A DNA stretch of 64,000 bases from a bacterium. Lineage in GTDB: Bacteria; DRYD01. The number at the start of each line of letters is the position of its first letter. Within the stretch, counting starts at the first letter, position 1. The stretch lies in the NCBI GenBank assembly GCA_039630415.1, contig JBCNVB010000011.1, forward strand, positions 29,119-93,118, given 5' to 3'. The translations under genes were made by a program, and so were the position numbers. Below are positions 1 through 64,000 of the stretch, piece by piece. Under the pieces are notes generated by a model. It saw nothing but the letters and a program-made list of their open reading frames with translations, had not been told where the DNA came from and ran no database searches.

Positions 1-975
1 TTTGATGATTATCAATTTTTTGTCAAATTTGAAAATTTACAAACTGAATTGTTATCAAACAAGGTGGAAATTGATGGTGATTTGATTTTATCTAAGAATG
101 GCTTTGTACCACCTTTTGTTAAAATTAACTCTTCTCCCGTGAAAATAGGGTATAATGGCGAAATCGTTTCAATCGTTTTTGATGTAAATGAGATAAGCAC
201 TATAAGTTTTAAATATAAGGGTAGAATAAGGGGTAGTTTTGTTATACCTTTGAAGGATATTTACTTTGGTAAAACTTTCAAGTATATTCAAATTTCTGGG
301 AATCTCCAAATGTATAAGGGTATTTTGAATTATAACCCTAGAAAGCTTAATAATCCTATATCTGGATACTTAAAATTGAATCTTAACATGATTTTTAACA
401 GAGTTAGATTCAAGAATAACATTATGGATATAGTGTTTGGTGGAAATATAAGATATTATAATGGTTACATTAACGGAGAACTTACATCTACTAAGGGATT
501 TATAAGTTTTATAGATGGAATTTACAGAGTGATTCATGCTAACTTGAACTTTATAAATGATCCAAAAGGTGAATTATATGTTCTTTTACAAAAAATGTCT
601 TCTTCTCCCTTTGATTACAGAGTAAAGATTATCAAAGGTAATATAAAGGATTTCAATCTCGCTGATTTTGGAATGAAGGATAGATTATCCTATGGGTTAG
701 ATGATGCTGGTTTAAGCTTGCAAACTTTTTCATTGTTTGATATACTTTTTATATCTTATCAAGGGTATAACATTTATAGAGAAATTTTTCCAAATGTTTT
801 TATTAGTTATTTCGGCGTTTACGGGGAAGATAGATTTAGTAAACTTGGTTATAAGTGGTACTATTCAATTGATTGGATAGTATCAAGATTTAAATTGGGC
901 GCTATATCTGTAAACTTCAAAAGCTACAGTAATGGTAGAAATAGTATAGGTTTCATTTTTGTAAGGGGATTTTAA
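1..975 (+). CDS. TamB/DUF490-like beta-rich protein, C-terminal part (frame open from base 1)
   Basis: Frame 1 has no stop from base 1 to 975; alternating hydrophobic/Gly beta-strand pattern, ends in aromatic Phe (IGFIFVRGF). Family call is by resemblance only. Confidence 0.5.
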   Translation, partial: FDDYQFFVKFENLQTELLSNKVEIDGDLILSKNGFVPPFVKINSSPVKIGYNGEIVSIVFDVNEISTISFKYKGRIRGSFVIPLKDIYFGKTFKYIQISGNLQMYKGILNYNPRKLNNPISGYLKLNLNMIFNRVRFKNNIMDIVFGGNIRYYNGYINGELTSTKGFISFIDGIYRVIHANLNFINDPKGELYVLLQKMSSSPFDYRVKIIKGNIKDFNLADFGMKDRLSYGLDDAGLSLQTFSLFDILFISYQGYNIYREIFPNVFISYFGVYGEDRFSKLGYKWYYSIDWIVSRFKLGAISVNFKSYSNGRNSIGFIFVRGF

Positions 976-1055
976 ATAATACAGTGTTTAAAGGGTTAGT
1001 TAAGAGTGTGTAGAATTACAAAAGTAGATTGAGATAATTAGAGGAGGTAAAAGTA

Positions 1056-1754
1056 ATGGTAACAACTGTAAAGGAATTACTTGAAAACGGTTGTCATTTT
1101 GGACATCCCACTAAGAAATGGAATCCTAAGATGAAAAAGTTCATCTTCACTAAAAGAGGAGGAATATACATTATTGACTTATCAAAGACTGTTACTCAAC
1201 TAACCAAAGCGTACAATTATTTAAAAGAGATGGCTTCTGAAGGTAAGACTTTTTTGGTTGTTGGTACTAAAAGACATACCAGAGATATAATCAAAAACGA
1301 AGCTAAAAAAGCAGGTATACATTTCGTCGTTGAAAGATGGATTGGTGGACTTTTTACTAACTTCCCCATAATAAGAAATAGAATAGACTACATGTTACAG
1401 CTTGAAAAAATGTTCAACGAGGGGATAATGAATAACCTACCTAAAAAAGTTGTCAAGAAATATCAAAAAGAATTGGAGTTTCTACAAGTTGAATACGAAG
1501 GTTTGAGAGATATGTACTCTTTACCCGATGTAGTATTAATAGTAGATGTTAGAAGAGAAGTAATAGCTATAGAAGAAGCAAAGAAAAAAGGTCTAAAAGT
1601 TGTTGGTATTGTGGATACTGACGGAAACCCTGAATTAGTAGATCTAGCTATTCCCTCAAATGACGATGCATTCAAATCAGTTCAGTACGTACTCGGAAAA
1701 CTAACAGATGCTATAGTAGAAGGAAAAGCTATCTACCAATCCAAAGTAGTATAA
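1056..1754 (+). CDS. rpsB: 30S ribosomal protein S2
   Basis: LLENGCHFGH..WNPKM, RWIGGLFTN, IPSNDDA motifs; SD GAGGAGG. Confidence 0.98.
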   Translation: MVTTVKELLENGCHFGHPTKKWNPKMKKFIFTKRGGIYIIDLSKTVTQLTKAYNYLKEMASEGKTFLVVGTKRHTRDIIKNEAKKAGIHFVVERWIGGLFTNFPIIRNRIDYMLQLEKMFNEGIMNNLPKKVVKKYQKELEFLQVEYEGLRDMYSLPDVVLIVDVRREVIAIEEAKKKGLKVVGIVDTDGNPELVDLAIPSNDDAFKSVQYVLGKLTDAIVEGKAIYQSKVV

Positions 1755-1770
1755 CTAAACCTCTTTTCTA

Positions 1771-2976
1771 ATGCTTTGGTTGATTTTGTTCTCACTAATA
1801 CTTTTCATCCTTTTACTACCAGCTATTGGTGCTATATTCTTGTATTTTTTCAGGAAAAACTCTCTTTTGGTTGTGGAGTTGTCCAATGTATATCCAGTAG
1901 CAAACAAGGCTTTACTTTTGGAATTTGAAGTAAAAAACCTGGGATCTTTTCATTCAATAATTCTGAACATAGATCTGAATCTATTACCTCCAATATCTTT
2001 CAAACATAAGAAAATATTGGAATCTAACTCTAACTACTTCGATACGGTAATTCTAAAATCAAACAAAGCTAAAGTTTTTAGATTTTTGTACGAATTTGAT
2101 GGGTCAATTCCTGTTGATCAAATCATATCCAATTCAAACTTAAGTGTAGGTATTATCTTAACTTACTACGATCTTAAACCAATTAGATTTATGTACAGAG
2201 AATTCAATTTGGCAAGATATCTTAGGAATAAAATTGATAGTCTTTCAGAAAATGAATTTACCTTTAATGACAGTTTAGCAAATAAAAGCATAGATATAAT
2301 AGCTAAACAGGATGTTTTTTGTTTAAAAACTCCCATAATAACTCACTTCCATACTATACAAGATTTGGTTAACTTAATTTTACAAGGTATAACCAGGGTT
2401 GAAAAAAGTAACTTAAAGAAACTAATAGTTTGCATATCAGAAAGTGTTATAGCTATAATCCAAAAAAGAACTAGATGTGTATATGATATAGAGCCCTCTG
2501 AAATAGCTCAACTTTTTAACCATTATTTTGATCAAGATAGTTCATTGTCTAGCCCTTATGGATTAGAAATGGTTCTAAGAGATATTGGTTTTGCTAGATT
2601 TTATTTTTCTTTGTATCCGGGAATTATTGGTAAATTGCTGGGTATTTCGGGAATGTTTTATGTTTTTGCTGGAAGGAAAGCGGCTGCAGTTGATGATGCA
2701 GGTGGAACTATTAGACCTTATGATAAGTATGTTGTTCTTGCACCAGAAAATACCAATCAAACGGCAAAACAAATAAAACAAAAATTAATAGAAAGTTTGA
2801 ATAGTGACATAGATTTAGAGGTTTGTATTGTGGATGCTAATGACCTTGGAAAAGTAGATATACTTGGTACTACTTCTTTTGATACTAATCAAATCGTTAT
2901 AAACAAAATAAAAACTAACCCCCAAGGAAACGATGATCAACAAACTCCTGTCGTATTTATCCCAATATATCAATAG
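1771..2976 (+). CDS. Membrane-anchored F420-0:gamma-glutamyl ligase (CofE)-like protein
   Basis: N-terminal hydrophobic helix; C-terminal KTPII, ISESVIAIIQ, AVDD.GGTI.PYD, IVDANDLG, NPQGNDDQQTP motifs. Confidence 0.7.
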   Translation: MLWLILFSLILFILLLPAIGAIFLYFFRKNSLLVVELSNVYPVANKALLLEFEVKNLGSFHSIILNIDLNLLPPISFKHKKILESNSNYFDTVILKSNKAKVFRFLYEFDGSIPVDQIISNSNLSVGIILTYYDLKPIRFMYREFNLARYLRNKIDSLSENEFTFNDSLANKSIDIIAKQDVFCLKTPIITHFHTIQDLVNLILQGITRVEKSNLKKLIVCISESVIAIIQKRTRCVYDIEPSEIAQLFNHYFDQDSSLSSPYGLEMVLRDIGFARFYFSLYPGIIGKLLGISGMFYVFAGRKAAAVDDAGGTIRPYDKYVVLAPENTNQTAKQIKQKLIESLNSDIDLEVCIVDANDLGKVDILGTTSFDTNQIVINKIKTNPQGNDDQQTPVVFIPIYQ

Positions 2977-3460
2977 TATTCTGCTAGGTTTCTTTTTCAT
3001 ATTAATTGTCTATTTGTTAATTTTTCACGATTTTGAAAATTTTTATCGAGAGGAATTAATGTCTAAAAAAGATAGAAGAATGATAAAGGTATATGTATGT
3101 GGAGAAGTAGAAAATCCTGGTGTTTATGAATTACCTGAAGGTTCGAGAGTGGAAGATGTACTGTTCATGGCTAAGGTGAAACCAACAGCTGATCTACAGT
3201 CAATAAATTTAGCCAAAAGATTGAGAGATGAAGATATGATAAGAGTTCATTCTTCTAAAGAAGTTAGTATAAAGGTAAACATAAATACTGCTAGTGAAAG
3301 AGAACTTTCTAAACTTCCTGGTATATCACCCAAAACAGCAAGAAAAATAGTACAATATAGAGAGAAGTATGGGAATTTTACAAACATTAACGAACTACTG
3401 AGAATAGATGGAATAACCGTAGAAGATTTAGAGGAAATATCAAAGTATATTCATTTTTGA
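2933..3460 (+). CDS. comEA: ComEA family DNA-binding protein (SLBB + helix-hairpin-helix)
   Basis: VYVCGEVENPGVY, INLAKRLRD, VNINTAS..EL..LPGI...A.KIV.YRE..G.F. Confidence 0.9.
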   Translation: MINKLLSYLSQYINSILLGFFFILIVYLLIFHDFENFYREELMSKKDRRMIKVYVCGEVENPGVYELPEGSRVEDVLFMAKVKPTADLQSINLAKRLRDEDMIRVHSSKEVSIKVNINTASERELSKLPGISPKTARKIVQYREKYGNFTNINELLRIDGITVEDLEEISKYIHF

Positions 3461-3471
3461 TGTTTTACTTT

Positions 3472-4779
3472 TCAGGATTGGATTAGGTTAAGAAAGGCTT
3501 GTTTTAAAGAGGGTTTATGATCGAGAAATAAAGCTTTATCCCCGTATTTGTTGATATATTCTTTTAAAAATTCCTTGGCTATTTTTTGATCTATAATAGC
3601 AAAGTGTGCGTAGTCTTTTACGGGTTCTCTGTACCATTCTTCGGGTACTTGATCATTGATTATCATCAAAAACTTTTCAGCTATTTTTTCTTCTGACCAG
3701 TTAGAAAGGATGAACTCTTGTGCTTTTTGGCCTAATTCTTCTCTATATTCTTTGTTGTTGATCATAAACTCTATAGCTTGTTCTATTTCATCTGGATGGC
3801 ATAAGTGGGATGGGGGAATAATTGAGGGTGGATGTATTTGTTTATATTTTTCCCATATATATCCACCCATTATACTTGGTTTTCCGAGAATAGCTCCTTC
3901 GGTTGCTAACCCAGTTAAAGCTACATCACTGTATAATTGATCAACTATAAAATCACATTGTTTTATATGATTTATCACTTCTTGATAAGGTTTGCCGTGT
4001 ATTTCTATATATTGAATATCTTTGTATTTTTGGCTAAGTTTTTGAATTACTTGTCTTATTTTATCTGTACCTTTACTTTCAGGTTTGGAAGGAGCATGAA
4101 GAATTTTTATTTTATCTGTTATAGTATTATCGGAATTATCTACTTTTATATTCGGGGGCATAAGACCTATGTGATGATAATCTACGTATTTTCTTGTCAG
4201 TAATTGGGATATGAAATAGTTAGATACTATGTAATCAGAATATTTTTCAATCATTTTAATTTTGTAGCTCTTTATTTTCATCATTTGGTAAGCTTTTTCC
4301 AAAGTTTTTTCTTTTTGTGATAAATCTAGTCCATATAAGTCAATGTACGTAGGTCTTGCTTCACTACCATGGAAGATACTAAAAATTATTTTCTTCTTGA
4401 AAAACTTTAGAATTGGTAAATCAAGGTTAAATGGTAAAATTGACTCTCCAAAAGTGAATATAAATACTTGATATTTCCAAATTGAGTAAAGTAGTATTAT
4501 CAACTCGAGAATTACTATTAGTATGTTAAAACAAAACCATGTAAATCTTTTTATACTTATTATACCAAGTATTCTTCTTTTTGATCTAGTTAAAAGGTAT
4601 TTGTATTTTGTTAATAGGTAAAGTAATTTTGCTAGAATGTTTGGGTAGTCATTAATTGATGAGTATTCAAATGGGTGATATTTGCAGTAATAATTAGCTT
4701 TCACATTAATTTTTTGTAAAGCCTTGCAGAGTCTAATATAATGTCCTGCTATTTCTGCTGTACCTATAAAAATTTCCAT
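3472..4779 (-). CDS. GT-B fold glycosyltransferase (GT4-like)
   Basis: FHGSEAR, ILHAPS...KGT, CDFIVDQL, GLATEGAILGKP. Confidence 0.75.
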   Translation of the reverse strand: MEIFIGTAEIAGHYIRLCKALQKINVKANYYCKYHPFEYSSINDYPNILAKLLYLLTKYKYLLTRSKRRILGIISIKRFTWFCFNILIVILELIILLYSIWKYQVFIFTFGESILPFNLDLPILKFFKKKIIFSIFHGSEARPTYIDLYGLDLSQKEKTLEKAYQMMKIKSYKIKMIEKYSDYIVSNYFISQLLTRKYVDYHHIGLMPPNIKVDNSDNTITDKIKILHAPSKPESKGTDKIRQVIQKLSQKYKDIQYIEIHGKPYQEVINHIKQCDFIVDQLYSDVALTGLATEGAILGKPSIMGGYIWEKYKQIHPPSIIPPSHLCHPDEIEQAIEFMINNKEYREELGQKAQEFILSNWSEEKIAEKFLMIINDQVPEEWYREPVKDYAHFAIIDQKIAKEFLKEYINKYGDKALFLDHKPSLKQAFLNLIQS

Positions 4780-4872
4780 ATGTATACTAATTCCTTTGCT
4801 GTGTATAGACTCCTACTTAAATCCTGTTATTTTTAGAGGTAGAGATATTCCTTAGGTAGAAAAGATTTTTAT

Positions 4873-5451
4873 ATGAGTATTTTTAAAAAGATCTTTGATG
4901 AGCTTGATGAATACGATATAAAAGCTAGAAAGACAGATATTAAAAAATTCCTCAAAGTTTTTTTAGATACCCTACATGTTCTATTCAAAATGAAAAAGAG
5001 AAAATACAATAGGGTTCTTCCTTTAGGGGATTATTTTGTAGATAGATGGGAGAAGGCAAAATTTTTAGGTTTTGGTGAAAACACAAGCGTCTATGACAAT
5101 GTTATAATTATAGGTGATGTCAAGGTAGGAAGTAATACTTGGATAGGACCAAATGTTATTCTGGACGGTAGTGGGGGATTAGAAATAGGTTCTAACTGTT
5201 CTATTTCTGCTGGGGTACAAATATACACTCATGATAGTGTTAAGTGGGCTATTAGTGGCGGAAAAGAAAAATATGAATATTCTAAAACTATAATAGAAGA
5301 TAACTGCTATATAGGACCATATGTAGTCATTACTAAGGGAGTAAGAATCGGTAAAGGATCAGTAATAGGTGCTTTTAGCTTGGTAAACAAGGATATACCT
5401 CCTAATTCCAAAGCTTTTGGAATACCAGCAAAGGTGGTTGAGAAAATATGA
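4873..5451 (+). CDS. Hexapeptide-repeat (left-handed beta-helix) acyltransferase
   Basis: Repeated [IV]G.NxxI hexapeptides, IYTHD, C-terminal GIPAKV. Confidence 0.9.
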
Positions 5452-6140
5452 ACGATATATTTAGTATTCTCAACAACTTTACCAAACTTCAGGATAATTT
5501 ATTTATTCATATAAATGATCATGAACGATATAGTGCTTTACATAACATATCTGACAGATTTTATTCCAAGTGGAACCAACATATTCGAGATCTCAATATT
5601 GAAAGTATTATTGATCAAACAAGAAAAAGGTTTTTGAACTTGTATGGTTTTAAAGATGAAACTGATTTAACTAGTTTTTTATCAGATAAAAGTTTAATTT
5701 TTGATGCTGGTTGTGGCTAGGGATTTAAAACTTCATGGGTAGCTAAGCTGAGTCCTACGTCTATTGTCATAGGAAAGGATATAAACAATCTTTTTTTTTG
5801 TTAAAGGTGATATTTCACAAACAAAATTCCCAGATAATTGTTTTGATTTGATAATTTGTGATCAGGTTCTTGCTGAAACAATTGATCCTAATCAAACTCT
5901 TAGAGAATTGACTAGGATCACAAAAATTAACGGATATATACTTACATTGGCGTATTGTAAAAAATCTATACCAAGAGAAATGATGGATGAATATTGCAAA
6001 AAAAAATCCCTGTATCTATCTGATCAAGAAATTATGGATTTTTGTATGTAATTAACTCGTTTAGGGCACATACTGAGTGACTTAAACATAACGTTAGATT
6101 TTCCTGATATACCTCTACTTGGTATAATTGGATCAAAATA
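5448..6140 (+). pseudogene. Disrupted class I SAM-dependent methyltransferase
   Basis: Motif I reads DAGCG*GFK (in-frame TAG 5718-5720); extra T in T9 run 5791-5799 before VKGDI..FPDNCFDLIICDQVL; further stops at 6049-6051 and near 6140. Confidence 0.8.
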
Positions 6141-6693
6141 AATATACTGAAGAAGAATTTAAGGAAATGATGTGTAAGGTTAAAGAAAAAAGCTAGCATT
6201 TTATTGATTCTACTAGTTCTATAAAAAAATTTCTTATGCCATATTTAGGTATATGTGTATTGGATGGAAATTGAAAACTTTCAAGCCAGTATAGTTTAAG
6301 TAGTCATCAATCTTGTATTTCTTCGAGGTTAGCAAGTATATATCATCTTTCCAAAAATACGGGACTTTTATAATGTTGGGTATAAAGTATTTGAAAGGTT
6401 TAAGCATTATGTCTGAGGAAAATGGAATATATGTATTTTGAATTTTGAATGATTAAGTGTGACCTAACACTTACAGCTTTTGGAACTATCAATAAGTAGT
6501 GATCAACTACTTCTTTGAAATTCTTACCATACTTGTAATTCCCTTCTAGGGGGTATTAAAAAACATCTATTTTATGAGTTTTCAATTTTTTGTTAGCTTC
6601 AAATCTTTTATTTTATATCGTGTTTGTATTTGTTCATTCAAAATATCGGCTTATGAAGGTTATTATTTGAGGATTATTTAATTAATTTATTGT

Positions 6694-7671
6694 ATGGATC
6701 GAATAGATGGTAGTAGAATTTTAGTAATAGGTGGAGCAGGGTTTATAGGTAGCTTTGTAGTTGAATACTTACTAAAGGAAAAAGTCAAGGAAGTTATTAT
6801 ATATGATAACTTTACACGGGGTAAGCTGGAAAATATTAGTGAATATTTGAAAGATCCTCGATGTTATGTTTTACCCTATGGGGGAGATATCAGGGATGTG
6901 GATGTTTTAGATAAGGCATTTGAAGGAGTAGATTATGTTTTTCATTTGGCAGCTATGTGGTTACTACATTGTATTGATTTTCCAAGAACTGCTTTTGAAG
7001 TAAATGTGCAGGGAACTTTCAATGTTTTGGAAATGTGTGTAAAACATAAGGTGAAAAAGCTAATTTTTAGTTCTTCTGCTTCTGTTTATGGTGATGCTAT
7101 TGAAGTACCTATGACTGAAAATCATCCTTTTAATAACAAAAACTTTTATGGTGCTACTAAAATAGCTGGAGAAGCAATGATAACTGCATTCCACTATAGA
7201 TACGGCTTAAACGCTATAGGTTTAAGATATATGAACATATATGGACCAAGGCAAGATGAAAAAGGTGCTTATACAGGTCTAATACCTACGGTACTAAAAA
7301 AGATAGATAAAAAAGAACCAATAATCATAAATGGAGATGGTTCGCAAGCTTATGATTTTGTTTATGTCAAGGATGCAGCTAGAGCTAACATATGTGCTCT
7401 AAAATCTGATGTAAAATTTGGATTCTATAACGTAGCAACTGGTATACAAACTACAGTAAAACAACTGGTAGATATTATCCTTAATCTTACTAAATCAGAT
7501 TCACAGATAATATACAGGCCTTATGATGAATCGGATCAAAGACAATTTGTAAAAAACAGAATAGGTTCTCCTGATAAAGCAAAGAAAGAAATAGGATTTG
7601 TGGCTGAGTATACATTAGAACAGGGAATAAAAGAATATCTGGAATGGAGGAAAAATCAATCACATGGTTAA
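6694..7671 (+). CDS. NAD-dependent sugar epimerase/dehydratase
   Basis: GGAGFIGS, FSSSASVYG, YGATK, RYMNIYGP. Confidence 0.93.
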   Translation: MDRIDGSRILVIGGAGFIGSFVVEYLLKEKVKEVIIYDNFTRGKLENISEYLKDPRCYVLPYGGDIRDVDVLDKAFEGVDYVFHLAAMWLLHCIDFPRTAFEVNVQGTFNVLEMCVKHKVKKLIFSSSASVYGDAIEVPMTENHPFNNKNFYGATKIAGEAMITAFHYRYGLNAIGLRYMNIYGPRQDEKGAYTGLIPTVLKKIDKKEPIIINGDGSQAYDFVYVKDAARANICALKSDVKFGFYNVATGIQTTVKQLVDIILNLTKSDSQIIYRPYDESDQRQFVKNRIGSPDKAKKEIGFVAEYTLEQGIKEYLEWRKNQSHG

Positions 7672-8905
7672 GATGAATATACCAATATGTTTACCTTATC
7701 TTGATCAAGAGGAAGTGGAAGCTGTAAAACAGGTTATAACAAGTGGATGGTTAGTTCAAGGTCCTAAAACTAAAGAATTTGAAGAACTCTTTAAAAAGTA
7801 TACTAATTCTAAATATGCTATTGCTGTTAGTAGCTGTACAACTGCTCTTCACTTAAGTTTAGAAGCCCTAGAAGTTATAAATTCTAAAGTTATAGTTCCA
7901 TCTTTCACTTTTATAGCTACTGCTAACTCAGTTGAGTACACCAATAGTGAAGTTGTTTTCTGTGATATTAACCTGTATACGTTTAACATTGAAGAAAAAG
8001 AAATTGTAAAAATATTAGAAATCCAAAAAGGTATAAAAGCGGTAATACCTGTTAACTTGTTTGGTTTATGTGCTAATTTACCAGAAATAGTTAAAATAGC
8101 GAATAGTTATGGAATTAAGGTTGTTGAAGATTGTGCTTGTAGTTTTGGAGGATATATCAATGGTATTCATTCTGGTAATTTTGGTGATACTGGTTGTTTT
8201 TCTTTCCATCCAAGAAAGGCTATAACCACCGGTGAAGGAGGAATGATTATAACCAACAATGAGGAAGTATATCAAAAAATAATAAGATTAAGAAATCATG
8301 GAGCTGAAATTTCTGATTATCAAAGACATGTTAATCAATATTCTTTCCTTTTACCGGAGTATAACTTAAGAGGATATAACTATAGAATGACAGATATTCA
8401 AGCTTCAATAGGTATTTGTCAGCTCAAGAAAGCTTCCTATATTCTTGAAAGAAGGGAACAAATAGCAAACAAGTACATACAATTTCTTAGGAATAACTCC
8501 TACAAAGGCAAAAGTTTAGAAAAATACTTTAGATTACCTACTATTCCTGAAGGATACACGCATGGATATCAGAGTTTTGTTTGTATCTTTTGCCCAGAAG
8601 AAGTAATATTTGACCCAAAGACGAGTATTTCAGACAAAATGAATATAACAACTGAATGGAATGTTAAAAGAAATCAACTAATGTATGAGCTTGAGAAAAT
8701 GGGTATTTCTACAAGGCAGGGAACGCATGCAGTTCACACTCTTGGATATTACAAGAGGAAATATGATCTAAAACCAGAAGATTATATCAATTCCTACATT
8801 GCTGATAGACTTTCTATAGCTTTACCTCTTTATCCCCAACTAAATGACGATCAAATTGAATATATTTGCAACTGCTTACTTAGATGCATGGATAAGGTAA
8901 TATAG
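7664..8905 (+). CDS. DegT/DnrJ/EryC1/StrS PLP-dependent sugar aminotransferase
   Basis: SSCTTALH, VEDCAC, FSFHPRKAITTGEGG, GYNYRMTD. Confidence 0.93.
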   Translation: MVKMNIPICLPYLDQEEVEAVKQVITSGWLVQGPKTKEFEELFKKYTNSKYAIAVSSCTTALHLSLEALEVINSKVIVPSFTFIATANSVEYTNSEVVFCDINLYTFNIEEKEIVKILEIQKGIKAVIPVNLFGLCANLPEIVKIANSYGIKVVEDCACSFGGYINGIHSGNFGDTGCFSFHPRKAITTGEGGMIITNNEEVYQKIIRLRNHGAEISDYQRHVNQYSFLLPEYNLRGYNYRMTDIQASIGICQLKKASYILERREQIANKYIQFLRNNSYKGKSLEKYFRLPTIPEGYTHGYQSFVCIFCPEEVIFDPKTSISDKMNITTEWNVKRNQLMYELEKMGISTRQGTHAVHTLGYYKRKYDLKPEDYINSYIADRLSIALPLYPQLNDDQIEYICNCLLRCMDKVI

Positions 8906-10915
8906 ATGTGTGGAATTTGTGGAGTAGTTTCCCTTGAAAATAAGTCGGTAAATGTAGACATTGTTAAAGGAATGGTAGATATTTTGGAACACAGGGGACC
9001 TGATGATAGTGGATATTTGTTTTTTCATACTGGAGCAAGACATAATCCTCAAATATGTTTCTATCTAAATCTTACTGACCAAAAGTTCAGGGACTATAAT
9101 CAAACCCTAAGTACCATTCAGTCAAATGAAGTGCAAAAAGAATTACATGAACATGACTATGATTTATTTTTGGGGTTTAGGAGATTGGCTATACTTGACT
9201 TATCATCAGCAGGACACCAACCTTTTTCTGACTTATCTAGAAATATTTGGCTCGTGTTTAATGGTGAAATATACAATTACCAACAGATCAGAGATGAATT
9301 AAAAACTTTGCGTCATAGATTTAAAAGTAATTGTGATACAGAAGTGATCGTGTATTCATATGTTGAGTGGGGAATAGATTGCGTATCTAAGTTTAATGGT
9401 ATGTTTGCTTTTGCAATATATAACAATTTCAAGAAAAAATTATATCTTGTAAGGGATAGGTGTGGAATCAAACCTTTATATTGGACTTATAAAAATGGTA
9501 ACATTATATTTGCTAGTGAAATTAAATCAATACTGGTTTATCTGAATTGGGCATTTGATATTGATTATCAGTCTTTGATGGAATACTTTACCTTCCAGAA
9601 TTTTTTACATAACAAAACCTTGTACAAGGATATACATATTTTGGAACCTGGAACTTATTTGGAAGTAGATCTGATTACTAAAAAGTTTCATTCGTATAAG
9701 TACTGGGACTTTAACTTTTTTTCATACATAGATTTTTCTTTGAAAAAACAGAAAGTTATTGATTATTTATACGATGTTTTACAAGAAACTATAAAAAGGC
9801 AACTTATTTCTGATGTTGAGGTTGGAAGTTACTTAAGTGGTGGTATAGATACTGGTTTAGTGGTTTACTTTGCTTCTAAGCTCTATAAACCTGGACCATT
9901 AAAAACTTTTACGATAGGATTTGATACAACTACTGCCAGTGGATTAGAGCTGAATTTTGATGAAAGGAAAATAGCTGAATACATGTCTTATCTGTTCCGT
10001 ACAGAACATTATGAGATGGTTCTTAAAGCAAGGGATATGGAGAGATGTATTGAGAAATTGGTTTATCATCTTGAAGAACCTAGGGTAGGACAGAGTTATC
10101 CAAATTTTTATGCTTCCAAATTAGCTTCTAAGTTTGTCAAGGTAGTTCTTAGTGGTGTAGGTGGTGATGAACTATTTGGAGGATACACTTGGAGGTATCT
10201 TAGTTTCCAAAACTCTAAATCTATTCAACAATTCATAAATAACTATTACTCTTATTGGCAAAGAGTTTTAACTAATCAGGATTTGCTAAAGATCTTTGAT
10301 TCAATTGCTGATGAATCTACTTTGAGCTATATCTATGAATCTTTCTTATCTGTTTTTGGGGACATGCTCGAGCTTAAAGGTAAAAAGATAGATTATCAAA
10401 CTATGTTACTTTTGTCTTTCTATTTTGAGTGTAAAACTTTTTTGCATGGTTTATTGGTTGTAGAGGATAAGATATCTATGGCTCATAGTATAGAAGAAAG
10501 GGTACCATTACTTGATAATGAGGTTATTGATCTTGCTGTTAAAATATCTCCCTATCTCAAGGTAGAACAATTTTCTGATGAATTAGTGGATGAGAATCTA
10601 CTTGTACATTCACCAAAAAAACTAAAAGGTAAATATATTTTAAGGCTACTTGCTGATAAACTTATAGGTTCAAAAGTTTCTAGATTAAGAAAACAAGGTT
10701 TTTCTGCACCTGATGGAAGCTGGTTTAAAGGAGATAGCATTAATTTTATTAGGAGAGTGCTTTTGAATAAAAATGCCAGGATATATAACTTTGCTAATAA
10801 AAAGTGTGTAGAACAACTCATAGAGGAACATATAACTGGTAAAAAAAATAGAAGACTTCTAATATGGAGTTTACTATACTTTGAATACTGGCTAAAAATA
10901 TACTGTAAGCTATAG
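8906..10915 (+). CDS. asnB: Asparagine synthase (glutamine-hydrolysing) family amidotransferase, probably sugar amidation
   Basis: N-terminal MCGI, HRGPD, FNGEIYN, LSGGIDT, LSGVGGDELFGGY, KQGF; located in a polysaccharide cluster. Confidence 0.9.
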   Translation: MCGICGVVSLENKSVNVDIVKGMVDILEHRGPDDSGYLFFHTGARHNPQICFYLNLTDQKFRDYNQTLSTIQSNEVQKELHEHDYDLFLGFRRLAILDLSSAGHQPFSDLSRNIWLVFNGEIYNYQQIRDELKTLRHRFKSNCDTEVIVYSYVEWGIDCVSKFNGMFAFAIYNNFKKKLYLVRDRCGIKPLYWTYKNGNIIFASEIKSILVYLNWAFDIDYQSLMEYFTFQNFLHNKTLYKDIHILEPGTYLEVDLITKKFHSYKYWDFNFFSYIDFSLKKQKVIDYLYDVLQETIKRQLISDVEVGSYLSGGIDTGLVVYFASKLYKPGPLKTFTIGFDTTTASGLELNFDERKIAEYMSYLFRTEHYEMVLKARDMERCIEKLVYHLEEPRVGQSYPNFYASKLASKFVKVVLSGVGGDELFGGYTWRYLSFQNSKSIQQFINNYYSYWQRVLTNQDLLKIFDSIADESTLSYIYESFLSVFGDMLELKGKKIDYQTMLLLSFYFECKTFLHGLLVVEDKISMAHSIEERVPLLDNEVIDLAVKISPYLKVEQFSDELVDENLLVHSPKKLKGKYILRLLADKLIGSKVSRLRKQGFSAPDGSWFKGDSINFIRRVLLNKNARIYNFANKKCVEQLIEEHITGKKNRRLLIWSLLYFEYWLKIYCKL

Positions 10916-10925
10916 GTGTACAAAA

Positions 10926-11693
10926 GTGGTACTACTGATTTGCCCTGTATTCAATGAGGAAAATAAGATTCTAGCATTTTTTAAATCTGTTATCAATTAT
11001 GTTTATGATAAAGTTAATTTGCTTGTATTGGAAGATTTTTCTCAAGATTCAACTAGGCAAATATGTTTACATTTGTACAATAATTTATCATCGTATTTTC
11101 GAAAAAGAATTTTCTTTATTTTCAATGAAAGGAATATGGGATATGGAGATAATCTTTTAAATGGATTTAGATATGCTCTTGAAAAAGGTTATGATAAAAT
11201 TATAACAATAGACTGTGATTTTCAACATCTTCCTTCTTACATACCTGTCTTTATTTCTCTTTCTAGAAAGTATCATTTTGTTACGGGTACAAGATATTCT
11301 ATGAATAGTTTAAGTGTTAGTAAAGTAAATTTTTTCAGGTATATGATAAACCTGAAGATGATTGAATTATTAAAGTTTTTCTATGGTGTAAAAGTTTCTG
11401 ATTTTTTTTGTGGCTTTAGAGTTTATTCTTATAAACTTTTAGAATATATTTATCTTAGTGTTATGAGTTATAAAAAACAAGCGAACGTTATTTTTTCCTA
11501 TGATTTTCCAGTGTACTTATGGGTGGATATTTTGAATTTTACGCTAAATATATTCGAACTTCCTATTCCATTTATATTCTTTGAAGAAAGGAACTTCAAA
11601 GGTAAACATGCTTCACTTTTTTGGGATCATTACCAAAGAGTTCAAATATACGTTGAAAAATTCATGGAGTACTATAATTTGAAGAAAAAGTAA
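10926..11693 (+). CDS. Glycosyltransferase family 2
   Basis: CPVFNEE, N.GYG, IDCDFQH, VTGTR, DFFCGFRVY. Confidence 0.88.
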   Translation: MVLLICPVFNEENKILAFFKSVINYVYDKVNLLVLEDFSQDSTRQICLHLYNNLSSYFRKRIFFIFNERNMGYGDNLLNGFRYALEKGYDKIITIDCDFQHLPSYIPVFISLSRKYHFVTGTRYSMNSLSVSKVNFFRYMINLKMIELLKFFYGVKVSDFFCGFRVYSYKLLEYIYLSVMSYKKQANVIFSYDFPVYLWVDILNFTLNIFELPIPFIFFEERNFKGKHASLFWDHYQRVQIYVEKFMEYYNLKKK

Positions 11694-11770
11694 TTAGTTA
11701 TTTTTTTCATGCTAATTTAAAAAGGTTATTCCAAGATAAACGTTGAAAATATTCAAATTGGGATCAAAAT

Positions 11771-12979
11771 ATGTATAAAGTAGTATTATGGTTAGTATTA
11801 TGTTTTTATTTGCTGACTTTTATTTTCTATTCTTCTTGTTCTACTAAGAACCAAAAGGAAGGAATAATCTTTTGGTCTTGTTCGTTGAAACCTTACTTTA
11901 CCAATTATATTGAGAATATCATTACGAACTTTGAAAAAATATATGGTATTGATGTTGAGTGGCAAGACTATCCACTAGATTCAATATACCAGAAAATACT
12001 TTCTAGTTATGGTACTAATTTGTCTCCTGATGTAATAAATGTTAATCCGCAACTTGCATCGGGGTTATACAAGCAAAATATAGTTGTGGATATCTCTATC
12101 TATGACGGGGATATTCAAAGTAATTTTTACTCCAATCTGGTTGAAGGTTGTAGGATTAACCAAAAGTTGATAACTATACCCTGGTACTCTTCTACCAAGA
12201 TGCTAGTGTATAATAAGAAGATATTCGATTTTTCTAGAATTCGAATGAAGGATTACAGAGATTTTTTAGAAGTAGTCAAGAGAATTAAAAAAGAAAAGGG
12301 TGTTTATGGATTTTATCCTTTCCTTAAATTTGAACAGGATATGTTAGGATTAGGATTGATAAATGATCCTAGATATCCGTTTAATGATCAGGTAGTCGAA
12401 TTTTTTGAGCAACTTAGGAAAAATAAGGAGTATCTCCCTTCAGGGTTTTGGGTTTCTTCGGTTGAGTTTGCATACTCAATGTATAAAGAAGGCAAGGTAG
12501 CATCTATTCTGATAGGTCCGCAATTTTTATATAGAATTAAAAAAGAAGATCCTGAGTTGTATAAAAACACATCAGTAATGCTTTTCCCTTTTAAAGAATA
12601 TCCAGTGACAGTTATGAGTTTGAGTATTGTAAATAACAAAAATCTAGAAAGAATAAAAAAGTCAATAATTTTTATCAAATACCTTACTAATTTTTATAAT
12701 CAAAATGAATTTTTCAAAATAGTTCCCATAGTACCGAGTGTAATTGGAAATTATACTGTCGAAGATTCAGATCCTTTAATAAAGCAGGTAAAACAGGAAA
12801 TGCTAAAAATTTTTGATAAATCCAAAGTTTTTGACTTATACTTTTACAGTTATATTCCAGATCCATTAGTAAGGACTAACATAATAAAGAACTTTTTAAA
12901 TGAAGTTTTCAGTACCAACAAGAGTATAGCAGACATTCAAATGAGGTATCAAAAGCTATGGAATAATAGTACAAGATAG
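11771..12979 (+). CDS. ABC transporter extracellular solute-binding protein (sugar type), probable lipoprotein
   Basis: Signal peptide ending SSC; PDVINVN, IPWY....LVYNK motifs. Confidence 0.75.
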   Translation: MYKVVLWLVLCFYLLTFIFYSSCSTKNQKEGIIFWSCSLKPYFTNYIENIITNFEKIYGIDVEWQDYPLDSIYQKILSSYGTNLSPDVINVNPQLASGLYKQNIVVDISIYDGDIQSNFYSNLVEGCRINQKLITIPWYSSTKMLVYNKKIFDFSRIRMKDYRDFLEVVKRIKKEKGVYGFYPFLKFEQDMLGLGLINDPRYPFNDQVVEFFEQLRKNKEYLPSGFWVSSVEFAYSMYKEGKVASILIGPQFLYRIKKEDPELYKNTSVMLFPFKEYPVTVMSLSIVNNKNLERIKKSIIFIKYLTNFYNQNEFFKIVPIVPSVIGNYTVEDSDPLIKQVKQEMLKIFDKSKVFDLYFYSYIPDPLVRTNIIKNFLNEVFSTNKSIADIQMRYQKLWNNSTR

Positions 12980-13043
12980 GATTTTGGGACCTTTGTGGTG
13001 AATATTCTTAATATGAGACAAAAATTTAGGGGGTGCAAAATTT

Positions 13044-13358
13044 ATGACAAAACTCCCAAGAATAAGAATAAAGATGGTAAGCTGGGATTATGAATTACTT
13101 GACAAATCTATCAATAAAATAGTCGATATAGCTCTCGGAACCGGAGCAACTATATCAGGACCAGTATACCTACCCGTAAAAAGAAAAGTATTCTGTATAA
13201 CTAGATCCCCTCACGTAGATAAAAGATCAGGTGAACACTTTGAAATCAGAATACACAAAAGACTAGTAGACTTGGTAAACTATACCCCAAAAACGATAGA
13301 AGAAATAAAGAAAATGGATATACCAGCAGGAGTTGAAGTATTCATCAAAACCCTGTAA
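13044..13358 (+). CDS. rpsJ: 30S ribosomal protein S10
   Basis: RSPHVDKRSGEHFEIRIHKR. Confidence 0.97.
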   Translation: MTKLPRIRIKMVSWDYELLDKSINKIVDIALGTGATISGPVYLPVKRKVFCITRSPHVDKRSGEHFEIRIHKRLVDLVNYTPKTIEEIKKMDIPAGVEVFIKTL

Positions 13359-13382
13359 ATCTATTCATAAGGAGTGATAAAT

Positions 13383-14003
13383 ATGAAGCAAGCAAAAATA
13401 GGAATACTCGGAATAAAAGTAGGGATGACAGAAGTATACACTGACAAAGAACTGGTTCCAGTAACCGTAGTACAGGCTGGACCATGTAGAATCATCGATA
13501 TAAAAAACCAAGATAAAGATGGTTACTGTGCTCTTAAAGTCGGTTTCATTAAAACAAAAAAAGTCAACAAACCCATGACCGGAGTTTTTAAAAAAATTAA
13601 TGAAAACTACAAAGTAGTAGCGGAAATAAGAATCAAAGAAGATGTAGTGTCGAACTACAAAGTAGGAGACTTAATAGATGTATCAGTTTTAAGTAAAGGG
13701 GACATAGTTGATGTAACGGGGTATACAAAAGGAAGAGGTTTTAGTGGAATGATTAGAAGATGGAATGCTTCGAGAGGACCCATGTCTCACGGAAGCAAAC
13801 ATCACAGAAAACCAGGTAGCAATGCTACATCAAGGATAGGACCAACTAGACCAGGAAAAAGAAGACCCGGTAGATATGGAAATGAAAAAGTAACTATTAA
13901 AAATCTAAAAGTAATTGATGTTATACCTGAAAAAAATCTAATCCTAATAAAAGGTGGAATACCAGGTCCTAAAAATTCTTTAGTCAAAATTCTAAAAAAT
14001 TAG
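13383..14003 (+). CDS. rplC: 50S ribosomal protein L3
   Basis: GIKVGMT, PVTVV, VDVTG.TKGRGF; ATG 13383 follows SD AGGAGTGA. Confidence 0.96.
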   Translation: MKQAKIGILGIKVGMTEVYTDKELVPVTVVQAGPCRIIDIKNQDKDGYCALKVGFIKTKKVNKPMTGVFKKINENYKVVAEIRIKEDVVSNYKVGDLIDVSVLSKGDIVDVTGYTKGRGFSGMIRRWNASRGPMSHGSKHHRKPGSNATSRIGPTRPGKRRPGRYGNEKVTIKNLKVIDVIPEKNLILIKGGIPGPKNSLVKILKN

Positions 14004-14034
14004 AATTCTAAAAAACTAGAAGAGGTGAAAAATA

Positions 14035-14724
14035 ATGATTAAAAAACTAGTAAAAGTTTACGAGGTAGATACAAGTAATAACCTAAAAGAAGTAGAGCAA
14101 GTAGAAATAGATTTTTTAAGGGAACCTTCTTACCACCATCTTCATAGCCACTTGGTACTTCAATGGAGCAATAGAAGATTAGGTACTGCATCTACCAAAA
14201 GAAGAGGAGAGGTTAGAGGTGGGGGTAGAAAACCTTGGGCTCAAAAACATACAGGACGTGCCAGACATGGAAGTATACGATCACCCCTATGGAGAAAAGG
14301 TGGAGTTGTTTTCGGACCTAAACCACGCTCCTGGAAAATTAAAATGAATAAAAAAGAAAGAAAACTCGCTCTATACTCTCTCGTTCTATCCAAAATAGAT
14401 GATTTTGTGGTCCTTAAAAATTACACTATCGATCAACCAAAGACTAAAAAAATAGATCAGCTAATGCAAAGCATACAAAATCTTACCGGAAACATAAAAA
14501 AGGTAACTATAATGTACTCTGAAAAAGATCAAAATGTTCTAAATCTTATCAAGAGCTCTAGAAATCATGAAAAAGTTAGGAAAATACTAAAAGCAAACAA
14601 TCTCAACGTGGAAGACATACTCAGTGTAGATAAAGTAATAATGGATAAATCTTCCTTGCTAAAGATCAAAGAGCTTTTCATTGATTTTGTAAACAAGGGG
14701 GTAAACGAAAATGTTAAAACTTGA
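14035..14724 (+). CDS. rplD: 50S ribosomal protein L4
   Basis: [33 protein letters not shown]. Confidence 0.97.
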
Positions 14725-15022
14725 TCCTTACCAAATAATTATCTCTCCTATACTTACAGAAAAAGCTGTAAGACTTATCAAGCAGGGTAGATATGTATTC
14801 AAAGTTCATCCTAAAGCTTCTAAAACAGATATAAAACAAGCTATCGAAAAAATATTCGAAGTTAAGGTAGAAAAAGTTAATACAATAAACATACCAAGTA
14901 AAACAAAAAGCTACAGGTTTAGATACAAATATAACAGACCTTCCTACAAAAAAGCCATAGTAACTTTGAAACAAGGATTCAGAATAAATCAAATAGATTC
15001 TTCAATTGAAAAAGAAAGATAG
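14711..15022 (+). CDS. rplW: 50S ribosomal protein L23
   Basis: [14 protein letters not shown]; operon position. Confidence 0.96.
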
Positions 15023-15036
15023 GAGAGTGAATAGAA

Positions 15037-15867
15037 ATGATAAAGAAAACTAACCCAACATCGCCAGGAAGGAGATTTACAACTTATCACGATTTTAAAC
15101 AAATCCTAACAACAACTGAACCATATAAACCTTTAACTGTAATAAGAAAACCAAAGGCAGGTAGAAATAATCAGGGTAAAGTAACTGTCAGGTTTAGATG
15201 TGGAGGACATAAAAGAAGAATAAGAATTATAGATTTTAAAAGAGACAAGGATAACATACCAGCTGTCGTGAAAACAATAGAGTATGATCCAAACAGAACT
15301 GCATGGATATCTCTTGTTGAATATGCAGATGGGGAAAAAAGGTACATTTTAGCACCTGAAGGGATTAAGGTAGGAGACACTATAATATCTGGTGAAGATG
15401 TGGAAATAAAAATCGGTAATTGTTTACCTTTAAGAAGTATTCCTGTGGGTACGTTCATCCATAACATAGAGTTGTATCCCGGAAGAGGGGGACAATTGGT
15501 TCGCTCCGCAGGTAGTGTAGCACAGTTAATAGGGAAAGAAGGAGATTATGCTATTGTTAGATTACCTTCAGGTGAAGTAAGAAAAATAAACCTAAAATGC
15601 AAAGCCACTATAGGTAGAGTATCTAATGCGGATCATTCTAACATAGTCATAGGAAAGGCTGGAAGAAATATTCATAAAGGTTGGAGACCACATGTTAGAG
15701 GTAGTTGTATGAATGTAGTTGACCATCCACACGGCGGTGGAGAGGGTAGGACTCACCCGGGTAGACCCAGTGTGACTCCATGGGGTAAACCCACAGTCGG
15801 ATACAAAACAAGATCTAAAAAGAAAACTTCTAATAAGTTCATTATATCAAGAAGGACAAAGAAATAG
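15037..15867 (+). CDS. rplB: 50S ribosomal protein L2
   Basis: [22 protein letters not shown]. Confidence 0.98.
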
Positions 15868-15882
15868 AAGAGGTGTTGAGGT

Positions 15883-16164
15883 ATGGGTAGAAGTTCTAAG
15901 AAAGGACCCTATGTAGACCCAAAACTATACAAAAAAGTTCTTAAGGCAAAAGAAAAAGGAGAAAAAACGATCAAAACCTGGTCTAGAAGAAGTACAATAA
16001 TACCTGAAATGGTTGGACTAACTTTTCTGGTTCATAATGGCAAAGGACATGTACCAGTATATGTTACCGAACAGATGGTAAATCACAAGCTAGGGGAATT
16101 TGCTCCTACTAGAACGTTTAAAGGGCATCCGGATAAAAAGGCGGCTAAAGCAGCTAAAAAATAA
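15883..16164 (+). CDS. rpsS: 30S ribosomal protein S19
   Basis: [17 protein letters not shown]. Confidence 0.98.
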
Positions 16165-16190
16165 CACTAAATTTTGCGAGGAGGGGCAAT

Positions 16191-16739
16191 ATGTATCAAT
16201 ATGCTTTTAAAATACAATACAAAAAAACAGATCAAGATAAAGACTATCTTTCAGAAATAATAATGGCAAAGAGTTTGGATCAGGCCAAACAAATTGCTCA
16301 TGAAAAATTTTGGAAAAATAAATGGAAAGAATTTAAAGTCGATTTTTTAAGATTTAATGCTTTTGCAAGATATTTAAGAACTTCCTACAAAAAATTAATG
16401 CCTATACTTAATTTGCTGAGAGGAAAAAATCTTGATGAAGCTATAGGTATAGTTGCTTTTATACCTCAGAAAGCTGCAAGAATGGTAGAAAAATTACTCC
16501 TATCTGTCAAGGCTAACATAGAGTACTTATCTGACAGATACCCTAATCTTAACATAAATAACTTTTTTATTTTGGAACTGTTTGTAACAAAGGGACCTTT
16601 TATCAAAAGATGGGATGCCAAATTTAGAGGAATGGCTACAAGAATACTTAAACCAACTTCACACTTAACAGTCAGAGTAGGTTACAGAGAAAAAATAAAA
16701 AAAGACAAAAAGGAAAAGAAAGAAGTAGCTAGGAGGTAA
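16191..16739 (+). CDS. rplV: 50S ribosomal protein L22 with about 55-aa N-terminal extension
   Basis: L22 core from AFARYLRTS to KPTSHLTV; position between rpsS and rpsC; SD GAGGAGG before the upstream ATG. Confidence 0.92.
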   Translation: MYQYAFKIQYKKTDQDKDYLSEIIMAKSLDQAKQIAHEKFWKNKWKEFKVDFLRFNAFARYLRTSYKKLMPILNLLRGKNLDEAIGIVAFIPQKAARMVEKLLLSVKANIEYLSDRYPNLNINNFFILELFVTKGPFIKRWDAKFRGMATRILKPTSHLTVRVGYREKIKKDKKEKKEVARR

Positions 16740-16743
16740 AATT

Positions 16744-17517
16744 ATGGGTCAAAAGGTACATCCAAAATCCCTAAGACTCGGGATTAACAAATATTGGGAT
16801 AGTGTATGGTTTTTCCCAAGAAAAAGAGACTATCAAGAAGCTCTTATTGAAGATCATAGAATCAGAAAGTTTATATTTAAAGAGGTAAGAAAAAGTATTA
16901 TACAAAGGATGGGTATAAAAGTGAAGGAGGGGAGTGCTAAGTTCAAAGATCCAAATCCTGCTTCCATAGAAAAAATAGTCATTAAACGACAAGCTAATAG
17001 TATTCATATTATCATTCATACTGCAAAACCCGCAGTTGTTATAGGTAAAAAAGGAGCTGAAATTGAAAATCTAAAATCAAAACTACAAAAAGAATTTGGA
17101 AAACAAGATATTAATGTTGAAGTAAAAGAAGTAGAGTACCCAGATATGAGTGCAAAACTAGTGGCTCATTCTATAGCTAGACAGCTGGAGCAAAGAGTTA
17201 GTTTTAGAAGAGCAATGAGAGCTGCAGCTATAAGAGTCATGAGAGTTGGTGCTCAAGGAGTAAGAATTGAAGTTTCTGGTAGGCTTGATGGAGCAGAACT
17301 TGCTAGAACTGAAAGAATTATTCTCGGTAAAGTACCACTACAAACCCTTATGGCTGACATAGATTATGCTCTTGATGAAGCACTAACCAAATGGGGAGTA
17401 ATTGGTGTTAAAGTATGGATATATAAGGGACTTACTTTCAAAGACGAGGAAACTAAAAAGCAATTTGAAGTTCTAGAAAAATTAAAACTTGCAACAATGC
17501 CAAAGGAATTGGTATGA
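16744..17517 (+). CDS. rpsC: 30S ribosomal protein S3
   Basis: MGQKVHP, SGRLDGAELAR, VPLQTL.ADIDY. Confidence 0.97.
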   Translation: MGQKVHPKSLRLGINKYWDSVWFFPRKRDYQEALIEDHRIRKFIFKEVRKSIIQRMGIKVKEGSAKFKDPNPASIEKIVIKRQANSIHIIIHTAKPAVVIGKKGAEIENLKSKLQKEFGKQDINVEVKEVEYPDMSAKLVAHSIARQLEQRVSFRRAMRAAAIRVMRVGAQGVRIEVSGRLDGAELARTERIILGKVPLQTLMADIDYALDEALTKWGVIGVKVWIYKGLTFKDEETKKQFEVLEKLKLATMPKELV

Positions 17518-17542
17518 TCTTTTATTAGAGAGGTGAATAAAA

Positions 17543-17953
17543 ATGTTAGCACCTAAAAAAACTAAGTACAGAAAGACACAAAGAGGAAGAATGAAAAGAA
17601 AGGCTACCAAATGTAATAGAGTACTATTTGGAGATTTTGGATTACAAGCTTTGGAACCAGGATGGATAACTGCTAATCAAATAGAAGCTGCAAGAGTAGT
17701 TATATCAAGAAATCTTAAAAAAGGGGGAAAGATTTGGATAAGGATTTTTCCTCACAAAAGTGTTACAAAAAAACCAGCGGAAACCAGAATGGGAGGAGGA
17801 AAAGGAGACGTAGATAAATACGTAGCTGTAGTAAAGCCAGGAACAGTAATGTTTGAAGTAACAGGACTAAAAGAAGACCAAGCACACGAAATACTAAAGC
17901 AAGCATCCTACAAATTACCTATCAAAGCCAGAGTCATATCCAAAAACGTATAA
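17543..17953 (+). CDS. rplP: 50S ribosomal protein L16
   Basis: [12 protein letters not shown]. Confidence 0.98.
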
Positions 17954-17975
17954 AATACCCAGGGGGGATAAAGCT

Positions 17976-18194
17976 ATGAAGTCTAGAAAAGAACTAGAGA
18001 TGCTCAGAACTATGAGTTACAGCGACTTACTAAAAGAACTCAAAAACACCAAAAAACAACTATTCGAAAATAAAACTAAAACAATTCTAACCGGAGAAAT
18101 AAAACCTCATCTAATGTCTAACTTAAGAAAAAAAATAGCTCGAATAAAATACCTTATGTCTACTAAAAGGAGTGAGAATAATGAGAAAAAATAG
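17976..18194 (+). CDS. rpmC: 50S ribosomal protein L29
   Basis: LRKKIARIK; position between rplP and rpsQ. Confidence 0.9.
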
Positions 18195-18438
18195 AAAAAA
18201 ACTAGTCGGAGTTGTCGTCAGTGATAGAATGGATAAAACTGTAGTAGTAAAAGTTGAAACAAAGAAGATTCATCCAAAATATAAAAAAATAATAAAGACT
18301 TTCAAAAAGTACTATGCTCACAATGAGGATAATCAAGCGCAAGAGGGAGATAAGGTAATGATAATGGAATCAAGACCTTTAAGTAAACTTAAAAGATGGG
18401 TGGTAATAAAGATTTTAGAAAAAGCTCAGAAAGCATAA
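18181..18438 (+). CDS. rpsQ: 30S ribosomal protein S17
   Basis: [27 protein letters not shown] 18181 follows SD. Confidence 0.97.
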
Positions 18439-18453
18439 AGGAGATGAGAAATT

Positions 18454-18822
18454 ATGCTTCCTCGAATGGCTAAATTAACAGTAGCTGATAACTCAGGAGC
18501 TAAAAAGGTTCAGCTAATAGGTAACTATCAAGCTTCTCAAAAGAGATATTGCTACATTGGAGATGTAGTAAAAGTAACAGTTAAGGAAGCTATACCTAAT
18601 TCCAACATAGAAAAAGGTGATGTGGTTAAAGCTGTTATAGTAAGAACCACAAGAAAGTACAGGAGGCCAGACGGTAGCTACGTAAAGTTTGATAATAATG
18701 CTGTGGTAATAATCGATGATCAAGGAAATCCAAAAGGAACCAGAATATTTGGACCTATTCCTAGAGAATTAAAAGATAAAGGATTCGCTAAAATACTATC
18801 TTTGGCAACTGAAGTAGTATAA
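18454..18822 (+). CDS. rplN: 50S ribosomal protein L14
   Basis: VADNSGAK, FDNNAVV, GTRIFGP. Confidence 0.98.
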   Translation: MLPRMAKLTVADNSGAKKVQLIGNYQASQKRYCYIGDVVKVTVKEAIPNSNIEKGDVVKAVIVRTTRKYRRPDGSYVKFDNNAVVIIDDQGNPKGTRIFGPIPRELKDKGFAKILSLATEVV

Positions 18823-18842
18823 ACAACCACGAGGTGATTGTA

Positions 18843-19163
18843 ATGAAAATAAAAAAAGGTGATAAAGTAATAGTTATGAGTGGAAAATATAAAGGTGAGA
18901 TTGGAAAGGTAATCAAGGTTATTAAAGACAAAGCAGTAGTTCAGGGAATAAATAGAGTTAAAAAACACGTGAAATCTCCAAATCAAGAACAAAAAAAACC
19001 AGTAATAGTGCAAATAGAAAAACCAATTCATATATCAAACCTAATGCTTATAGATGCAACAGATAACAAGCCTACCAAAGTGGGATTTAAATATATTCAA
19101 AAGGAAGGTAAAAAGATAAAAATAAGAATTTCAAAAAGAACAAAGCAAGAGATAAAACAATAG
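18843..19163 (+). CDS. rplX: 50S ribosomal protein L24
   Basis: IKKGDKV.V.SGK.KG..GKV, PIHISN. Confidence 0.96.
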   Translation: MKIKKGDKVIVMSGKYKGEIGKVIKVIKDKAVVQGINRVKKHVKSPNQEQKKPVIVQIEKPIHISNLMLIDATDNKPTKVGFKYIQKEGKKIKIRISKRTKQEIKQ

Positions 19164-19165
19164 AT

Positions 19166-19203
19166 TTCCGCTTGCCGAGAATGCGGAATATAAATCTCGG
19201 CAA
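19166..19203 (+). ncRNA. Predicted H-type RNA pseudoknot between rplX and rplE (copy 1)
   Basis: TTCCGC(19166-71)/GCGGAA(19183-88) interleaved with TTGCCGAGA(19172-80)/TCTCGGCAA(19195-203); A-rich loop TATAAA. Confidence 0.75.
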
Positions 19204-19213
19204 ATAAAAAACT

Positions 19214-19774
19214 ATGCTAAAAGTAAGTGAACTAAGGCTATATCAAAAATATAAACAAACAGTTATACCAGAATTAATAAAAATTTTTGGATACAAAAAT
19301 ATAATGCAGGTACCTAAAATAGAGAAAATAGTTGTAAATATGGGAGTAGGTGATGCAACTCAAAACCAGGATATAATCAAAAAAGTATACAGACAACTAT
19401 CTATTATTACAGGTCAAGCACCCGTAGTTATCAAAGCTAAAAAATCTATCTCAAATTTCAAACTTAGGAAAGGTATGAATATTGGGTTAAAAGTTACTCT
19501 CAGGAAGCAAAAAATGTGGGCTTTCCTCGATAAACTAATATCAATCGTCCTACCTAGAATAAGGGACTTCAAGGGTGTAAGTAATACCTCTTTTGATGGA
19601 AGAGGTAACTATAACTTGGGTATAAAGGAACAAATAATATTTCCTGAACTATCTTATGACGATATAGACAAAATAAGAGGTTTGGATATTAACATAACAA
19701 CAACAGCTAAAACAGATAAAGAAGCCTATGAGCTTCTTAGATTACTTGGAATGCCATTTAGAAAAGGAGGATAA
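19214..19774 (+). CDS. rplE: 50S ribosomal protein L5
   Basis: [28 protein letters not shown]. Confidence 0.98.
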
Positions 19775-19777
19775 CGT

Positions 19778-19963
19778 ATGCCAAGAAAAGCCCAAATAGA
19801 AAAATGGAAAAGAACTCCTAAATATCAAGTAAGATTTAGAAATAGGTGCAAGGTATGTGGTAGACCAAGAGGATATTTTAGAATGTTCGGAATTTGTAGA
19901 ATGTGTTTAAGAAAAATGGCTTATGAAGGACTTATACCAGGTCTAAGAAAAGCAAGCTGGTAA
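19778..19963 (+). CDS. rpsZ: 30S ribosomal protein S14, zinc-binding short type
   Basis: [10 protein letters not shown]...GICRMCLR, 61 aa. Confidence 0.96.
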
Positions 19964-19982
19964 GTTAAGTGAGGTGAAATCC

Positions 19983-20378
19983 ATGCTAACAGACCCAATC
20001 GCTGATATGTTTGCAAGAATAAAAAACGCTATCAATAGAAAACATGAAACCGTCAAAATACCAGGATCTAAATTCAAAAAATCTATACTCGAACTACTCA
20101 AAAAAGAAGGATATATAGCCGACTTTCAAATAGAACCAGTTAACAACTATTCATATAACTTCATCGTAAAACTCAAATACGTAAAAGGTAATCCAGTGAT
20201 AAATGACATAATAAAAGTAAGCAAGCCTGGAAGAAGAATATATAGATCTTATGATCAAATACCCAAGGTACTATCTGGAATGGGATTAACTATACTTTCT
20301 ACTTCTAAAGGAGTTATTTCTCATCGAGAAGCAATTAAGAACAAAATAGGAGGAGAAATAATAGCTTTTGTTTACTAA
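19983..20378 (+). CDS. rpsH: 30S ribosomal protein S8
   Basis: DPIADM..RI.NA, SKPGRRIY, ILSTSKG, GGE. Confidence 0.97.
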   Translation: MLTDPIADMFARIKNAINRKHETVKIPGSKFKKSILELLKKEGYIADFQIEPVNNYSYNFIVKLKYVKGNPVINDIIKVSKPGRRIYRSYDQIPKVLSGMGLTILSTSKGVISHREAIKNKIGGEIIAFVY

Positions 20379-20392
20379 GGAGGAGAAATACT

Positions 20393-20956
20393 ATGTCTAA
20401 ATTGATAAAAAAACCAATAATCATACCAAAAAATACCAAAGTAGAAATAAGCCAAGGAATGGTAACTGTTTCAGGACCTAGGGGAAACATATCAAAAAAA
20501 TTTGATACAGAACTGATTGACATAAAAGTACAAAATGATCAGGTATGGATAATACCAAAAATGCAAAAATCTAAGCGAATAAATAGATTTATAAAAAAAC
20601 TTGCTGGAACCTATTGGAGCATAATTAACTCCATGTTCAAAGGAGTAAACGATGGATTTACCAAAACTTTACAAATTGTGGGATTAGGATGGAAGGCTAA
20701 TCAAAAAGGTGATGGAGTAGAACTACTTGTTGGTTACTCCCATCCAGTTGTGTTCTATCCGCCAAAAGGTATAACTATTAAAGTAGAAGATCCTCAAAAA
20801 ATAGTGGTATCAGGAATAGATAAAGAGTTAGTTGGACAAGTTGCGGCTAATATAAGAAAAATTAGAAAACCAGATAGCTATAAAGGAAAGGGTATAAGAT
20901 ATGCAGATGAAAAACTGACTCTCAAAGAAAGTAAGAAAGGAACAAAGGGTAGGTAG
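20393..20956 (+). CDS. rplF: 50S ribosomal protein L6
   Basis: GYSHPV, GIDKELVGQVAA.IR, YKGKGIRY. Confidence 0.97.
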   Translation: MSKLIKKPIIIPKNTKVEISQGMVTVSGPRGNISKKFDTELIDIKVQNDQVWIIPKMQKSKRINRFIKKLAGTYWSIINSMFKGVNDGFTKTLQIVGLGWKANQKGDGVELLVGYSHPVVFYPPKGITIKVEDPQKIVVSGIDKELVGQVAANIRKIRKPDSYKGKGIRYADEKLTLKESKKGTKGR

Positions 20957-20962
20957 GTTAGC

Positions 20963-21079
20963 ATGAAAGTAAGAGCATCAGTTAAAAAAATATGTGCTTA
21001 CTGCAAAGTAATTAAAAGAAAAGGAAAAGTTAGAGTAGTTTGTTCTAAATACAAAAAACACAAACAAGTACAGGGATAA
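20963..21079 (+). CDS. rpmJ: 50S ribosomal protein L36 (absent from the ORF track)
   Basis: Hand translation [38 protein letters not shown]. Confidence 0.97.
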
Positions 21080-21095
21080 AAGAAGGTGAAATGAT

Positions 21096-21467
21096 ATGCC
21101 CAGAATAGCAGGAGTTAACATACCCGAAAATAAACAATTGTGGATATCACTGCGCTACATATACGGTATAGGTCCTACAAGAGCAATGGAAATCCTAAAA
21201 AATACAAATATAAATCCTTATAAAAAAGCAAAAGACCTTACACCCGAGGAAATATCTAAAATACAAAAATACATAGAAGATAATTATATCGTTGAGGGAG
21301 ATTTAAGAAGACAAATAAATCAAAATATCAGAGAGCTAATAGAAATAAGATGCTATAGAGGAATAAGGCATCAAAAAGGTCTTCCTGTTAGAGGACAAAG
21401 AACAAGAACTAATGCCAGAACTAGAAAAGGACCTAGACAAAACAGAATAGGAACAAGGAAAAAATAA
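21096..21467 (+). CDS. rpsM: 30S ribosomal protein S13
   Basis: [31 protein letters not shown]. Confidence 0.98.
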
Positions 21468-21485
21468 TCCCAATCAATATCTTCT

Positions 21486-21907
21486 ATGAATATCCTTGGT
21501 ATAGATTGGGGTAAAAAAAAATAGGGCTAGCCCTCGCTAATACGCAACTAAAAATAATCTCACCCCTTAAAACAATCCAAAATAACAAAAATACAATACA
21601 AGAAATAATTAAGATTATAAAAAACTACTCAATACAAAAAGTTATTATTGGTTTACCCCTGTATCCAGTCTCTAAACAATACAATCAACTATATAAACAT
21701 ATAAAATCTTTTTCTAAGCAACTAGAATTTGAATGCTTAAAAAACCTACAAAGACAGATACAAATAGAATTTATAGAGGAGGAATATACCACTGAAATAG
21801 CAAAAATGTACTGCTCAAAAGCAAAAAAAGATAAGTTAGATATGTATGCAGCTACTATAATACTAAAAACATACTTAGGAGGAGCGTATGGAGATATTAA
21901 CTCATGA
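21486..21907 (+). pseudogene. yqgF: YqgF/RuvX (pre-16S rRNA nuclease), split by a single frameshift in an A9 run
   Basis: MNILGIDWGKKK then TAG; adding one A at 21513-21521 gives IGLA...VIIGLP...IEEEYTT...LDMYAATIIL open to 21907. Confidence 0.85.
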
Positions 21908-23009
21908 AATAGGATCTTTAGCTAAACCTTCTTGGAGAGTTAAACCTTTCAGAAATATACCCTTATCTGAGCAAGATTTACAAGAGGCAGTCAATTGGGC
22001 TAAAAAATTACAAATAACTCATGAAGTAGAGGAATTAATCGAAATACTTAAGAAAAACTTAAATAAGATAGTTTCCAGTCAAGAAGAAAAACACAAAATA
22101 ATCTACTATTCCTCACTATACGCTACCAGACTACTCGAAAACGTAGGATTGGACCTTGTGTATGACGGTGAGCAACATAGAAGCGAAATGTATGAATATC
22201 CAATAAAAAACATACAGGGGTTCGAGTTTAAAGGACATGTTCGTAGTTTTGACAATAAATACTACAAAAAAGCATCAATTATCTCTAAACCTAAGCTTAT
22301 TAAACCGTATCACACCCAGGAAACAAGAGTAATTAAATCGTTCGCTAGAAAAAAATTGAAAATACCTATAACTGGCCCGTATACTCTTGTTGATTGGTCT
22401 TTTGATGAATACTACTATAAATTTAACTTGTTGGAACTACAAGAGAAAAAATATAGAGAACAATTCCTTAAAGATATGTCTGGTATAATAAGGATGAATA
22501 TAGAGGAAATAATACAAAATGGAGCTGATTTTATCCAAATAGATGAACCAGCAGCTACTACAAAAAAGGATGAAGTAGAACTATTTGTAAACACCATTGT
22601 TGATACGGTAAAGGGTCTTGAAAGTAAAGCTAATTTCTCTATCCACATATGTTTCTCTAATTATGAACTACTTTTTCCAACAATATCCAAATTAGATGGG
22701 ATAGTAAAAGAAATACATTTTGAGTATGCAAATAGAGATAGCTGGAAACTGGGTAAAAAAAATAGAAAAGGATATAAAATCTTAAATTACTTTAAGAATA
22801 CTAATTTTATTGTAGGATTGGGTGTTATAGATGTTCACACTGATAGAATAGAAAGTATAGACTTAATTAGAGAAAGGGTTCTATATGCTCTAGATGTTGT
22901 TGGTCCTAGAGTGTATGTATCTCCTGATTGTGGACTTAGAACACGCTCTTGGGAAATCGCTTATCAAAAACTACATAATATGGTACAAGCTGTTAAAAGT
23001 ATATTTTGA
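21888..23009 (+). CDS. Single-barrel (core) cobalamin-independent methionine synthase family protein
   Basis: IGSLAKP, DGEQHR, PITGPYTL, IQIDEPA, Zn ligands HIC / E / SPDCGLR; only 373 aa. Confidence 0.85.
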   Translation: MEILTHEIGSLAKPSWRVKPFRNIPLSEQDLQEAVNWAKKLQITHEVEELIEILKKNLNKIVSSQEEKHKIIYYSSLYATRLLENVGLDLVYDGEQHRSEMYEYPIKNIQGFEFKGHVRSFDNKYYKKASIISKPKLIKPYHTQETRVIKSFARKKLKIPITGPYTLVDWSFDEYYYKFNLLELQEKKYREQFLKDMSGIIRMNIEEIIQNGADFIQIDEPAATTKKDEVELFVNTIVDTVKGLESKANFSIHICFSNYELLFPTISKLDGIVKEIHFEYANRDSWKLGKKNRKGYKILNYFKNTNFIVGLGVIDVHTDRIESIDLIRERVLYALDVVGPRVYVSPDCGLRTRSWEIAYQKLHNMVQAVKSIF

Positions 23010-23010
23010 T

Positions 23011-23781
23011 ATGCCTTACCAATTATATGTTCTCAAATCCTGTATTTCAACTCAAGATGAGGTTAAAAAAAGAATAGAAATTTCTCAAAACGACTTAATT
23101 GCTGTACTTTCCGAAACTCAAACAAAAGGTAGAGGAACATATTCAAGACAATGGTTGTCTGATGTAGGAGGACTTTATCTATCTCTAAGTCATCCTATTA
23201 TAGATCACTTTTTACCTCCATCTACTATATTCTCACTTATTGTTATAAAAACTTTGTATGAATCCACATCAAATTCCTATCTTGCCAGATTACCTGTTGG
23301 TATTATATATCCCAATGATATTGTACTTGTGTATAAACAAAATTACTACAAACTAGGTGGTATATTAGTTGAAAATTACAAAAACATCTTGATAGTAGGT
23401 ATAGGGTTGAATATAAATAACCGTGTCAAGGAATATAATTTCGAGCATAAAGCTATTAGCATAAAAGAATATTATGAGATAACTGAAAATATTAGCCCTG
23501 ATATTGAAGTAGAGGAACTTTCAAATAGGATACTTACAAATGTAGAAATCTTCTATCAGAATAAACCCACTAGTTATGATCATTTACTTGAACTAATAAA
23601 ATATGTAGATTTCACACCCAACCTTAAAAACATAAGTGTTATATATCAGTCAGATGAAAGGGAAACAGTTGAAAATTTTCAAACAATTGAAGTTAACTTT
23701 TTTTCAAGGCAAATAAAACTTAACAAAAACAATTCAACACTTTTGATTCAGTTTGAAAGGGTAAGGAGAATAATGTACTAG
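23011..23781 (+). CDS. birA: Biotin-[acetyl-CoA carboxylase] ligase
   Basis: STQD, QTKGRG...R.W.S..GGLYLS, PND, KLGGILVE, VGIGLNI; ATG start preferred over the TTG in the track. Confidence 0.88.
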   Translation: MPYQLYVLKSCISTQDEVKKRIEISQNDLIAVLSETQTKGRGTYSRQWLSDVGGLYLSLSHPIIDHFLPPSTIFSLIVIKTLYESTSNSYLARLPVGIIYPNDIVLVYKQNYYKLGGILVENYKNILIVGIGLNINNRVKEYNFEHKAISIKEYYEITENISPDIEVEELSNRILTNVEIFYQNKPTSYDHLLELIKYVDFTPNLKNISVIYQSDERETVENFQTIEVNFFSRQIKLNKNNSTLLIQFERVRRIMY

Positions 23782-24500
23782 ATTTTGATAATTTCCCTTA
23801 ACTTTTTCAGCGCTTTTGACTGTATACGGGATACATTAACTTGAATTGTATTTAGCTTTTTAGCTATTTCTTCTTGAGTTAGACCTTCAAAAAACTTGAG
23901 AGTTATAACGGTTTTTTCTAGTGGATCGAGCTTTGCTATAGCCTCTTGTAAAGAAAGCCTCCTATCTATGTGCTCAGTTATGTTCTTTCCATCCCATATG
24001 ATTTCATTTATAGGCTTATTATTCTCAACAACACTACTATCTATAGAAAGGATTTTATGCTTTGAGAATTCCAAGTATTCTATTAGCTTTTCTCGGTCTA
24101 GATTTGTATATTCTTCAAGTTCTTTAAGAGTAGGTTTTCTATTAAGTTTTTGGGATAACTCTGCTATTTTTTGGTTGATAAGGTTGTAGTATTCGTATGT
24201 TTCTCTCGGTGGTCTTATTACACTATGTTGATCTCTGTAGTATCTCTTTATTTCTCCAACAATATATAACGAAGCATAGTTAATAAAGTTATCTGATTTA
24301 TTGAAATCGAAATTTTCAATAGCTTTTATTAGTCCTATTATGCCTATTTGAACAGAGTCTTCTTTATCATAACTATTTGAGTTTTTGTATGCAAGATATT
24401 TAACATAAGGTATCATTAATTCAACTATTTTATTTCTATAGTATTTATCCTTAGTTACTTGGTATTTTTTCAGCAAAAGATATACTTCTTCTTTATTCAT
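23778..24500 (-). CDS. RNA polymerase sigma factor, SigB/SigF/SigG family
   Basis: IGLIKAIENFD, F..YA...I.GEIKRYYRD, TQEEIA..L...QVNVSR. Confidence 0.9.
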   Translation of the reverse strand: MNKEEVYLLLKKYQVTKDKYYRNKIVELMIPYVKYLAYKNSNSYDKEDSVQIGIIGLIKAIENFDFNKSDNFINYASLYIVGEIKRYYRDQHSVIRPPRETYEYYNLINQKIAELSQKLNRKPTLKELEEYTNLDREKLIEYLEFSKHKILSIDSSVVENNKPINEIIWDGKNITEHIDRRLSLQEAIAKLDPLEKTVITLKFFEGLTQEEIAKKLNTIQVNVSRIQSKALKKLREIIKI

Positions 24501-24522
24501 TAACTGGGATTGTACAGATTAA

Positions 24523-25830
24523 TTAAGGTTTATAACGATAGAGCATGCGTGGGAAGGGAATGGTTTCTCTTACATGATCTGTTTTACAAATCCACGAGAC
24601 GAATCTTTCTATTCCAAGACCAAAGCCGCTATGGGGTGCACTACCGTATTTTCTTAGATCTAAATACCATTGATATTCTTCCAAAGGTATTTTTTCTTCC
24701 TTTATTCGTTGTAAAAGGATATCGTAATTATCTTCTCTTTGACTACCTCCTACTATTTCTCCATATCCTTCTGGTGCTATTATATCCATGTTTAGGACAA
24801 AATCTGGGTTTTCGGGATCTAATTTCATATAGAAAGGTTTTATTGATTTAGGGTAGTGAGTTATTATAACTGGTTTATCGAAATTTTCGGATATTGCTGT
24901 TTCTTCGGGAGCTCCAAAGTCTTCCCCAAATTTGAAATCTATACCTTTTTTCTTCAAGATTTCTACTGCTTGAGTATAGGTTATCCTATAGAAAGGAGGT
25001 GTAGCTTTTTCTAAAATAGATGTATCCCTTTCTAAAATTTGCAATTCATATTTATTATTTTGTAGTATTTGAGATATGGTATAGTGGATCATGTTTTCTG
25101 CTAGTGTTATTATATCTTCGAGTGTGGCAAATGCTACTTCTGGTTCAACCATCCAAAATTCTATTAGATGCCTTCTGGTTTTGCTTCTTTCTGCTCTAAA
25201 GGTTGGACCAAAACAATATACTTTGTTAAAGGCTAATGCTCCTGCTTCCTGGTATAACTGCCCACTTTGAGACAAGTACATTTTGTCTCCAAAGTAATCA
25301 ACTTCAAATAGGGTGGTTGTTCCTTCGCAAGCTGATGGAGTTAAAATAGGACTGTCAAACTCTATAAAGCCTTCTCTATCTAAGAACTCTCTTATATATT
25401 TCTTTACACTGTTCCTTATTCTTAGAATAGCAAATTGTTTTCGACTTCTAACCCATAAGTGTCTGTGATCTAGCAAAAAATCTATACCATGTTCCTTAGG
25501 AGTAATAGGATAATCCTGTGTTTGATGAATTATTTCCAAATTTTTCACATGAATCTCATAACCTATTTGTGATCTAGGGTCTTTCTTTAAAATACCGATA
25601 ACTTTACATGTACTTTCTTGGGTGCATTTATCAAAGACTTCAAAAAGTTCAGGATTATCTACTACGCATTGTATGAATCCTTTACCATCTCTAACTATTA
25701 AAAATCTTATTTTACCACTACTTCTCTTGTTCCATACCCATCCGTTTATGCTTACTAATTTATCTTCTAATTCGTGCCCTTTTATTCTTATTTGCTCCGT
25801 ATTAGTACTTACTATTTGAGTTATGCTCAT
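24523..25830 (-). CDS. asnS: Asparagine--tRNA ligase
   Basis: GWVWNKRSSGK, LSQSGQLY, FGPTFRAE.S.TRRHL.EFWMVEPE, PHSGFGLGIER. Confidence 0.95.
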   Translation of the reverse strand: MSITQIVSTNTEQIRIKGHELEDKLVSINGWVWNKRSSGKIRFLIVRDGKGFIQCVVDNPELFEVFDKCTQESTCKVIGILKKDPRSQIGYEIHVKNLEIIHQTQDYPITPKEHGIDFLLDHRHLWVRSRKQFAILRIRNSVKKYIREFLDREGFIEFDSPILTPSACEGTTTLFEVDYFGDKMYLSQSGQLYQEAGALAFNKVYCFGPTFRAERSKTRRHLIEFWMVEPEVAFATLEDIITLAENMIHYTISQILQNNKYELQILERDTSILEKATPPFYRITYTQAVEILKKKGIDFKFGEDFGAPEETAISENFDKPVIITHYPKSIKPFYMKLDPENPDFVLNMDIIAPEGYGEIVGGSQREDNYDILLQRIKEEKIPLEEYQWYLDLRKYGSAPHSGFGLGIERFVSWICKTDHVRETIPFPRMLYRYKP

Positions 25831-25861
25831 AATTCCCTCTCCTTTTTGGATTGATTATCTG

Positions 25862-26344
25862 CTATTTATTTTCTTTTTTCAGGAGTTCTAAAAGGTAAGA
25901 GTTTGACTGATAGATAATTTTATATGAATAGGAGCTAGCAATGTATTCTTGAAAGTTATTTTTTGAGGGGAAAAGGCTTATGATGAAAAATATACTCCAC
26001 CAGAAAATGTATACTTTTATTAACGCTACTATACCTCCTAAAAGTTTATTTGTCATACTTAAAATTTCGCTTCCTTTCGAGTATAGTTCTATTCCATATC
26101 CTATTGCCATTGTAATAAAGCCTGTAATAAGGAACAATACTATACCTGTGATCACTTTTAAAAAATTCTTGTTCTGTATATTTATTATTGTTCCTAGGAA
26201 TGAAGAAAAACTATCTGTAAACGTGTATGCTACTATTAGTGCTATTACTATTGCAACTATGTCTGTTATCTCTGCTATTACACCTCTTTCATATCCTATC
26301 TTGAAAAGGGCTATAAAAGATAGAAGAACTATTAAATCTATCAT
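25862..26344 (-). CDS. CvpA family membrane protein
   Basis: MIDLIV...GYERG.IAE, four hydrophobic segments, NKLLGG. Confidence 0.8.
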   Translation of the reverse strand: MIDLIVLLSFIALFKIGYERGVIAEITDIVAIVIALIVAYTFTDSFSSFLGTIINIQNKNFLKVITGIVLFLITGFITMAIGYGIELYSKGSEILSMTNKLLGGIVALIKVYIFWWSIFFIISLFPSKNNFQEYIASSYSYKIIYQSNSYLLELLKKENK

Positions 26345-26373
26345 TCTATACGATTTTCAATCCTAATCTAATG

Positions 26374-27732
26374 TTACTTAACTTTTAAAGCTTTATTTAT
26401 CAGCGAGGATATTAAAACAGGATTAGATTTTTTCGAACATTTGCAAAGTACTATTTTGCTATTTTCATAATTAGATAGTAGATAGAAAGAATTCTGCGTT
26501 TCTATGATAATGTTATTAGGTTTTTCTGTAAAGAAGTTTGAAAACATTTCAAGGTCTCTATATAGGGCTACTATTGCAGTGATACTAAATTCATCCAGAT
26601 GTTTGTTTTGACTATACTCTAATTCTTCAGTTTCTAAATTTATAATATAAGTTTCTTCGATTGGTGGTATATTTGAAAGCCTATTCATTATTTCCTGTAC
26701 TGGCATTAATATGTTAACCTCCTTCTCTACTCCTTGATGTTTTCCCTGCATTTGTTCAATTTCTTGTAATTGTTTTTGTATACTTTCCTGGTATTGTATA
26801 TCTTCTGATGCTTGTATGACTTCATGTTGTTGTATGTTTTCTGATGGTGTAGTTTCTTCTGTTTGGGTAGTTTCTTCTATTTGAATAGTTTCATCTGTAT
26901 GAATGGTTTCTTCTGTATGAATGGTTTCTTCTGTTTGAGTAGTTTCTTCTGTTTGAATGGTTTCTTCTGCTTGGGTAGTTTCTTCTATTTGAATAGTTTC
27001 TTCTGCTTGAGTAGTTTCTTCTGTTTGAATAGTTTCTTCTGTTTGGGTAACTTGTTCTAATTCTGTAATTTGTTGTGATTGTATGATTTGTTCTAGTTCC
27101 TTTGTTTGTATATTTTCTTGTGTTTGTGTATCTTGGCTTTGTTGATATTCTTGGTCTATTTCTGTGATTAATTCTTCTATTTCTTGTATTTGTTTTTCTA
27201 TATCTTGTTGGGTATCTTGTATTTGTTGGTTATTTGTTTGATCAGAATCATCTATTTTTTTTTCCTCTTGTGATTGATTTTTCTCCAATTCTAGTTCCAA
27301 TTTTACATCTTCGGGTCTATACTTTATGATTGATTCAAGTGTATCTAACAGATTATCTTCTTCTAGTTTTTTTCTTAGAAACATTGGTAGGTAGCTTAAC
27401 AAATCTTCTTCTGTAAGTTGTATTAAATAGATTACTGCTTCAAGTTCTTTATACTCATCGAATAATGCTTCGACGATTATTCCGTTTTTGACTACTATTT
27501 TACCTGTATGACTTCCATGACTAAGTAGTAGTTCTATTTGATTAGCTTTAGGTTTGAGTTTTTCTATAGTTTTTATAAGGCTTTCTCTTTCCAAGTCAAC
27601 AAAAGTACTGATGTTTTCTTGCTTTTTTGCTGTTTGAGTAAGTTTTTGCTTATCAGATACGGGTGGTTTAACATATTCTGGCTTTATGTAGAATTTTTCT
27701 CCTTTTGGATTTTTTTGTTCAAATCCTTCCAT
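26374..27732 (-). CDS. Hypothetical protein: DUF4388/PATAN-like N-domain, acidic Q/E/T repeat linker, Roadblock/LC7-like C-domain
   Basis: GKIVVKNGIIVEA...EAV pattern; TEETxQ repeats; C-terminal IIIETQNSFYLL...VLCK...NPVLI; domain names by resemblance. Confidence 0.5.
   Translation of the reverse strand: MEGFEQKNPKGEKFYIKPEYVKPPVSDKQKLTQTAKKQENISTFVDLERESLIKTIEKLKPKANQIELLLSHGSHTGKIVVKNGIIVEALFDEYKELEAVIYLIQLTEEDLLSYLPMFLRKKLEEDNLLDTLESIIKYRPEDVKLELELEKNQSQEEKKIDDSDQTNNQQIQDTQQDIEKQIQEIEELITEIDQEYQQSQDTQTQENIQTKELEQIIQSQQITELEQVTQTEETIQTEETTQAEETIQIEETTQAEETIQTEETTQTEETIHTEETIHTDETIQIEETTQTEETTPSENIQQHEVIQASEDIQYQESIQKQLQEIEQMQGKHQGVEKEVNILMPVQEIMNRLSNIPPIEETYIINLETEELEYSQNKHLDEFSITAIVALYRDLEMFSNFFTEKPNNIIIETQNSFYLLSNYENSKIVLCKCSKKSNPVLISSLINKALKVK
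26848..27048 (-). repeat. 18-bp coding tandem repeat, about 11 units, encoding (T/A/I)EET(I/T)(Q/H)
   Basis: Recurrent gtttcttct every 18 nt on the + strand. Confidence 0.9.
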
Positions 27733-27772
27733 TGGTGTACTTTAGAATACCTCCTGGATTAGTGTTAGTGTT

Positions 27773-28156
27773 CTATTTTATTTCTACTTTTGCTCCTACT
27801 TCTTCTAATTTTTTCTTAATTTGTTGTGCTTCTTCTTTAGAAACACCTTCTTTTATTGGTTTTGGAAGACTTTCTACGAAGTCTTTAGCTTCTTTAAGCT
27901 GCATGTTGGTTATTTCTCTTACGACTTTAAGAACGTTTAGTTTAGCGTTATCTGGGTAGCTTACGACTATAACATCAAAGGTGGTTTTCTCTTCTTTTTC
28001 TTCTTGTTGAGCTGGTGCTGCAGTAGGTATTGCAGCAACTGCCATTGGAGCACTGGCTTGTACTCCAAACTTATCTTCTATAGCTTTAATAAGTTCTACT
28101 AACTCTAGAACACTCATTTGGCTTATTGCTTCTACTATTTGTTCTTTTGTAACCAT
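27773..28156 (-). CDS. rplL: 50S ribosomal protein L7/L12
   Basis: [35 protein letters not shown]. Confidence 0.97.
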
Positions 28157-28172
28157 TTATTTTCTCCCTTTC

Positions 28173-28222
28173 CAAGCGTATTGCTTGTTCAGGGTACTTA
28201 TATACCGCGCCCTAAACGCGGT
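28173..28222 (-). ncRNA. Predicted H-type pseudoknot plus small hairpin between rplJ and rplL (copy 2)
   Basis: Minus strand: ACCGCG TTTAGGG CGCGGT ATATAAGTA CCCTGAA, then CAAGC-AATAC-GCTTG, then SD GGGAG. Confidence 0.7.
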
Positions 28223-28226
28223 TATG

Positions 28227-28841
28227 TTATGATTTTTTATCTTTAACAGCTTGTAAAGCCCACAAAAGCTTTAGTATAATTGTATTTAGAGTACTTGCAA
28301 GCTTTGTTATAGGAGCTTTAAGTGTACCAGCTAATTGTGAGAGTAAAATCTCTCTGGAAGGAATTTTCGATAATTGCTTTATGTCGTTAGCTGTTACTAC
28401 TTTGCCATCTAATATACCAAAAAGTATTTCTGGTATATCTTCTTTTGTATTCTTTTCTTTTTTTATACTCGTTATGAATTCTTCTAGTTTTTTTGCTAGC
28501 ACTATAGGATCGCTTGATGTGTAGTTTATAGCTATGGCTCCTCTTACTTTAGGTACTAGTTGGTTGTATCCTTTTGTCTCTAGAGCTATCTTTAAAAGAG
28601 AGTTTTTAGCAACTTTTACATCTGCACCAACTTCTTCTAAACTTAAATTGTATTTTACAAATTCCCATGCCTTAAGGCTTAAATTCGGTTTTTGATAGAG
28701 GACAAAGACAACTAAAGAAGATTTATCAAGAATATCAGTGATAGTTTTTAGTTTTTGTCTCTTTTGTTCATTTATTTTGGGTGTATAATTTGGTAGTACT
28801 TTGCGAGGTTTATCTACAAGTCCTGTAGAAGAATTGAACAT
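28227..28841 (-). CDS. rplJ: 50S ribosomal protein L10
   Basis: KVAKNSLLKIAL, LSKIPSREILLSQL...L.AP; immediately upstream of rplL. Confidence 0.93.
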   Translation of the reverse strand: MFNSSTGLVDKPRKVLPNYTPKINEQKRQKLKTITDILDKSSLVVFVLYQKPNLSLKAWEFVKYNLSLEEVGADVKVAKNSLLKIALETKGYNQLVPKVRGAIAINYTSSDPIVLAKKLEEFITSIKKEKNTKEDIPEILFGILDGKVVTANDIKQLSKIPSREILLSQLAGTLKAPITKLASTLNTIILKLLWALQAVKDKKS

Positions 28842-28962
28842 TACTTTACCACCCCTATCTTTTTAGTTACCTAATTAAATATTTTTGACAATAAATATCT
28901 TTTACCTCCTTACTTCTAATTACAAAGGGAAAATATCAAAGAGAGAAAAATATATATCAGAA

Positions 28963-29292
28963 ATGGATGACCAAACTTTTAAAATAAAACTAAAAGAGAT
29001 AATAGAAGCATTTTCATCAGAAGATTTTGAATTAGCAATAAAAAAGGCGGAGGACTTTCAAAAAGAATTACAAAACCAGGACGAAAAAATATTTGTAAAA
29101 AACATTATTAAAATAATCACTGCAGCAAATCTTGTCAACCAACAAAAGCTAGAGGAATCACTCCAAATACTCGAGTCATGCTACCTAGAACTAAAAAATT
29201 ATAGCCCTACTTACAAAGGTCTAAAAGTAGAAAATTTACTTCAAAGTGTAAACCAATCCATAGCTGATATAAAAGCAATAATAAAGAAGTAA
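28963..29292 (+). CDS. Small helical protein, DUF309-like resemblance
   Basis: EKIFVKNIIKI.TAA...L..Y.PTY.GL.V..L pattern; the usual His residues are absent. Confidence 0.4.
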   Translation: MDDQTFKIKLKEIIEAFSSEDFELAIKKAEDFQKELQNQDEKIFVKNIIKIITAANLVNQQKLEESLQILESCYLELKNYSPTYKGLKVENLLQSVNQSIADIKAIIKK

Positions 29293-30524
29293 TGAAAGAT
29301 TTAGAAGAAATCCAAAAAAAAATTTTAAATTTCGTAGCTAAATACAAAATATCTGAACTCATAAACCTACCCTATCTAGTAAACAAAGGGATTACCCCAT
29401 ACATAGTGGGAGGAGTTATTAGGGATACTTGCCTGAATCCTAAACAACAAGACAAAAAAAAATTAGACATAGATATAGTCCTATTAACTTTTGATCCACA
29501 AAAATACAAGGAATATATACTGAATTTACAAACAGAAAAGAAATATAAAATAGTCGAATTAGACAAAAAAAATCTGGTATACAGAGTCATTCCAACCTTA
29601 CAAAATACAGCCTACGCTACCTATATAGATCTAACGTATACAACTAACCTACAAAAAGATTACTACCGTAGAGACTATACCATAAACTCTATTTACTATG
29701 ACATAATTAATCAAAAAATTATCGATTTCGAAAAATGCTTAAAACATATATCCCGAAGAATATTAAAATCTGTAAGGAATGGAAATATAATAGCTGATCC
29801 TATAAGAATCATAAGAGGAATAAGAATAAAAAATGAACTTAACTTAAAGTTTGATACCAAAACATATCAATATTTGAAAAAAAATTTTTTTCAAGTAACT
29901 AACACTAACCCAGTAAGGCTAAAGCAAGAAATCATAAAAACTTTCAACATACCTAAATCGTATAAAGCAGTTAAGGATCTTTTAGATCTTGGTTTCCTTG
30001 AAGTTTACAACATAAACCTAAGTACAAAAAAACAATTGGTAGAAATGATAAAGATTCTAGACATATGCTATGAAATATTCAAAGAAATTTTACAAAGAGA
30101 ATATGAGTTCATTGTGAAGGATAAGAACTACTATGTATTACTACTTTTTTGTAGTTATCTTCTAAAAAACTCTCAAGAATTTTATTCATCTCCCCTTAAC
30201 ATAATCATAGGAGAAAACATCGTTAGAAAAGCTACAAAGATTCTGAATGATTGGAATAAACGTCAAGATCCAAAGTTTATTATAAATAACTTTAAGCACA
30301 AAAATAGTAGTCAACTCTTTGAAATGATCCTTATTAACCTTATTCTCAACTATAACAAACTTGATAAACAAGAATTTATCTCAACTCTTGATGTTCTATT
30401 TAAAGTATGTAGATACGTATGTGAACTTAAAGAAACAGTAATATCATTTGAAAAATATGTTAATTTATTTGGAGAAAAGGATTACGAAAAATATATAGAC
30501 TATGTTATTTCTACCCTAGCTTAA
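29292..30524 (+). CDS. Class II tRNA nucleotidyltransferase (CCA/poly(A) polymerase family), probably CC-adding type
   Basis: VGGVIRD, DIDIV, RRDYTINS, DPIRIIRGIR. Confidence 0.85.
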   Translation: MKDLEEIQKKILNFVAKYKISELINLPYLVNKGITPYIVGGVIRDTCLNPKQQDKKKLDIDIVLLTFDPQKYKEYILNLQTEKKYKIVELDKKNLVYRVIPTLQNTAYATYIDLTYTTNLQKDYYRRDYTINSIYYDIINQKIIDFEKCLKHISRRILKSVRNGNIIADPIRIIRGIRIKNELNLKFDTKTYQYLKKNFFQVTNTNPVRLKQEIIKTFNIPKSYKAVKDLLDLGFLEVYNINLSTKKQLVEMIKILDICYEIFKEILQREYEFIVKDKNYYVLLLFCSYLLKNSQEFYSSPLNIIIGENIVRKATKILNDWNKRQDPKFIINNFKHKNSSQLFEMILINLILNYNKLDKQEFISTLDVLFKVCRYVCELKETVISFEKYVNLFGEKDYEKYIDYVISTLA

Positions 30525-30531
30525 TCAAAAA

Positions 30532-31923
30532 CTATGGGAAAATACCTAATTGGTTGTATGCAATAATTATTTTTTCGAGAGCAAGAACAAAAGCTGCTGT
30601 CTTCAAATCTAAGTTCTTCTCTTCCGATTTATTGTAAATACTATTAAAAGCACTTATCATACTCTCATATAAACCCGACTTGACTATATCTTCCTCTGTA
30701 AAACTGTTAACTAAATTACGATGATCTATCTTTCTACCTGTTATTTTTTCTATCTCCTGAATTAATTTCAAATTGTTTTCTTCTCTTAGTCTCTTTTCTA
30801 ACCTTCCAAACCTTACATGTGATAAGTTTTTGAGATATTCAAAGTAGGATACGGTTACCCCACCTGAATTAAAAAGTATATCTGGTATCACTAACTTATT
30901 GGCTTCAACAAGTTTATAGTGAGCTCTATAAGTAGTAGGTCCATTTGCTCCTTCAGCTATTATCTTTGCTTTTATCTTGGAATAGTTTTTTTCATTTATA
31001 ACATTTTCAAGAGCTGCCGGAACCAGCACATCAGCATCAACTTCTAAACAATCCTGAGGATTTGACGAAGAAACTGCATCAGGAAAACCATAAACTCCTC
31101 CCTTAACCTTAACATACTCATACAGATTATCTACGTTTATTCCCTTAGGATTGTATATCGTACCAGTCACATCTGCTATTGATACTATCTTAACATTATT
31201 ATCGTATAGGAACTTGCATAAAAAGTATCCTACATTTCCAAATCCTTGAACAGAAAAAGTAGCGTCCTGGAAATTATTTGAGACATTATATTTTTTCAAA
31301 ATATCTGTTCTTTGGTTAAAAAGATACTCCAGTATGTAGTAACCCCCTAAACCGGTAGCGTATTTTCTTCCTCTGATACCTCCTTGTTCTATGGGTTTAC
31401 CTGTTACACAAGCCAAGTAATCAACTTCCTTGGAAGACAAAGTAGCATATGTATCAAGTATCCAAGCCATTTCTCTTTCACCGGAACCCATATCGGGTCC
31501 GGGAACATCTATCGAAGGACCTATAAAATTCTTCCTGTACAACTCAAATGTATATCTTCTTACAATTCGTTCCATTTCACTTTCAGAATAGTTTTTAGGG
31601 TTAACTTTTATTCCTCCCTTAGCTCCTCCGAAGGGTATGTCTGTTATAGCACATTTATAACTCATTAGGGCTGCTAATGCCATTACCTCATCTAAGGCTA
31701 CATCAGGACTGATTCTTATTCCACCCTTAGTGGGCATCTTATGAAAACTATGATGTGCTCTCCAACCATATATCGTCTCTATTTGACCATTATTTCTTTT
31801 TATAGGGAAGGATACACTTATAACTGATCTACATTGCTTAATAAGTTCCAGTAAGTTAGGATCAGCTTTAACGTACTTTGTTGCTCTATCTACGAATAAA
31901 TTAACTTCCCTAAAGAAACTCAT
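30532..31923 (-). CDS. gdhA: Glutamate dehydrogenase (Glu/Leu/Phe/Val family)
   Basis: PTKGGIR, PFGGAKGG, VTGKP, QGFGNVG, EGANGP, GGVTVSYFE. Confidence 0.93.
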   Translation of the reverse strand: MSFFREVNLFVDRATKYVKADPNLLELIKQCRSVISVSFPIKRNNGQIETIYGWRAHHSFHKMPTKGGIRISPDVALDEVMALAALMSYKCAITDIPFGGAKGGIKVNPKNYSESEMERIVRRYTFELYRKNFIGPSIDVPGPDMGSGEREMAWILDTYATLSSKEVDYLACVTGKPIEQGGIRGRKYATGLGGYYILEYLFNQRTDILKKYNVSNNFQDATFSVQGFGNVGYFLCKFLYDNNVKIVSIADVTGTIYNPKGINVDNLYEYVKVKGGVYGFPDAVSSSNPQDCLEVDADVLVPAALENVINEKNYSKIKAKIIAEGANGPTTYRAHYKLVEANKLVIPDILFNSGGVTVSYFEYLKNLSHVRFGRLEKRLREENNLKLIQEIEKITGRKIDHRNLVNSFTEEDIVKSGLYESMISAFNSIYNKSEEKNLDLKTAAFVLALEKIIIAYNQLGIFP

Positions 31924-31948
31924 ATTTACCTCCTAGTGTTGTTACTTA

Positions 31949-32764
31949 TTAAGTTAGGAATTCTCCGCCATCTACGTATATCGTGTTGCCTGTAATCCAA
32001 TATGAACTTGGATGAGAAAGTAGCATTATCGCATTTGCTACATCGACAGGAGTTGTTAATCTTTTACTTGGATTATACTTTTGAGCTTTTTCGATCATAT
32101 CTTCGTGACCTGGTATTTTCATCAAAGCTGGTGTTTGTGTAACACCTGCACATATAGAATTAGCTGTTATACCGTATGGAGCTAGTTCTAAAGCTAGTTG
32201 CCTTATATGTGATTCTAATAAGGCTTTGGAAGCTGATACTGGACCATACGATTTCCAATTTCTGCTAGAACCTATACTTGTCATAGCAAATATTCTGGCA
32301 TTTTCTGTAAACATATCATTTATAAAGAGCTTTTGAACCCAATATACTAAACAATTTGCCATTACATCTAATGTCATTTCTAATTGGTCTTTTGAAACAC
32401 AATCTGGGCCTATATAGGGTCTTAGTGATCCAAAAGCTATTGAATGAAGAAAAACTCTTATTGATTTGGTCCCTAGTTGATTTTTAAGTTCAGATATTAT
32501 TTCATCGATTTTAGAAATGTCTGCAGCGTTGGTATTATAAAAGATAGCTTTTCTATTCATGTTGAGAATAGTATTTTTTACATCTATAGCGTTTTGTATG
32601 GTAGATTTTCTGTCTAGGTGTATGCCTACTATATCCATGCCGGCTTTTGCTAAGGCTATAGCTGTTGCTGCTCCAAAACCTGAAGATGCTCCAAGTATTA
32701 TCGCCCAGTCCTTTAAAGTAATAGGGTTTTTTACCGATTCTACTATACTTTCTACTTTAAGCAT
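31949..32764 (-). CDS. SDR oxidoreductase, enoyl-ACP reductase (FabL-like)
   Basis: LGASSGFG, YGPVSASK (YX6K spacing typical of enoyl reductases), ITGNTIYVDGG. Confidence 0.78.
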   Translation of the reverse strand: MLKVESIVESVKNPITLKDWAIILGASSGFGAATAIALAKAGMDIVGIHLDRKSTIQNAIDVKNTILNMNRKAIFYNTNAADISKIDEIISELKNQLGTKSIRVFLHSIAFGSLRPYIGPDCVSKDQLEMTLDVMANCLVYWVQKLFINDMFTENARIFAMTSIGSSRNWKSYGPVSASKALLESHIRQLALELAPYGITANSICAGVTQTPALMKIPGHEDMIEKAQKYNPSKRLTTPVDVANAIMLLSHPSSYWITGNTIYVDGGEFLT

Positions 32765-32777
32765 ATCTTTTATCTTT

Positions 32778-32815
32778 TGTCCGTATATTTTTATACCGCC
32801 TAGCGGACAGGCAGT
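32778..32815 (-). ncRNA. Predicted H-type pseudoknot between pepF and the FabL-like gene (copy 3)
   Basis: Minus strand: ACTGCCT GTCCG CT AGGCGGT ATAAAAATATA CGGACA; stem 1 ACTGCCT/AGGCGGT, stem 2 GTCCG/CGGAC. Confidence 0.7.
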
Positions 32816-34515
32816 TATTCTATTTTCTCAAATTCGACTATAATTTGCTCTATTTGTTTAAAGCTTTCTTGCCAAAAACTACTATCTCTAATATCTAGTC
32901 CTACTGATTTTAGAACCTCTTCTGGTTTTCCTTTACCACTATTCTTCAAAATTTCTACATACTGGTTATTTGATATCTGTCCTATAGTATATAGGTTATA
33001 AATAGCCAACCCTATTAATAAGCCTAAAAGATATGGGTAGTTATAGTAGTTGGATGAGTAATAATGAGGTTTTGTAATCCACATGTATGGATGGAATGAA
33101 TTTAGACTATCGAGATAGATTTCTTGCTGGGAGTCTAACATAAGATTGCATATTTCTTGTGAAGTCAGGATTCTTTCTTTCCTTATATTTATTAGTTTGT
33201 CTTCAAACAAAAAGCGAGACAATATATCAACGACTACTACACTTATGGTATGTAAATAGCTATCCAGGATCTGTTTTTTCAGATTGGGGAATATTTTGAG
33301 TGTATTATTTCTAGTGATTGTTTCTGCTAATATGCTGGCTGTTTCTGCCATGATTAAAGGACATGATCTGTATAGGAAAGTATTTTGTGACATTAGCCAA
33401 TTATGATAAGCATGTCCTAGTTCATGAGCAAGAACTAGTAGAGAATTAACAGAATCATCGTAGTTTACTAGTATTCTTGATTGTTTATCATGGATGTAAA
33501 TACAAAAGCCTCCACTTACTTTCCCTATCCTTGGTTTATAATCTATCCAGTTTTTTTCAAAAGCATTTAGAGCCATGTTGTACATATCTTGTGAAAATTC
33601 AGCAAAATTCCCAAGTATAAATTCCTTGGCTTTATCAAAATCAAACTCCACTTTTTCATGATCTTCTGTTGGTGCGGATAGATCATACCATTCTAATTTT
33701 TCTAGGTCTAAAAGTTGAGCTTTCTTATAAAAATATCTCCTAACTATCGATAAATTCTCAAAGGCAACTGAAAGTACTATATCTAATATCTCTTTGTCGA
33801 TTTGATTATGGAACAAGGATTGTTCTAGTACTGATTTAAACTTCCTTTTTTGACTTACGATAATTGAATCCCATTTAACTGAGTTGAGAATTCTGGAGAA
33901 GATATACTCATATTCTTTAAATAATTCTATCTCTGTTTCGTATGTTTTTTCCCTTATATTTCTGTTGCTACTGTTATAATTTTTTCTTAGCTCGCTTATG
34001 GAGATTTTATTTCCTTCAAACTCTACTTTCAAGTTTGATATTAGCTCATTATAAAGAGATTTCCATTCGGAATTGGAAGTTATAGATAGCTTGCTGTATA
34101 AAATTTCTTCTTCTTTTGTCATCCGATGTTCGTAATTTTCTTTACATTTGAGAATAAAAAACCGGTATTCTTCAATTGAGGGATTGTATTTAGCTATTAT
34201 TTCTTCTAGCTTTATGGTTAGATAGTGAATGCTGGAATTAATTTCATACAGAATCCCCTTAATTTTTTGTGCTTCTTGGTTAAGACTATCTATTGATAGA
34301 ATGCAAGTTATATAGGATTGAGCTTTCCTTATCTTTTCTAATAATTTTTCATACTCTTTAATAAGATCCGGAATTTGATGTTCTTCAATAGATTCTTCAA
34401 CCTTTTGTTCTAGTTGTAAGATTAGATTTTTTATGTTTGTAAGGTCGAGATATACATCCTTTATATTAGGGTAGATTTGTTCTAATCCCCAGGTACTATC
34501 TATCTTGCTCTTCAT
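32815..34515 (-). CDS. pepF: Oligoendopeptidase F (peptidase M3B)
   Basis: W.LEQIY, WYDL.AP, GKVSGGFC, HELGHAYH, AETAS, PHYY...YYNYPY. Confidence 0.92.
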   Translation of the reverse strand: MKSKIDSTWGLEQIYPNIKDVYLDLTNIKNLILQLEQKVEESIEEHQIPDLIKEYEKLLEKIRKAQSYITCILSIDSLNQEAQKIKGILYEINSSIHYLTIKLEEIIAKYNPSIEEYRFFILKCKENYEHRMTKEEEILYSKLSITSNSEWKSLYNELISNLKVEFEGNKISISELRKNYNSSNRNIREKTYETEIELFKEYEYIFSRILNSVKWDSIIVSQKRKFKSVLEQSLFHNQIDKEILDIVLSVAFENLSIVRRYFYKKAQLLDLEKLEWYDLSAPTEDHEKVEFDFDKAKEFILGNFAEFSQDMYNMALNAFEKNWIDYKPRIGKVSGGFCIYIHDKQSRILVNYDDSVNSLLVLAHELGHAYHNWLMSQNTFLYRSCPLIMAETASILAETITRNNTLKIFPNLKKQILDSYLHTISVVVVDILSRFLFEDKLINIRKERILTSQEICNLMLDSQQEIYLDSLNSFHPYMWITKPHYYSSNYYNYPYLLGLLIGLAIYNLYTIGQISNNQYVEILKNSGKGKPEEVLKSVGLDIRDSSFWQESFKQIEQIIVEFEKIE

Positions 34516-35344
34516 GGTTTGAATAGGGTTTTGAGTATAGGTACAGGATTATTTTACCCCAAGTAGCTAGAGCTATAAATACGATATTGGAAAGTTTTCT
34601 TAGTTTTGCTTGTTGTTCATAAGTTTTAGCTAAGCCCCAGGTTATTGCGGACGTCCATATCCCATTTGAAAGATGATAAGAAATAGAGTATATAAATGAT
34701 ATGTACATTAGATATCCTATAGGTGCTAATGGTCCTGAAAACCAAACATTTACTTTCTGATAAGTATAATCCCTTTTAGAGGGAATGTTGAATTTTTTTC
34801 TGAACCAATCGGGTAGGTACTCATTAAACCTTATTGTTACAAGATGAAAAATAAGTGTTTTTAGTATAATGTAAGCAGATATTCGCTGTAGAATATACCT
34901 ATAGTTTGTTTCTGTTTTTATTCTTGTATCTATTTTACCTCTACTTAGAAGTATAAGTCCTATGACTATGTGAGATACTAAGGGTAAATAAATTCCAAAA
35001 ATTTCTATTATTGGGAAGAGTGGATTTTTATGAATTGATTTAGAAAGGTTGTTAAGTTCTTTTGGATTGTAGGCTAGGGAATTATTGATAAAATGTGCTA
35101 CAACAAAACCCCCAATGAATATCATACCTGTCAGCGAATGTATTCTTTTGTATAGAGAATATGGAACACTATCTAGTGTATTTTTTATGTATAATAGTGG
35201 TTTTATACGCAGTATGGTATTTGAGTTATTGGTATATATTGGTGCTAATTTGTTTGTGGAATTATTTTTGATCGCGTTATTTTTGATAATTTGTCTACCT
35301 ATAAATACTCCGCTTAGTAAGCCTATTCCAATTAAGAGAAGCAT
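34496..35344 (-). CDS. sdhC: Succinate dehydrogenase cytochrome b558 subunit (Bacillus-type SdhC)
   Basis: RIHSLTG....G.FVVAH, LQRISA, YHLSNGIWT..ITWG. Confidence 0.82.
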   Translation of the reverse strand: MLLLIGIGLLSGVFIGRQIIKNNAIKNNSTNKLAPIYTNNSNTILRIKPLLYIKNTLDSVPYSLYKRIHSLTGMIFIGGFVVAHFINNSLAYNPKELNNLSKSIHKNPLFPIIEIFGIYLPLVSHIVIGLILLSRGKIDTRIKTETNYRYILQRISAYIILKTLIFHLVTIRFNEYLPDWFRKKFNIPSKRDYTYQKVNVWFSGPLAPIGYLMYISFIYSISYHLSNGIWTSAITWGLAKTYEQQAKLRKLSNIVFIALATWGKIILYLYSKPYSNHEEQDR

Positions 35345-35358
35345 TTGTATTCTCTCCT

Positions 35359-37047
35359 TTACCCGAGTAGTGTTTTAAGTTCATTTTGTTTGGTTGATTC
35401 TATTGATACTTCTTCCTTTCTAGTAGCCCATACGGGATAAGGAAAGGTTATTATGAAAGGTACGGGACAATCTGGCTGTGATATTATCATATTTCCTGGT
35501 TTTAGGATTACAACTCTTTTTTTGATATCCTCCCTTAAGAAATGGTATAATCCTTTTGAAAGTTCAAAAGAATCTGATCTACCTATTACTCTAATTGCGC
35601 AGTTAGATATGACTCTAGAATCTATTTGGCTTGCTGTTTGTTGTGCTCCTATTAGGATTATTCCTAAGCTTCTTCCTCTCTCTGCTATGTCGATTAATAC
35701 TTCTTTTATGGGTGTTTCTCCTTCTTCAGGGCAATACTTATTTAATTCATCTACGACGAAAAAGTACTTATACATGTCATTCTCTTCTTCCTTTTTCAAG
35801 TAGATTAAATACAAAATTGAAGAAACTACGAAAAGTTTAGACTTTTCATTCAGATTATGTACATCAATTACGGTTAGTTGATTATTTTCGATTTCTTTTA
35901 TTATGTCTGCTTTTTTATCCTTTTCTACTTTTCCTACTAGGAAGTTACAATCTTCTTTTATTTTTCTCATTCTTCTTAGGAAAGCATTGATTGTAGCTTT
36001 TGATTCGTAGAATTCTCTACTGTTTTGCAAATAATCTACCAGGTATTTGTATAGGTCTTCTAAATCTTGTATGTATTTTTGATTTTCAAGTTTTATCACA
36101 CCTATTTTTTGTAGCTCTTGATCTGTTTTTTCTATTAGATCCTGCATATGCTTTTCTACGATTGAAATTATTCTTTCAAGACTTTGATAGTTTTTTATTT
36201 CGTCAACAAAGAAGAATTTGAATAACTGTTTTTTAAATATTTCTACTATTGAGAAGTAGTATAAGCTAGCTTTTACAGTTGTATCCGGTAGGTCAATTTG
36301 TTTTTCGTCTGTTTGATTTTTTTGAAATTTTTTGGGAGGTAATAAAACCTTTACATTTTGGAAGGGAATGGGTTGTAAGGAAAGTTGATGATACTTTTGC
36401 TCTATTTCCTGAGAAGTTTGGATTTTTATATTCTTATAGTTGTTTTTGTAATTGAGATATAAAAGATCTGTTGATTTTACGTTAAATACTACAACTCTGT
36501 ATTGACCAGAGTTGGGTGATTTTTGAAGTAGAGAAAAAACTACAAAAGAAGCAAAAGAAGTTTTAGTAGCTATACCAGACATACCAGTTATATTCATGTG
36601 AGCTCCGTTTGTACCGTCTAAAAAGTCTAAGTTTAAGTACGCATTTGATTCATTTCTCAAAAAACCTATCGGTACTTTATTTTGCATTGTATCAAAGTAT
36701 AGGGCTTTTGAGGATGATTCGCTGTCTGACAGATATACCTCTGAAAAGGGAGTAGGAGGAACAAATATCTCAGGATCTATTCTCGTTACCAATACCTGTG
36801 CTATCGATACGTTTTGATAGGGTATTTTGTTTTTTATAGCTAGATCTGTTTCAGTTGCAAATTGTAAACCATCTGTGTAATTTATAATCTGAGTTACTAT
36901 TCCGTAGTGTGTTATTTCTTGTTGACTGTAGTATGTTTTTGTGATTACAATATCGTCTATTTGTACTATAGTTGTAGGATCTATTATGAAAAAGAAATCA
37001 TAGCATGTGTTGGGTTTATTACCTAATACATAGCCTACTTTTTTCAT
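35359..37047 (-). CDS. HerA-family ATPase/helicase (HAS barrel + P-loop)
   Basis: GAHMNITGMSGIATKTS, VVDELNKY.P, DIAERGRSLGIILIGAQQ. Confidence 0.85.
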   Translation of the reverse strand: MKKVGYVLGNKPNTCYDFFFIIDPTTIVQIDDIVITKTYYSQQEITHYGIVTQIINYTDGLQFATETDLAIKNKIPYQNVSIAQVLVTRIDPEIFVPPTPFSEVYLSDSESSSKALYFDTMQNKVPIGFLRNESNAYLNLDFLDGTNGAHMNITGMSGIATKTSFASFVVFSLLQKSPNSGQYRVVVFNVKSTDLLYLNYKNNYKNIKIQTSQEIEQKYHQLSLQPIPFQNVKVLLPPKKFQKNQTDEKQIDLPDTTVKASLYYFSIVEIFKKQLFKFFFVDEIKNYQSLERIISIVEKHMQDLIEKTDQELQKIGVIKLENQKYIQDLEDLYKYLVDYLQNSREFYESKATINAFLRRMRKIKEDCNFLVGKVEKDKKADIIKEIENNQLTVIDVHNLNEKSKLFVVSSILYLIYLKKEEENDMYKYFFVVDELNKYCPEEGETPIKEVLIDIAERGRSLGIILIGAQQTASQIDSRVISNCAIRVIGRSDSFELSKGLYHFLREDIKKRVVILKPGNMIISQPDCPVPFIITFPYPVWATRKEEVSIESTKQNELKTLLG

Positions 37048-37051
37048 AAGT

Positions 37052-39058
37052 TTATACTTTTTCTTCTTGATTTTTCTTACTTTCTGCGATTACTTGCTGA
37101 GCTATATTAGGTGGAGCTTCTTCATAGTGTGAAAGTTTCATAGTAAAGGTTGCTCTTCCTTGTGTGGCTGACTTAAGTTCAACGGGTAGTTCTTTAATTT
37201 CCATCCATGGTGCTTCTGCTTTTATAATTTGCCATCCCTTACGATCAGATGTTTCCATACCCATTATCCTTGCTCTTTTTGTATTTAGTAAACCAATCAC
37301 ATCACCTAACATACTGTCTGGAACCAAGACCTCTAAGTTCATTATAGGTTCAAGTAGAATGGGATTAGCTTTGGACATTGCTTCTCTGAAAGCCATAGCA
37401 CCTGCTATTTGGAATGCTAAGTCACTCGAGTCAACTTCGTGATACTTACCGTCAAAAAGAATTACTCTTACATCTACGACTTTGTTACCGGATAGAACTC
37501 CTTCTTCCATTGCATTTCTTACTCCTTTTTCTACGGAAGGTATAAAGTTTTTGGGAATAACTCCTCCAACTATTCTATCTACGAATTCGAAACCTTGTCC
37601 TCTAGGGAGTGGTTCTATTTCTATGTGGGCTATACCGAATTGTCCTCTACCACCTGACTGTTTGACATATTTTCCTATTGCTTGACCCTTACCTTTTATA
37701 GTCTCTAGATATGGGATTTTTCTAGGTGTTACGTCTATGTTTACCTTGTATTTGTTCTTGAGTTTGGAGATGATGTAATCTAGGTGTACGTCACCTATGG
37801 TAGATATTACAAATTGTTTTACATCATGATCCCTGTATGCTTTGAAGGTTGGATCTTCTTCCTGGATTCTGCTTATAGCTGAGGATAATTTTTCTTCATC
37901 TGCTTTGGTTTTGGGTTCTACACCTTTTTCGTAAAGTGGTTGAGGATAGATTATAGATTGAATAGGTTTATCTGAGGTTGATAAGACATCTCCTGATAGT
38001 GTTTGTTCCAATTTATAAGTTGCGCAAATATCTCCACTTAGACATTCATTTATTGGGCTATGTTGGTCTCCTACTATTTCTACTAGCATAGTGAGTTTTT
38101 CTTTATAATTTCTGGTTACATTGTTAACTGTTGTGTCTTTTGTTAATTTTCCTGTAAATACTCTTATGTATGAAACTCTACCTTTATAGGGATCTGATAT
38201 TGTTTTAAATACCAGGGCTTGTAAATCTTTTTGATCTTGTTGTATAAGATGATTTTCATCTGCGTTTAGAAGAATTGAGTCCAGGTATTTAAGCATTATT
38301 TTTACAGATTCGGGTATTTTAGCGCTAATTGTGAATAGTGGGAATAGAAGTTTAGTTTTGTAAGCCCGTTTTAGGTTTTGAGTTATTTCTTCTAGTGATA
38401 GTTCACCCTGCTCTAGATATTTGTTTAATAGTTCTTCATTAGTTTCTGCAATTGCTTCTGTTATCTTTTCGAAGTATGAGTTAGTTAAATTGGATAAAGG
38501 ATTGTCAATTTCTCTAAGTTCTCCTTGACTAAAAGCATAGGCTTTCTTTGAGATTACATCTACAATACCTTTGAAACTGTTATTTTCGTATATTGGAATT
38601 GTGATGGGAACTATTCTATTACTAAAACTATCAATAAGAGAGTTAAGAATATTTTCGAAATTAAGATTTTCTTTGTCAAAATGGTTTAGAATAAAGACTA
38701 TGGGCAGATTGGTTTTTTCGTTTACAAGAAACCATGATCTTTCAGTTCCTACTTCTACAGGGTTTTGTGCGTTTATCATGATTGCTATGTTTTCAGAGGC
38801 CATTAATCCTCCAAGTATATCTGCTATGAAATCTGAAAATCCTGGTGTGTCTATTAAGTTAATTTTTTGGTTTTTTGTTTTTATAGGATAGATTTTCAAA
38901 CTTGTAGTAGTTTTTCTTCTTTTTTCTTCTTCGTCTGTATCTAGTAACGAAGGTGTTCCATAGGAATTAGTTTGTTTATTTAGATAGGCTATTGTTTCGA
39001 TTAGTGAGGTTTTACCCGTTGATGTATGTCCCAATAGGCATAGATTTTTGATAATCAT
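37052..39058 (-). CDS. Elongation factor G paralog (EF-G2-like)
   Basis: GHTSTGKTS, DTPGFSDF, EEDPTF, KQSGGRGQFG, YHEVDSSDLAF; GTPase motifs diverge from canonical FusA. Confidence 0.9.
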   Translation of the reverse strand: MIIKNLCLLGHTSTGKTSLIETIAYLNKQTNSYGTPSLLDTDEEEKRRKTTTSLKIYPIKTKNQKINLIDTPGFSDFIADILGGLMASENIAIMINAQNPVEVGTERSWFLVNEKTNLPIVFILNHFDKENLNFENILNSLIDSFSNRIVPITIPIYENNSFKGIVDVISKKAYAFSQGELREIDNPLSNLTNSYFEKITEAIAETNEELLNKYLEQGELSLEEITQNLKRAYKTKLLFPLFTISAKIPESVKIMLKYLDSILLNADENHLIQQDQKDLQALVFKTISDPYKGRVSYIRVFTGKLTKDTTVNNVTRNYKEKLTMLVEIVGDQHSPINECLSGDICATYKLEQTLSGDVLSTSDKPIQSIIYPQPLYEKGVEPKTKADEEKLSSAISRIQEEDPTFKAYRDHDVKQFVISTIGDVHLDYIISKLKNKYKVNIDVTPRKIPYLETIKGKGQAIGKYVKQSGGRGQFGIAHIEIEPLPRGQGFEFVDRIVGGVIPKNFIPSVEKGVRNAMEEGVLSGNKVVDVRVILFDGKYHEVDSSDLAFQIAGAMAFREAMSKANPILLEPIMNLEVLVPDSMLGDVIGLLNTKRARIMGMETSDRKGWQIIKAEAPWMEIKELPVELKSATQGRATFTMKLSHYEEAPPNIAQQVIAESKKNQEEKV

Positions 39059-39098
39059 ACTATCCTCCCTCGGCTTAATTTTTTTTAGCTAATATTAG

Positions 39099-39269
39099 TT
39101 ATACCTCGAGATATTCTCTTGGTATTTTTTTGCCTGCTTTTAGAGCGCATTCTCTGCACCATTTTTTCCCGCCTATTTTTACCCATTTTTTGCCTTCTAA
39201 TAAGCCTTTACAGTATCTACATTTGGCGGGTCCTGGTTTTTTGATACTTGTTTTTTTCTTTTGAGCCAT
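39099..39269 (-). CDS. Unannotated 56-aa basic Cys4 zinc-finger protein
   Basis: MAQKKKTSIKKPGPAKCRYCKGLLEGKKWVKIGGKKWCRECALKAGKKIPREYLEV*; AGGAGG upstream; fills the gap between kamD and the EF-G paralog. Confidence 0.8.
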   Translation of the reverse strand: MAQKKKTSIKKPGPAKCRYCKGLLEGKKWVKIGGKKWCRECALKAGKKIPREYLEV

Positions 39270-39275
39270 GATTTT

Positions 39276-40826
39276 TCAGCCTCCTGTTAGTTCTAATAGT
39301 TTTTCTTCTAGGGGGTTGAAGTAATTTGGAGATTTTTCAAAAACTCCTTCTAGCCCCTTACCTTTATCTTTGGGTCTTTTAGTGTCTGCAAATAAACCTT
39401 CTTCTATTGCGTTAAATAGTCCCCTTTTTTCTACCTCTTGAAGTAATTCAAAAGCTTTTTGTTGTAAATACCTAGCTCTTTGCTCTATTAATCCATTAGG
39501 TGATATTTGTATTTCTTTGTATAGATCTTTTGCAGCATTAAAGACGTATTTTACTGCTTTGAGGCTAAGATATCGATCTTGTAATAGTGGTGTATGGATA
39601 GCTTCAGTTAGTACTCCTATTAGGTGTATATGTTGGTTTGTTAGTATGGAGACCATGTTAAACATGTTGTCTATTACGTGGGTATGGAAGATATTGCCTG
39701 TGACCCATCGGGTTGGGGGCATATATTTTATAGGACAGTTGGGAAATAGTTGTCTTATTAGTAAAGCTTGGGCGAATTCGTATAGGAATGAGTTTTGTAT
39801 TTCTGGTCTTATTTCATATGCATGTCCAAGTCCTATAAGTCTATCTGGCATATTGCATTTTTTAGCAAATTCATAGTTAATGTAATGAGAAGTTATGATG
39901 GTGTATCCTTTTTCGAAAGCGTCTGCGGTTGTTAGGTAATTATCTTCTCCAGTGTTTATTATTATGTCAGCATAGGTGATTATTAATCTTGAGAAGTATT
40001 GATCTATGAAGGTTCTTTGTGGATTGATGTCTCTAAATAATATTCCGTACATGCTATCATTTAGGAGCATATCTAATCTTTCCAGTGCTGCTAGTGCAGC
40101 TATTTCTGGCATACATAATCCTGATGAGTAATTAACTAGCATTAGGTATCTTTTTTGGTTTGGTATTTCTTGATCGAGGGCTTCTCTCATTAGTCTGAAG
40201 TTTGCTTGTGTTGCAAAGGTACCTCCGTATCCTTCGGTTGTGAGTCCTTCTGGTACATAGTCTATTAAACTTTGTGCAGAAGATCTTATTACGGCTATAC
40301 AGTCTGCTCCTTGTCTTACTGCGGATATAGCTTGTATTTTATCTTCAAATATGTTTCCAGTAGCTACTATTACGTATATCCAGGGTTTTGATGGTAGGTT
40401 ATATTTTTCTATCAATTCTTGTCTTTTATGAGTTTGTTGGTTTATTGTATTTAAGCCTTTTTCGGCGAGTTCATATGCTTGTTTTTTATAGTTACTTAGT
40501 TTTGGTTTTATTTCTTTTATATCGTTGGGTGTAATTTTTTCTATGAGTTGAATGGTTTTGGTTAAGTCGTTGTTTGATTGATCATAAAGGTATGCTATTA
40601 GATTTGATATTCCATTGTTGAGAAGACCAGCTTGTTGTGCTTTATCTACTAGGATATTGCAATAGGGTATTCCTTCTTCGTTAGCACCATTAATACCCAT
40701 TATTCGCAGTGTTGTTCTTTCTATGGATTTAGTTGAATGTTTTTTTATAAAATCAAATACATTGTTGACTATTTTTTGTGCTACTTGATGACTTTTGTAA
40801 GCTATTTCTTTATCATATACTTCCAT
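39276..40826 (-). CDS. kamD: Lysine 5,6-aminomutase alpha subunit
   Basis: YVIVATGNIFED, GADCIAVIRS.AQSL.DYVP.G.T.EG.GGT.ATQ.NFR, NYSSGLCMPEIA, KYMPPT. Confidence 0.93.
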   Translation of the reverse strand: MEVYDKEIAYKSHQVAQKIVNNVFDFIKKHSTKSIERTTLRIMGINGANEEGIPYCNILVDKAQQAGLLNNGISNLIAYLYDQSNNDLTKTIQLIEKITPNDIKEIKPKLSNYKKQAYELAEKGLNTINQQTHKRQELIEKYNLPSKPWIYVIVATGNIFEDKIQAISAVRQGADCIAVIRSSAQSLIDYVPEGLTTEGYGGTFATQANFRLMREALDQEIPNQKRYLMLVNYSSGLCMPEIAALAALERLDMLLNDSMYGILFRDINPQRTFIDQYFSRLIITYADIIINTGEDNYLTTADAFEKGYTIITSHYINYEFAKKCNMPDRLIGLGHAYEIRPEIQNSFLYEFAQALLIRQLFPNCPIKYMPPTRWVTGNIFHTHVIDNMFNMVSILTNQHIHLIGVLTEAIHTPLLQDRYLSLKAVKYVFNAAKDLYKEIQISPNGLIEQRARYLQQKAFELLQEVEKRGLFNAIEEGLFADTKRPKDKGKGLEGVFEKSPNYFNPLEEKLLELTGG

Positions 40827-40964
40827 GGCTTACAAGAATAAATTTTACACTTATGAAATCTTTCCTTTAATTTTTAGTACTTGTAACAAAAATGTTAATT
40901 TCACAGTGGAAGGAATAGGTATATTTATTTGGATTATATAAATATAAAGAGACCAGTAGGAATT

Positions 40965-42536
40965 ATGATTAAAAAAGGATTTAGTTTATACTTATGGTTA
41001 TCGATATTTACGCTTTTTGTAGCTACTTTTTCAATTGCTTTGTTTAACTACGTTTCTGGTGATATTAGAGTAAGTAAAGATTTGATAAAAGAAACAAAAC
41101 AGTATAATATAATAAAGAGTGTTGCAGCTATAGCTACTGAGTTATATAGAACTCAGGGTCAAACACAAGGCACATTTGTTTTCGAAGGACGATCTTTCAG
41201 GTTCAGTGTTTCTAGTAAGTCAGCATCTACTATTGTGGTATCTATTTCTCAAAATAATAGGGATCTAGCAAAGGTAATAGTTAGGTATAGAAAAGCAAAT
41301 TCTGATATTAACTTGTATGTAGCAAGAAGCAACAACCGAGATAGATATACAATAAGATTCCATGAACCTGTTGGACAAATTATTTATCCTACTTTTGCCA
41401 CTACTGCTAATCATCTTGAGCTTGATATTCCTGGTGGGTCAAAAATACTTAGATCAGCTATGATATCTGAAAGAACATCAGTAAATGGTAAAGCAGCTAG
41501 GGAAGTTACAGACAGTAATGGTAAGAGTTATATAGAATATGAGAATTTGCAAGAACTTCAAAAATACTCTCATAGGGTGAGTCTAATACCTGAAAATACT
41601 ACTAATATATTGCTAAGTAGTTGTAACTTACTTGCTTCTTTACTAGCTCAAAGAAGTAGACAAAGCAAAACATTTTTTGAGGAAAATGTTGATCTAACCA
41701 GGTATGGCTCGATATACATATCATACCCTCATCTTAATGCTAGAATAAAAATGAGATTTGATACAGAAAACAGTAACCAAATAATTCGTATAAATGTGGA
41801 ATATACCAGAAGGGGTAATGTAGAAGAAGATAAATATGAATACTATCTAATAAGGGAACCACAAACTATAAATGTAACTACTGATAGAAACTCCTTTAGA
41901 ACTAACCAAGACGATTTATATCAACAAATATCTAATGGACGTCTAGAACTTCAACCATCATCTCCATATGTTTACAAAGTATTGCTTAAATACCGTGATA
42001 ATTCAAGTAATCAAGTAGAAAGGAGCATAGTTTACAGGACATCAGATATTAGAACATATATTTACTCAGAAGAAAGTATACAAATTCAAGATAATGATAA
42101 GATGAGTATAATAAATAACAGTATTTTGCTAGTGACAAAAGCTGATTTGAATATTCATGACAATATTGTTTATCAAGAGTTTGTACCCATTGAGAATCAT
42201 TTGACGGAATTTGCAAATGAACAGGTAAATTTTCCATCTGATTCAGATAGTTATCTTTGTGCTGTTGCAAACAATATTAATATCTACACCCTTATGAATC
42301 ATGTTTTATGTGGGGAGTATATTGCTTTTTACGATTCAAATAGTGGGATTGATTTAATTAATCTTGCTGGTCAGACGATGGTTTATTACTTTGGTTCAAA
42401 CTTAGCGTATAATAGATATGAGCCTTATACTCTAGGGGCTAAAGATAAAATATTAGTAGATTCTAGACAAGGCAGTAATCTTATAAAGATGTACTTCAAT
42501 ACATTTGATATATTAGGAATACAAACATTTAGGTGA
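40965..42536 (+). CDS. PilX/GspK-like large minor pilin or pilus-associated protein
   Basis: KKGFSL followed by a hydrophobic helix without Glu+5; directly upstream of a pilC-like gene. Confidence 0.55.
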   Translation: MIKKGFSLYLWLSIFTLFVATFSIALFNYVSGDIRVSKDLIKETKQYNIIKSVAAIATELYRTQGQTQGTFVFEGRSFRFSVSSKSASTIVVSISQNNRDLAKVIVRYRKANSDINLYVARSNNRDRYTIRFHEPVGQIIYPTFATTANHLELDIPGGSKILRSAMISERTSVNGKAAREVTDSNGKSYIEYENLQELQKYSHRVSLIPENTTNILLSSCNLLASLLAQRSRQSKTFFEENVDLTRYGSIYISYPHLNARIKMRFDTENSNQIIRINVEYTRRGNVEEDKYEYYLIREPQTINVTTDRNSFRTNQDDLYQQISNGRLELQPSSPYVYKVLLKYRDNSSNQVERSIVYRTSDIRTYIYSEESIQIQDNDKMSIINNSILLVTKADLNIHDNIVYQEFVPIENHLTEFANEQVNFPSDSDSYLCAVANNINIYTLMNHVLCGEYIAFYDSNSGIDLINLAGQTMVYYFGSNLAYNRYEPYTLGAKDKILVDSRQGSNLIKMYFNTFDILGIQTFR

Positions 42537-42548
42537 ATTTGCTCTAAT

Positions 42549-43559
42549 ATGAACCTTAATGATAAGATCACATTTGTTTTGATGTTCAGGTATTTGCTAG
42601 AAAGTGGTATTCCTATAGCACATTCTATGGCGGTACTGGAAAATACTTTAACTAACTATTCTAAGTCAATATCGAATGCAAGAAAAATGATAGAGAATGG
42701 TCATCCCTTGTTTTACGCTATACATAAAAACAAAATCCTGGATCAATTTGAGGCATCGATCATAAGAATAGGAGAGAGCTCTGAAAAATTAACTTATGCA
42801 TTGAAAAAATTAGAAGAGATGCTAATTAAAAAGCAAAAAGTGGGGCAGAATATAACCAAAGCCTTAGTATTCCCTGCTATTTTCTTGTTTGTTCTTTTCT
42901 TTGTTATGGTAATATTTAAAAACTTTATAGTACCTGGATTTAGTAGTATGTTTATTGAACTTGGTACTCAGGAACCATTTCTTTTTAAATTATTAGGTTA
43001 CATAACAAGTATATTTGATTTCAGGGTGTTATTTGTTATCGGCATAGTTTTTCTTGTAGCTTTTGCTGTCCTATACTATAGCTATAAATTGAAGTTTAAG
43101 GAATTTTATAGGTATATTTTTTTGATTCCGATTTTTGGGAAAGTGTTTTATGATTCGTATGTTTCGTTAGTTTTAAGTTTATGGGCTACAGCTTTGGAAA
43201 CAGGATTAACTCACTCATCAACATTTAAGATACTTTCTGAAGAAACTGTAGAGCCTTTTTCCTCTTTTTTTAAAATGATGTATGAGTATGCCAAAAAGGG
43301 AGAAATATATGAAATTGTGAACGTGAATAATGCCTTTAGTTCTACATATATCAAAAATATGAATAGTGCTATGGAGAGTGGAAGTTTTAGCTTTACGCTC
43401 AGAAAGCTAGCAGAAATGTCAGAAGTAGAAGCAAATATAGCTTTGGATAGCTTAAACAAAATCCTAGAGCCGGCAATGGCAACAATTGCAGGTATAATCA
43501 CCGGAATTCTCTGCTTATCTATTTTCTTACCTATAATACACATAATAAGAAACATATGA
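42549..43559 (+). CDS. Type II secretion/type IV pilus platform protein (GspF/PilC family)
   Basis: LLESGIPI, IRIGESS..L, LEP.......G....SIFLPI. Confidence 0.85.
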   Translation: MNLNDKITFVLMFRYLLESGIPIAHSMAVLENTLTNYSKSISNARKMIENGHPLFYAIHKNKILDQFEASIIRIGESSEKLTYALKKLEEMLIKKQKVGQNITKALVFPAIFLFVLFFVMVIFKNFIVPGFSSMFIELGTQEPFLFKLLGYITSIFDFRVLFVIGIVFLVAFAVLYYSYKLKFKEFYRYIFLIPIFGKVFYDSYVSLVLSLWATALETGLTHSSTFKILSEETVEPFSSFFKMMYEYAKKGEIYEIVNVNNAFSSTYIKNMNSAMESGSFSFTLRKLAEMSEVEANIALDSLNKILEPAMATIAGIITGILCLSIFLPIIHIIRNI

Positions 43560-44095
43560 ATAAAGGGTTTACATTATCTGAACTATTAGTTACTTCTGCT
43601 CTTGCAGTTGTCTTAATTATCATAATAGTTTTATCCGCTGCTGCTCTTAATAAAGCTAGTCTTAAGCTTTACAGAAAGTATGAGGTAGCTATGTCAGCTA
43701 AAATTATGCTAAAATCTATAGCAAAAGAAATTATGAAAAATTATCCATATGCACAAACAAATATAATTTCTGTTCAACCCAATTACATAGAATTTTATGC
43801 GGCCGATATTAATCAAAACAATGATATATCTGTATATATCGTATCTTTACAAATAACATCGCAACAGATCAATAATCGTTATAGATATGCTGTAAGAAAG
43901 GTAAAGAAACAATTATCTGGGAACATAGTTGAAGATAGAACATATGACTACTATTTACCAACGCCGTCTTCAAATCTAAGGATAGAAAACATGAATAACA
44001 TATGTATTAGGATATATCTTGAGAATCGAATCATTATAAACAATCGCGGTTATAATCTGAATTACAAATATGACGTGCCAATAAATGGAATATGA
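43556..44095 (+). CDS. Prepilin-type N-terminal cleavage/methylation protein (minor pilin)
   Basis: MNKG|FTLSELLV class III signal peptide. Confidence 0.85.
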   Translation: MNKGFTLSELLVTSALAVVLIIIIVLSAAALNKASLKLYRKYEVAMSAKIMLKSIAKEIMKNYPYAQTNIISVQPNYIEFYAADINQNNDISVYIVSLQITSQQINNRYRYAVRKVKKQLSGNIVEDRTYDYYLPTPSSNLRIENMNNICIRIYLENRIIINNRGYNLNYKYDVPINGI

Positions 44096-45264
44096 AGATT
44101 GCTATAACGAAGCAGTTATACGAAAAAGTAAGAGCCGGGTATTTGTGGGTTTTTTATGATGAAATAAAAGCTGAGAATTTAGGTGACGGACAAATTGTTG
44201 ATTTGTATTACAAAGATATGTTTGTTGCTAAAGCTTACTACAACTCAAAGTCGAAAATATCCTACAGGATATTATCTTTTGAAAATCAAAAAATAGATCT
44301 GAATTTCTGGATAAAAAAGCTGGAGTTGTTGTACAAACAGAAATCTTTGTTTTATCAGAACAATTTTAGATGGGTTTACTCAGAGGGAGACTTTTTGCCG
44401 GGGTTAATAGTTGATCTGTATACTTCTAACCAAGTAAAGATAGCTGTATGTATGTTTCTTACTTTGGGAATAGAAGATCAAAAGCAAAATATAGTGGAAG
44501 CTTTAAAAAAGTTAGGTGTTGGATGTATAATAAATAGGAGTGATAGTAATCTTAGAACTCTAGAGGGGTTGGATCTGGTAAGAAAAATAGAATATGGCAA
44601 AATAGAATTACCCTTTAGTATTACTATAGATGGAATAACTTTTCTTATAGATCCACTTAAAGGTCAAAAAACAGGATATTACTTTGATCAGACAGAAAAT
44701 AGGAAGTTTCTAAAGTATATTTGTAAAGGTGGAGTAGTTCTTGATGTTTTTAGCTATATAGGCTCTTTTTCATTATACTGCTTAAAATACGGAGCCAGAT
44801 TTACTGAGATGATAGATGAATCAAGTTATGTTCAAAATGTTGTTCCTCAGATAATGAAACTTAATAATTTTCAGGATAAGTACATTTTACATATTGACAA
44901 TGCCTTCAAAAAACTAAGAGAAATGAACGATTTGGGTAAGAGTTTTTCAGTGGTAATAGTGGATCCACCATCTTTTACTAAAACTAAGGACAAAATTCAA
45001 AACGCTCTTAAAGCTTACTTTGACGTTTATTATAATGCTCTAAAATTGGTTTCAAATGAAGGATACTTTGTTGTTTCTTCTTGCTCACAGAAAGTAACAC
45101 AAGAACAAATTCTACAAGTTATAAGGAATTGTTTTTTTAGGGCTAATGTTAGAGGAAAGATGATCTACTGTGGAAAACAAGCTCCAGATCACCCTATAAA
45201 TCCATCTATGCCAGAAACAGAATATTTGAAATTTTTTGTTTTCCAAATTTATAAAGATGAATAG
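44092..45264 (+). CDS. RlmI-like class I SAM rRNA methyltransferase (PUA + MTase)
   Basis: SEGDFLPGLIVD, GQKTGYYFDQ.ENR, VLDVFSY.G.F, DPPSF, PETEYLK. Confidence 0.9.
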   Translation: MKIAITKQLYEKVRAGYLWVFYDEIKAENLGDGQIVDLYYKDMFVAKAYYNSKSKISYRILSFENQKIDLNFWIKKLELLYKQKSLFYQNNFRWVYSEGDFLPGLIVDLYTSNQVKIAVCMFLTLGIEDQKQNIVEALKKLGVGCIINRSDSNLRTLEGLDLVRKIEYGKIELPFSITIDGITFLIDPLKGQKTGYYFDQTENRKFLKYICKGGVVLDVFSYIGSFSLYCLKYGARFTEMIDESSYVQNVVPQIMKLNNFQDKYILHIDNAFKKLREMNDLGKSFSVVIVDPPSFTKTKDKIQNALKAYFDVYYNALKLVSNEGYFVVSSCSQKVTQEQILQVIRNCFFRANVRGKMIYCGKQAPDHPINPSMPETEYLKFFVFQIYKDE

Positions 45265-46180
45265 CTTAAGAGGTATTGTTATTTTATCTGAGAAAGATGA
45301 TTTTAATGCTATGCATTTGTATAAATCTATCAAGAAAAAAGATATTCATTGTATTTTTATAGATAGTAGAAGGTTAAGTTTTGATTATGATATTTACCTA
45401 AATCTATCAGGTGAAAATATAAGGTTTTTAAATACTAATGCTTTGAAATATAGTTATTTTATTAGGGCTGTTAATCTGGTCCCACTTAATCCTTACCATT
45501 TTTCTGATAGAAAACTTTATACTCAATATAGGAATTACTATTCTCTATTTTTCTCTTTTGTAGAAATTGTAAATAGTTTGGGTGTAAAGGTAGTTAATCC
45601 ACCTTCTACTTTTTGGTGTCACTATTTTAAGCCTTTTACCTACAAAATTGCTAAGGATACTGGCTTTGACATACCGTTAACAATAGTAACCCCTTCTTTT
45701 AGACAGGTTTACAAAATTTATAAGGAATATGCAAGCAAAAAACAAATGGTATATAAACCTGTTGCAGGTGGAAAAAATGTAAAAATTCTTAGAAACATAG
45801 AAGAATTCCCTAAGGATGACGAGGTATACATTTTTCAAGAGGTCATACATGGTAAGAATGTTAGGGTTTTTACCTTAGGAGATAATTTTACTGCTGGGTT
45901 TTATTTGATGTATGATACTGAAAAATCGATAGACTACAGGGACTTGGATCCTGATGAAGTAAAAGTTTGCACTTGTGAAATACCTAATCAGCTGAGTGAT
46001 AAGTGTATCAAACTTGCACGTACAATTGGACTTAGGTTTTCAGGCATAGACTTGATATTTGATGGGGATAAATATTACTTTTTAGATATAAATCCTGCAC
46101 CTATGTTTTATGGATTTGAATATCAATCGGGGTATCCTTTAACTGATAAAATTATAGACTATTTGCTATGTGTGGAATAG
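45257..46180 (+). CDS. RimK-like ATP-grasp ligase
   Basis: VVNPP, IPLTIVT, VYKPVAGG, FQEVIHG..VRV, FSGIDL, FLDINPAP. Confidence 0.8.
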   Translation: MNSLRGIVILSEKDDFNAMHLYKSIKKKDIHCIFIDSRRLSFDYDIYLNLSGENIRFLNTNALKYSYFIRAVNLVPLNPYHFSDRKLYTQYRNYYSLFFSFVEIVNSLGVKVVNPPSTFWCHYFKPFTYKIAKDTGFDIPLTIVTPSFRQVYKIYKEYASKKQMVYKPVAGGKNVKILRNIEEFPKDDEVYIFQEVIHGKNVRVFTLGDNFTAGFYLMYDTEKSIDYRDLDPDEVKVCTCEIPNQLSDKCIKLARTIGLRFSGIDLIFDGDKYYFLDINPAPMFYGFEYQSGYPLTDKIIDYLLCVE

Positions 46181-48048
46181 CTGGGATAGCTTACAGGAAA
46201 AACTTATCAGATAAGGAAATTGGTGTTATAACCAATTCTATTGCACATAGGGGACCTGATGATGAAGGATTTTTTTGCTCTAGTAATCTGTTTTTAGGTC
46301 ATAAAAGATTGTCAATAATTGATTTGTCTTCCGCAGGTAAACAACCAATGGTTTATCAAACCCAGAAGGGTAAGTATACCATTGTTTTTAATGGTGAAAT
46401 TTACAACTATATTGAAATAAGAAATCAACTATTAGGAGAGGGGTATGTTTTTAATTCTAATACTGATACGGAAGTTATATTAGCTTCGTATGACAAATGG
46501 GGTATAGAATGTTTGAGTAAATTTAACGGTATGTGGGCTTTTGTTATATACGATCATCAAAAACATAAAATTTGGGGCTCTAGGGATAGATTTGGTGTAA
46601 AACCTTTGTATTACTTCGTTAATGATCATTTATTTGCTTTTGCTTCTGAAATAAAGGCCATTATTAAACTTTTTTGTTATCAGAAAGATATTAATACCAA
46701 AGCTATATTTGATTATCTTTTGTTTGGTTATGAAGAAATCGAAGAGGAAGGATTCTGGAAGAATATAAAAGAGCTTTTACCTGGATTTTGTTTTGAATTA
46801 GACTTGAATAATTTCAATTTAAAAGTTTGGAGATATTTTCAGCTAAATTTTATTCAGGAAACGGGAGTATTTAGAAAAGATAAATTGATTGAATATACTC
46901 AGCATCTTAGGCAATTAGTTTTTGAAGCTATAAAACTAAGGTTAAGATCTGATGTACCTATTGGTAGTTGTCTAAGTGGGGGAATTGATAGTTCAACTAT
47001 TGTATGTGTTATATCTGATATTCTAAAAGATGAAGATATTCCGCAAATAGGTAGTATACAGAAAACTTTTACAGCTTGCTATACGGATAAATTGATTGAC
47101 GAAAGTAGGTTTGCCAAAATTGTTGTAGATTTTACTGGTGCTCAATGGTTCACTGTTTATCCAACATCTAAAGAACTACTAGAGGATATAGAAGATCTAG
47201 TGTATTATCAGGAGATTCCTTTCGGTTCCACTAGCGTATATGCACAGTATAGAGTTATGAAATTAGCAAAACAAAATAGTGTAAAAGTTATGTTGGATGG
47301 GCAGGGGGGAGATGAAATTTTTACTGGGTATGCTTCTTACTTACCTGTATTTTACAGAGAACTATTATACTCTTGGAAATTTTTTTCTTTAGTACTAGAG
47401 CTTGTTAGTATTGGAAATTTAAAAAAAATACTAAACTATTCTTTTTCTACTTTTTTGCAGGTATTAATTGATGTTTATCCTAATTTGTTTTATAGCTTGA
47501 TAAGATTTAAGCGGAGAGTCAAGTATATTAATAGGGACTTTTATGCTAAGAATCTTGATAGGATAAAGCTATATACTGATTATATTTCGTCTAACCTAAA
47601 TAAACAACTATTTTATATGACTTTTGTCAGTTTAAAAAAGTTGTTAAGGTATGAGGATAGAAATTCTATGAGATTTGGGATAGAAGCAAGAACTCCATTT
47701 GCTGATGATATAAACTTAATAAATTTTGTTTTTCAGATACCATCGATATATAAGATTCACAATGGTTACAGCAAATATTTACTTAGGCAGAGTATGCGGG
47801 GGTTAGTCCCAAAACAGATTATTGAAAGAAAAGATAAGGTTGGATTTGCTACTCCTGAAAAATCTTGGTTACTTGAACATAAGCAATTTTTTATCGATCT
47901 TATTAAACAGAATTTGAATTTTCTTAATCAATTTTTGGAAGTTAAGGAAGTTATTCATGATTATGAAAGTGGTAAAATATTTAGTGAAGCGTCTTTTATT
48001 TGGAGAGTTATAAATTTAGCCTTGTGGGCAAAAGTATTTAGACTATAA
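46168..48048 (+). CDS. asnB: Asparagine synthase (glutamine-hydrolysing) family amidotransferase, second copy
   Basis: MCGIAG, HRGPD, FNGEIYN, LSGGIDSS, LDGQGGDE, EDRNSM, KVGFATP. Confidence 0.9.
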   Translation: MCGIAGIAYRKNLSDKEIGVITNSIAHRGPDDEGFFCSSNLFLGHKRLSIIDLSSAGKQPMVYQTQKGKYTIVFNGEIYNYIEIRNQLLGEGYVFNSNTDTEVILASYDKWGIECLSKFNGMWAFVIYDHQKHKIWGSRDRFGVKPLYYFVNDHLFAFASEIKAIIKLFCYQKDINTKAIFDYLLFGYEEIEEEGFWKNIKELLPGFCFELDLNNFNLKVWRYFQLNFIQETGVFRKDKLIEYTQHLRQLVFEAIKLRLRSDVPIGSCLSGGIDSSTIVCVISDILKDEDIPQIGSIQKTFTACYTDKLIDESRFAKIVVDFTGAQWFTVYPTSKELLEDIEDLVYYQEIPFGSTSVYAQYRVMKLAKQNSVKVMLDGQGGDEIFTGYASYLPVFYRELLYSWKFFSLVLELVSIGNLKKILNYSFSTFLQVLIDVYPNLFYSLIRFKRRVKYINRDFYAKNLDRIKLYTDYISSNLNKQLFYMTFVSLKKLLRYEDRNSMRFGIEARTPFADDINLINFVFQIPSIYKIHNGYSKYLLRQSMRGLVPKQIIERKDKVGFATPEKSWLLEHKQFFIDLIKQNLNFLNQFLEVKEVIHDYESGKIFSEASFIWRVINLALWAKVFRL

Positions 48049-48059
48049 ATACATACGCC

Positions 48060-49175
48060 ATGATTAAAGTCTGCCATATCACTACTGTTCATAAACCATT
48101 TGATACTAGGATATTTTATAAAGAGTGTATTAGTTTAGCAAAAAAGGGTTATCAAGTTAGTTTAATAGCACAGCATAAAACAGATGAGGTTATCCATAAT
48201 ATTAGGATACTTCATATACCTTTTGCGGGAAATAGAATTAAAAGAATGTTGAGTTTATCTAGGTATGTTTTACAAAGAGCTATAGAGGTTGATGCACAGG
48301 TTTATCATTTTCATGATCCTGAATTAATCCCGATAGGTTTGAAGCTAAAGAGATTAGGTAAAAAGGTAATTTACGACGTTCATGAGGATTATTTTGCGTC
48401 TATTCTTGAAAAAAAGTATATACCAAAATATTTAAGATGGATTGTTGCTGTTGGTTTTGAATTATATGAGAAAATTGTTTGTAGAAATTTTGACTATGTA
48501 ATAGCAGCTACCCCACATATAAAGAAAAGATTTGAAGGAAAAGCAAAAAGAATTATTGATATTCAAAATATGCCATTACCAGATGAATTTGAAAATGTTC
48601 ATATTGATTGGACCAATAAGGAAAAAGGTATTTGCTATGTTGGTGGGATTTCTAGGTCTAGAGGTTTGGATACTATCCTAAATTTAGCTTCTATGTTGGA
48701 AAGATCGCATGATGAAATGAAAAACGTAAAAGTATATCTAGCGGGAGAGTTTTTAGATGGAAAATTAATTGAAATTACTAAGAATTTTCGTAACATTGTA
48801 TATTTGGGTTTTTTGGATAGAAATGGAATTGCTGAGTTATTTAACAGATGTATAGCTGGTTTGGTTTTTTTTCATCCTGAACCTAATAATGTGAATTCTA
48901 TGCCGACTAAGATGTTTGAATATATGTCTTGGGGTATCCCGGTTATTGCTTCTGATTTTCCTTTATGGAAGGAAATAGTTGAAAATATTGGATGCGGTTT
49001 TTGTGTTAATCCTTTTGATACTGAAAAGATTTATCAGATTGTTAAGTTTTTAGTTAGTAATATAGACAAAGCAAGGGAGATGGGAATTAAGGGTAGACAA
49101 GCTGTAATTCAAAAGTATAATTGGTCAGTTGAAGAAAGAAAATTACTTAAGATTTATGATGATTTACTCAACTAG
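48060..49175 (+). CDS. Glycosyltransferase family 4
   Basis: H...DTRIFYKE, HFHDPEL, YDVHED, PTKMFEYM..GIPVIASDF. Confidence 0.9.
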   Translation: MIKVCHITTVHKPFDTRIFYKECISLAKKGYQVSLIAQHKTDEVIHNIRILHIPFAGNRIKRMLSLSRYVLQRAIEVDAQVYHFHDPELIPIGLKLKRLGKKVIYDVHEDYFASILEKKYIPKYLRWIVAVGFELYEKIVCRNFDYVIAATPHIKKRFEGKAKRIIDIQNMPLPDEFENVHIDWTNKEKGICYVGGISRSRGLDTILNLASMLERSHDEMKNVKVYLAGEFLDGKLIEITKNFRNIVYLGFLDRNGIAELFNRCIAGLVFFHPEPNNVNSMPTKMFEYMSWGIPVIASDFPLWKEIVENIGCGFCVNPFDTEKIYQIVKFLVSNIDKAREMGIKGRQAVIQKYNWSVEERKLLKIYDDLLN

Positions 49176-51041
49176 TTCTATCCATTCTGTTATATCTTTG
49201 ACGATTACTTGGTTTTTAAGTCCTTTAGTATTTACGGCGTCTTGTAGCATAAGTGTGCAGAAGGGGCATGCTGTAGCTATATTTTTTGACACTTGCAATG
49301 CTTGTTCAAGTCTACTATGGTTAATTTTAGGGTAGTCTTTGTTTTCTATCCAGTACATACCTCCTCCAGCTCCGCAACAAAAAGAGTTGGTTTTATTGTA
49401 TTTCATTTCTTTTAGATTGTAGGATTTGAGTACTTCTCTGGGTTGGTTAATTATATTATTTTGCCTAGCTAGGTAGCAGGGATCGTGAAAGGTTATATCT
49501 TGGTTTAATTTTTTAATTTTTAGTTTCTTTTGCTTTATTAGATCTGCTATGATTTGAGAGTGGTGATAGATTTGGGCTTTAAATGTTGGATCTACTTTAG
49601 GGTATTCATTTTTTATGGAGTTATAGCAATGAGGGCAGGTAGTTATTATTTTTTTATTTAGTTTTGATAGAGTTTCTATGTTTTTCTGAGCTTGAAGATA
49701 GAAGAGGTATTCATTTCCTATTCTTTTGGCAGGGTCTCCTGTACAAATTTCATTTTTGAGTATTCCCACTCTTATTTGGCATTGTGATAAAATTTTTACA
49801 AGTTTTAATGCTATTGACTGAATTTGTTCATTATAGGATATAGCACATCCTACCCAGTAAATGTAGTCTATGTTGTCTTGATTTTTTTCAGGTTCAATTA
49901 TTTGGATGAATTGACTTATTGAGTTTTTATTTATCCAGCTTAGGCGTTCGATATTTGAGCCTTTGAATGGATGGTTTCTAGTTTCTATTGAGTTTAGAGT
50001 ATCTTGTAGTTGATGGGGTATTTGTCCTTGTTCCATTACCAAGTTTCTTCTGAGTTGAATTATTTTTTGCATGGGATTTATTAATACTGGGCAGGCTTGG
50101 TAGCATGCACCACAGGTTGTACAGCTCCATATACTTTTTTCACTTATGTAGTCTAATGTTTGCTTTTTATTATCTAATTGATAGTCTTGTATATGATCTA
50201 GCATTCTAACGAGGATGGACTTGGGAGAAAGGGGTTGTTTAGAATTGAATGCTGGACAGGCTTCTTGACATCTACCACACTCAGTACAACTATAAACTTC
50301 TAATAATTCTTTGAAATTCAGATCATTAGCTTTAGCTATCCCTAATTTATCTGTATTCTCTACATTAACGAAGTCTAGTGAGAAATCTTTAGGGTTAGTA
50401 AGCAGAATATTCATTGGAGCGAGTAGGGTATGATATAATCTCCCCTTATCTATGTTTGAAAAGTATACATATATCATTCCAAGCCATATTATTCCTAGTG
50501 GTATTTGTAGGTATAAGTTTGGGGTTGGAATTTTGAGATAAGTTGAAATTGAGTACAAAAGTGGGGTAGTGGGTTCAAAGGAAAAATAGAAAAACGCTAT
50601 AGTTGAAAGAATAAGTAGTAATAACTGTAAGTGTGATTTTAAATATCTTTCTTTTGTTGATGAAATAATTATTCTTGGGACTTTTAAAATGTATCTTCTG
50701 GCAATAGCTAGTAATATTCCGATAATTGATAATGTCAAGGTTATATCCAATAGAAGTTGTAGTATAAAGGGGAAGAAGATCAGCAAAGGAGATAAAAAGT
50801 AGAAAAATCCTATGGAAGATATTGATGTATGCATAAATTTTGTTCTAAAATTTGAAATTCGGGATTGAATTATGATATGTTCAATTAAATTATTTAAGTT
50901 TAAATTTGTTAATTTGATGGGATTGGGGGGTTTTTGGGTGATATTCTGGTAAGTTAGTTTTAGATGGTTGATTTTTTGGATTATGAATATAAGAGTTATG
51001 GTCCATCCAAGTAGGTAGATGGAAATGAATGTAAAGTACAT
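49164..51041 (-). CDS. Membrane-bound Fe-S oxidoreductase (GlpC/HdrD/FadF-like)
   Basis: N-terminal TM helices; CTECGRCQEACP and CTTCGACYQACP; CCG domains (TCPHC, HDPCYL, CCGAGGG, ACPFC). Confidence 0.88.
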   Translation of the reverse strand: MYFTFISIYLLGWTITLIFIIQKINHLKLTYQNITQKPPNPIKLTNLNLNNLIEHIIIQSRISNFRTKFMHTSISSIGFFYFLSPLLIFFPFILQLLLDITLTLSIIGILLAIARRYILKVPRIIISSTKERYLKSHLQLLLLILSTIAFFYFSFEPTTPLLYSISTYLKIPTPNLYLQIPLGIIWLGMIYVYFSNIDKGRLYHTLLAPMNILLTNPKDFSLDFVNVENTDKLGIAKANDLNFKELLEVYSCTECGRCQEACPAFNSKQPLSPKSILVRMLDHIQDYQLDNKKQTLDYISEKSIWSCTTCGACYQACPVLINPMQKIIQLRRNLVMEQGQIPHQLQDTLNSIETRNHPFKGSNIERLSWINKNSISQFIQIIEPEKNQDNIDYIYWVGCAISYNEQIQSIALKLVKILSQCQIRVGILKNEICTGDPAKRIGNEYLFYLQAQKNIETLSKLNKKIITTCPHCYNSIKNEYPKVDPTFKAQIYHHSQIIADLIKQKKLKIKKLNQDITFHDPCYLARQNNIINQPREVLKSYNLKEMKYNKTNSFCCGAGGGMYWIENKDYPKINHSRLEQALQVSKNIATACPFCTLMLQDAVNTKGLKNQVIVKDITEWIELVE

Positions 51042-51135
51042 GATTAAATCCTTTCCCTTGTAAGAATTTCTATAGATATATTTTAGGTCCTTTTATGGAA
51101 GGGAAAGAGGTATTTTTGTTGTAGTAAATAGGGGA

Positions 51136-51207
51136 GGCGGTATAGCTCAGCGGTAGAGCAGGGGAATCATAATCCCTGGGTCCGAGGTTCGATTCCTCGT
51201 GCCGCCA
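51136..51207 (+). tRNA. tRNA with CAT anticodon, most likely elongator tRNA-Met; CCA not encoded
   Basis: Cloverleaf: acceptor GGCGGTA/TGCCGCC, D arm GCTC/GAGC, anticodon loop ATCATAA, T arm CGAGG-TTCGATT-CCTCG, discriminator A then TAA. Confidence 0.93.
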
Positions 51208-51226
51208 TAAATAATAAAATCTGCAA

Positions 51227-52435
51227 ATGTATCATCTCCTGAGTTTTTTTATATTCTTGCTCCTATCAAACTTTATAAATCTTACCAAACCCTTTAGGAT
51301 TTTAATCAGAATTTCTGACTGTGTATATGTTTTCTTCATATACTGGGCTCTTACTAATAACATCCAAATACTGCTTACTCTTTTAATGGTATTTTTGTCC
51401 AAATTGGGATATGTATCTTACAAATATTGGGGTATAAAAAATAGCAAAGCGTTTATTTTGAATTTTTTGTTTAATTTTTTGCCTTTATTCATTATTAGCT
51501 TTGTTATCTATTACTTTTCATTTAGTGATTTGATTAAAAGTTTAGTTGGTAGTGATCTACTATTTGTTCAAAGTATTGTATATTTTGTTTTGCTTCAAAT
51601 ATTCTATGTGAGCATGTATTATGTGCTTAGTTTTTTGTTTGGTTTTAGAGTTTTTTTTAATGATTACTATTCATTTTTCTATGAAGATTTCAAATCACTA
51701 GTGTTGGGAATCTTATTTAATAGTGCTTTATTTATAGTTTTGAATGATTTATCCGGTGTGAATATATATTTGGTTTTTCTATTAGTTTTGGGACTAATTC
51801 CCATAGCGTTGACAAATTACAATTATAATTGGATAGTAAGAGCTACGATGAACACTGTGGAGAAGATTGCGGATATAATAGAAGCTAAAAATTCATATGC
51901 AAAGAACCATTCCCGTAGGGTTTCTGATTTATGTGTTAAGTTTGGTTATTACCTAGGTTTAGACTATGACGATATTGAGAAGCTTGAGCATGCTGCTAAG
52001 ATTATGAATATTGGTTACATTTCAATACCGGAGTATATTCTTCTTAAGAATTCTTCCTTGAACTTGAGTGAGGAAAGATACATTAAGGAGCATAGTTTAA
52101 GTGCATATAATATTCTTCAGAAATTAGATATGTATAAAGATATAGCTACGATAATAAAGTATCATCATGAATCATGGGATGGGAGTGGATATCCAGAGGG
52201 TATAAGGGGGAATGCTATACCTATTTTATCAAGAATCTTGAAGATATGTGATGTTTTTCTTGCTCTTTTGGAGGATAGGTCATACAGGAATGCTTATACT
52301 CTTGAACAGGCTCTAGAAATTCTCGAAAAAGAAAAAAGTAAGTTTGATCCTGAAATATATGAGAAATTTATTGATTTCATATACAAGGAGTATAAACTTA
52401 ATAAGGTGGATGAAGTTAGCAAAGTAGGTGAATGA
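51227..52435 (+). CDS. Multi-pass membrane HD-GYP domain protein with degenerate HD motif
   Basis: NHSRRV, IMNIGY in place of LHDIGK, HHESWDGSGYP.G..G..IP..SRI. Confidence 0.85.
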   Translation: MYHLLSFFIFLLLSNFINLTKPFRILIRISDCVYVFFIYWALTNNIQILLTLLMVFLSKLGYVSYKYWGIKNSKAFILNFLFNFLPLFIISFVIYYFSFSDLIKSLVGSDLLFVQSIVYFVLLQIFYVSMYYVLSFLFGFRVFFNDYYSFFYEDFKSLVLGILFNSALFIVLNDLSGVNIYLVFLLVLGLIPIALTNYNYNWIVRATMNTVEKIADIIEAKNSYAKNHSRRVSDLCVKFGYYLGLDYDDIEKLEHAAKIMNIGYISIPEYILLKNSSLNLSEERYIKEHSLSAYNILQKLDMYKDIATIIKYHHESWDGSGYPEGIRGNAIPILSRILKICDVFLALLEDRSYRNAYTLEQALEILEKEKSKFDPEIYEKFIDFIYKEYKLNKVDEVSKVGE

Positions 52436-53247
52436 GAATAAGTTTTATTTTGTTTTCCATATTGTATTTGATAGGATATGTATTTGCAAAGGATTTTGGA
52501 GAGAGTTATAGGGTTTTAATTATAACGGGTAAAGATGTAAAACCTGTTAGATTGACAATAGAGGGTTTTTTTAGTGAATATTCAAGAGAAATGTGTAAGG
52601 TTATAAGTGTAGAGGCTGTTAGTTCTGAAATGCTAAAAGTTTCGGATGTTGTTGTAGCATTAACTAGTGAGGCTGCTTTCTATGTTAAGCAAAATAGCAC
52701 TAAAGATAAAGTGAATGTATATGCTTTGGTACTTATGCCGGATGTTTTGGGATTAATGAAAAATTTTGTGGGTTTTTCAATATATCCTGATTTTGAACAG
52801 GTTTTTAGAGACTTTAAAAGCAGATATCCAACTGTGAAAAGGGTGGGGTTACTTTACAATACTATGAACTATGCTGTTGATTTTGCTTATCAGTCTTTAA
52901 AAAAGAATTCATTACAAGCTATACATTTGAAAATTGATAACTTCAATTTTAGAAATATAGGTAAAAATCTTGGTAATGTAGACGCTGTGTATTTTTTCTC
53001 TGATGCTATGGTTCTTGATGAGGAAAATTTACTTTTTCTTATAAAAAGTATAAAGTCGCAAAATAAGATAATTATTTCCTCTCATAAAGTTTTGTTAGAT
53101 TACGGGGTTGACATTGTTTATGTATTGGATTATTTTGAATTAGGTAGAATGATAGCTTTGTATGTTAAGGAAGGAATAGTAAAACAGGCTGAAAGTATAG
53201 GCAGGATATTTTTCCCTTCCAAATTTAATGTAATTGAGAAAACATGA
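52432..53247 (+). CDS. Exported ABC-substrate-binding-like (periplasmic) protein
   Basis: Signal peptide ending VFA; P.VKRVGLLYN, VDAVYFFSD, DYFELGR pattern. Confidence 0.6.
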   Translation: MRISFILFSILYLIGYVFAKDFGESYRVLIITGKDVKPVRLTIEGFFSEYSREMCKVISVEAVSSEMLKVSDVVVALTSEAAFYVKQNSTKDKVNVYALVLMPDVLGLMKNFVGFSIYPDFEQVFRDFKSRYPTVKRVGLLYNTMNYAVDFAYQSLKKNSLQAIHLKIDNFNFRNIGKNLGNVDAVYFFSDAMVLDEENLLFLIKSIKSQNKIIISSHKVLLDYGVDIVYVLDYFELGRMIALYVKEGIVKQAESIGRIFFPSKFNVIEKT

Positions 53248-54629
53248 CTTTATCGAGATTTATTAGGTTTTTGAGAAAAATAAATTGGGCTTTAGTGATT
53301 ATTTTTGTTTTGAATATAGCTGTTTTTTACTCTACAGTTGAGTGGTTAAGAGGGAGATTAGAAAGTGATTTAATTAAATACACTGTAGATTTATATATTG
53401 CCATTTCTAAGAATATGGAGTATAGGGCTAGAAAATATATTGAATATGGTCAATATCAACCTCTTAAAACTATATTTGAGAATGAGTATAGTAATCAGGG
53501 ATTAGTTTATGTATCTGTTTTTGATCAGAATAGGAAATTAGTAATTTCCTATACCAAATCATTTTCTATTTCCGAATATATATACAGTCTAGATTTGGAA
53601 AAGTTCTTAACTAAGGATATAGAACATGTATTAGTTAGTGAAGATATATTTTCTAATGAGGGTAAAAAGATAAGGATGACAATCCTAATCTCTACACCAG
53701 TTGTTAAATCTATAGTTAGTGATGTTCAGGATGAGATTCATCTTGGGTATATGATTTTTGCTTTTGACCTGACTAATTTAAAATCACAGATAGAGGACAT
53801 AAGATTTTATTCTAATTTGGTTATTTATTTACTTAGTATATTTTCGGGTTTGGTGATTGTGTTTATGGCTACGCAGTTTTATAGGCCGATAGAATATTTA
53901 AGGTTGTTAGCAATAAGGTTTAGTCAAGCCAAGTTTAGCTTTAACAAAAAATTATTTTGGTTTGAGGAGTTTAATTATTTAGTTGATAGTTTTTTTAGTA
54001 TGGCCCAGGCCATTGAACAGCAATTAAGGATGTTAGAGTCAGTTGCTTCTATGGATGGATTGACGAAGTTGTACAACAGGGGTGCTTTTGAGAAATTTTA
54101 CAATGCTATTGCTCTTGAGTGTAAGATGAAGATGGCACTTGGAATTTCTAGAAATTTCGCAGTTATTATGATGGATGTTGATAATTTCAAATCTATAAAT
54201 GATACATACGGTCACGATGTTGGTGATAGGGTTCTAGTATTGTTGGCTGATGTAATAAGAAGGGTAAAAAGAAGTACGGATATTGCATCAAGATATGGTG
54301 GAGAAGAATTCATTATTATTACTAATGTTAATTCCAAAATAGAAGCTTTAAAACTTGCTCTTGAGCTTAAGAATTCTATTTATAATGCTTCAGTTAGTGT
54401 TAATCAGGATATAAAAATAAGTGTTACTATAAGTATTGGGATATCTTTTTATCCTGATGATTCTATAGATAAAGATGAGTTAGTTAGAATAGCTGATCAA
54501 AATTTATATTATTCGAAAAGGAGTGGAAAAAATAAGGTGAGTTTGATTATTAATGGAAATGTTGTTAGTTTGTCTAATGAAAGGGAATTAGATTTGATGG
54601 TAAGAGAAAAGGTTTTAGTGGAGGAATAG
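53244..54629 (+). CDS. Membrane diguanylate cyclase (2 TM, periplasmic domain, HAMP-like, GGEEF)
   Basis: DGLTKLYNR, MDVDNFKSINDTYGHDVGD, RSTD (RxxD I-site), RYGGEEF. Confidence 0.92.
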   Translation: MTLSRFIRFLRKINWALVIIFVLNIAVFYSTVEWLRGRLESDLIKYTVDLYIAISKNMEYRARKYIEYGQYQPLKTIFENEYSNQGLVYVSVFDQNRKLVISYTKSFSISEYIYSLDLEKFLTKDIEHVLVSEDIFSNEGKKIRMTILISTPVVKSIVSDVQDEIHLGYMIFAFDLTNLKSQIEDIRFYSNLVIYLLSIFSGLVIVFMATQFYRPIEYLRLLAIRFSQAKFSFNKKLFWFEEFNYLVDSFFSMAQAIEQQLRMLESVASMDGLTKLYNRGAFEKFYNAIALECKMKMALGISRNFAVIMMDVDNFKSINDTYGHDVGDRVLVLLADVIRRVKRSTDIASRYGGEEFIIITNVNSKIEALKLALELKNSIYNASVSVNQDIKISVTISIGISFYPDDSIDKDELVRIADQNLYYSKRSGKNKVSLIINGNVVSLSNERELDLMVREKVLVEE

Positions 54630-54633
54630 ACTT

Positions 54634-56652
54634 ATGTTTAAACTTACGCAAAAGATAATGTTTATGGTTTTGTTGTTTTGTGTGGTTTTGGGACAGGAAT
54701 TTGATGAGCTTAAGGGGTTTGATGAAGTCAAATTTATTAAGGAAGAAATAGAATTTAGTTTCAAAGTAAGGGGATTAAGTAAGTATTCTAAGAGTGTATT
54801 AGATTCGCCAGCTTTTATTTCTATTATTTTTCCTGAGGAATTAAGGTTATTTTATTATCCTAGTATTTCAGATCTTTTGAATTTTAGTCCGGGGTTGTAT
54901 GTTGTTGAGGATGGAGCTTATTGGTATGTAGGAAGTAGGGGGGTTCAGGTTCCTGGTAGCTATAATTCTAGGATTTTGTCTTTAATTGATGGTGTTCCCA
55001 GTAATGAAATTATTTTTGGTGCTCCATTCGTTAGGTATCCATTTTTATTTGATTCTGTTGAAATTGTTCATGGGTATTCTAATGTATATTCTGGTGGTAA
55101 CTCTCTTGTAGCTACGATTAACTTTATACCTTACTTCTCGACCAATAGCTACAGTAATAGAATTTTTTCTAGCTTATATTTTATGGACGGTGTTAGGGGT
55201 GTTAGTGGGAATACTAATTTTGTTGCTATTAAACTTGATAAACCTGAGGTATATTTGGGATTAAATTTTTTCTCTTACTTTGGCAGGGACATTTTTCTAC
55301 ATCAAAGGGATGAGTATAGTTTTAAAGATGATAATTACTATTCTAGATTTTGGTATTTATATACTAGTTTTTTTGGCAAGAACTCTGTAACACAGTTTTA
55401 TGTGTTTAATGAATTTGATAGATTGCATTTCCCAACGGGAGCTTATGGTATTACTTTAAATGATAGGTTTGATCATATAGATCAGAATACTAACCAATTT
55501 TTTGTTAAGCATTCTGTTAGTTTTCAAGGTTCTAGCTTGAATTTTTGGATCTATGGTATAAACTATACAGAGTTTGCTGAGTATCCTATTTCAAGTCAAG
55601 GGTTTATCAATATTGACCATTTAAGGGGAAATAGTGTGGGTATGGATTTAAATTATTCAAAGATAGGTAAGAATTTCTCGTATATTGTTGGCTTAGAGTA
55701 TAAGAATCTTTCTTTTAGTCTTAGAAACTACGATGTTGACTATTTTAGTCGTGATTTTAGTCAGGAGTATTTGTATGTTAAGAGGGTGGGTTTACCTTTT
55801 ATTGCCTTGTATTTTACTTATGACTGGTACTTTTCTAGGGATTGGATTTTTTCTTTTTCATTAAGGTATGATAGTTATGGAGATATTTATGATAATTTTA
55901 AATCGATTATTTTGCCTAATTTTGCTTTGATAAGGCGTTACAAGGATAGAAGTGTTAAGCTGGTTTATTCTACTAACTATAGGGTTCCTTCTATAAATGA
56001 ATATTTTTATAATGATGGGGGGTTGTCTACTTTGAATAATCCCTATCTTCAGCCTGAGAGGCATACTACTTGGGAGTTGATATACTATAGGGAGTTCAAA
56101 TCTAGTAGTTTATATGGTTATTTTTCTGCTTCTGTTTATTATATGAAAATCAAGGATCTTATCAATTCGGTAAATATTGGTACCAATGATTTGAATGTAG
56201 AGGTTAGTCAGTATAGGAATGTTGGTAATATTGATGTTTGGGGCTTAGAGTTCGATTATGTACTTAGCCTTCTAGATAGAGAGTTTTTGAGAGTTTCATA
56301 TTCATATTGCAATGCTCGAGCAATTGATTACTTTAGTTTTCTTTCTAATTCACCAAAACATCTATTTCTATTGAAGTATGCAAAGAGGTTAACCGATAAT
56401 TTGTGGATTTCATTTGAAAATAAGTATACTTCTAGTGTGTTGGATGATTATGGTTTGAAAGTTGGGGATTACAACTTAACTAATTTAAATATGATTTATA
56501 GGTTGGATGATAGGAAAACTTTTTGTATCTCGGTACATAATCTTTTCAATGTTAGGGCTTATCAGGTTATAAGCTTGGCTAACAATTACCCGGTGTCTGT
56601 GTATCCTGTTAAACTTAGGACTATTTTTGTTAACTTTGAGTATAGGTTCTGA
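54634..56652 (+). CDS. TonB-dependent outer membrane receptor
   Basis: Plug motifs SPAFISII, PGLYV, SRG......NSRIL.LIDG; LRYD, NP.LQPE, VHNLFN; C-terminal FEYRF. Confidence 0.88.
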   Translation: MFKLTQKIMFMVLLFCVVLGQEFDELKGFDEVKFIKEEIEFSFKVRGLSKYSKSVLDSPAFISIIFPEELRLFYYPSISDLLNFSPGLYVVEDGAYWYVGSRGVQVPGSYNSRILSLIDGVPSNEIIFGAPFVRYPFLFDSVEIVHGYSNVYSGGNSLVATINFIPYFSTNSYSNRIFSSLYFMDGVRGVSGNTNFVAIKLDKPEVYLGLNFFSYFGRDIFLHQRDEYSFKDDNYYSRFWYLYTSFFGKNSVTQFYVFNEFDRLHFPTGAYGITLNDRFDHIDQNTNQFFVKHSVSFQGSSLNFWIYGINYTEFAEYPISSQGFINIDHLRGNSVGMDLNYSKIGKNFSYIVGLEYKNLSFSLRNYDVDYFSRDFSQEYLYVKRVGLPFIALYFTYDWYFSRDWIFSFSLRYDSYGDIYDNFKSIILPNFALIRRYKDRSVKLVYSTNYRVPSINEYFYNDGGLSTLNNPYLQPERHTTWELIYYREFKSSSLYGYFSASVYYMKIKDLINSVNIGTNDLNVEVSQYRNVGNIDVWGLEFDYVLSLLDREFLRVSYSYCNARAIDYFSFLSNSPKHLFLLKYAKRLTDNLWISFENKYTSSVLDDYGLKVGDYNLTNLNMIYRLDDRKTFCISVHNLFNVRAYQVISLANNYPVSVYPVKLRTIFVNFEYRF

Positions 56653-57490
56653 AGTTGAATATTGTTAACATATATATTTTTCTGGTTATATGTTGGTATT
56701 CATAATTTTGGATTCTATGCAGAAGAGGTTTGAGTTTTTGTAGTGATTTTTGATCTATTTCCAGCATGCATATACATTCTTTTTGTTTTAGACAGAAGTC
56801 TATTATTTGTTTGTAGTAGTAGTTTTTGGTTGGTGTTATTAAAGCATGGGGTGGTTCAAAAAATAATTCGGGTTTTATTTCTTTTTTTGTAAGGTAGGGT
56901 GGGTTTGAAATGATTACTGTTTTGAAATTAAGATCAGATTTTATTATGTTTAGCAAGGAAGAGTTTATTAGTGTTACATTGTTTATGTTGTTTATTTGTA
57001 GGTTTTTGTAGCATACTTCAAGGGCATTAAAGGATATATCTATTCCTATAGCTAGCGGAGATATTTGGGGTGGTAGATTTTTTATTATTGACAGAAGGAT
57101 GTTTCCTGAGCCTATACCTAAGTCTATTATTATTACTTTCTGGTTATCATGAAGGATAGATTTTAATTTTTCTATTATTTTTTGCACTATCAATTCGGTT
57201 TCTGGTCTAGGAATTAGAGTGTGAGGATTTATATGCAAATCTAGATTAAGGAATTGAGTTGGGGTGATAAGGTATTGTATAGGAAACATGTGGTAGAATA
57301 CTAGTTTACATAGTTTATTTATTTGTTTTATTTGATTTGGGTTAATTTCTTGGCTGTATTTTATTTGGTATAGTTTTTTTTCCAAAACTAACTCTATGAT
57401 TTGTATTAGTGCTTTTAGGTTGTAGGTTTTGTTATTTGATTTGAGTAAGTATTTTTGTTTTAGATAAGAAAATAGTTGTATTAGCTGCAT
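56630..57490 (-). CDS. prmC: Release factor glutamine methyltransferase HemK/PrmC
   Basis: PIQYL, LIPRPETE, DLGIGSG, ISNPPY, EP..AL. Confidence 0.9.
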   Translation of the reverse strand: MQLIQLFSYLKQKYLLKSNNKTYNLKALIQIIELVLEKKLYQIKYSQEINPNQIKQINKLCKLVFYHMFPIQYLITPTQFLNLDLHINPHTLIPRPETELIVQKIIEKLKSILHDNQKVIIIDLGIGSGNILLSIIKNLPPQISPLAIGIDISFNALEVCYKNLQINNINNVTLINSSLLNIIKSDLNFKTVIISNPPYLTKKEIKPELFFEPPHALITPTKNYYYKQIIDFCLKQKECICMLEIDQKSLQKLKPLLHRIQNYEYQHITRKIYMLTIFNFRTYTQS

Positions 57491-57547
57491 GATAATATTT
57501 TGGAGGTTTTCAGAAGAGATACCTGTTTAGGTATAGAAATAATTAGC

Positions 57548-58219
57548 ATGATTGACTACAAAAAGCTTAATAGCTTATACGAATATGTGGAGGGTATAAA
57601 GGATAGTGTTTTGGTTGATGCACCTGTTTTTAAGGTTTATACTTACAAGAAAAAAAGTTTGTGGCTTTTAGTTTGGTCAACTGTTTTATCTTCCAGGACT
57701 ACGGATAAAGCTTTATTGAGAGTTTTACCAATATTGGAAAAAAATTTTTCGAGTCCAGAAGATGTTATAAAATGCAGTCTTGATGATTTAGAAAATATTT
57801 TGAAGCCTTTGGGATTTTATAAATCTAAGGCTAGGATGTTTTGGAATTTCAATTATATGATTGTCAATAAATTTAAGGGATGTGTACCTAGAACTTTGAA
57901 AGATTTGACTGGTTTACCTGGAGTTGGAGTTAAAGTAGCCTCTATAATCATGAGTGAGTTATTTGGTGAAAATATGATAGCTGTTGATGTTCATGTTTTC
58001 AGAATTTTGAATAGAGTTGGAGTTTTGAATACCAAAACTCCAGAACAAACCTGGAAAATTTTGAGTGATCCTTCTGTTAAATTGAAAAAAGACATTTATT
58101 TAAATCTAAACAAATACTTAGTTGCGTTTGGGCAGGTTATATGTAAGGTAAAGCCCAAGTGTAATCTTTGTTCTTTCAGGTATAATTGTAACTACTACAA
58201 AAATGTAAACAAAGTGTAA
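57548..58219 (+). CDS. nth: Endonuclease III
   Basis: LSSRTTD, LPGVGVKVA (HhH), AVDVHVFR, C....PKC..C.....C Fe-S motif. Confidence 0.9.
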   Translation: MIDYKKLNSLYEYVEGIKDSVLVDAPVFKVYTYKKKSLWLLVWSTVLSSRTTDKALLRVLPILEKNFSSPEDVIKCSLDDLENILKPLGFYKSKARMFWNFNYMIVNKFKGCVPRTLKDLTGLPGVGVKVASIIMSELFGENMIAVDVHVFRILNRVGVLNTKTPEQTWKILSDPSVKLKKDIYLNLNKYLVAFGQVICKVKPKCNLCSFRYNCNYYKNVNKV

Positions 58220-58268
58220 AATATTATACAATATTTGTTTTATCTTTTTATGGGTTTGACTATATAAT
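58204..58268 (+). promoter_or_regulatory. Candidate promoter of paralog 1: TGTAAA-N5-TGTAAA direct repeat and TATAAT -10
   Basis: TGTAAA at 58204 and 58215, GGGTTTGA, TATAAT at 58263; same layout upstream of paralog 3. Confidence 0.45.
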
Positions 58269-58305
58269 AAATTTGGGGAATAAACTAGTTGTTACGGGGG
58301 TTTTT

Positions 58306-59355
58306 ATGATAAGGAAAATAATAAACCATAAAATAGGTGGTTACATTAATTCTTACTATCAGGGTTATAATAATTTGGATACTGGTGATTTGGGTGATGT
58401 TAATCAGGAAGAAAATGGGAGTATTTACGAGAATTCTGATGGTAGATACTCTAGGGTTTCGGATGATCAGGGTAATTATTATCAAATGGGTGATGACCTT
58501 ACAGTTAGTGAAGGTATAGATTTGGGTGTTACTGCAAGTGTAGAAGATGCTAGTATTAGTTCGGGAGTAGGTGGTAACATTGAGGCAGGTGTAAAGTGGG
58601 GTTTTGAAGCGGGCAATACTGTTCAAAGAACTGAAGATGAAATTATAGCGAGACATGGATTTAAAGCTGGTGCTGAAATAGGTGCAACCATTGGAGGGCA
58701 AATATTTGTTACTGCTGAAAACCAAGATGGATATGTAGCTGGTGGAATAAGTATAAACAAGGGAATTTTATCTGTTGGAGGATTTTTAGGAGCACTCAGT
58801 GAAGCTCGAATAAATACCAATGATTGGAATATAAGTTTTTTCTCTTCTTTACAAGCTGGTTTTGGTGCTGCTATGGGATTTGATCTAGCAATTAATCTTA
58901 ATGGACAAATAACTGTGCAGGATGAAATATCTCAAATAAGTCAGGAAATTAATCAGCAAATAGAAAATGAACAGTGGTTAATAATGAATGATCAGCTTAA
59001 AAAGTTTGCTGCTTCTCGAAATAAAAATGTATGGGGAGTTGATGGATCAGAAGAATTCCAGTTTCAAGATATGCAAACTATAAGAGCTAGAGCTAGGGAA
59101 ATTGTTCTAAGAAATATAACAGACTGGAGCTCCAAATTGTATATCGTTAAGGCTGGTTTTGATGCAAAGGCGAGAAATATACTTACTGATTTTGCTGATA
59201 AGGTATTGATGAATGTTTCAGCTGCTACATCTACTGCTTTAAAAAGTGTGTATAATCCAGTTGCTAATCTTGTAGCACAAATAATTTCTGCTGTTAGTCC
59301 CTCTGTAGATTCTGCTATATTCCAAATTAGGGTTGAGGATGTTATTAAGAATTGA
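58306..59355 (+). CDS. Hypothetical Gly-rich beta-strand / coiled-coil protein, paralog 1 of 3
   Basis: DEIIAR.G...GAE, AENQDGY, EARINTNDWN, IR.RAREIVL.N...W.SKL, AIFQIRVEDVIK shared with the next two ORFs; ATG after GGGGG. Confidence 0.8.
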   Translation: MIRKIINHKIGGYINSYYQGYNNLDTGDLGDVNQEENGSIYENSDGRYSRVSDDQGNYYQMGDDLTVSEGIDLGVTASVEDASISSGVGGNIEAGVKWGFEAGNTVQRTEDEIIARHGFKAGAEIGATIGGQIFVTAENQDGYVAGGISINKGILSVGGFLGALSEARINTNDWNISFFSSLQAGFGAAMGFDLAINLNGQITVQDEISQISQEINQQIENEQWLIMNDQLKKFAASRNKNVWGVDGSEEFQFQDMQTIRARAREIVLRNITDWSSKLYIVKAGFDAKARNILTDFADKVLMNVSAATSTALKSVYNPVANLVAQIISAVSPSVDSAIFQIRVEDVIKN

Positions 59356-59374
59356 AAATTAGGGGGGGTATAAA

Positions 59375-61432
59375 ATGATAACTAACGTTAATAATTATAA
59401 TAATGTTTATAATTTCAATGTTTATAGTCCGATTCAATCCAATTTTGAGAATAATATCAATGTAAACAACGTTAACATATATAACATAAACATATATAAC
59501 CCTGTTAATGCTGAAAATACTATAGCTATGCAGTATCAATTAATGCAGTTACAATGGTTACTGATACAGCTTTTAATGATTCTACTGGGTGGAGAAGGAA
59601 CTGATCAATGGAACAGGATGCATAATAATTATGGTAGATATTTTGGTGATGAAGGTAATGTTTATAATAATTTTCCTAATCTTCAGCCTCAAAGTCCTCA
59701 ATTACAAAACCCACCAATACAAGACAGTCCAAGAGTACAAAACGGTCCAAGAATAAGTGATAGTCCGTCAGGGGTGAACCAAGGTCCAAGAGAAGTATAC
59801 AGTGAAAGAGATAGATTAGTTGATGAAAGATCAAATAGTACTCCACCTGGACAAACTTCTGATGCTCAACGAACACCTGATAGTAGACAAACATCTGTTG
59901 ACAGACAGCAAGCATCGCAGAGACGAGAAGAAGGTGAAAGATACAGAATAGGGTATGAATACGAATCGGGTGTAGAAGTTGGCTATCAATATGGGGATAG
60001 TCAGGTAAAGGGTAAACAAAGTTTTAGAACTAAAGGTGAGGCTGAAGCAGAGTGGTCAAGAGGACAGGATGAGACTGGAAGTTACGAGGATGCCAGGGTA
60101 AGAGGTGAAGCTGAAAGTGAAATAGCTATAGAGGGTGAATATAGATCGGGTGATACAAGCATAAGAGGAAGGGTTTCACGTAAGGTTGAGGGGCATGGTG
60201 AGATAGAAGGAAATGTAACTACCAGTGAGGGTACTAGAAGAGCTAAATTTGGTGCAGGAGTTGGGGTAAGTGAAACTAACAGTGGAAGGGTAGAAGTAGA
60301 ATCGGGAGATAGTTCAGCTTATGTACAGGCTGACCAGCAATCTAGTGCTGAGGCAGGTGTTAAAGCGGAATATATAGAAGGTGGTGGCGGAGTTTACGTG
60401 GAGGGAGGAATAGGTGGAAAGTTTACCAAAAAAGAAGGGGTTGAAACAGGTGCTAAAATAGAGGATTCTGGTGTATCTGTTAGAGCTGAAAGACAAGTAG
60501 AGGCAAAAGCTGTTGCTGAAGCTAAGTTAGGTTATGGTGTAGGTCGTGAAAAAGCTCAAGGAAGAGATGAAATAGTAGCAAAAGCAGGTGCTCGTGTTAG
60601 TGCTGAAGCTTCGGTTGGAATGGGGTTCAGAGTTCAAGCGGCAGCAGAGTCTTCAGAAGGATACATAAAAGGAGGCGTGTCTTTGTCCAAAAATGAAGGA
60701 GTTGGAGGTACTATAGGATATGCTAGTGAAGCTAGGATAGATACTAATAGCTGGAATCTGAAATTCTCTACCGTTATTGACTCGGGTATCAAAGTCATTA
60801 AGGGATTTGAAGTCGGTATAGATTTTGAGGGACAAGTGGGATTACAAAGAGAAATATCAGAGTTAAGAAATGAGCTTGAGCAAAGAATAGCAGAAGAAGA
60901 ACAAAGAATAATTCAAAATCAAATGAATCAAGCAAATCAAACAAATCAAACAAATCAGGCAAATCAAACAAGACAGCAAAATCAGACAAGAGGTGTACAA
61001 AACCAAAACTTAGATAGAAATCAAATAAGGCAAAGAGCAAGAGAAGTAGTACTTAGTAATGTTCCTAATTGGCAATCTAAATTACAGGTTATAAGATCTA
61101 GTGTGGAACAAAAAACCCATAATATACTTACTGCTTTTTCTAACAAAGCTATTGATAGACTTGCAGAAGCAATTGAAAGGGGAGAAATTAATCCAGAGTA
61201 TTTAGTTCAAACAAATTCAACGGGTGAAAATAATAGAGGCATTTTAGGATGGATTGTTCAGAATACCTCAAGAGCTTTCGGAGTTAATACTTTTGTGGCT
61301 ACTGCTGTTAGAGCACTGAAAGGTTTAGTTGGTTTTAAAGGCTTTTTATTATCTAAAATTATAAACCTCCTTACACCTACCATAAGCATGGCCATATATG
61401 AAATAAAGCCTCAAGACGTGGTTAAATCTTAA
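59375..61432 (+). CDS. Hypothetical Gly-rich beta-strand / coiled-coil protein, paralog 2 of 3
   Basis: Asn-rich N-terminus, QLQWLLIQLLMILLGGEGTDQWNR, EARIDTNSWN, REISELRNEL, AIYEIKPQDVVK. Confidence 0.85.
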   Translation: MITNVNNYNNVYNFNVYSPIQSNFENNINVNNVNIYNINIYNPVNAENTIAMQYQLMQLQWLLIQLLMILLGGEGTDQWNRMHNNYGRYFGDEGNVYNNFPNLQPQSPQLQNPPIQDSPRVQNGPRISDSPSGVNQGPREVYSERDRLVDERSNSTPPGQTSDAQRTPDSRQTSVDRQQASQRREEGERYRIGYEYESGVEVGYQYGDSQVKGKQSFRTKGEAEAEWSRGQDETGSYEDARVRGEAESEIAIEGEYRSGDTSIRGRVSRKVEGHGEIEGNVTTSEGTRRAKFGAGVGVSETNSGRVEVESGDSSAYVQADQQSSAEAGVKAEYIEGGGGVYVEGGIGGKFTKKEGVETGAKIEDSGVSVRAERQVEAKAVAEAKLGYGVGREKAQGRDEIVAKAGARVSAEASVGMGFRVQAAAESSEGYIKGGVSLSKNEGVGGTIGYASEARIDTNSWNLKFSTVIDSGIKVIKGFEVGIDFEGQVGLQREISELRNELEQRIAEEEQRIIQNQMNQANQTNQTNQANQTRQQNQTRGVQNQNLDRNQIRQRAREVVLSNVPNWQSKLQVIRSSVEQKTHNILTAFSNKAIDRLAEAIERGEINPEYLVQTNSTGENNRGILGWIVQNTSRAFGVNTFVATAVRALKGLVGFKGFLLSKIINLLTPTISMAIYEIKPQDVVKS
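60925..60970 (+). repeat. 9-bp coding tandem repeat (NQA/NQT)
   Basis: aatcaagca aatcaaaca aatcaaaca aatcaggca aatcaaaca. Confidence 0.8.
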
Positions 61433-61468
61433 GAAATGATTTTTTTTTTCATAAATTGACAAAAAATA

Positions 61469-61535
61469 TGTAAAAAAAATGTAAAAAAGTAGCAGGTTTG
61501 TATTTAGTTTTTTGATCTTTGGGTTGATATATACT
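61469..61535 (+). promoter_or_regulatory. Candidate promoter of paralog 3: TGTAAA-N5-TGTAAA direct repeat and TATACT -10
   Basis: TGTAAA at 61469 and 61480, GGGTTGA, TATACT at 61530. Confidence 0.45.
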
Positions 61536-61576
61536 TAGTAGTAAAGATCATTATTAAGCTTGGAGGGAATTAGGCT

Positions 61577-63454
61577 ATGATAATTGGGAATAACTCAAAC
61601 ATAACGGGCACTGTAAGTTCGTTTCATTTGAACATGAATACTGTTAATATAAATGTAACAAATATAAACATAAATTCTTCCAATTCTATTGATGTTCAGA
61701 ATGATATAAGGTTGAGAATGCAGTTACAGTGGGTTTTAATTCAATTGCTAATGGCTTTACTTGGTGGTGAAGGAACTGATGAATGGAATAGGCTATGGAA
61801 TGATTATGGTGGATATTTTAATCATGGTATGGGTAATATTTTAGAACGTTTGGGTATTCCATCATTGAGTAGTCCCGTTTTATTAGCTGACAACGGTCTA
61901 TCTACAAATGTTAGTAATGCTACTAGCAATAGTCCGTATAATGTTGGTATTAACCATAACGCTACTAGTAGTAGTCAAAGTGTTACTGGTGGTAGTCAAA
62001 GTGTTACTAGTGGTAGTCAAGGTGTTACTAGTGGTAGTCAAAGTGCTGCTAGTGGTAGTCAGGGTGTTACTGGTGGCGGTCAAAGTGCTAATGGTAGTGC
62101 ACCTACTGGTAGTAGGCCGAATTACGCTAGTAATAGTCCAAATCCTAGTTCAGTTAATAACAATAACGTACCCAGGAATAATAATGAGTCTGATAGTTTT
62201 AATTATCATATAAGTAGAGGATCTAATGTAAAAGTTGAGAGATCTGGACAGGCTAATATAGGTAACCTTACCGTCAAACAAAATTATTCTGTTGGTGCTA
62301 GTTCAAATGAAAGTGCTACGGTAACTTCTACTAGGAGTAGGAGTGGGTTATATGGGAGAGCCGAGATTAATACTGAAGCAAATGCTGGAATTTCTGGAAG
62401 TACAGAAATTAGGTTAGGGGATAAAGCTGTACATGCACGTACTGAAGCTAAAGCAGGTACTCAATTACAGGGCAAAGCAGAAGGTATGATAGGTAAAGGT
62501 GCTTATGGTGAGGTAGGTTTAGAAGCAAACCTAAAGGCAAGTTTTTCTAGCGAGGTTGGAGCAAAACACGGTGACGCAGGAGTATCTGTGGGTGTTAAGG
62601 GTGAAGCTGGTGCAACCGCAAAAGCTGGATTAAAATTTGGGGTTGGAATTGGACGTGATAATGACGAAATAGTTGCCAAAGCTGGATTGCATGCAGGTGC
62701 AGAGGCTAACCTATCTGCATCCGGCACTACTACTATAAGAGCAGAGAATAGTGATGGTTATATACAAGGTTCACTAGGACTTTCTGGTAATGTAGGAGTT
62801 GGTGGTACTTTGGGGTTTGGTACAGAGGCTCGTGTTGATACCAATAGTTGGAACGTAAACTTCTCAACTGTTATACAGCTTGGTTTTGGAATCGTTTTTG
62901 GATTCGATGGAGATTTAGGTATACAAGGACAAATAAGTATAAATAGAGAAATTTCAGAGCTGAGGAATGAGCTAAATCAACAGATAAAGCAAGAAGAACA
63001 GAAGTTACTACAGAATGAAATAAATCGAATCAATTCCCAGGGGGCTTCTCAGGTTCAACGAACGCAATCAAAACCAACGATAGATAGGAACAAGATAAGA
63101 CAGCAAGCTAGAAGTATTGTTTTAAACAATGTTCCGAATTGGAGATCTAGATTGGATGTTGTAAAGAGGTCTTTTGATAATAAGGCAAGGAATATATTTG
63201 TTGATTTTGCAAACAAAACTTTGGAAGAGATGGCTAGAAGAAAAGAGCAAAAAGAGGCAAGTAATAAAGGTGGTAATAATATATGGCAATCTGCTAGGAA
63301 GACATTAGTAGGTGTTACTTCGGAAGGATTGAGAGCGTTAAAGGGTGCAAATAGTATGGTTGGTGCTTTGCTTTCTTTAATGTTAAATTCGTTAGTACCG
63401 TCTATAAAGGCTGCTATATATAGCATTAGGCCACAGGATGTAGTGAAGGGATAG
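61577..63454 (+). CDS. Hypothetical Gly-rich beta-strand / coiled-coil protein, paralog 3 of 3
   Basis: Asn-rich N-terminus, QLQWVLIQLLMALLGGEGTDEWNR, EARVDTNSWN, REISELRNEL, AIYSIRPQDVVK; SD GGAGG. Confidence 0.85.
   Translation: MIIGNNSNITGTVSSFHLNMNTVNINVTNININSSNSIDVQNDIRLRMQLQWVLIQLLMALLGGEGTDEWNRLWNDYGGYFNHGMGNILERLGIPSLSSPVLLADNGLSTNVSNATSNSPYNVGINHNATSSSQSVTGGSQSVTSGSQGVTSGSQSAASGSQGVTGGGQSANGSAPTGSRPNYASNSPNPSSVNNNNVPRNNNESDSFNYHISRGSNVKVERSGQANIGNLTVKQNYSVGASSNESATVTSTRSRSGLYGRAEINTEANAGISGSTEIRLGDKAVHARTEAKAGTQLQGKAEGMIGKGAYGEVGLEANLKASFSSEVGAKHGDAGVSVGVKGEAGATAKAGLKFGVGIGRDNDEIVAKAGLHAGAEANLSASGTTTIRAENSDGYIQGSLGLSGNVGVGGTLGFGTEARVDTNSWNVNFSTVIQLGFGIVFGFDGDLGIQGQISINREISELRNELNQQIKQEEQKLLQNEINRINSQGASQVQRTQSKPTIDRNKIRQQARSIVLNNVPNWRSRLDVVKRSFDNKARNIFVDFANKTLEEMARRKEQKEASNKGGNNIWQSARKTLVGVTSEGLRALKGANSMVGALLSLMLNSLVPSIKAAIYSIRPQDVVKG
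61961..62098 (+). repeat. 21-bp coding tandem repeat, about 6 units, encoding SQ(S/G)VT(G/S)G
   Basis: Recurrent gtgttactRgtggtagtcaa units. Confidence 0.88.
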
Positions 63455-63606
63455 TTATTGACAAAAATCAATATTTTTGAGGATTTATTGGTAGAAGGAA
63501 AGGTTCGATGAGTGTAAAAAAGTTTATAATGGAGCCCCTGAAAAGGGGTTGCCGCGAGGAGAAAGAAAAGTAGGGGTAGCTAGCGGGGTCCAGGTAAAGT
63601 TAAAGT

Positions 63607-64000
63607 ATTGTGGAGGGTTTGATCCTGGCCCAGGATGAACGCTGACGGGACGCCTAACACATGCAAGTCGAGCGATCGGCTTACCGGGGTAACTCGGTAA
63701 GTACGGAGCGGCGAACGGGCGAGTAACGCGTGGCTAACCTACCCGCAAGTGGGGGATAACTCCGGGAAACTGGAGCTAATACCCCATAAGCTCACGACCC
63801 GTTGTGGGTTGTGAGAAAAGGAGCAATCCGCTTGCGGAGGGGGCTGCGTCCTATCAGCTAGTTGGTGAGGTAATGGCTCACCAAGGCTATGACGGGTAGC
63901 CGGCCTGAGAGGGTGGTCGGCCGCAAGGGGACTGAGACACGGCCCCTATCCCTACGGGGGGCAGCAGTGGGGAATCGTAGGCAATGCCCGAAAGGGTGAC
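63607..64000 (+). rRNA. rrs: 16S rRNA, 5' part (truncated by window end)
   Basis: GTTTGATCCTGG, CCTAACACATGCAAGTCGA, GGCGAGTAAC, CCTACGGG..GGCAGCAG; 5' end is approximate. Confidence 0.97.

Follow-up and report, generated by a model that had tools for sequence, protein, structure and literature searches.

The three islands found at gene junctions of the window (the whole stretch of DNA that was analysed, 64 kb long) belong to a real, lineage-wide family of H-type RNA pseudoknots. This RNA family is new and its covariation very clean; it comes from an uncultivated phylum and is confined to a single lineage. The element works at the level of sense-strand RNA, stands directly 5' of a set of mostly housekeeping genes and, on a given gene, alternates between relatives with a strong Shine-Dalgarno (SD) sequence. 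Considering fold, position and this alternation together, we give about an even chance to the idea that the pseudoknot acts as an SD-independent enhancer of translation initiation, that is, a ribosome-recruiting leader of the next gene.

Three sites in the window share one pseudoknot fold

Re-inspection of the window placed all three islands where a sequence-only reading of this DNA had located them. The element is about 40 nt long and reads A-NNN-CCGC, L1, stem 2, J, GCGG, WAUANAAA(+), stem 2'. The parts of the three sites and the neighbouring genes are as follows.

19164..19203, + strand: site 1, whole element from the conserved A at -4 to the stem 2 3' arm, between rplX and rplE; CM match of 25.3 bits
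19168..19171, + strand: site 1, stem 1 5' arm, CCGC
19172..19180, + strand: site 1, stem 2 5' arm, UUGCCGAGA, with core GCCGAGA
19183..19186, + strand: site 1, stem 1 3' arm, GCGG
19187..19194, + strand: site 1, loop 3, AAUAUAAA
19195..19203, + strand: site 1, stem 2 3' arm, UCUCGGCAA
18834..19163, + strand: gene 5' of site 1, putative rplX (L24) from sequence and position; stop TAG at 19161-19163
19214..19774, + strand: rplE (L5), gene 3' of site 1; starts 10 nt past the element, no SD (duplex -1.7 kcal/mol)
28187..28225, - strand: site 2, whole element at the rplJ/rplL junction; CM match of 30.8 bits
28218..28221, - strand: site 2, stem 1 5' arm, CCGC, extendable to CCGCG/CGCGG
28210..28217, - strand: site 2, stem 2 5' arm, GUUUAGGG
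28205..28208, - strand: site 2, stem 1 3' arm, GCGG
28195..28204, - strand: site 2, loop 3, UAUAUAAGUA
28187..28194, - strand: site 2, stem 2 3' arm, CCCUGAAC, with one G.U pair
28174..28186, - strand: site 2, optional extra hairpin, AAGCaauacGCUU, adjoining stem 2 and followed by the SD GGGAG
27773..28156, - strand: rplL (L7/L12), gene 3' of site 2
28227..28841, - strand: gene 5' of site 2, putative rplJ (L10) from sequence and position; stop TAA at 28229-28227
32778..32818, - strand: site 3, whole element at the junction of the oligoendopeptidase-F-like and FabL-like genes; CM match of 23.3 bits
32811..32814, - strand: site 3, stem 1 5' arm, CUGC, with one U.G pair to GCGG; CCGC in orthologues
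32804..32809, - strand: site 3, stem 2 5' arm, UGUCCG
32796..32799, - strand: site 3, stem 1 3' arm, GCGG
32784..32795, - strand: site 3, loop 3, UAUAAAAAUAUA
32778..32783, - strand: site 3, stem 2 3' arm, CGGACA
31949..32764, - strand: gene of a FabL-like enoyl-ACP reductase/SDR, 3' of site 3; no SD (-3.2 kcal/mol)
32815..34515, - strand: ORF 5' of site 3, 566 aa, putative oligoendopeptidase-F-like from its sequence; stop TAA at 32817-32815 adjoins stem 1

An extra hairpin like the one of site 2 is present in about one fifth of the elements.

Both helices are supported by covariation

Pairing across copies supports each of the two interleaved helices, as expected for an H-type pseudoknot. In a CM alignment of 74 matches, standard pairs occupied 97.5% of the pair cells, compared to 72.9% in shuffles, and the covariation score was 0.470 against 0.105, a value reached by 0 of 500 shuffles. 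Stem 1 is a 4-bp CCGC/GCGG helix, paired in 100% of the alignment, whose variants are CUGC/GCAG (two elements, compensated), GCAC/GUGC (one, compensated) and CUGC/GCGG (two, with a U.G pair). The sequence-only reading had proposed a 5-bp stem, WCYGC/GCGGW; its CCGC/GCGG core held, while the W-W closing pair, formed in 43/74 elements, is near chance. Similarly, a conserved A-rich loop does follow GCGG, with its consensus now corrected from WATAWAA to WAUANAAA, and the adenines of this loop 3 are candidates for minor-groove docking on stem 1. Four bases 5' of stem 1, an A is near-invariant (71/74), and no other column upstream of stem 1 is conserved among the 74 elements. About 17 near-invariant nucleotides are common to two genera.

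Stem 2 had been described as variable in sequence and still able to pair, and the alignment bears this out. Its 5' arm exists in 68 distinct sequences among the 74 elements, both partners have changed in each of the six aligned pairs, and pairing reaches 95.5% of the cells, compared to 29-55% when partner columns were slid out of register. Scored with its own partner, stem 2 reaches at least 5 in 69/74 elements. Its length ranges from 5 to 11 bp, and J and L1 vary from 0 to 6 and from 0 to 4 nt, respectively. The stem contains 507 Watson-Crick, 38 G.U and 0 A.C pairs; therefore, the conserved molecule is sense-strand RNA.

The family is abundant in one lineage and absent from Rfam

The exact motif GCGGWATAWAA occurs three times in the whole window. 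Allowing one mismatch gave 11 matches against 3.75 expected, a number that 0 of 100 shuffles reached, and 0 of the 8 one-mismatch matches inspected in the window form a pseudoknot. A genome-wide descriptor scan returned 16 matches with a stem 2 score of at least 5, versus 1-3 in five shuffled genomes, so that the motif is commoner than in shuffled controls both in the window and in the whole genome. The genome of this window carries 15 copies. All 10 genomes of its GTDB family bear the pseudoknot, at 10-25 copies per genome (10-17 in each by CM search), and the CM had 0 matches in 51 genomes outside this family.

Results with Rfam agreed with the initial impression of no known family: in the whole window, Rfam 15 matched only SSU rRNA and one tRNA, and at E<=10 none of the 15 elements of this genome reached a gathering threshold. 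The best scores below threshold were PreQ1 (21.5 bits versus 39), freshwater-2 (21.4 versus 49.9) and UPD-PKf (17 versus 39).

The element stands in sense just before a start codon

As proposed, 74/74 elements are read in the same sense as the downstream gene, with a start codon 37-84 nt past the start of stem 1 and 0-49 nt past stem 2'. The distance from element to start is 10-24 nt where the extra hairpin is absent; beyond about 28 nt, this hairpin occupies the gap. Such spacing is looser than that of an SD, a point that speaks against an initiation enhancer. The last 12 nt 5' of the start codon are 53% A. Here, a stable structure is followed by an unstructured stretch just 5' of the start, the arrangement that defines a standby site or a structured enhancer. 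Intrinsic terminators were rejected as a class, as the 3' flanks of the elements listed are A-rich and not a U run, and a gene start follows in 74/74.

Genes served by the pseudoknot alternate it with a Shine-Dalgarno sequence

The downstream genes are mostly of highly expressed housekeeping kinds, some 30 in number, and include rplE, rplL, rpmE, rpmF, rplQ, rpsB, rpsD, recA, ssb, acpP, tig, frr, jag, mdh, an aldolase, ppdK, PPase and aaRS genes, among others. At recA, rpsD, jag and acpP, orthologous sites with compensated stems are kept across two genera. Autogenous leaders such as the S15 rpsO pseudoknot and the S4 alpha-operon pseudoknot each serve one operon and one protein. Pseudoknots precede ribosomal protein genes in those cases as in ours; here, however, the motif also precedes repair, chaperone and metabolic genes, and because of this diversity an autogenous operator of a single protein is rejected, in line with what had been argued from the three window sites.

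Among the 26 gene families in which both forms occur, the stronger SD belongs to the orthologue without a pseudoknot in 25. With CACCUCCUU, the duplex energy averages -10.8 kcal/mol for pseudoknot-less genes versus -3.4 for pseudoknot genes (Wilcoxon p=1.5e-7, which overstates the case because the families come from related genomes and are not independent events). The contrast is bidirectional, the genome of this window being pseudoknot-less in 23 families and pseudoknot-bearing in 3. For example, rplE, rplL and fabL of the second genus have, in place of the element, GGAGGAG, AAGGAGGU or AGGAGGUG. The same alternation would also be expected if the pseudoknot raised expression otherwise, for instance through mRNA stability, and to this extent it counts against the enhancer.

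The median SD strength of pseudoknot genes (-3.25) is at the genome background (-3.5), as expected from relaxed selection on the SD. The suggestion that these genes are, as a class, poorer in SDs failed (34% versus a genome average of 31%), the signal appearing only among orthologues. A strong SD (<= -6 kcal/mol) is retained in 23% of pseudoknot genes; thus, pseudoknot and SD are not mutually exclusive. An alternative start with a strong SD lies further downstream in 1/74 only. Three relatives have a canonical anti-SD. The 16S rRNA of one relative contains no complement to loop 3, so that no base-pairing partner was identified; this and the strong SDs retained by 23% of the genes speak against the enhancer. 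Among three functions put forward by the sequence-only reading, SD-independent initiation gained support from the 25 of 26 families, the stop positions given below argue against termination-reinitiation, and a nuclease-blocking role is conceivable.

Proposed role: a leader for SD-independent initiation

In the initiation-enhancer model, the pseudoknot would be constitutively folded in the leader of the gene directly 3'. The A at -4, the CCGC/GCGG helix and the WAUANAAA loop may form a docking or standby site for the 30S subunit, and the ribosome would then load on the A-rich unstructured spacer of 10-24 nt and the start codon. We infer that the ribosome, or an initiation component, may bind the pseudoknot.

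We also looked for ribosomal protein bS1. In the 10 pseudoknot-bearing family genomes, the rpsA search gave an about 40-bit single-domain match or none, while matches were 227-649 bits in all 7 other genomes searched; this correlation with the pseudoknot represents a single evolutionary event. The pseudoknot and the apparent absence of bS1 may be connected. More tentatively, and with somewhat less confidence than we place in the enhancer itself, we propose that this bS1-less lineage could use a modular, IRES-like pseudoknot as a second SD-independent recruitment signal, swappable over evolution with a strong SD on the same gene and probably docking on the platform of the 30S subunit, at the place otherwise used by S1 or the SD helix. 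The E. coli standby pseudoknot operates via S1, and bS1 not being found in the 10 family genomes is a further point against the enhancer.

The closest comparison is the E. coli tisB +42 mRNA, in which a 5' pseudoknot and a single-stranded region are reported to form a 30S standby site; compensatory stem-2 mutations reportedly proved that 30S binding and translation require the pseudoknot (Romilly et al. 2020, PMC7708055). Both leaders have a pseudoknot adjoining a single-stranded stretch; the tisB one, as that report describes it, belongs to one gene, is separated by about 100 nt from a sequestered RBS and exerts its effect via S1 (PMC7708055). Our family, on the contrary, is defined by its sequence, has 10-25 copies per genome at 10-24 nt from open starts in genomes where bS1 was not found, and is a candidate for 30S binding. 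The E. coli rpsA leader is SD-less, folded and efficient in initiation, with three hairpins, one gene and S1 dependence. SD-less initiation via a folded leader is what we propose here as well, with a pseudoknot in place of the three hairpins.

Small H-type pseudoknots are also found elsewhere. The preQ1-I riboswitch (RF00522) is a leader pseudoknot with an A-rich third loop; it was rejected, as its 21.5-bit match (gathering 39) concerned 1/15 elements with the alignment out of register, stem 2 is here long (5-11 bp) and variable, the SD is not hidden and the genes are unrelated to queuosine. Luteovirus frameshift pseudoknots have a G-C stem 1 crossed by an A-rich loop. Among viral H-type elements, RF01107 (SBRMV1_UPD-PKf) shares the CCGC/GCGG-type stem 1, the short loop 1 and the A-rich loop 3, with weak similarity (17 bits versus a gathering threshold of 39) in 2/15 elements; however, the viral elements belong to 3'-UTRs or recoding sites of eukaryotic viruses, and slippery sites or a readthrough context are absent here.

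Alternative explanations

The main rival, which we consider unlikely, is mRNA processing and stabilisation: RNase Y or an RNase E/G-like enzyme would cut the AU-rich stretch at or near the A at -4, the pseudoknot would cap and protect the downstream cistron, the upstream fragment would decay and downstream expression would rise. The genome encodes RNase Y (531.6 bits) and an enzyme like RNase E/G (275 bits), and RNase J was not found in this 89%-complete assembly. The near-invariance of the A (71/74) and the combination of highly expressed downstream genes with mutually unrelated upstream ones also favour such a role. Moreover, a strong SD can by itself stabilise mRNA, and this could account for the SD alternation. 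A precedent is the S. aureus saePQRS operon, where an intergenic double-stranded structure is reported to guide an RNase Y cut 6 nt upstream, after which the upstream fragment decays and the downstream one is stabilised (PMC5449607). This "downstream element" resembles ours as an intergenic structure in a string of co-directional genes, and it shifts expression downstream; it is described as a 24-bp duplex at a single locus without conserved sequence (PMC5449607), whereas we deal with a pseudoknot family in which cleavage is putative. Against processing, a pure stabiliser gives no cause for the SD to decay to background in highly expressed genes, and the near-invariant sequences of stem 1 and loop 3 exceed the needs of a mere stable structure. 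In addition, the last 7-66 nt of the upstream ORF lie within the element in 6 of the 15 cases of this genome, so that a cut at -4 would leave non-stop upstream mRNAs.

Less probable still is an operator for a lineage-specific trans-acting factor, an RNA-binding protein or a small molecule, that would co-regulate the translation of a growth-related regulon. Specific recognition is suggested by the near-invariant nucleotides common to the two genera; the genes form a coherent set (ribosome, replication and repair, central metabolism), and jag and rpsD, which encode RNA-binding proteins, bear the element in both genera. However, a conserved pocket is not apparent considering the variable lengths of J and L1, stem 2 is long and stable, so that the fold looks constitutive, stem 2' overlaps neither SD nor start codon, no terminator follows, and a candidate factor was not identified. 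The presence or absence of the element on the same gene in close relatives would also be unusual for a core regulon.

A termination-reinitiation device, where the pseudoknot would hold ribosomes finishing the upstream ORF for a restart at the next AUG, is very improbable. Many downstream starts lack an SD, and the first genus has many upstream stops at 0-6 nt 5' of stem 1. The sequence-only reading had placed the elements within 4 nt of a stop, which is true of all three sites in the window without being a rule of the family, as upstream ORFs of the second genus end 10-140 nt 5' of the element and 5/59 elements have no same-strand ORF within 300 nt upstream. The supposed tie to stop codons is further broken by the overlapping ORFs mentioned above, and its failure argues against coupling, as does a stop-to-start distance of 45-70 nt or more. 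Adjacency to stops rather results from the high compactness of the genome (94% coding), whose co-directional neighbours are simply its baseline (1055 junctions versus 107 divergent).

Equally poor are the prospects of a DNA-level signal in which the TATA-like loop would be the -10 promoter box of the downstream gene. The geometry is possible (TATANA 22-35 nt 5' of the ATG), and highly expressed genes need promoters in so densely coding a genome. However, good hexamers (A at position 2, T at position 6) occur in the loop of 2/74 elements only, no -35 box lies at 16-18 nt, the CCGC-TATA spacing varies by about 6 nt, and a promoter leaves unexplained why stem 2 covaries across the box and why there are 38 G.U and 0 A.C pairs. 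Sigma-70 type promoters were rejected as a class, full promoter-like sites showing no positional peak and no upstream column other than the A at -4 being conserved.

Finally, a dispersed repeat of the REP or MITE kind, selfish or neutral and of no use to the host gene, would fit the many copies per genome and the presence/absence differences among relatives, and is nonetheless the least probable reading, given the 68 distinct stem-2 arms in 74 copies, the sense orientation and following start codon in 74/74 (neither of which suits the REP/MITE class), the compensated recA, rpsD, jag and acpP sites of two genera and the alternation with the SD.

Significance

How start sites are chosen on SD-less bacterial mRNAs, especially without S1, is an open question. 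The pseudoknot offers a compact, sequence-defined 40-nt module from a hot-spring bacterium and its relatives, and sister genomes with either the pseudoknot or a strong SD on the same gene provide natural swap experiments, which make the question directly testable. If the mechanism is mRNA stabilisation, the element is still a new RNA family. If the initiation enhancer is true, thermophile biotechnology would gain a portable and thermostable expression part, and the pseudoknot would stand for a new route of bacterial translation initiation, the bacterial counterpart of a minimal IRES.

A shared H-type pseudoknot architecture at three sites in the window

The sequence-only reading had described three short islands with the architecture of an H-type pseudoknot, and all three are indeed present in the window sequence, at the following positions:

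19164-19203, + strand: site 1, between the rplX stop (19161-19163) and the rplE start (19214)
28225-28187, - strand: site 2, between rplJ and rplL
32818-32778, - strand: site 3, between an oligoendopeptidase-F-like ORF and a FabL-like reductase gene

Downstream genes were named from NCBIfam and ORF tables, and the upstream ones (rplX, rplJ and the oligoendopeptidase-F-like ORF) by reading of their translations. From 5' to 3', each site consists of a conserved A, three A/U, CCGC (CUGC at site 3), 0-2 nt, an arm of 6-9 nt, 1-4 nt, GCGG, an A-rich loop (loop 3) beginning WAUANAAA and, finally, the complement of the arm. CCGC and GCGG form stem 1, while the arm and its complement (stem 2') form stem 2. 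The exact loop motif occurs 3 times in the window, and the 8 matches with one mismatch are unrelated sequence. When only nested structures are allowed, sites 1 and 2 fold into stem 2 and site 3 shows a competing extended stem 1, with z-scores near -2.2. The window also contains one tRNA gene (51136-51207) and, at 63607-64000, the 5' 387 nt of a 16S rRNA gene that runs off the window and contig end.

The element forms a family restricted to two genera

We then looked at the whole genome containing the window (G000; 1.40 Mb, 31.9% G+C). CCGC-N6-18-GCGG was found at 18 loci (36 matches over both strands, the pattern being palindromic), 13 of them with the full architecture, and a general descriptor gave 16 matches with a stem 2 score of at least 5, compared to 1-3 in five shuffled genomes. 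Two descriptor matches were left out as probable chance: G000:C3:60614 (window 31496, +), which lies antisense inside a 463-aa ORF and has a GGUC...GACC stem 1 followed by UAUAAAA, and C26 38755, whose stem 2 is all A/U. In total, 15 members were counted, including one with GCAC/GUGC as stem 1 and one with a weak stem 2.

Scans with a pattern and with a covariance model found the family in all 10 genomes of the GTDB family, which span two genera. CCGCN{6,14}GCGGWATANAA has 12-25 matches in each of them, with 0 for the reversed pattern in all ten, 0 for the pattern itself in the one same-order genome (73% complete) and 0-6 in 30 distant genomes. The covariance model, trained on 13 copies and used at E<=0.01, gave 10-17 matches in each family genome and none in 51 others. 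No Rfam family reached threshold, and a description of the motif was not found in the literature searched (coverage limited). A riboswitch of the preQ1-I kind was also rejected, as the element, unlike that riboswitch, has a long and variable stem 2 that leaves the Shine-Dalgarno (SD) sequence uncovered.

Stem 2 changes its sequence and keeps its pairing

To the 15 copies of G000 we added 59 from four relatives, picked solely by the 5' half and the first loop bases. Results showed a downstream complement scoring at least 5 in 54 of these 59, and in 69/74 once the G000 copies were added. Degenerate members occur as well: the copy at kbl of G004 (L150) has the 5' half without stem 2', and another (L147) has only 4 bp.

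Pair counts do not use a MAFFT alignment (A1), in which stem 2' is shifted out of register. In a covariance-model alignment (A3), which is itself fitted to stem 2, standard pairs fill 97.5% of pair cells versus 72.9% after shuffling, and the covariation score is 0.470 versus 0.105, a value reached by 0/500 shuffles. All six stem 2 pairs show changes on both sides, and partner columns that were slid are paired at 29-55%. Because this alignment is fitted to stem 2 and misaligns some copies with many nucleotides between the 5' arm and GCGG, we added a partner-swap control, in which own partners score 6.84 on average and swapped ones 4.35; 32% of swaps still reach 5, since CUGG/CCAG is found in many arms and orthologues are represented more than once. 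Orthologous sites retain the fold with different arms, CCGGUU (genus 1) and GCUGAAG (genus 2) at recA, GCUGGA (genus 1) and GGCAAGAG (genus 2) at rpsD. The pairs comprise 507 Watson-Crick and 38 G.U with no A.C, identifying the sense strand as the one that folds and arguing against a DNA cruciform. On this comparative evidence, the element is an RNA pseudoknot.

Stem 1 is almost invariant, and where it varies both arms change together (CUGC/GCAG in two genomes, GCAC/GUGC once), with a U.G intermediate found twice, site 3 among them. The fifth W-W pair proposed for stem 1 did not hold up as a general feature, pairing in only 43/74 elements. Conversely, an A four bases 5' of stem 1, A(-4), is found in 71/74. 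Stem 2 is asymmetric between strands across all 74 elements (5' arm 41% G and 12% C, 3' arm 37% C and 16% G), and GCUGG/CUGG is common to many 5' arms; the G/C asymmetry may keep stem 2 from mispairing with CCGC/GCGG. With 68 different arms among 74 and a fixed orientation, the element is not a REP-like repeat, and a selfish repeat is one of the less likely explanations.

Elements precede start codons of genes for abundant proteins

A sense start codon lies 37-84 nt past the start of stem 1 in 74/74 elements, and 0-49 nt past stem 2' (median near 18). In about one element in five, a further short hairpin adjoins stem 2' and separates it from the A-rich spacer; this hairpin might stack on stem 2:

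28174-28186 of the window, - strand: extra hairpin (also at loci L127, L135, L139, L140, L152, L158, L175, L181, L192 and L194)

In elements with a long gap, this hairpin is followed by 13-21 A-rich nt. At one of these loci (L192; G000:C5 about 2425-2500), a tandem unit of ~13 nt, gctacRctaaaaa..., fills the spacer from pfkA to the aldolase pseudoknot.

The placement directly after stop codons in the sequence-only reading turned out to be looser than claimed. Upstream ORFs end from -171 to +66 relative to stem 1 in G000, where 6/15 run into the element, and from -140 to +53 in the relatives, where 5/59 elements lack an upstream ORF within the 300 nt inspected; genus 2 stops are typically 10-65 nt from stem 1. 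A termination-reinitiation device, which would couple the element to the upstream stop, is also among the less likely readings. By crude gene calls, 94% of G000 is coding and its genes mostly run one way, with a median spacer of 9 nt between co-directional neighbours, 1055 co-directional versus 107 divergent junctions and 83% of neighbouring genes co-directional. A place just behind a co-directional gene is thus the baseline in this very compact genome; as 91% of G000 gene starts have a co-directional upstream neighbour, we dropped this position as a sign of a function inside operons.

The upstream genes have nothing in common. Downstream, we found the genes of ribosomal proteins L5, L7/L12, L31, L32, L17, S2 and S4, together with those of RecA, SSB, ACP, trigger factor, RRF, Jag, malate dehydrogenase, class I aldolase, PPDK, H+-PPase, acetyl-CoA synthetase, IlvE, PRPP synthase, AlaRS, AsnRS, SufC and a small number of others; proteins of this kind are typically abundant. 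That the element is the operator of a trans-acting factor appears quite improbable to us.

Neither did transcription signals account for the element. A promoter, another of the less likely readings, was rejected considering that good -10-like hexamers occur in the loop of only 2/74 elements and that we found no -35 box and no fixed-distance promoter upstream; a terminator was rejected as no U run follows the element. Upstream of the recA element of G007 (L165), a 9-bp G+C-rich hairpin and then a U-containing stretch lie 11 nt before stem 1. This hairpin could be the terminator of the upstream gene, in which case the recA transcript would start or be processed close to the element.

Orthologues exchange the element for a strong Shine-Dalgarno sequence

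Genes with the element in a relative and not in G000 almost always have in G000 a strong, often extended SD (GGGAGGU, AAGGAGGU, GGAGGUGA). In genus 2, rplE, rplL and the FabL-like gene are without the element and their SD is GGAGGAG, AAGGAGGU or AGGAGGUG, while no SD was found at the element-bearing rplE and fabL of G000. SD strength was computed as duplex energy with the anti-SD, using the 16S 3' end of three relatives (G003, G004 and G008), where the anti-SD is canonical, as that of G000 is unassembled. Results showed a stronger SD on the pseudoknot-less copy in 25/26 families (mean -10.8 versus -3.4 kcal/mol, Wilcoxon p=1.5e-7); this p value is generous, the families not being independent events, but the effect is large and goes both ways between genomes.

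Pseudoknot genes are not SD-poor as a class (34% versus 31%), only about a third of G000 genes having a strong SD by crude call, and their median of -3.25 is close to the genome background of -3.5 (crude gene calls), as expected if selection on the SD has ceased there. The contrast is not due to misplaced starts, since a strong-SD alternative within 20 codons exists in 1/74 only. An SD hidden in the G-rich 5' arm of stem 2 was likewise rejected, only 5% of stem-1 loops reaching -7 kcal/mol with the anti-SD, and loop 3 has no complement of at least 6 nt in the 16S rRNA of a relative.

A candidate leader for SD-independent recruitment of the small subunit

The main rival, processing with protection of the new 5' end, is in our view unlikely. 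The G000 assembly (89% complete) yielded genes for RNase Y and for an RNase E/G-like enzyme but none for RNase J, and A(-4) could mark the cut. There is also a precedent in the sae operon, where an RNase Y cut guided by structure is reported to stabilise the downstream part (PMC5449607). However, processing gives no account of strong SDs fading where the element is present.

We give roughly even chances to the element being an SD-independent recruiting leader for the small subunit, a reading drawn from the sequence comparisons. Its closest precedent, the standby pseudoknot of E. coli tisB, is reported to work through S1 (PMC7708055), a protein that was not found in the element-bearing genomes. 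In 9/10 family genomes, the rpsA (bS1) model matches no more than a single S1 domain of a ~700-aa ORF (~40 bits), and the tenth gives no match; scores are 227 bits in the one same-order genome, which is without the element, and 412-649 bits in six distant genomes. A tblastn search of G000, using the S1 protein of the same-order genome as query, recovers this single domain and nothing else:

G000:C8:32993-33193: sole S1-domain match of the rpsA model in G000

Thus, a multi-domain bS1 was not found in the 10 family genomes searched (assemblies 71-90% complete), and it is unlikely to be missing from all ten by chance. As the absence of bS1 alongside the pseudoknot represents one evolutionary event, we take it as a lead and not as a test. 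If the element is such a leader, its stable fold with a conserved face would offer a docking or standby site for the small subunit, and the A-rich stretch directly 3' of this fold would act as an open landing strip.
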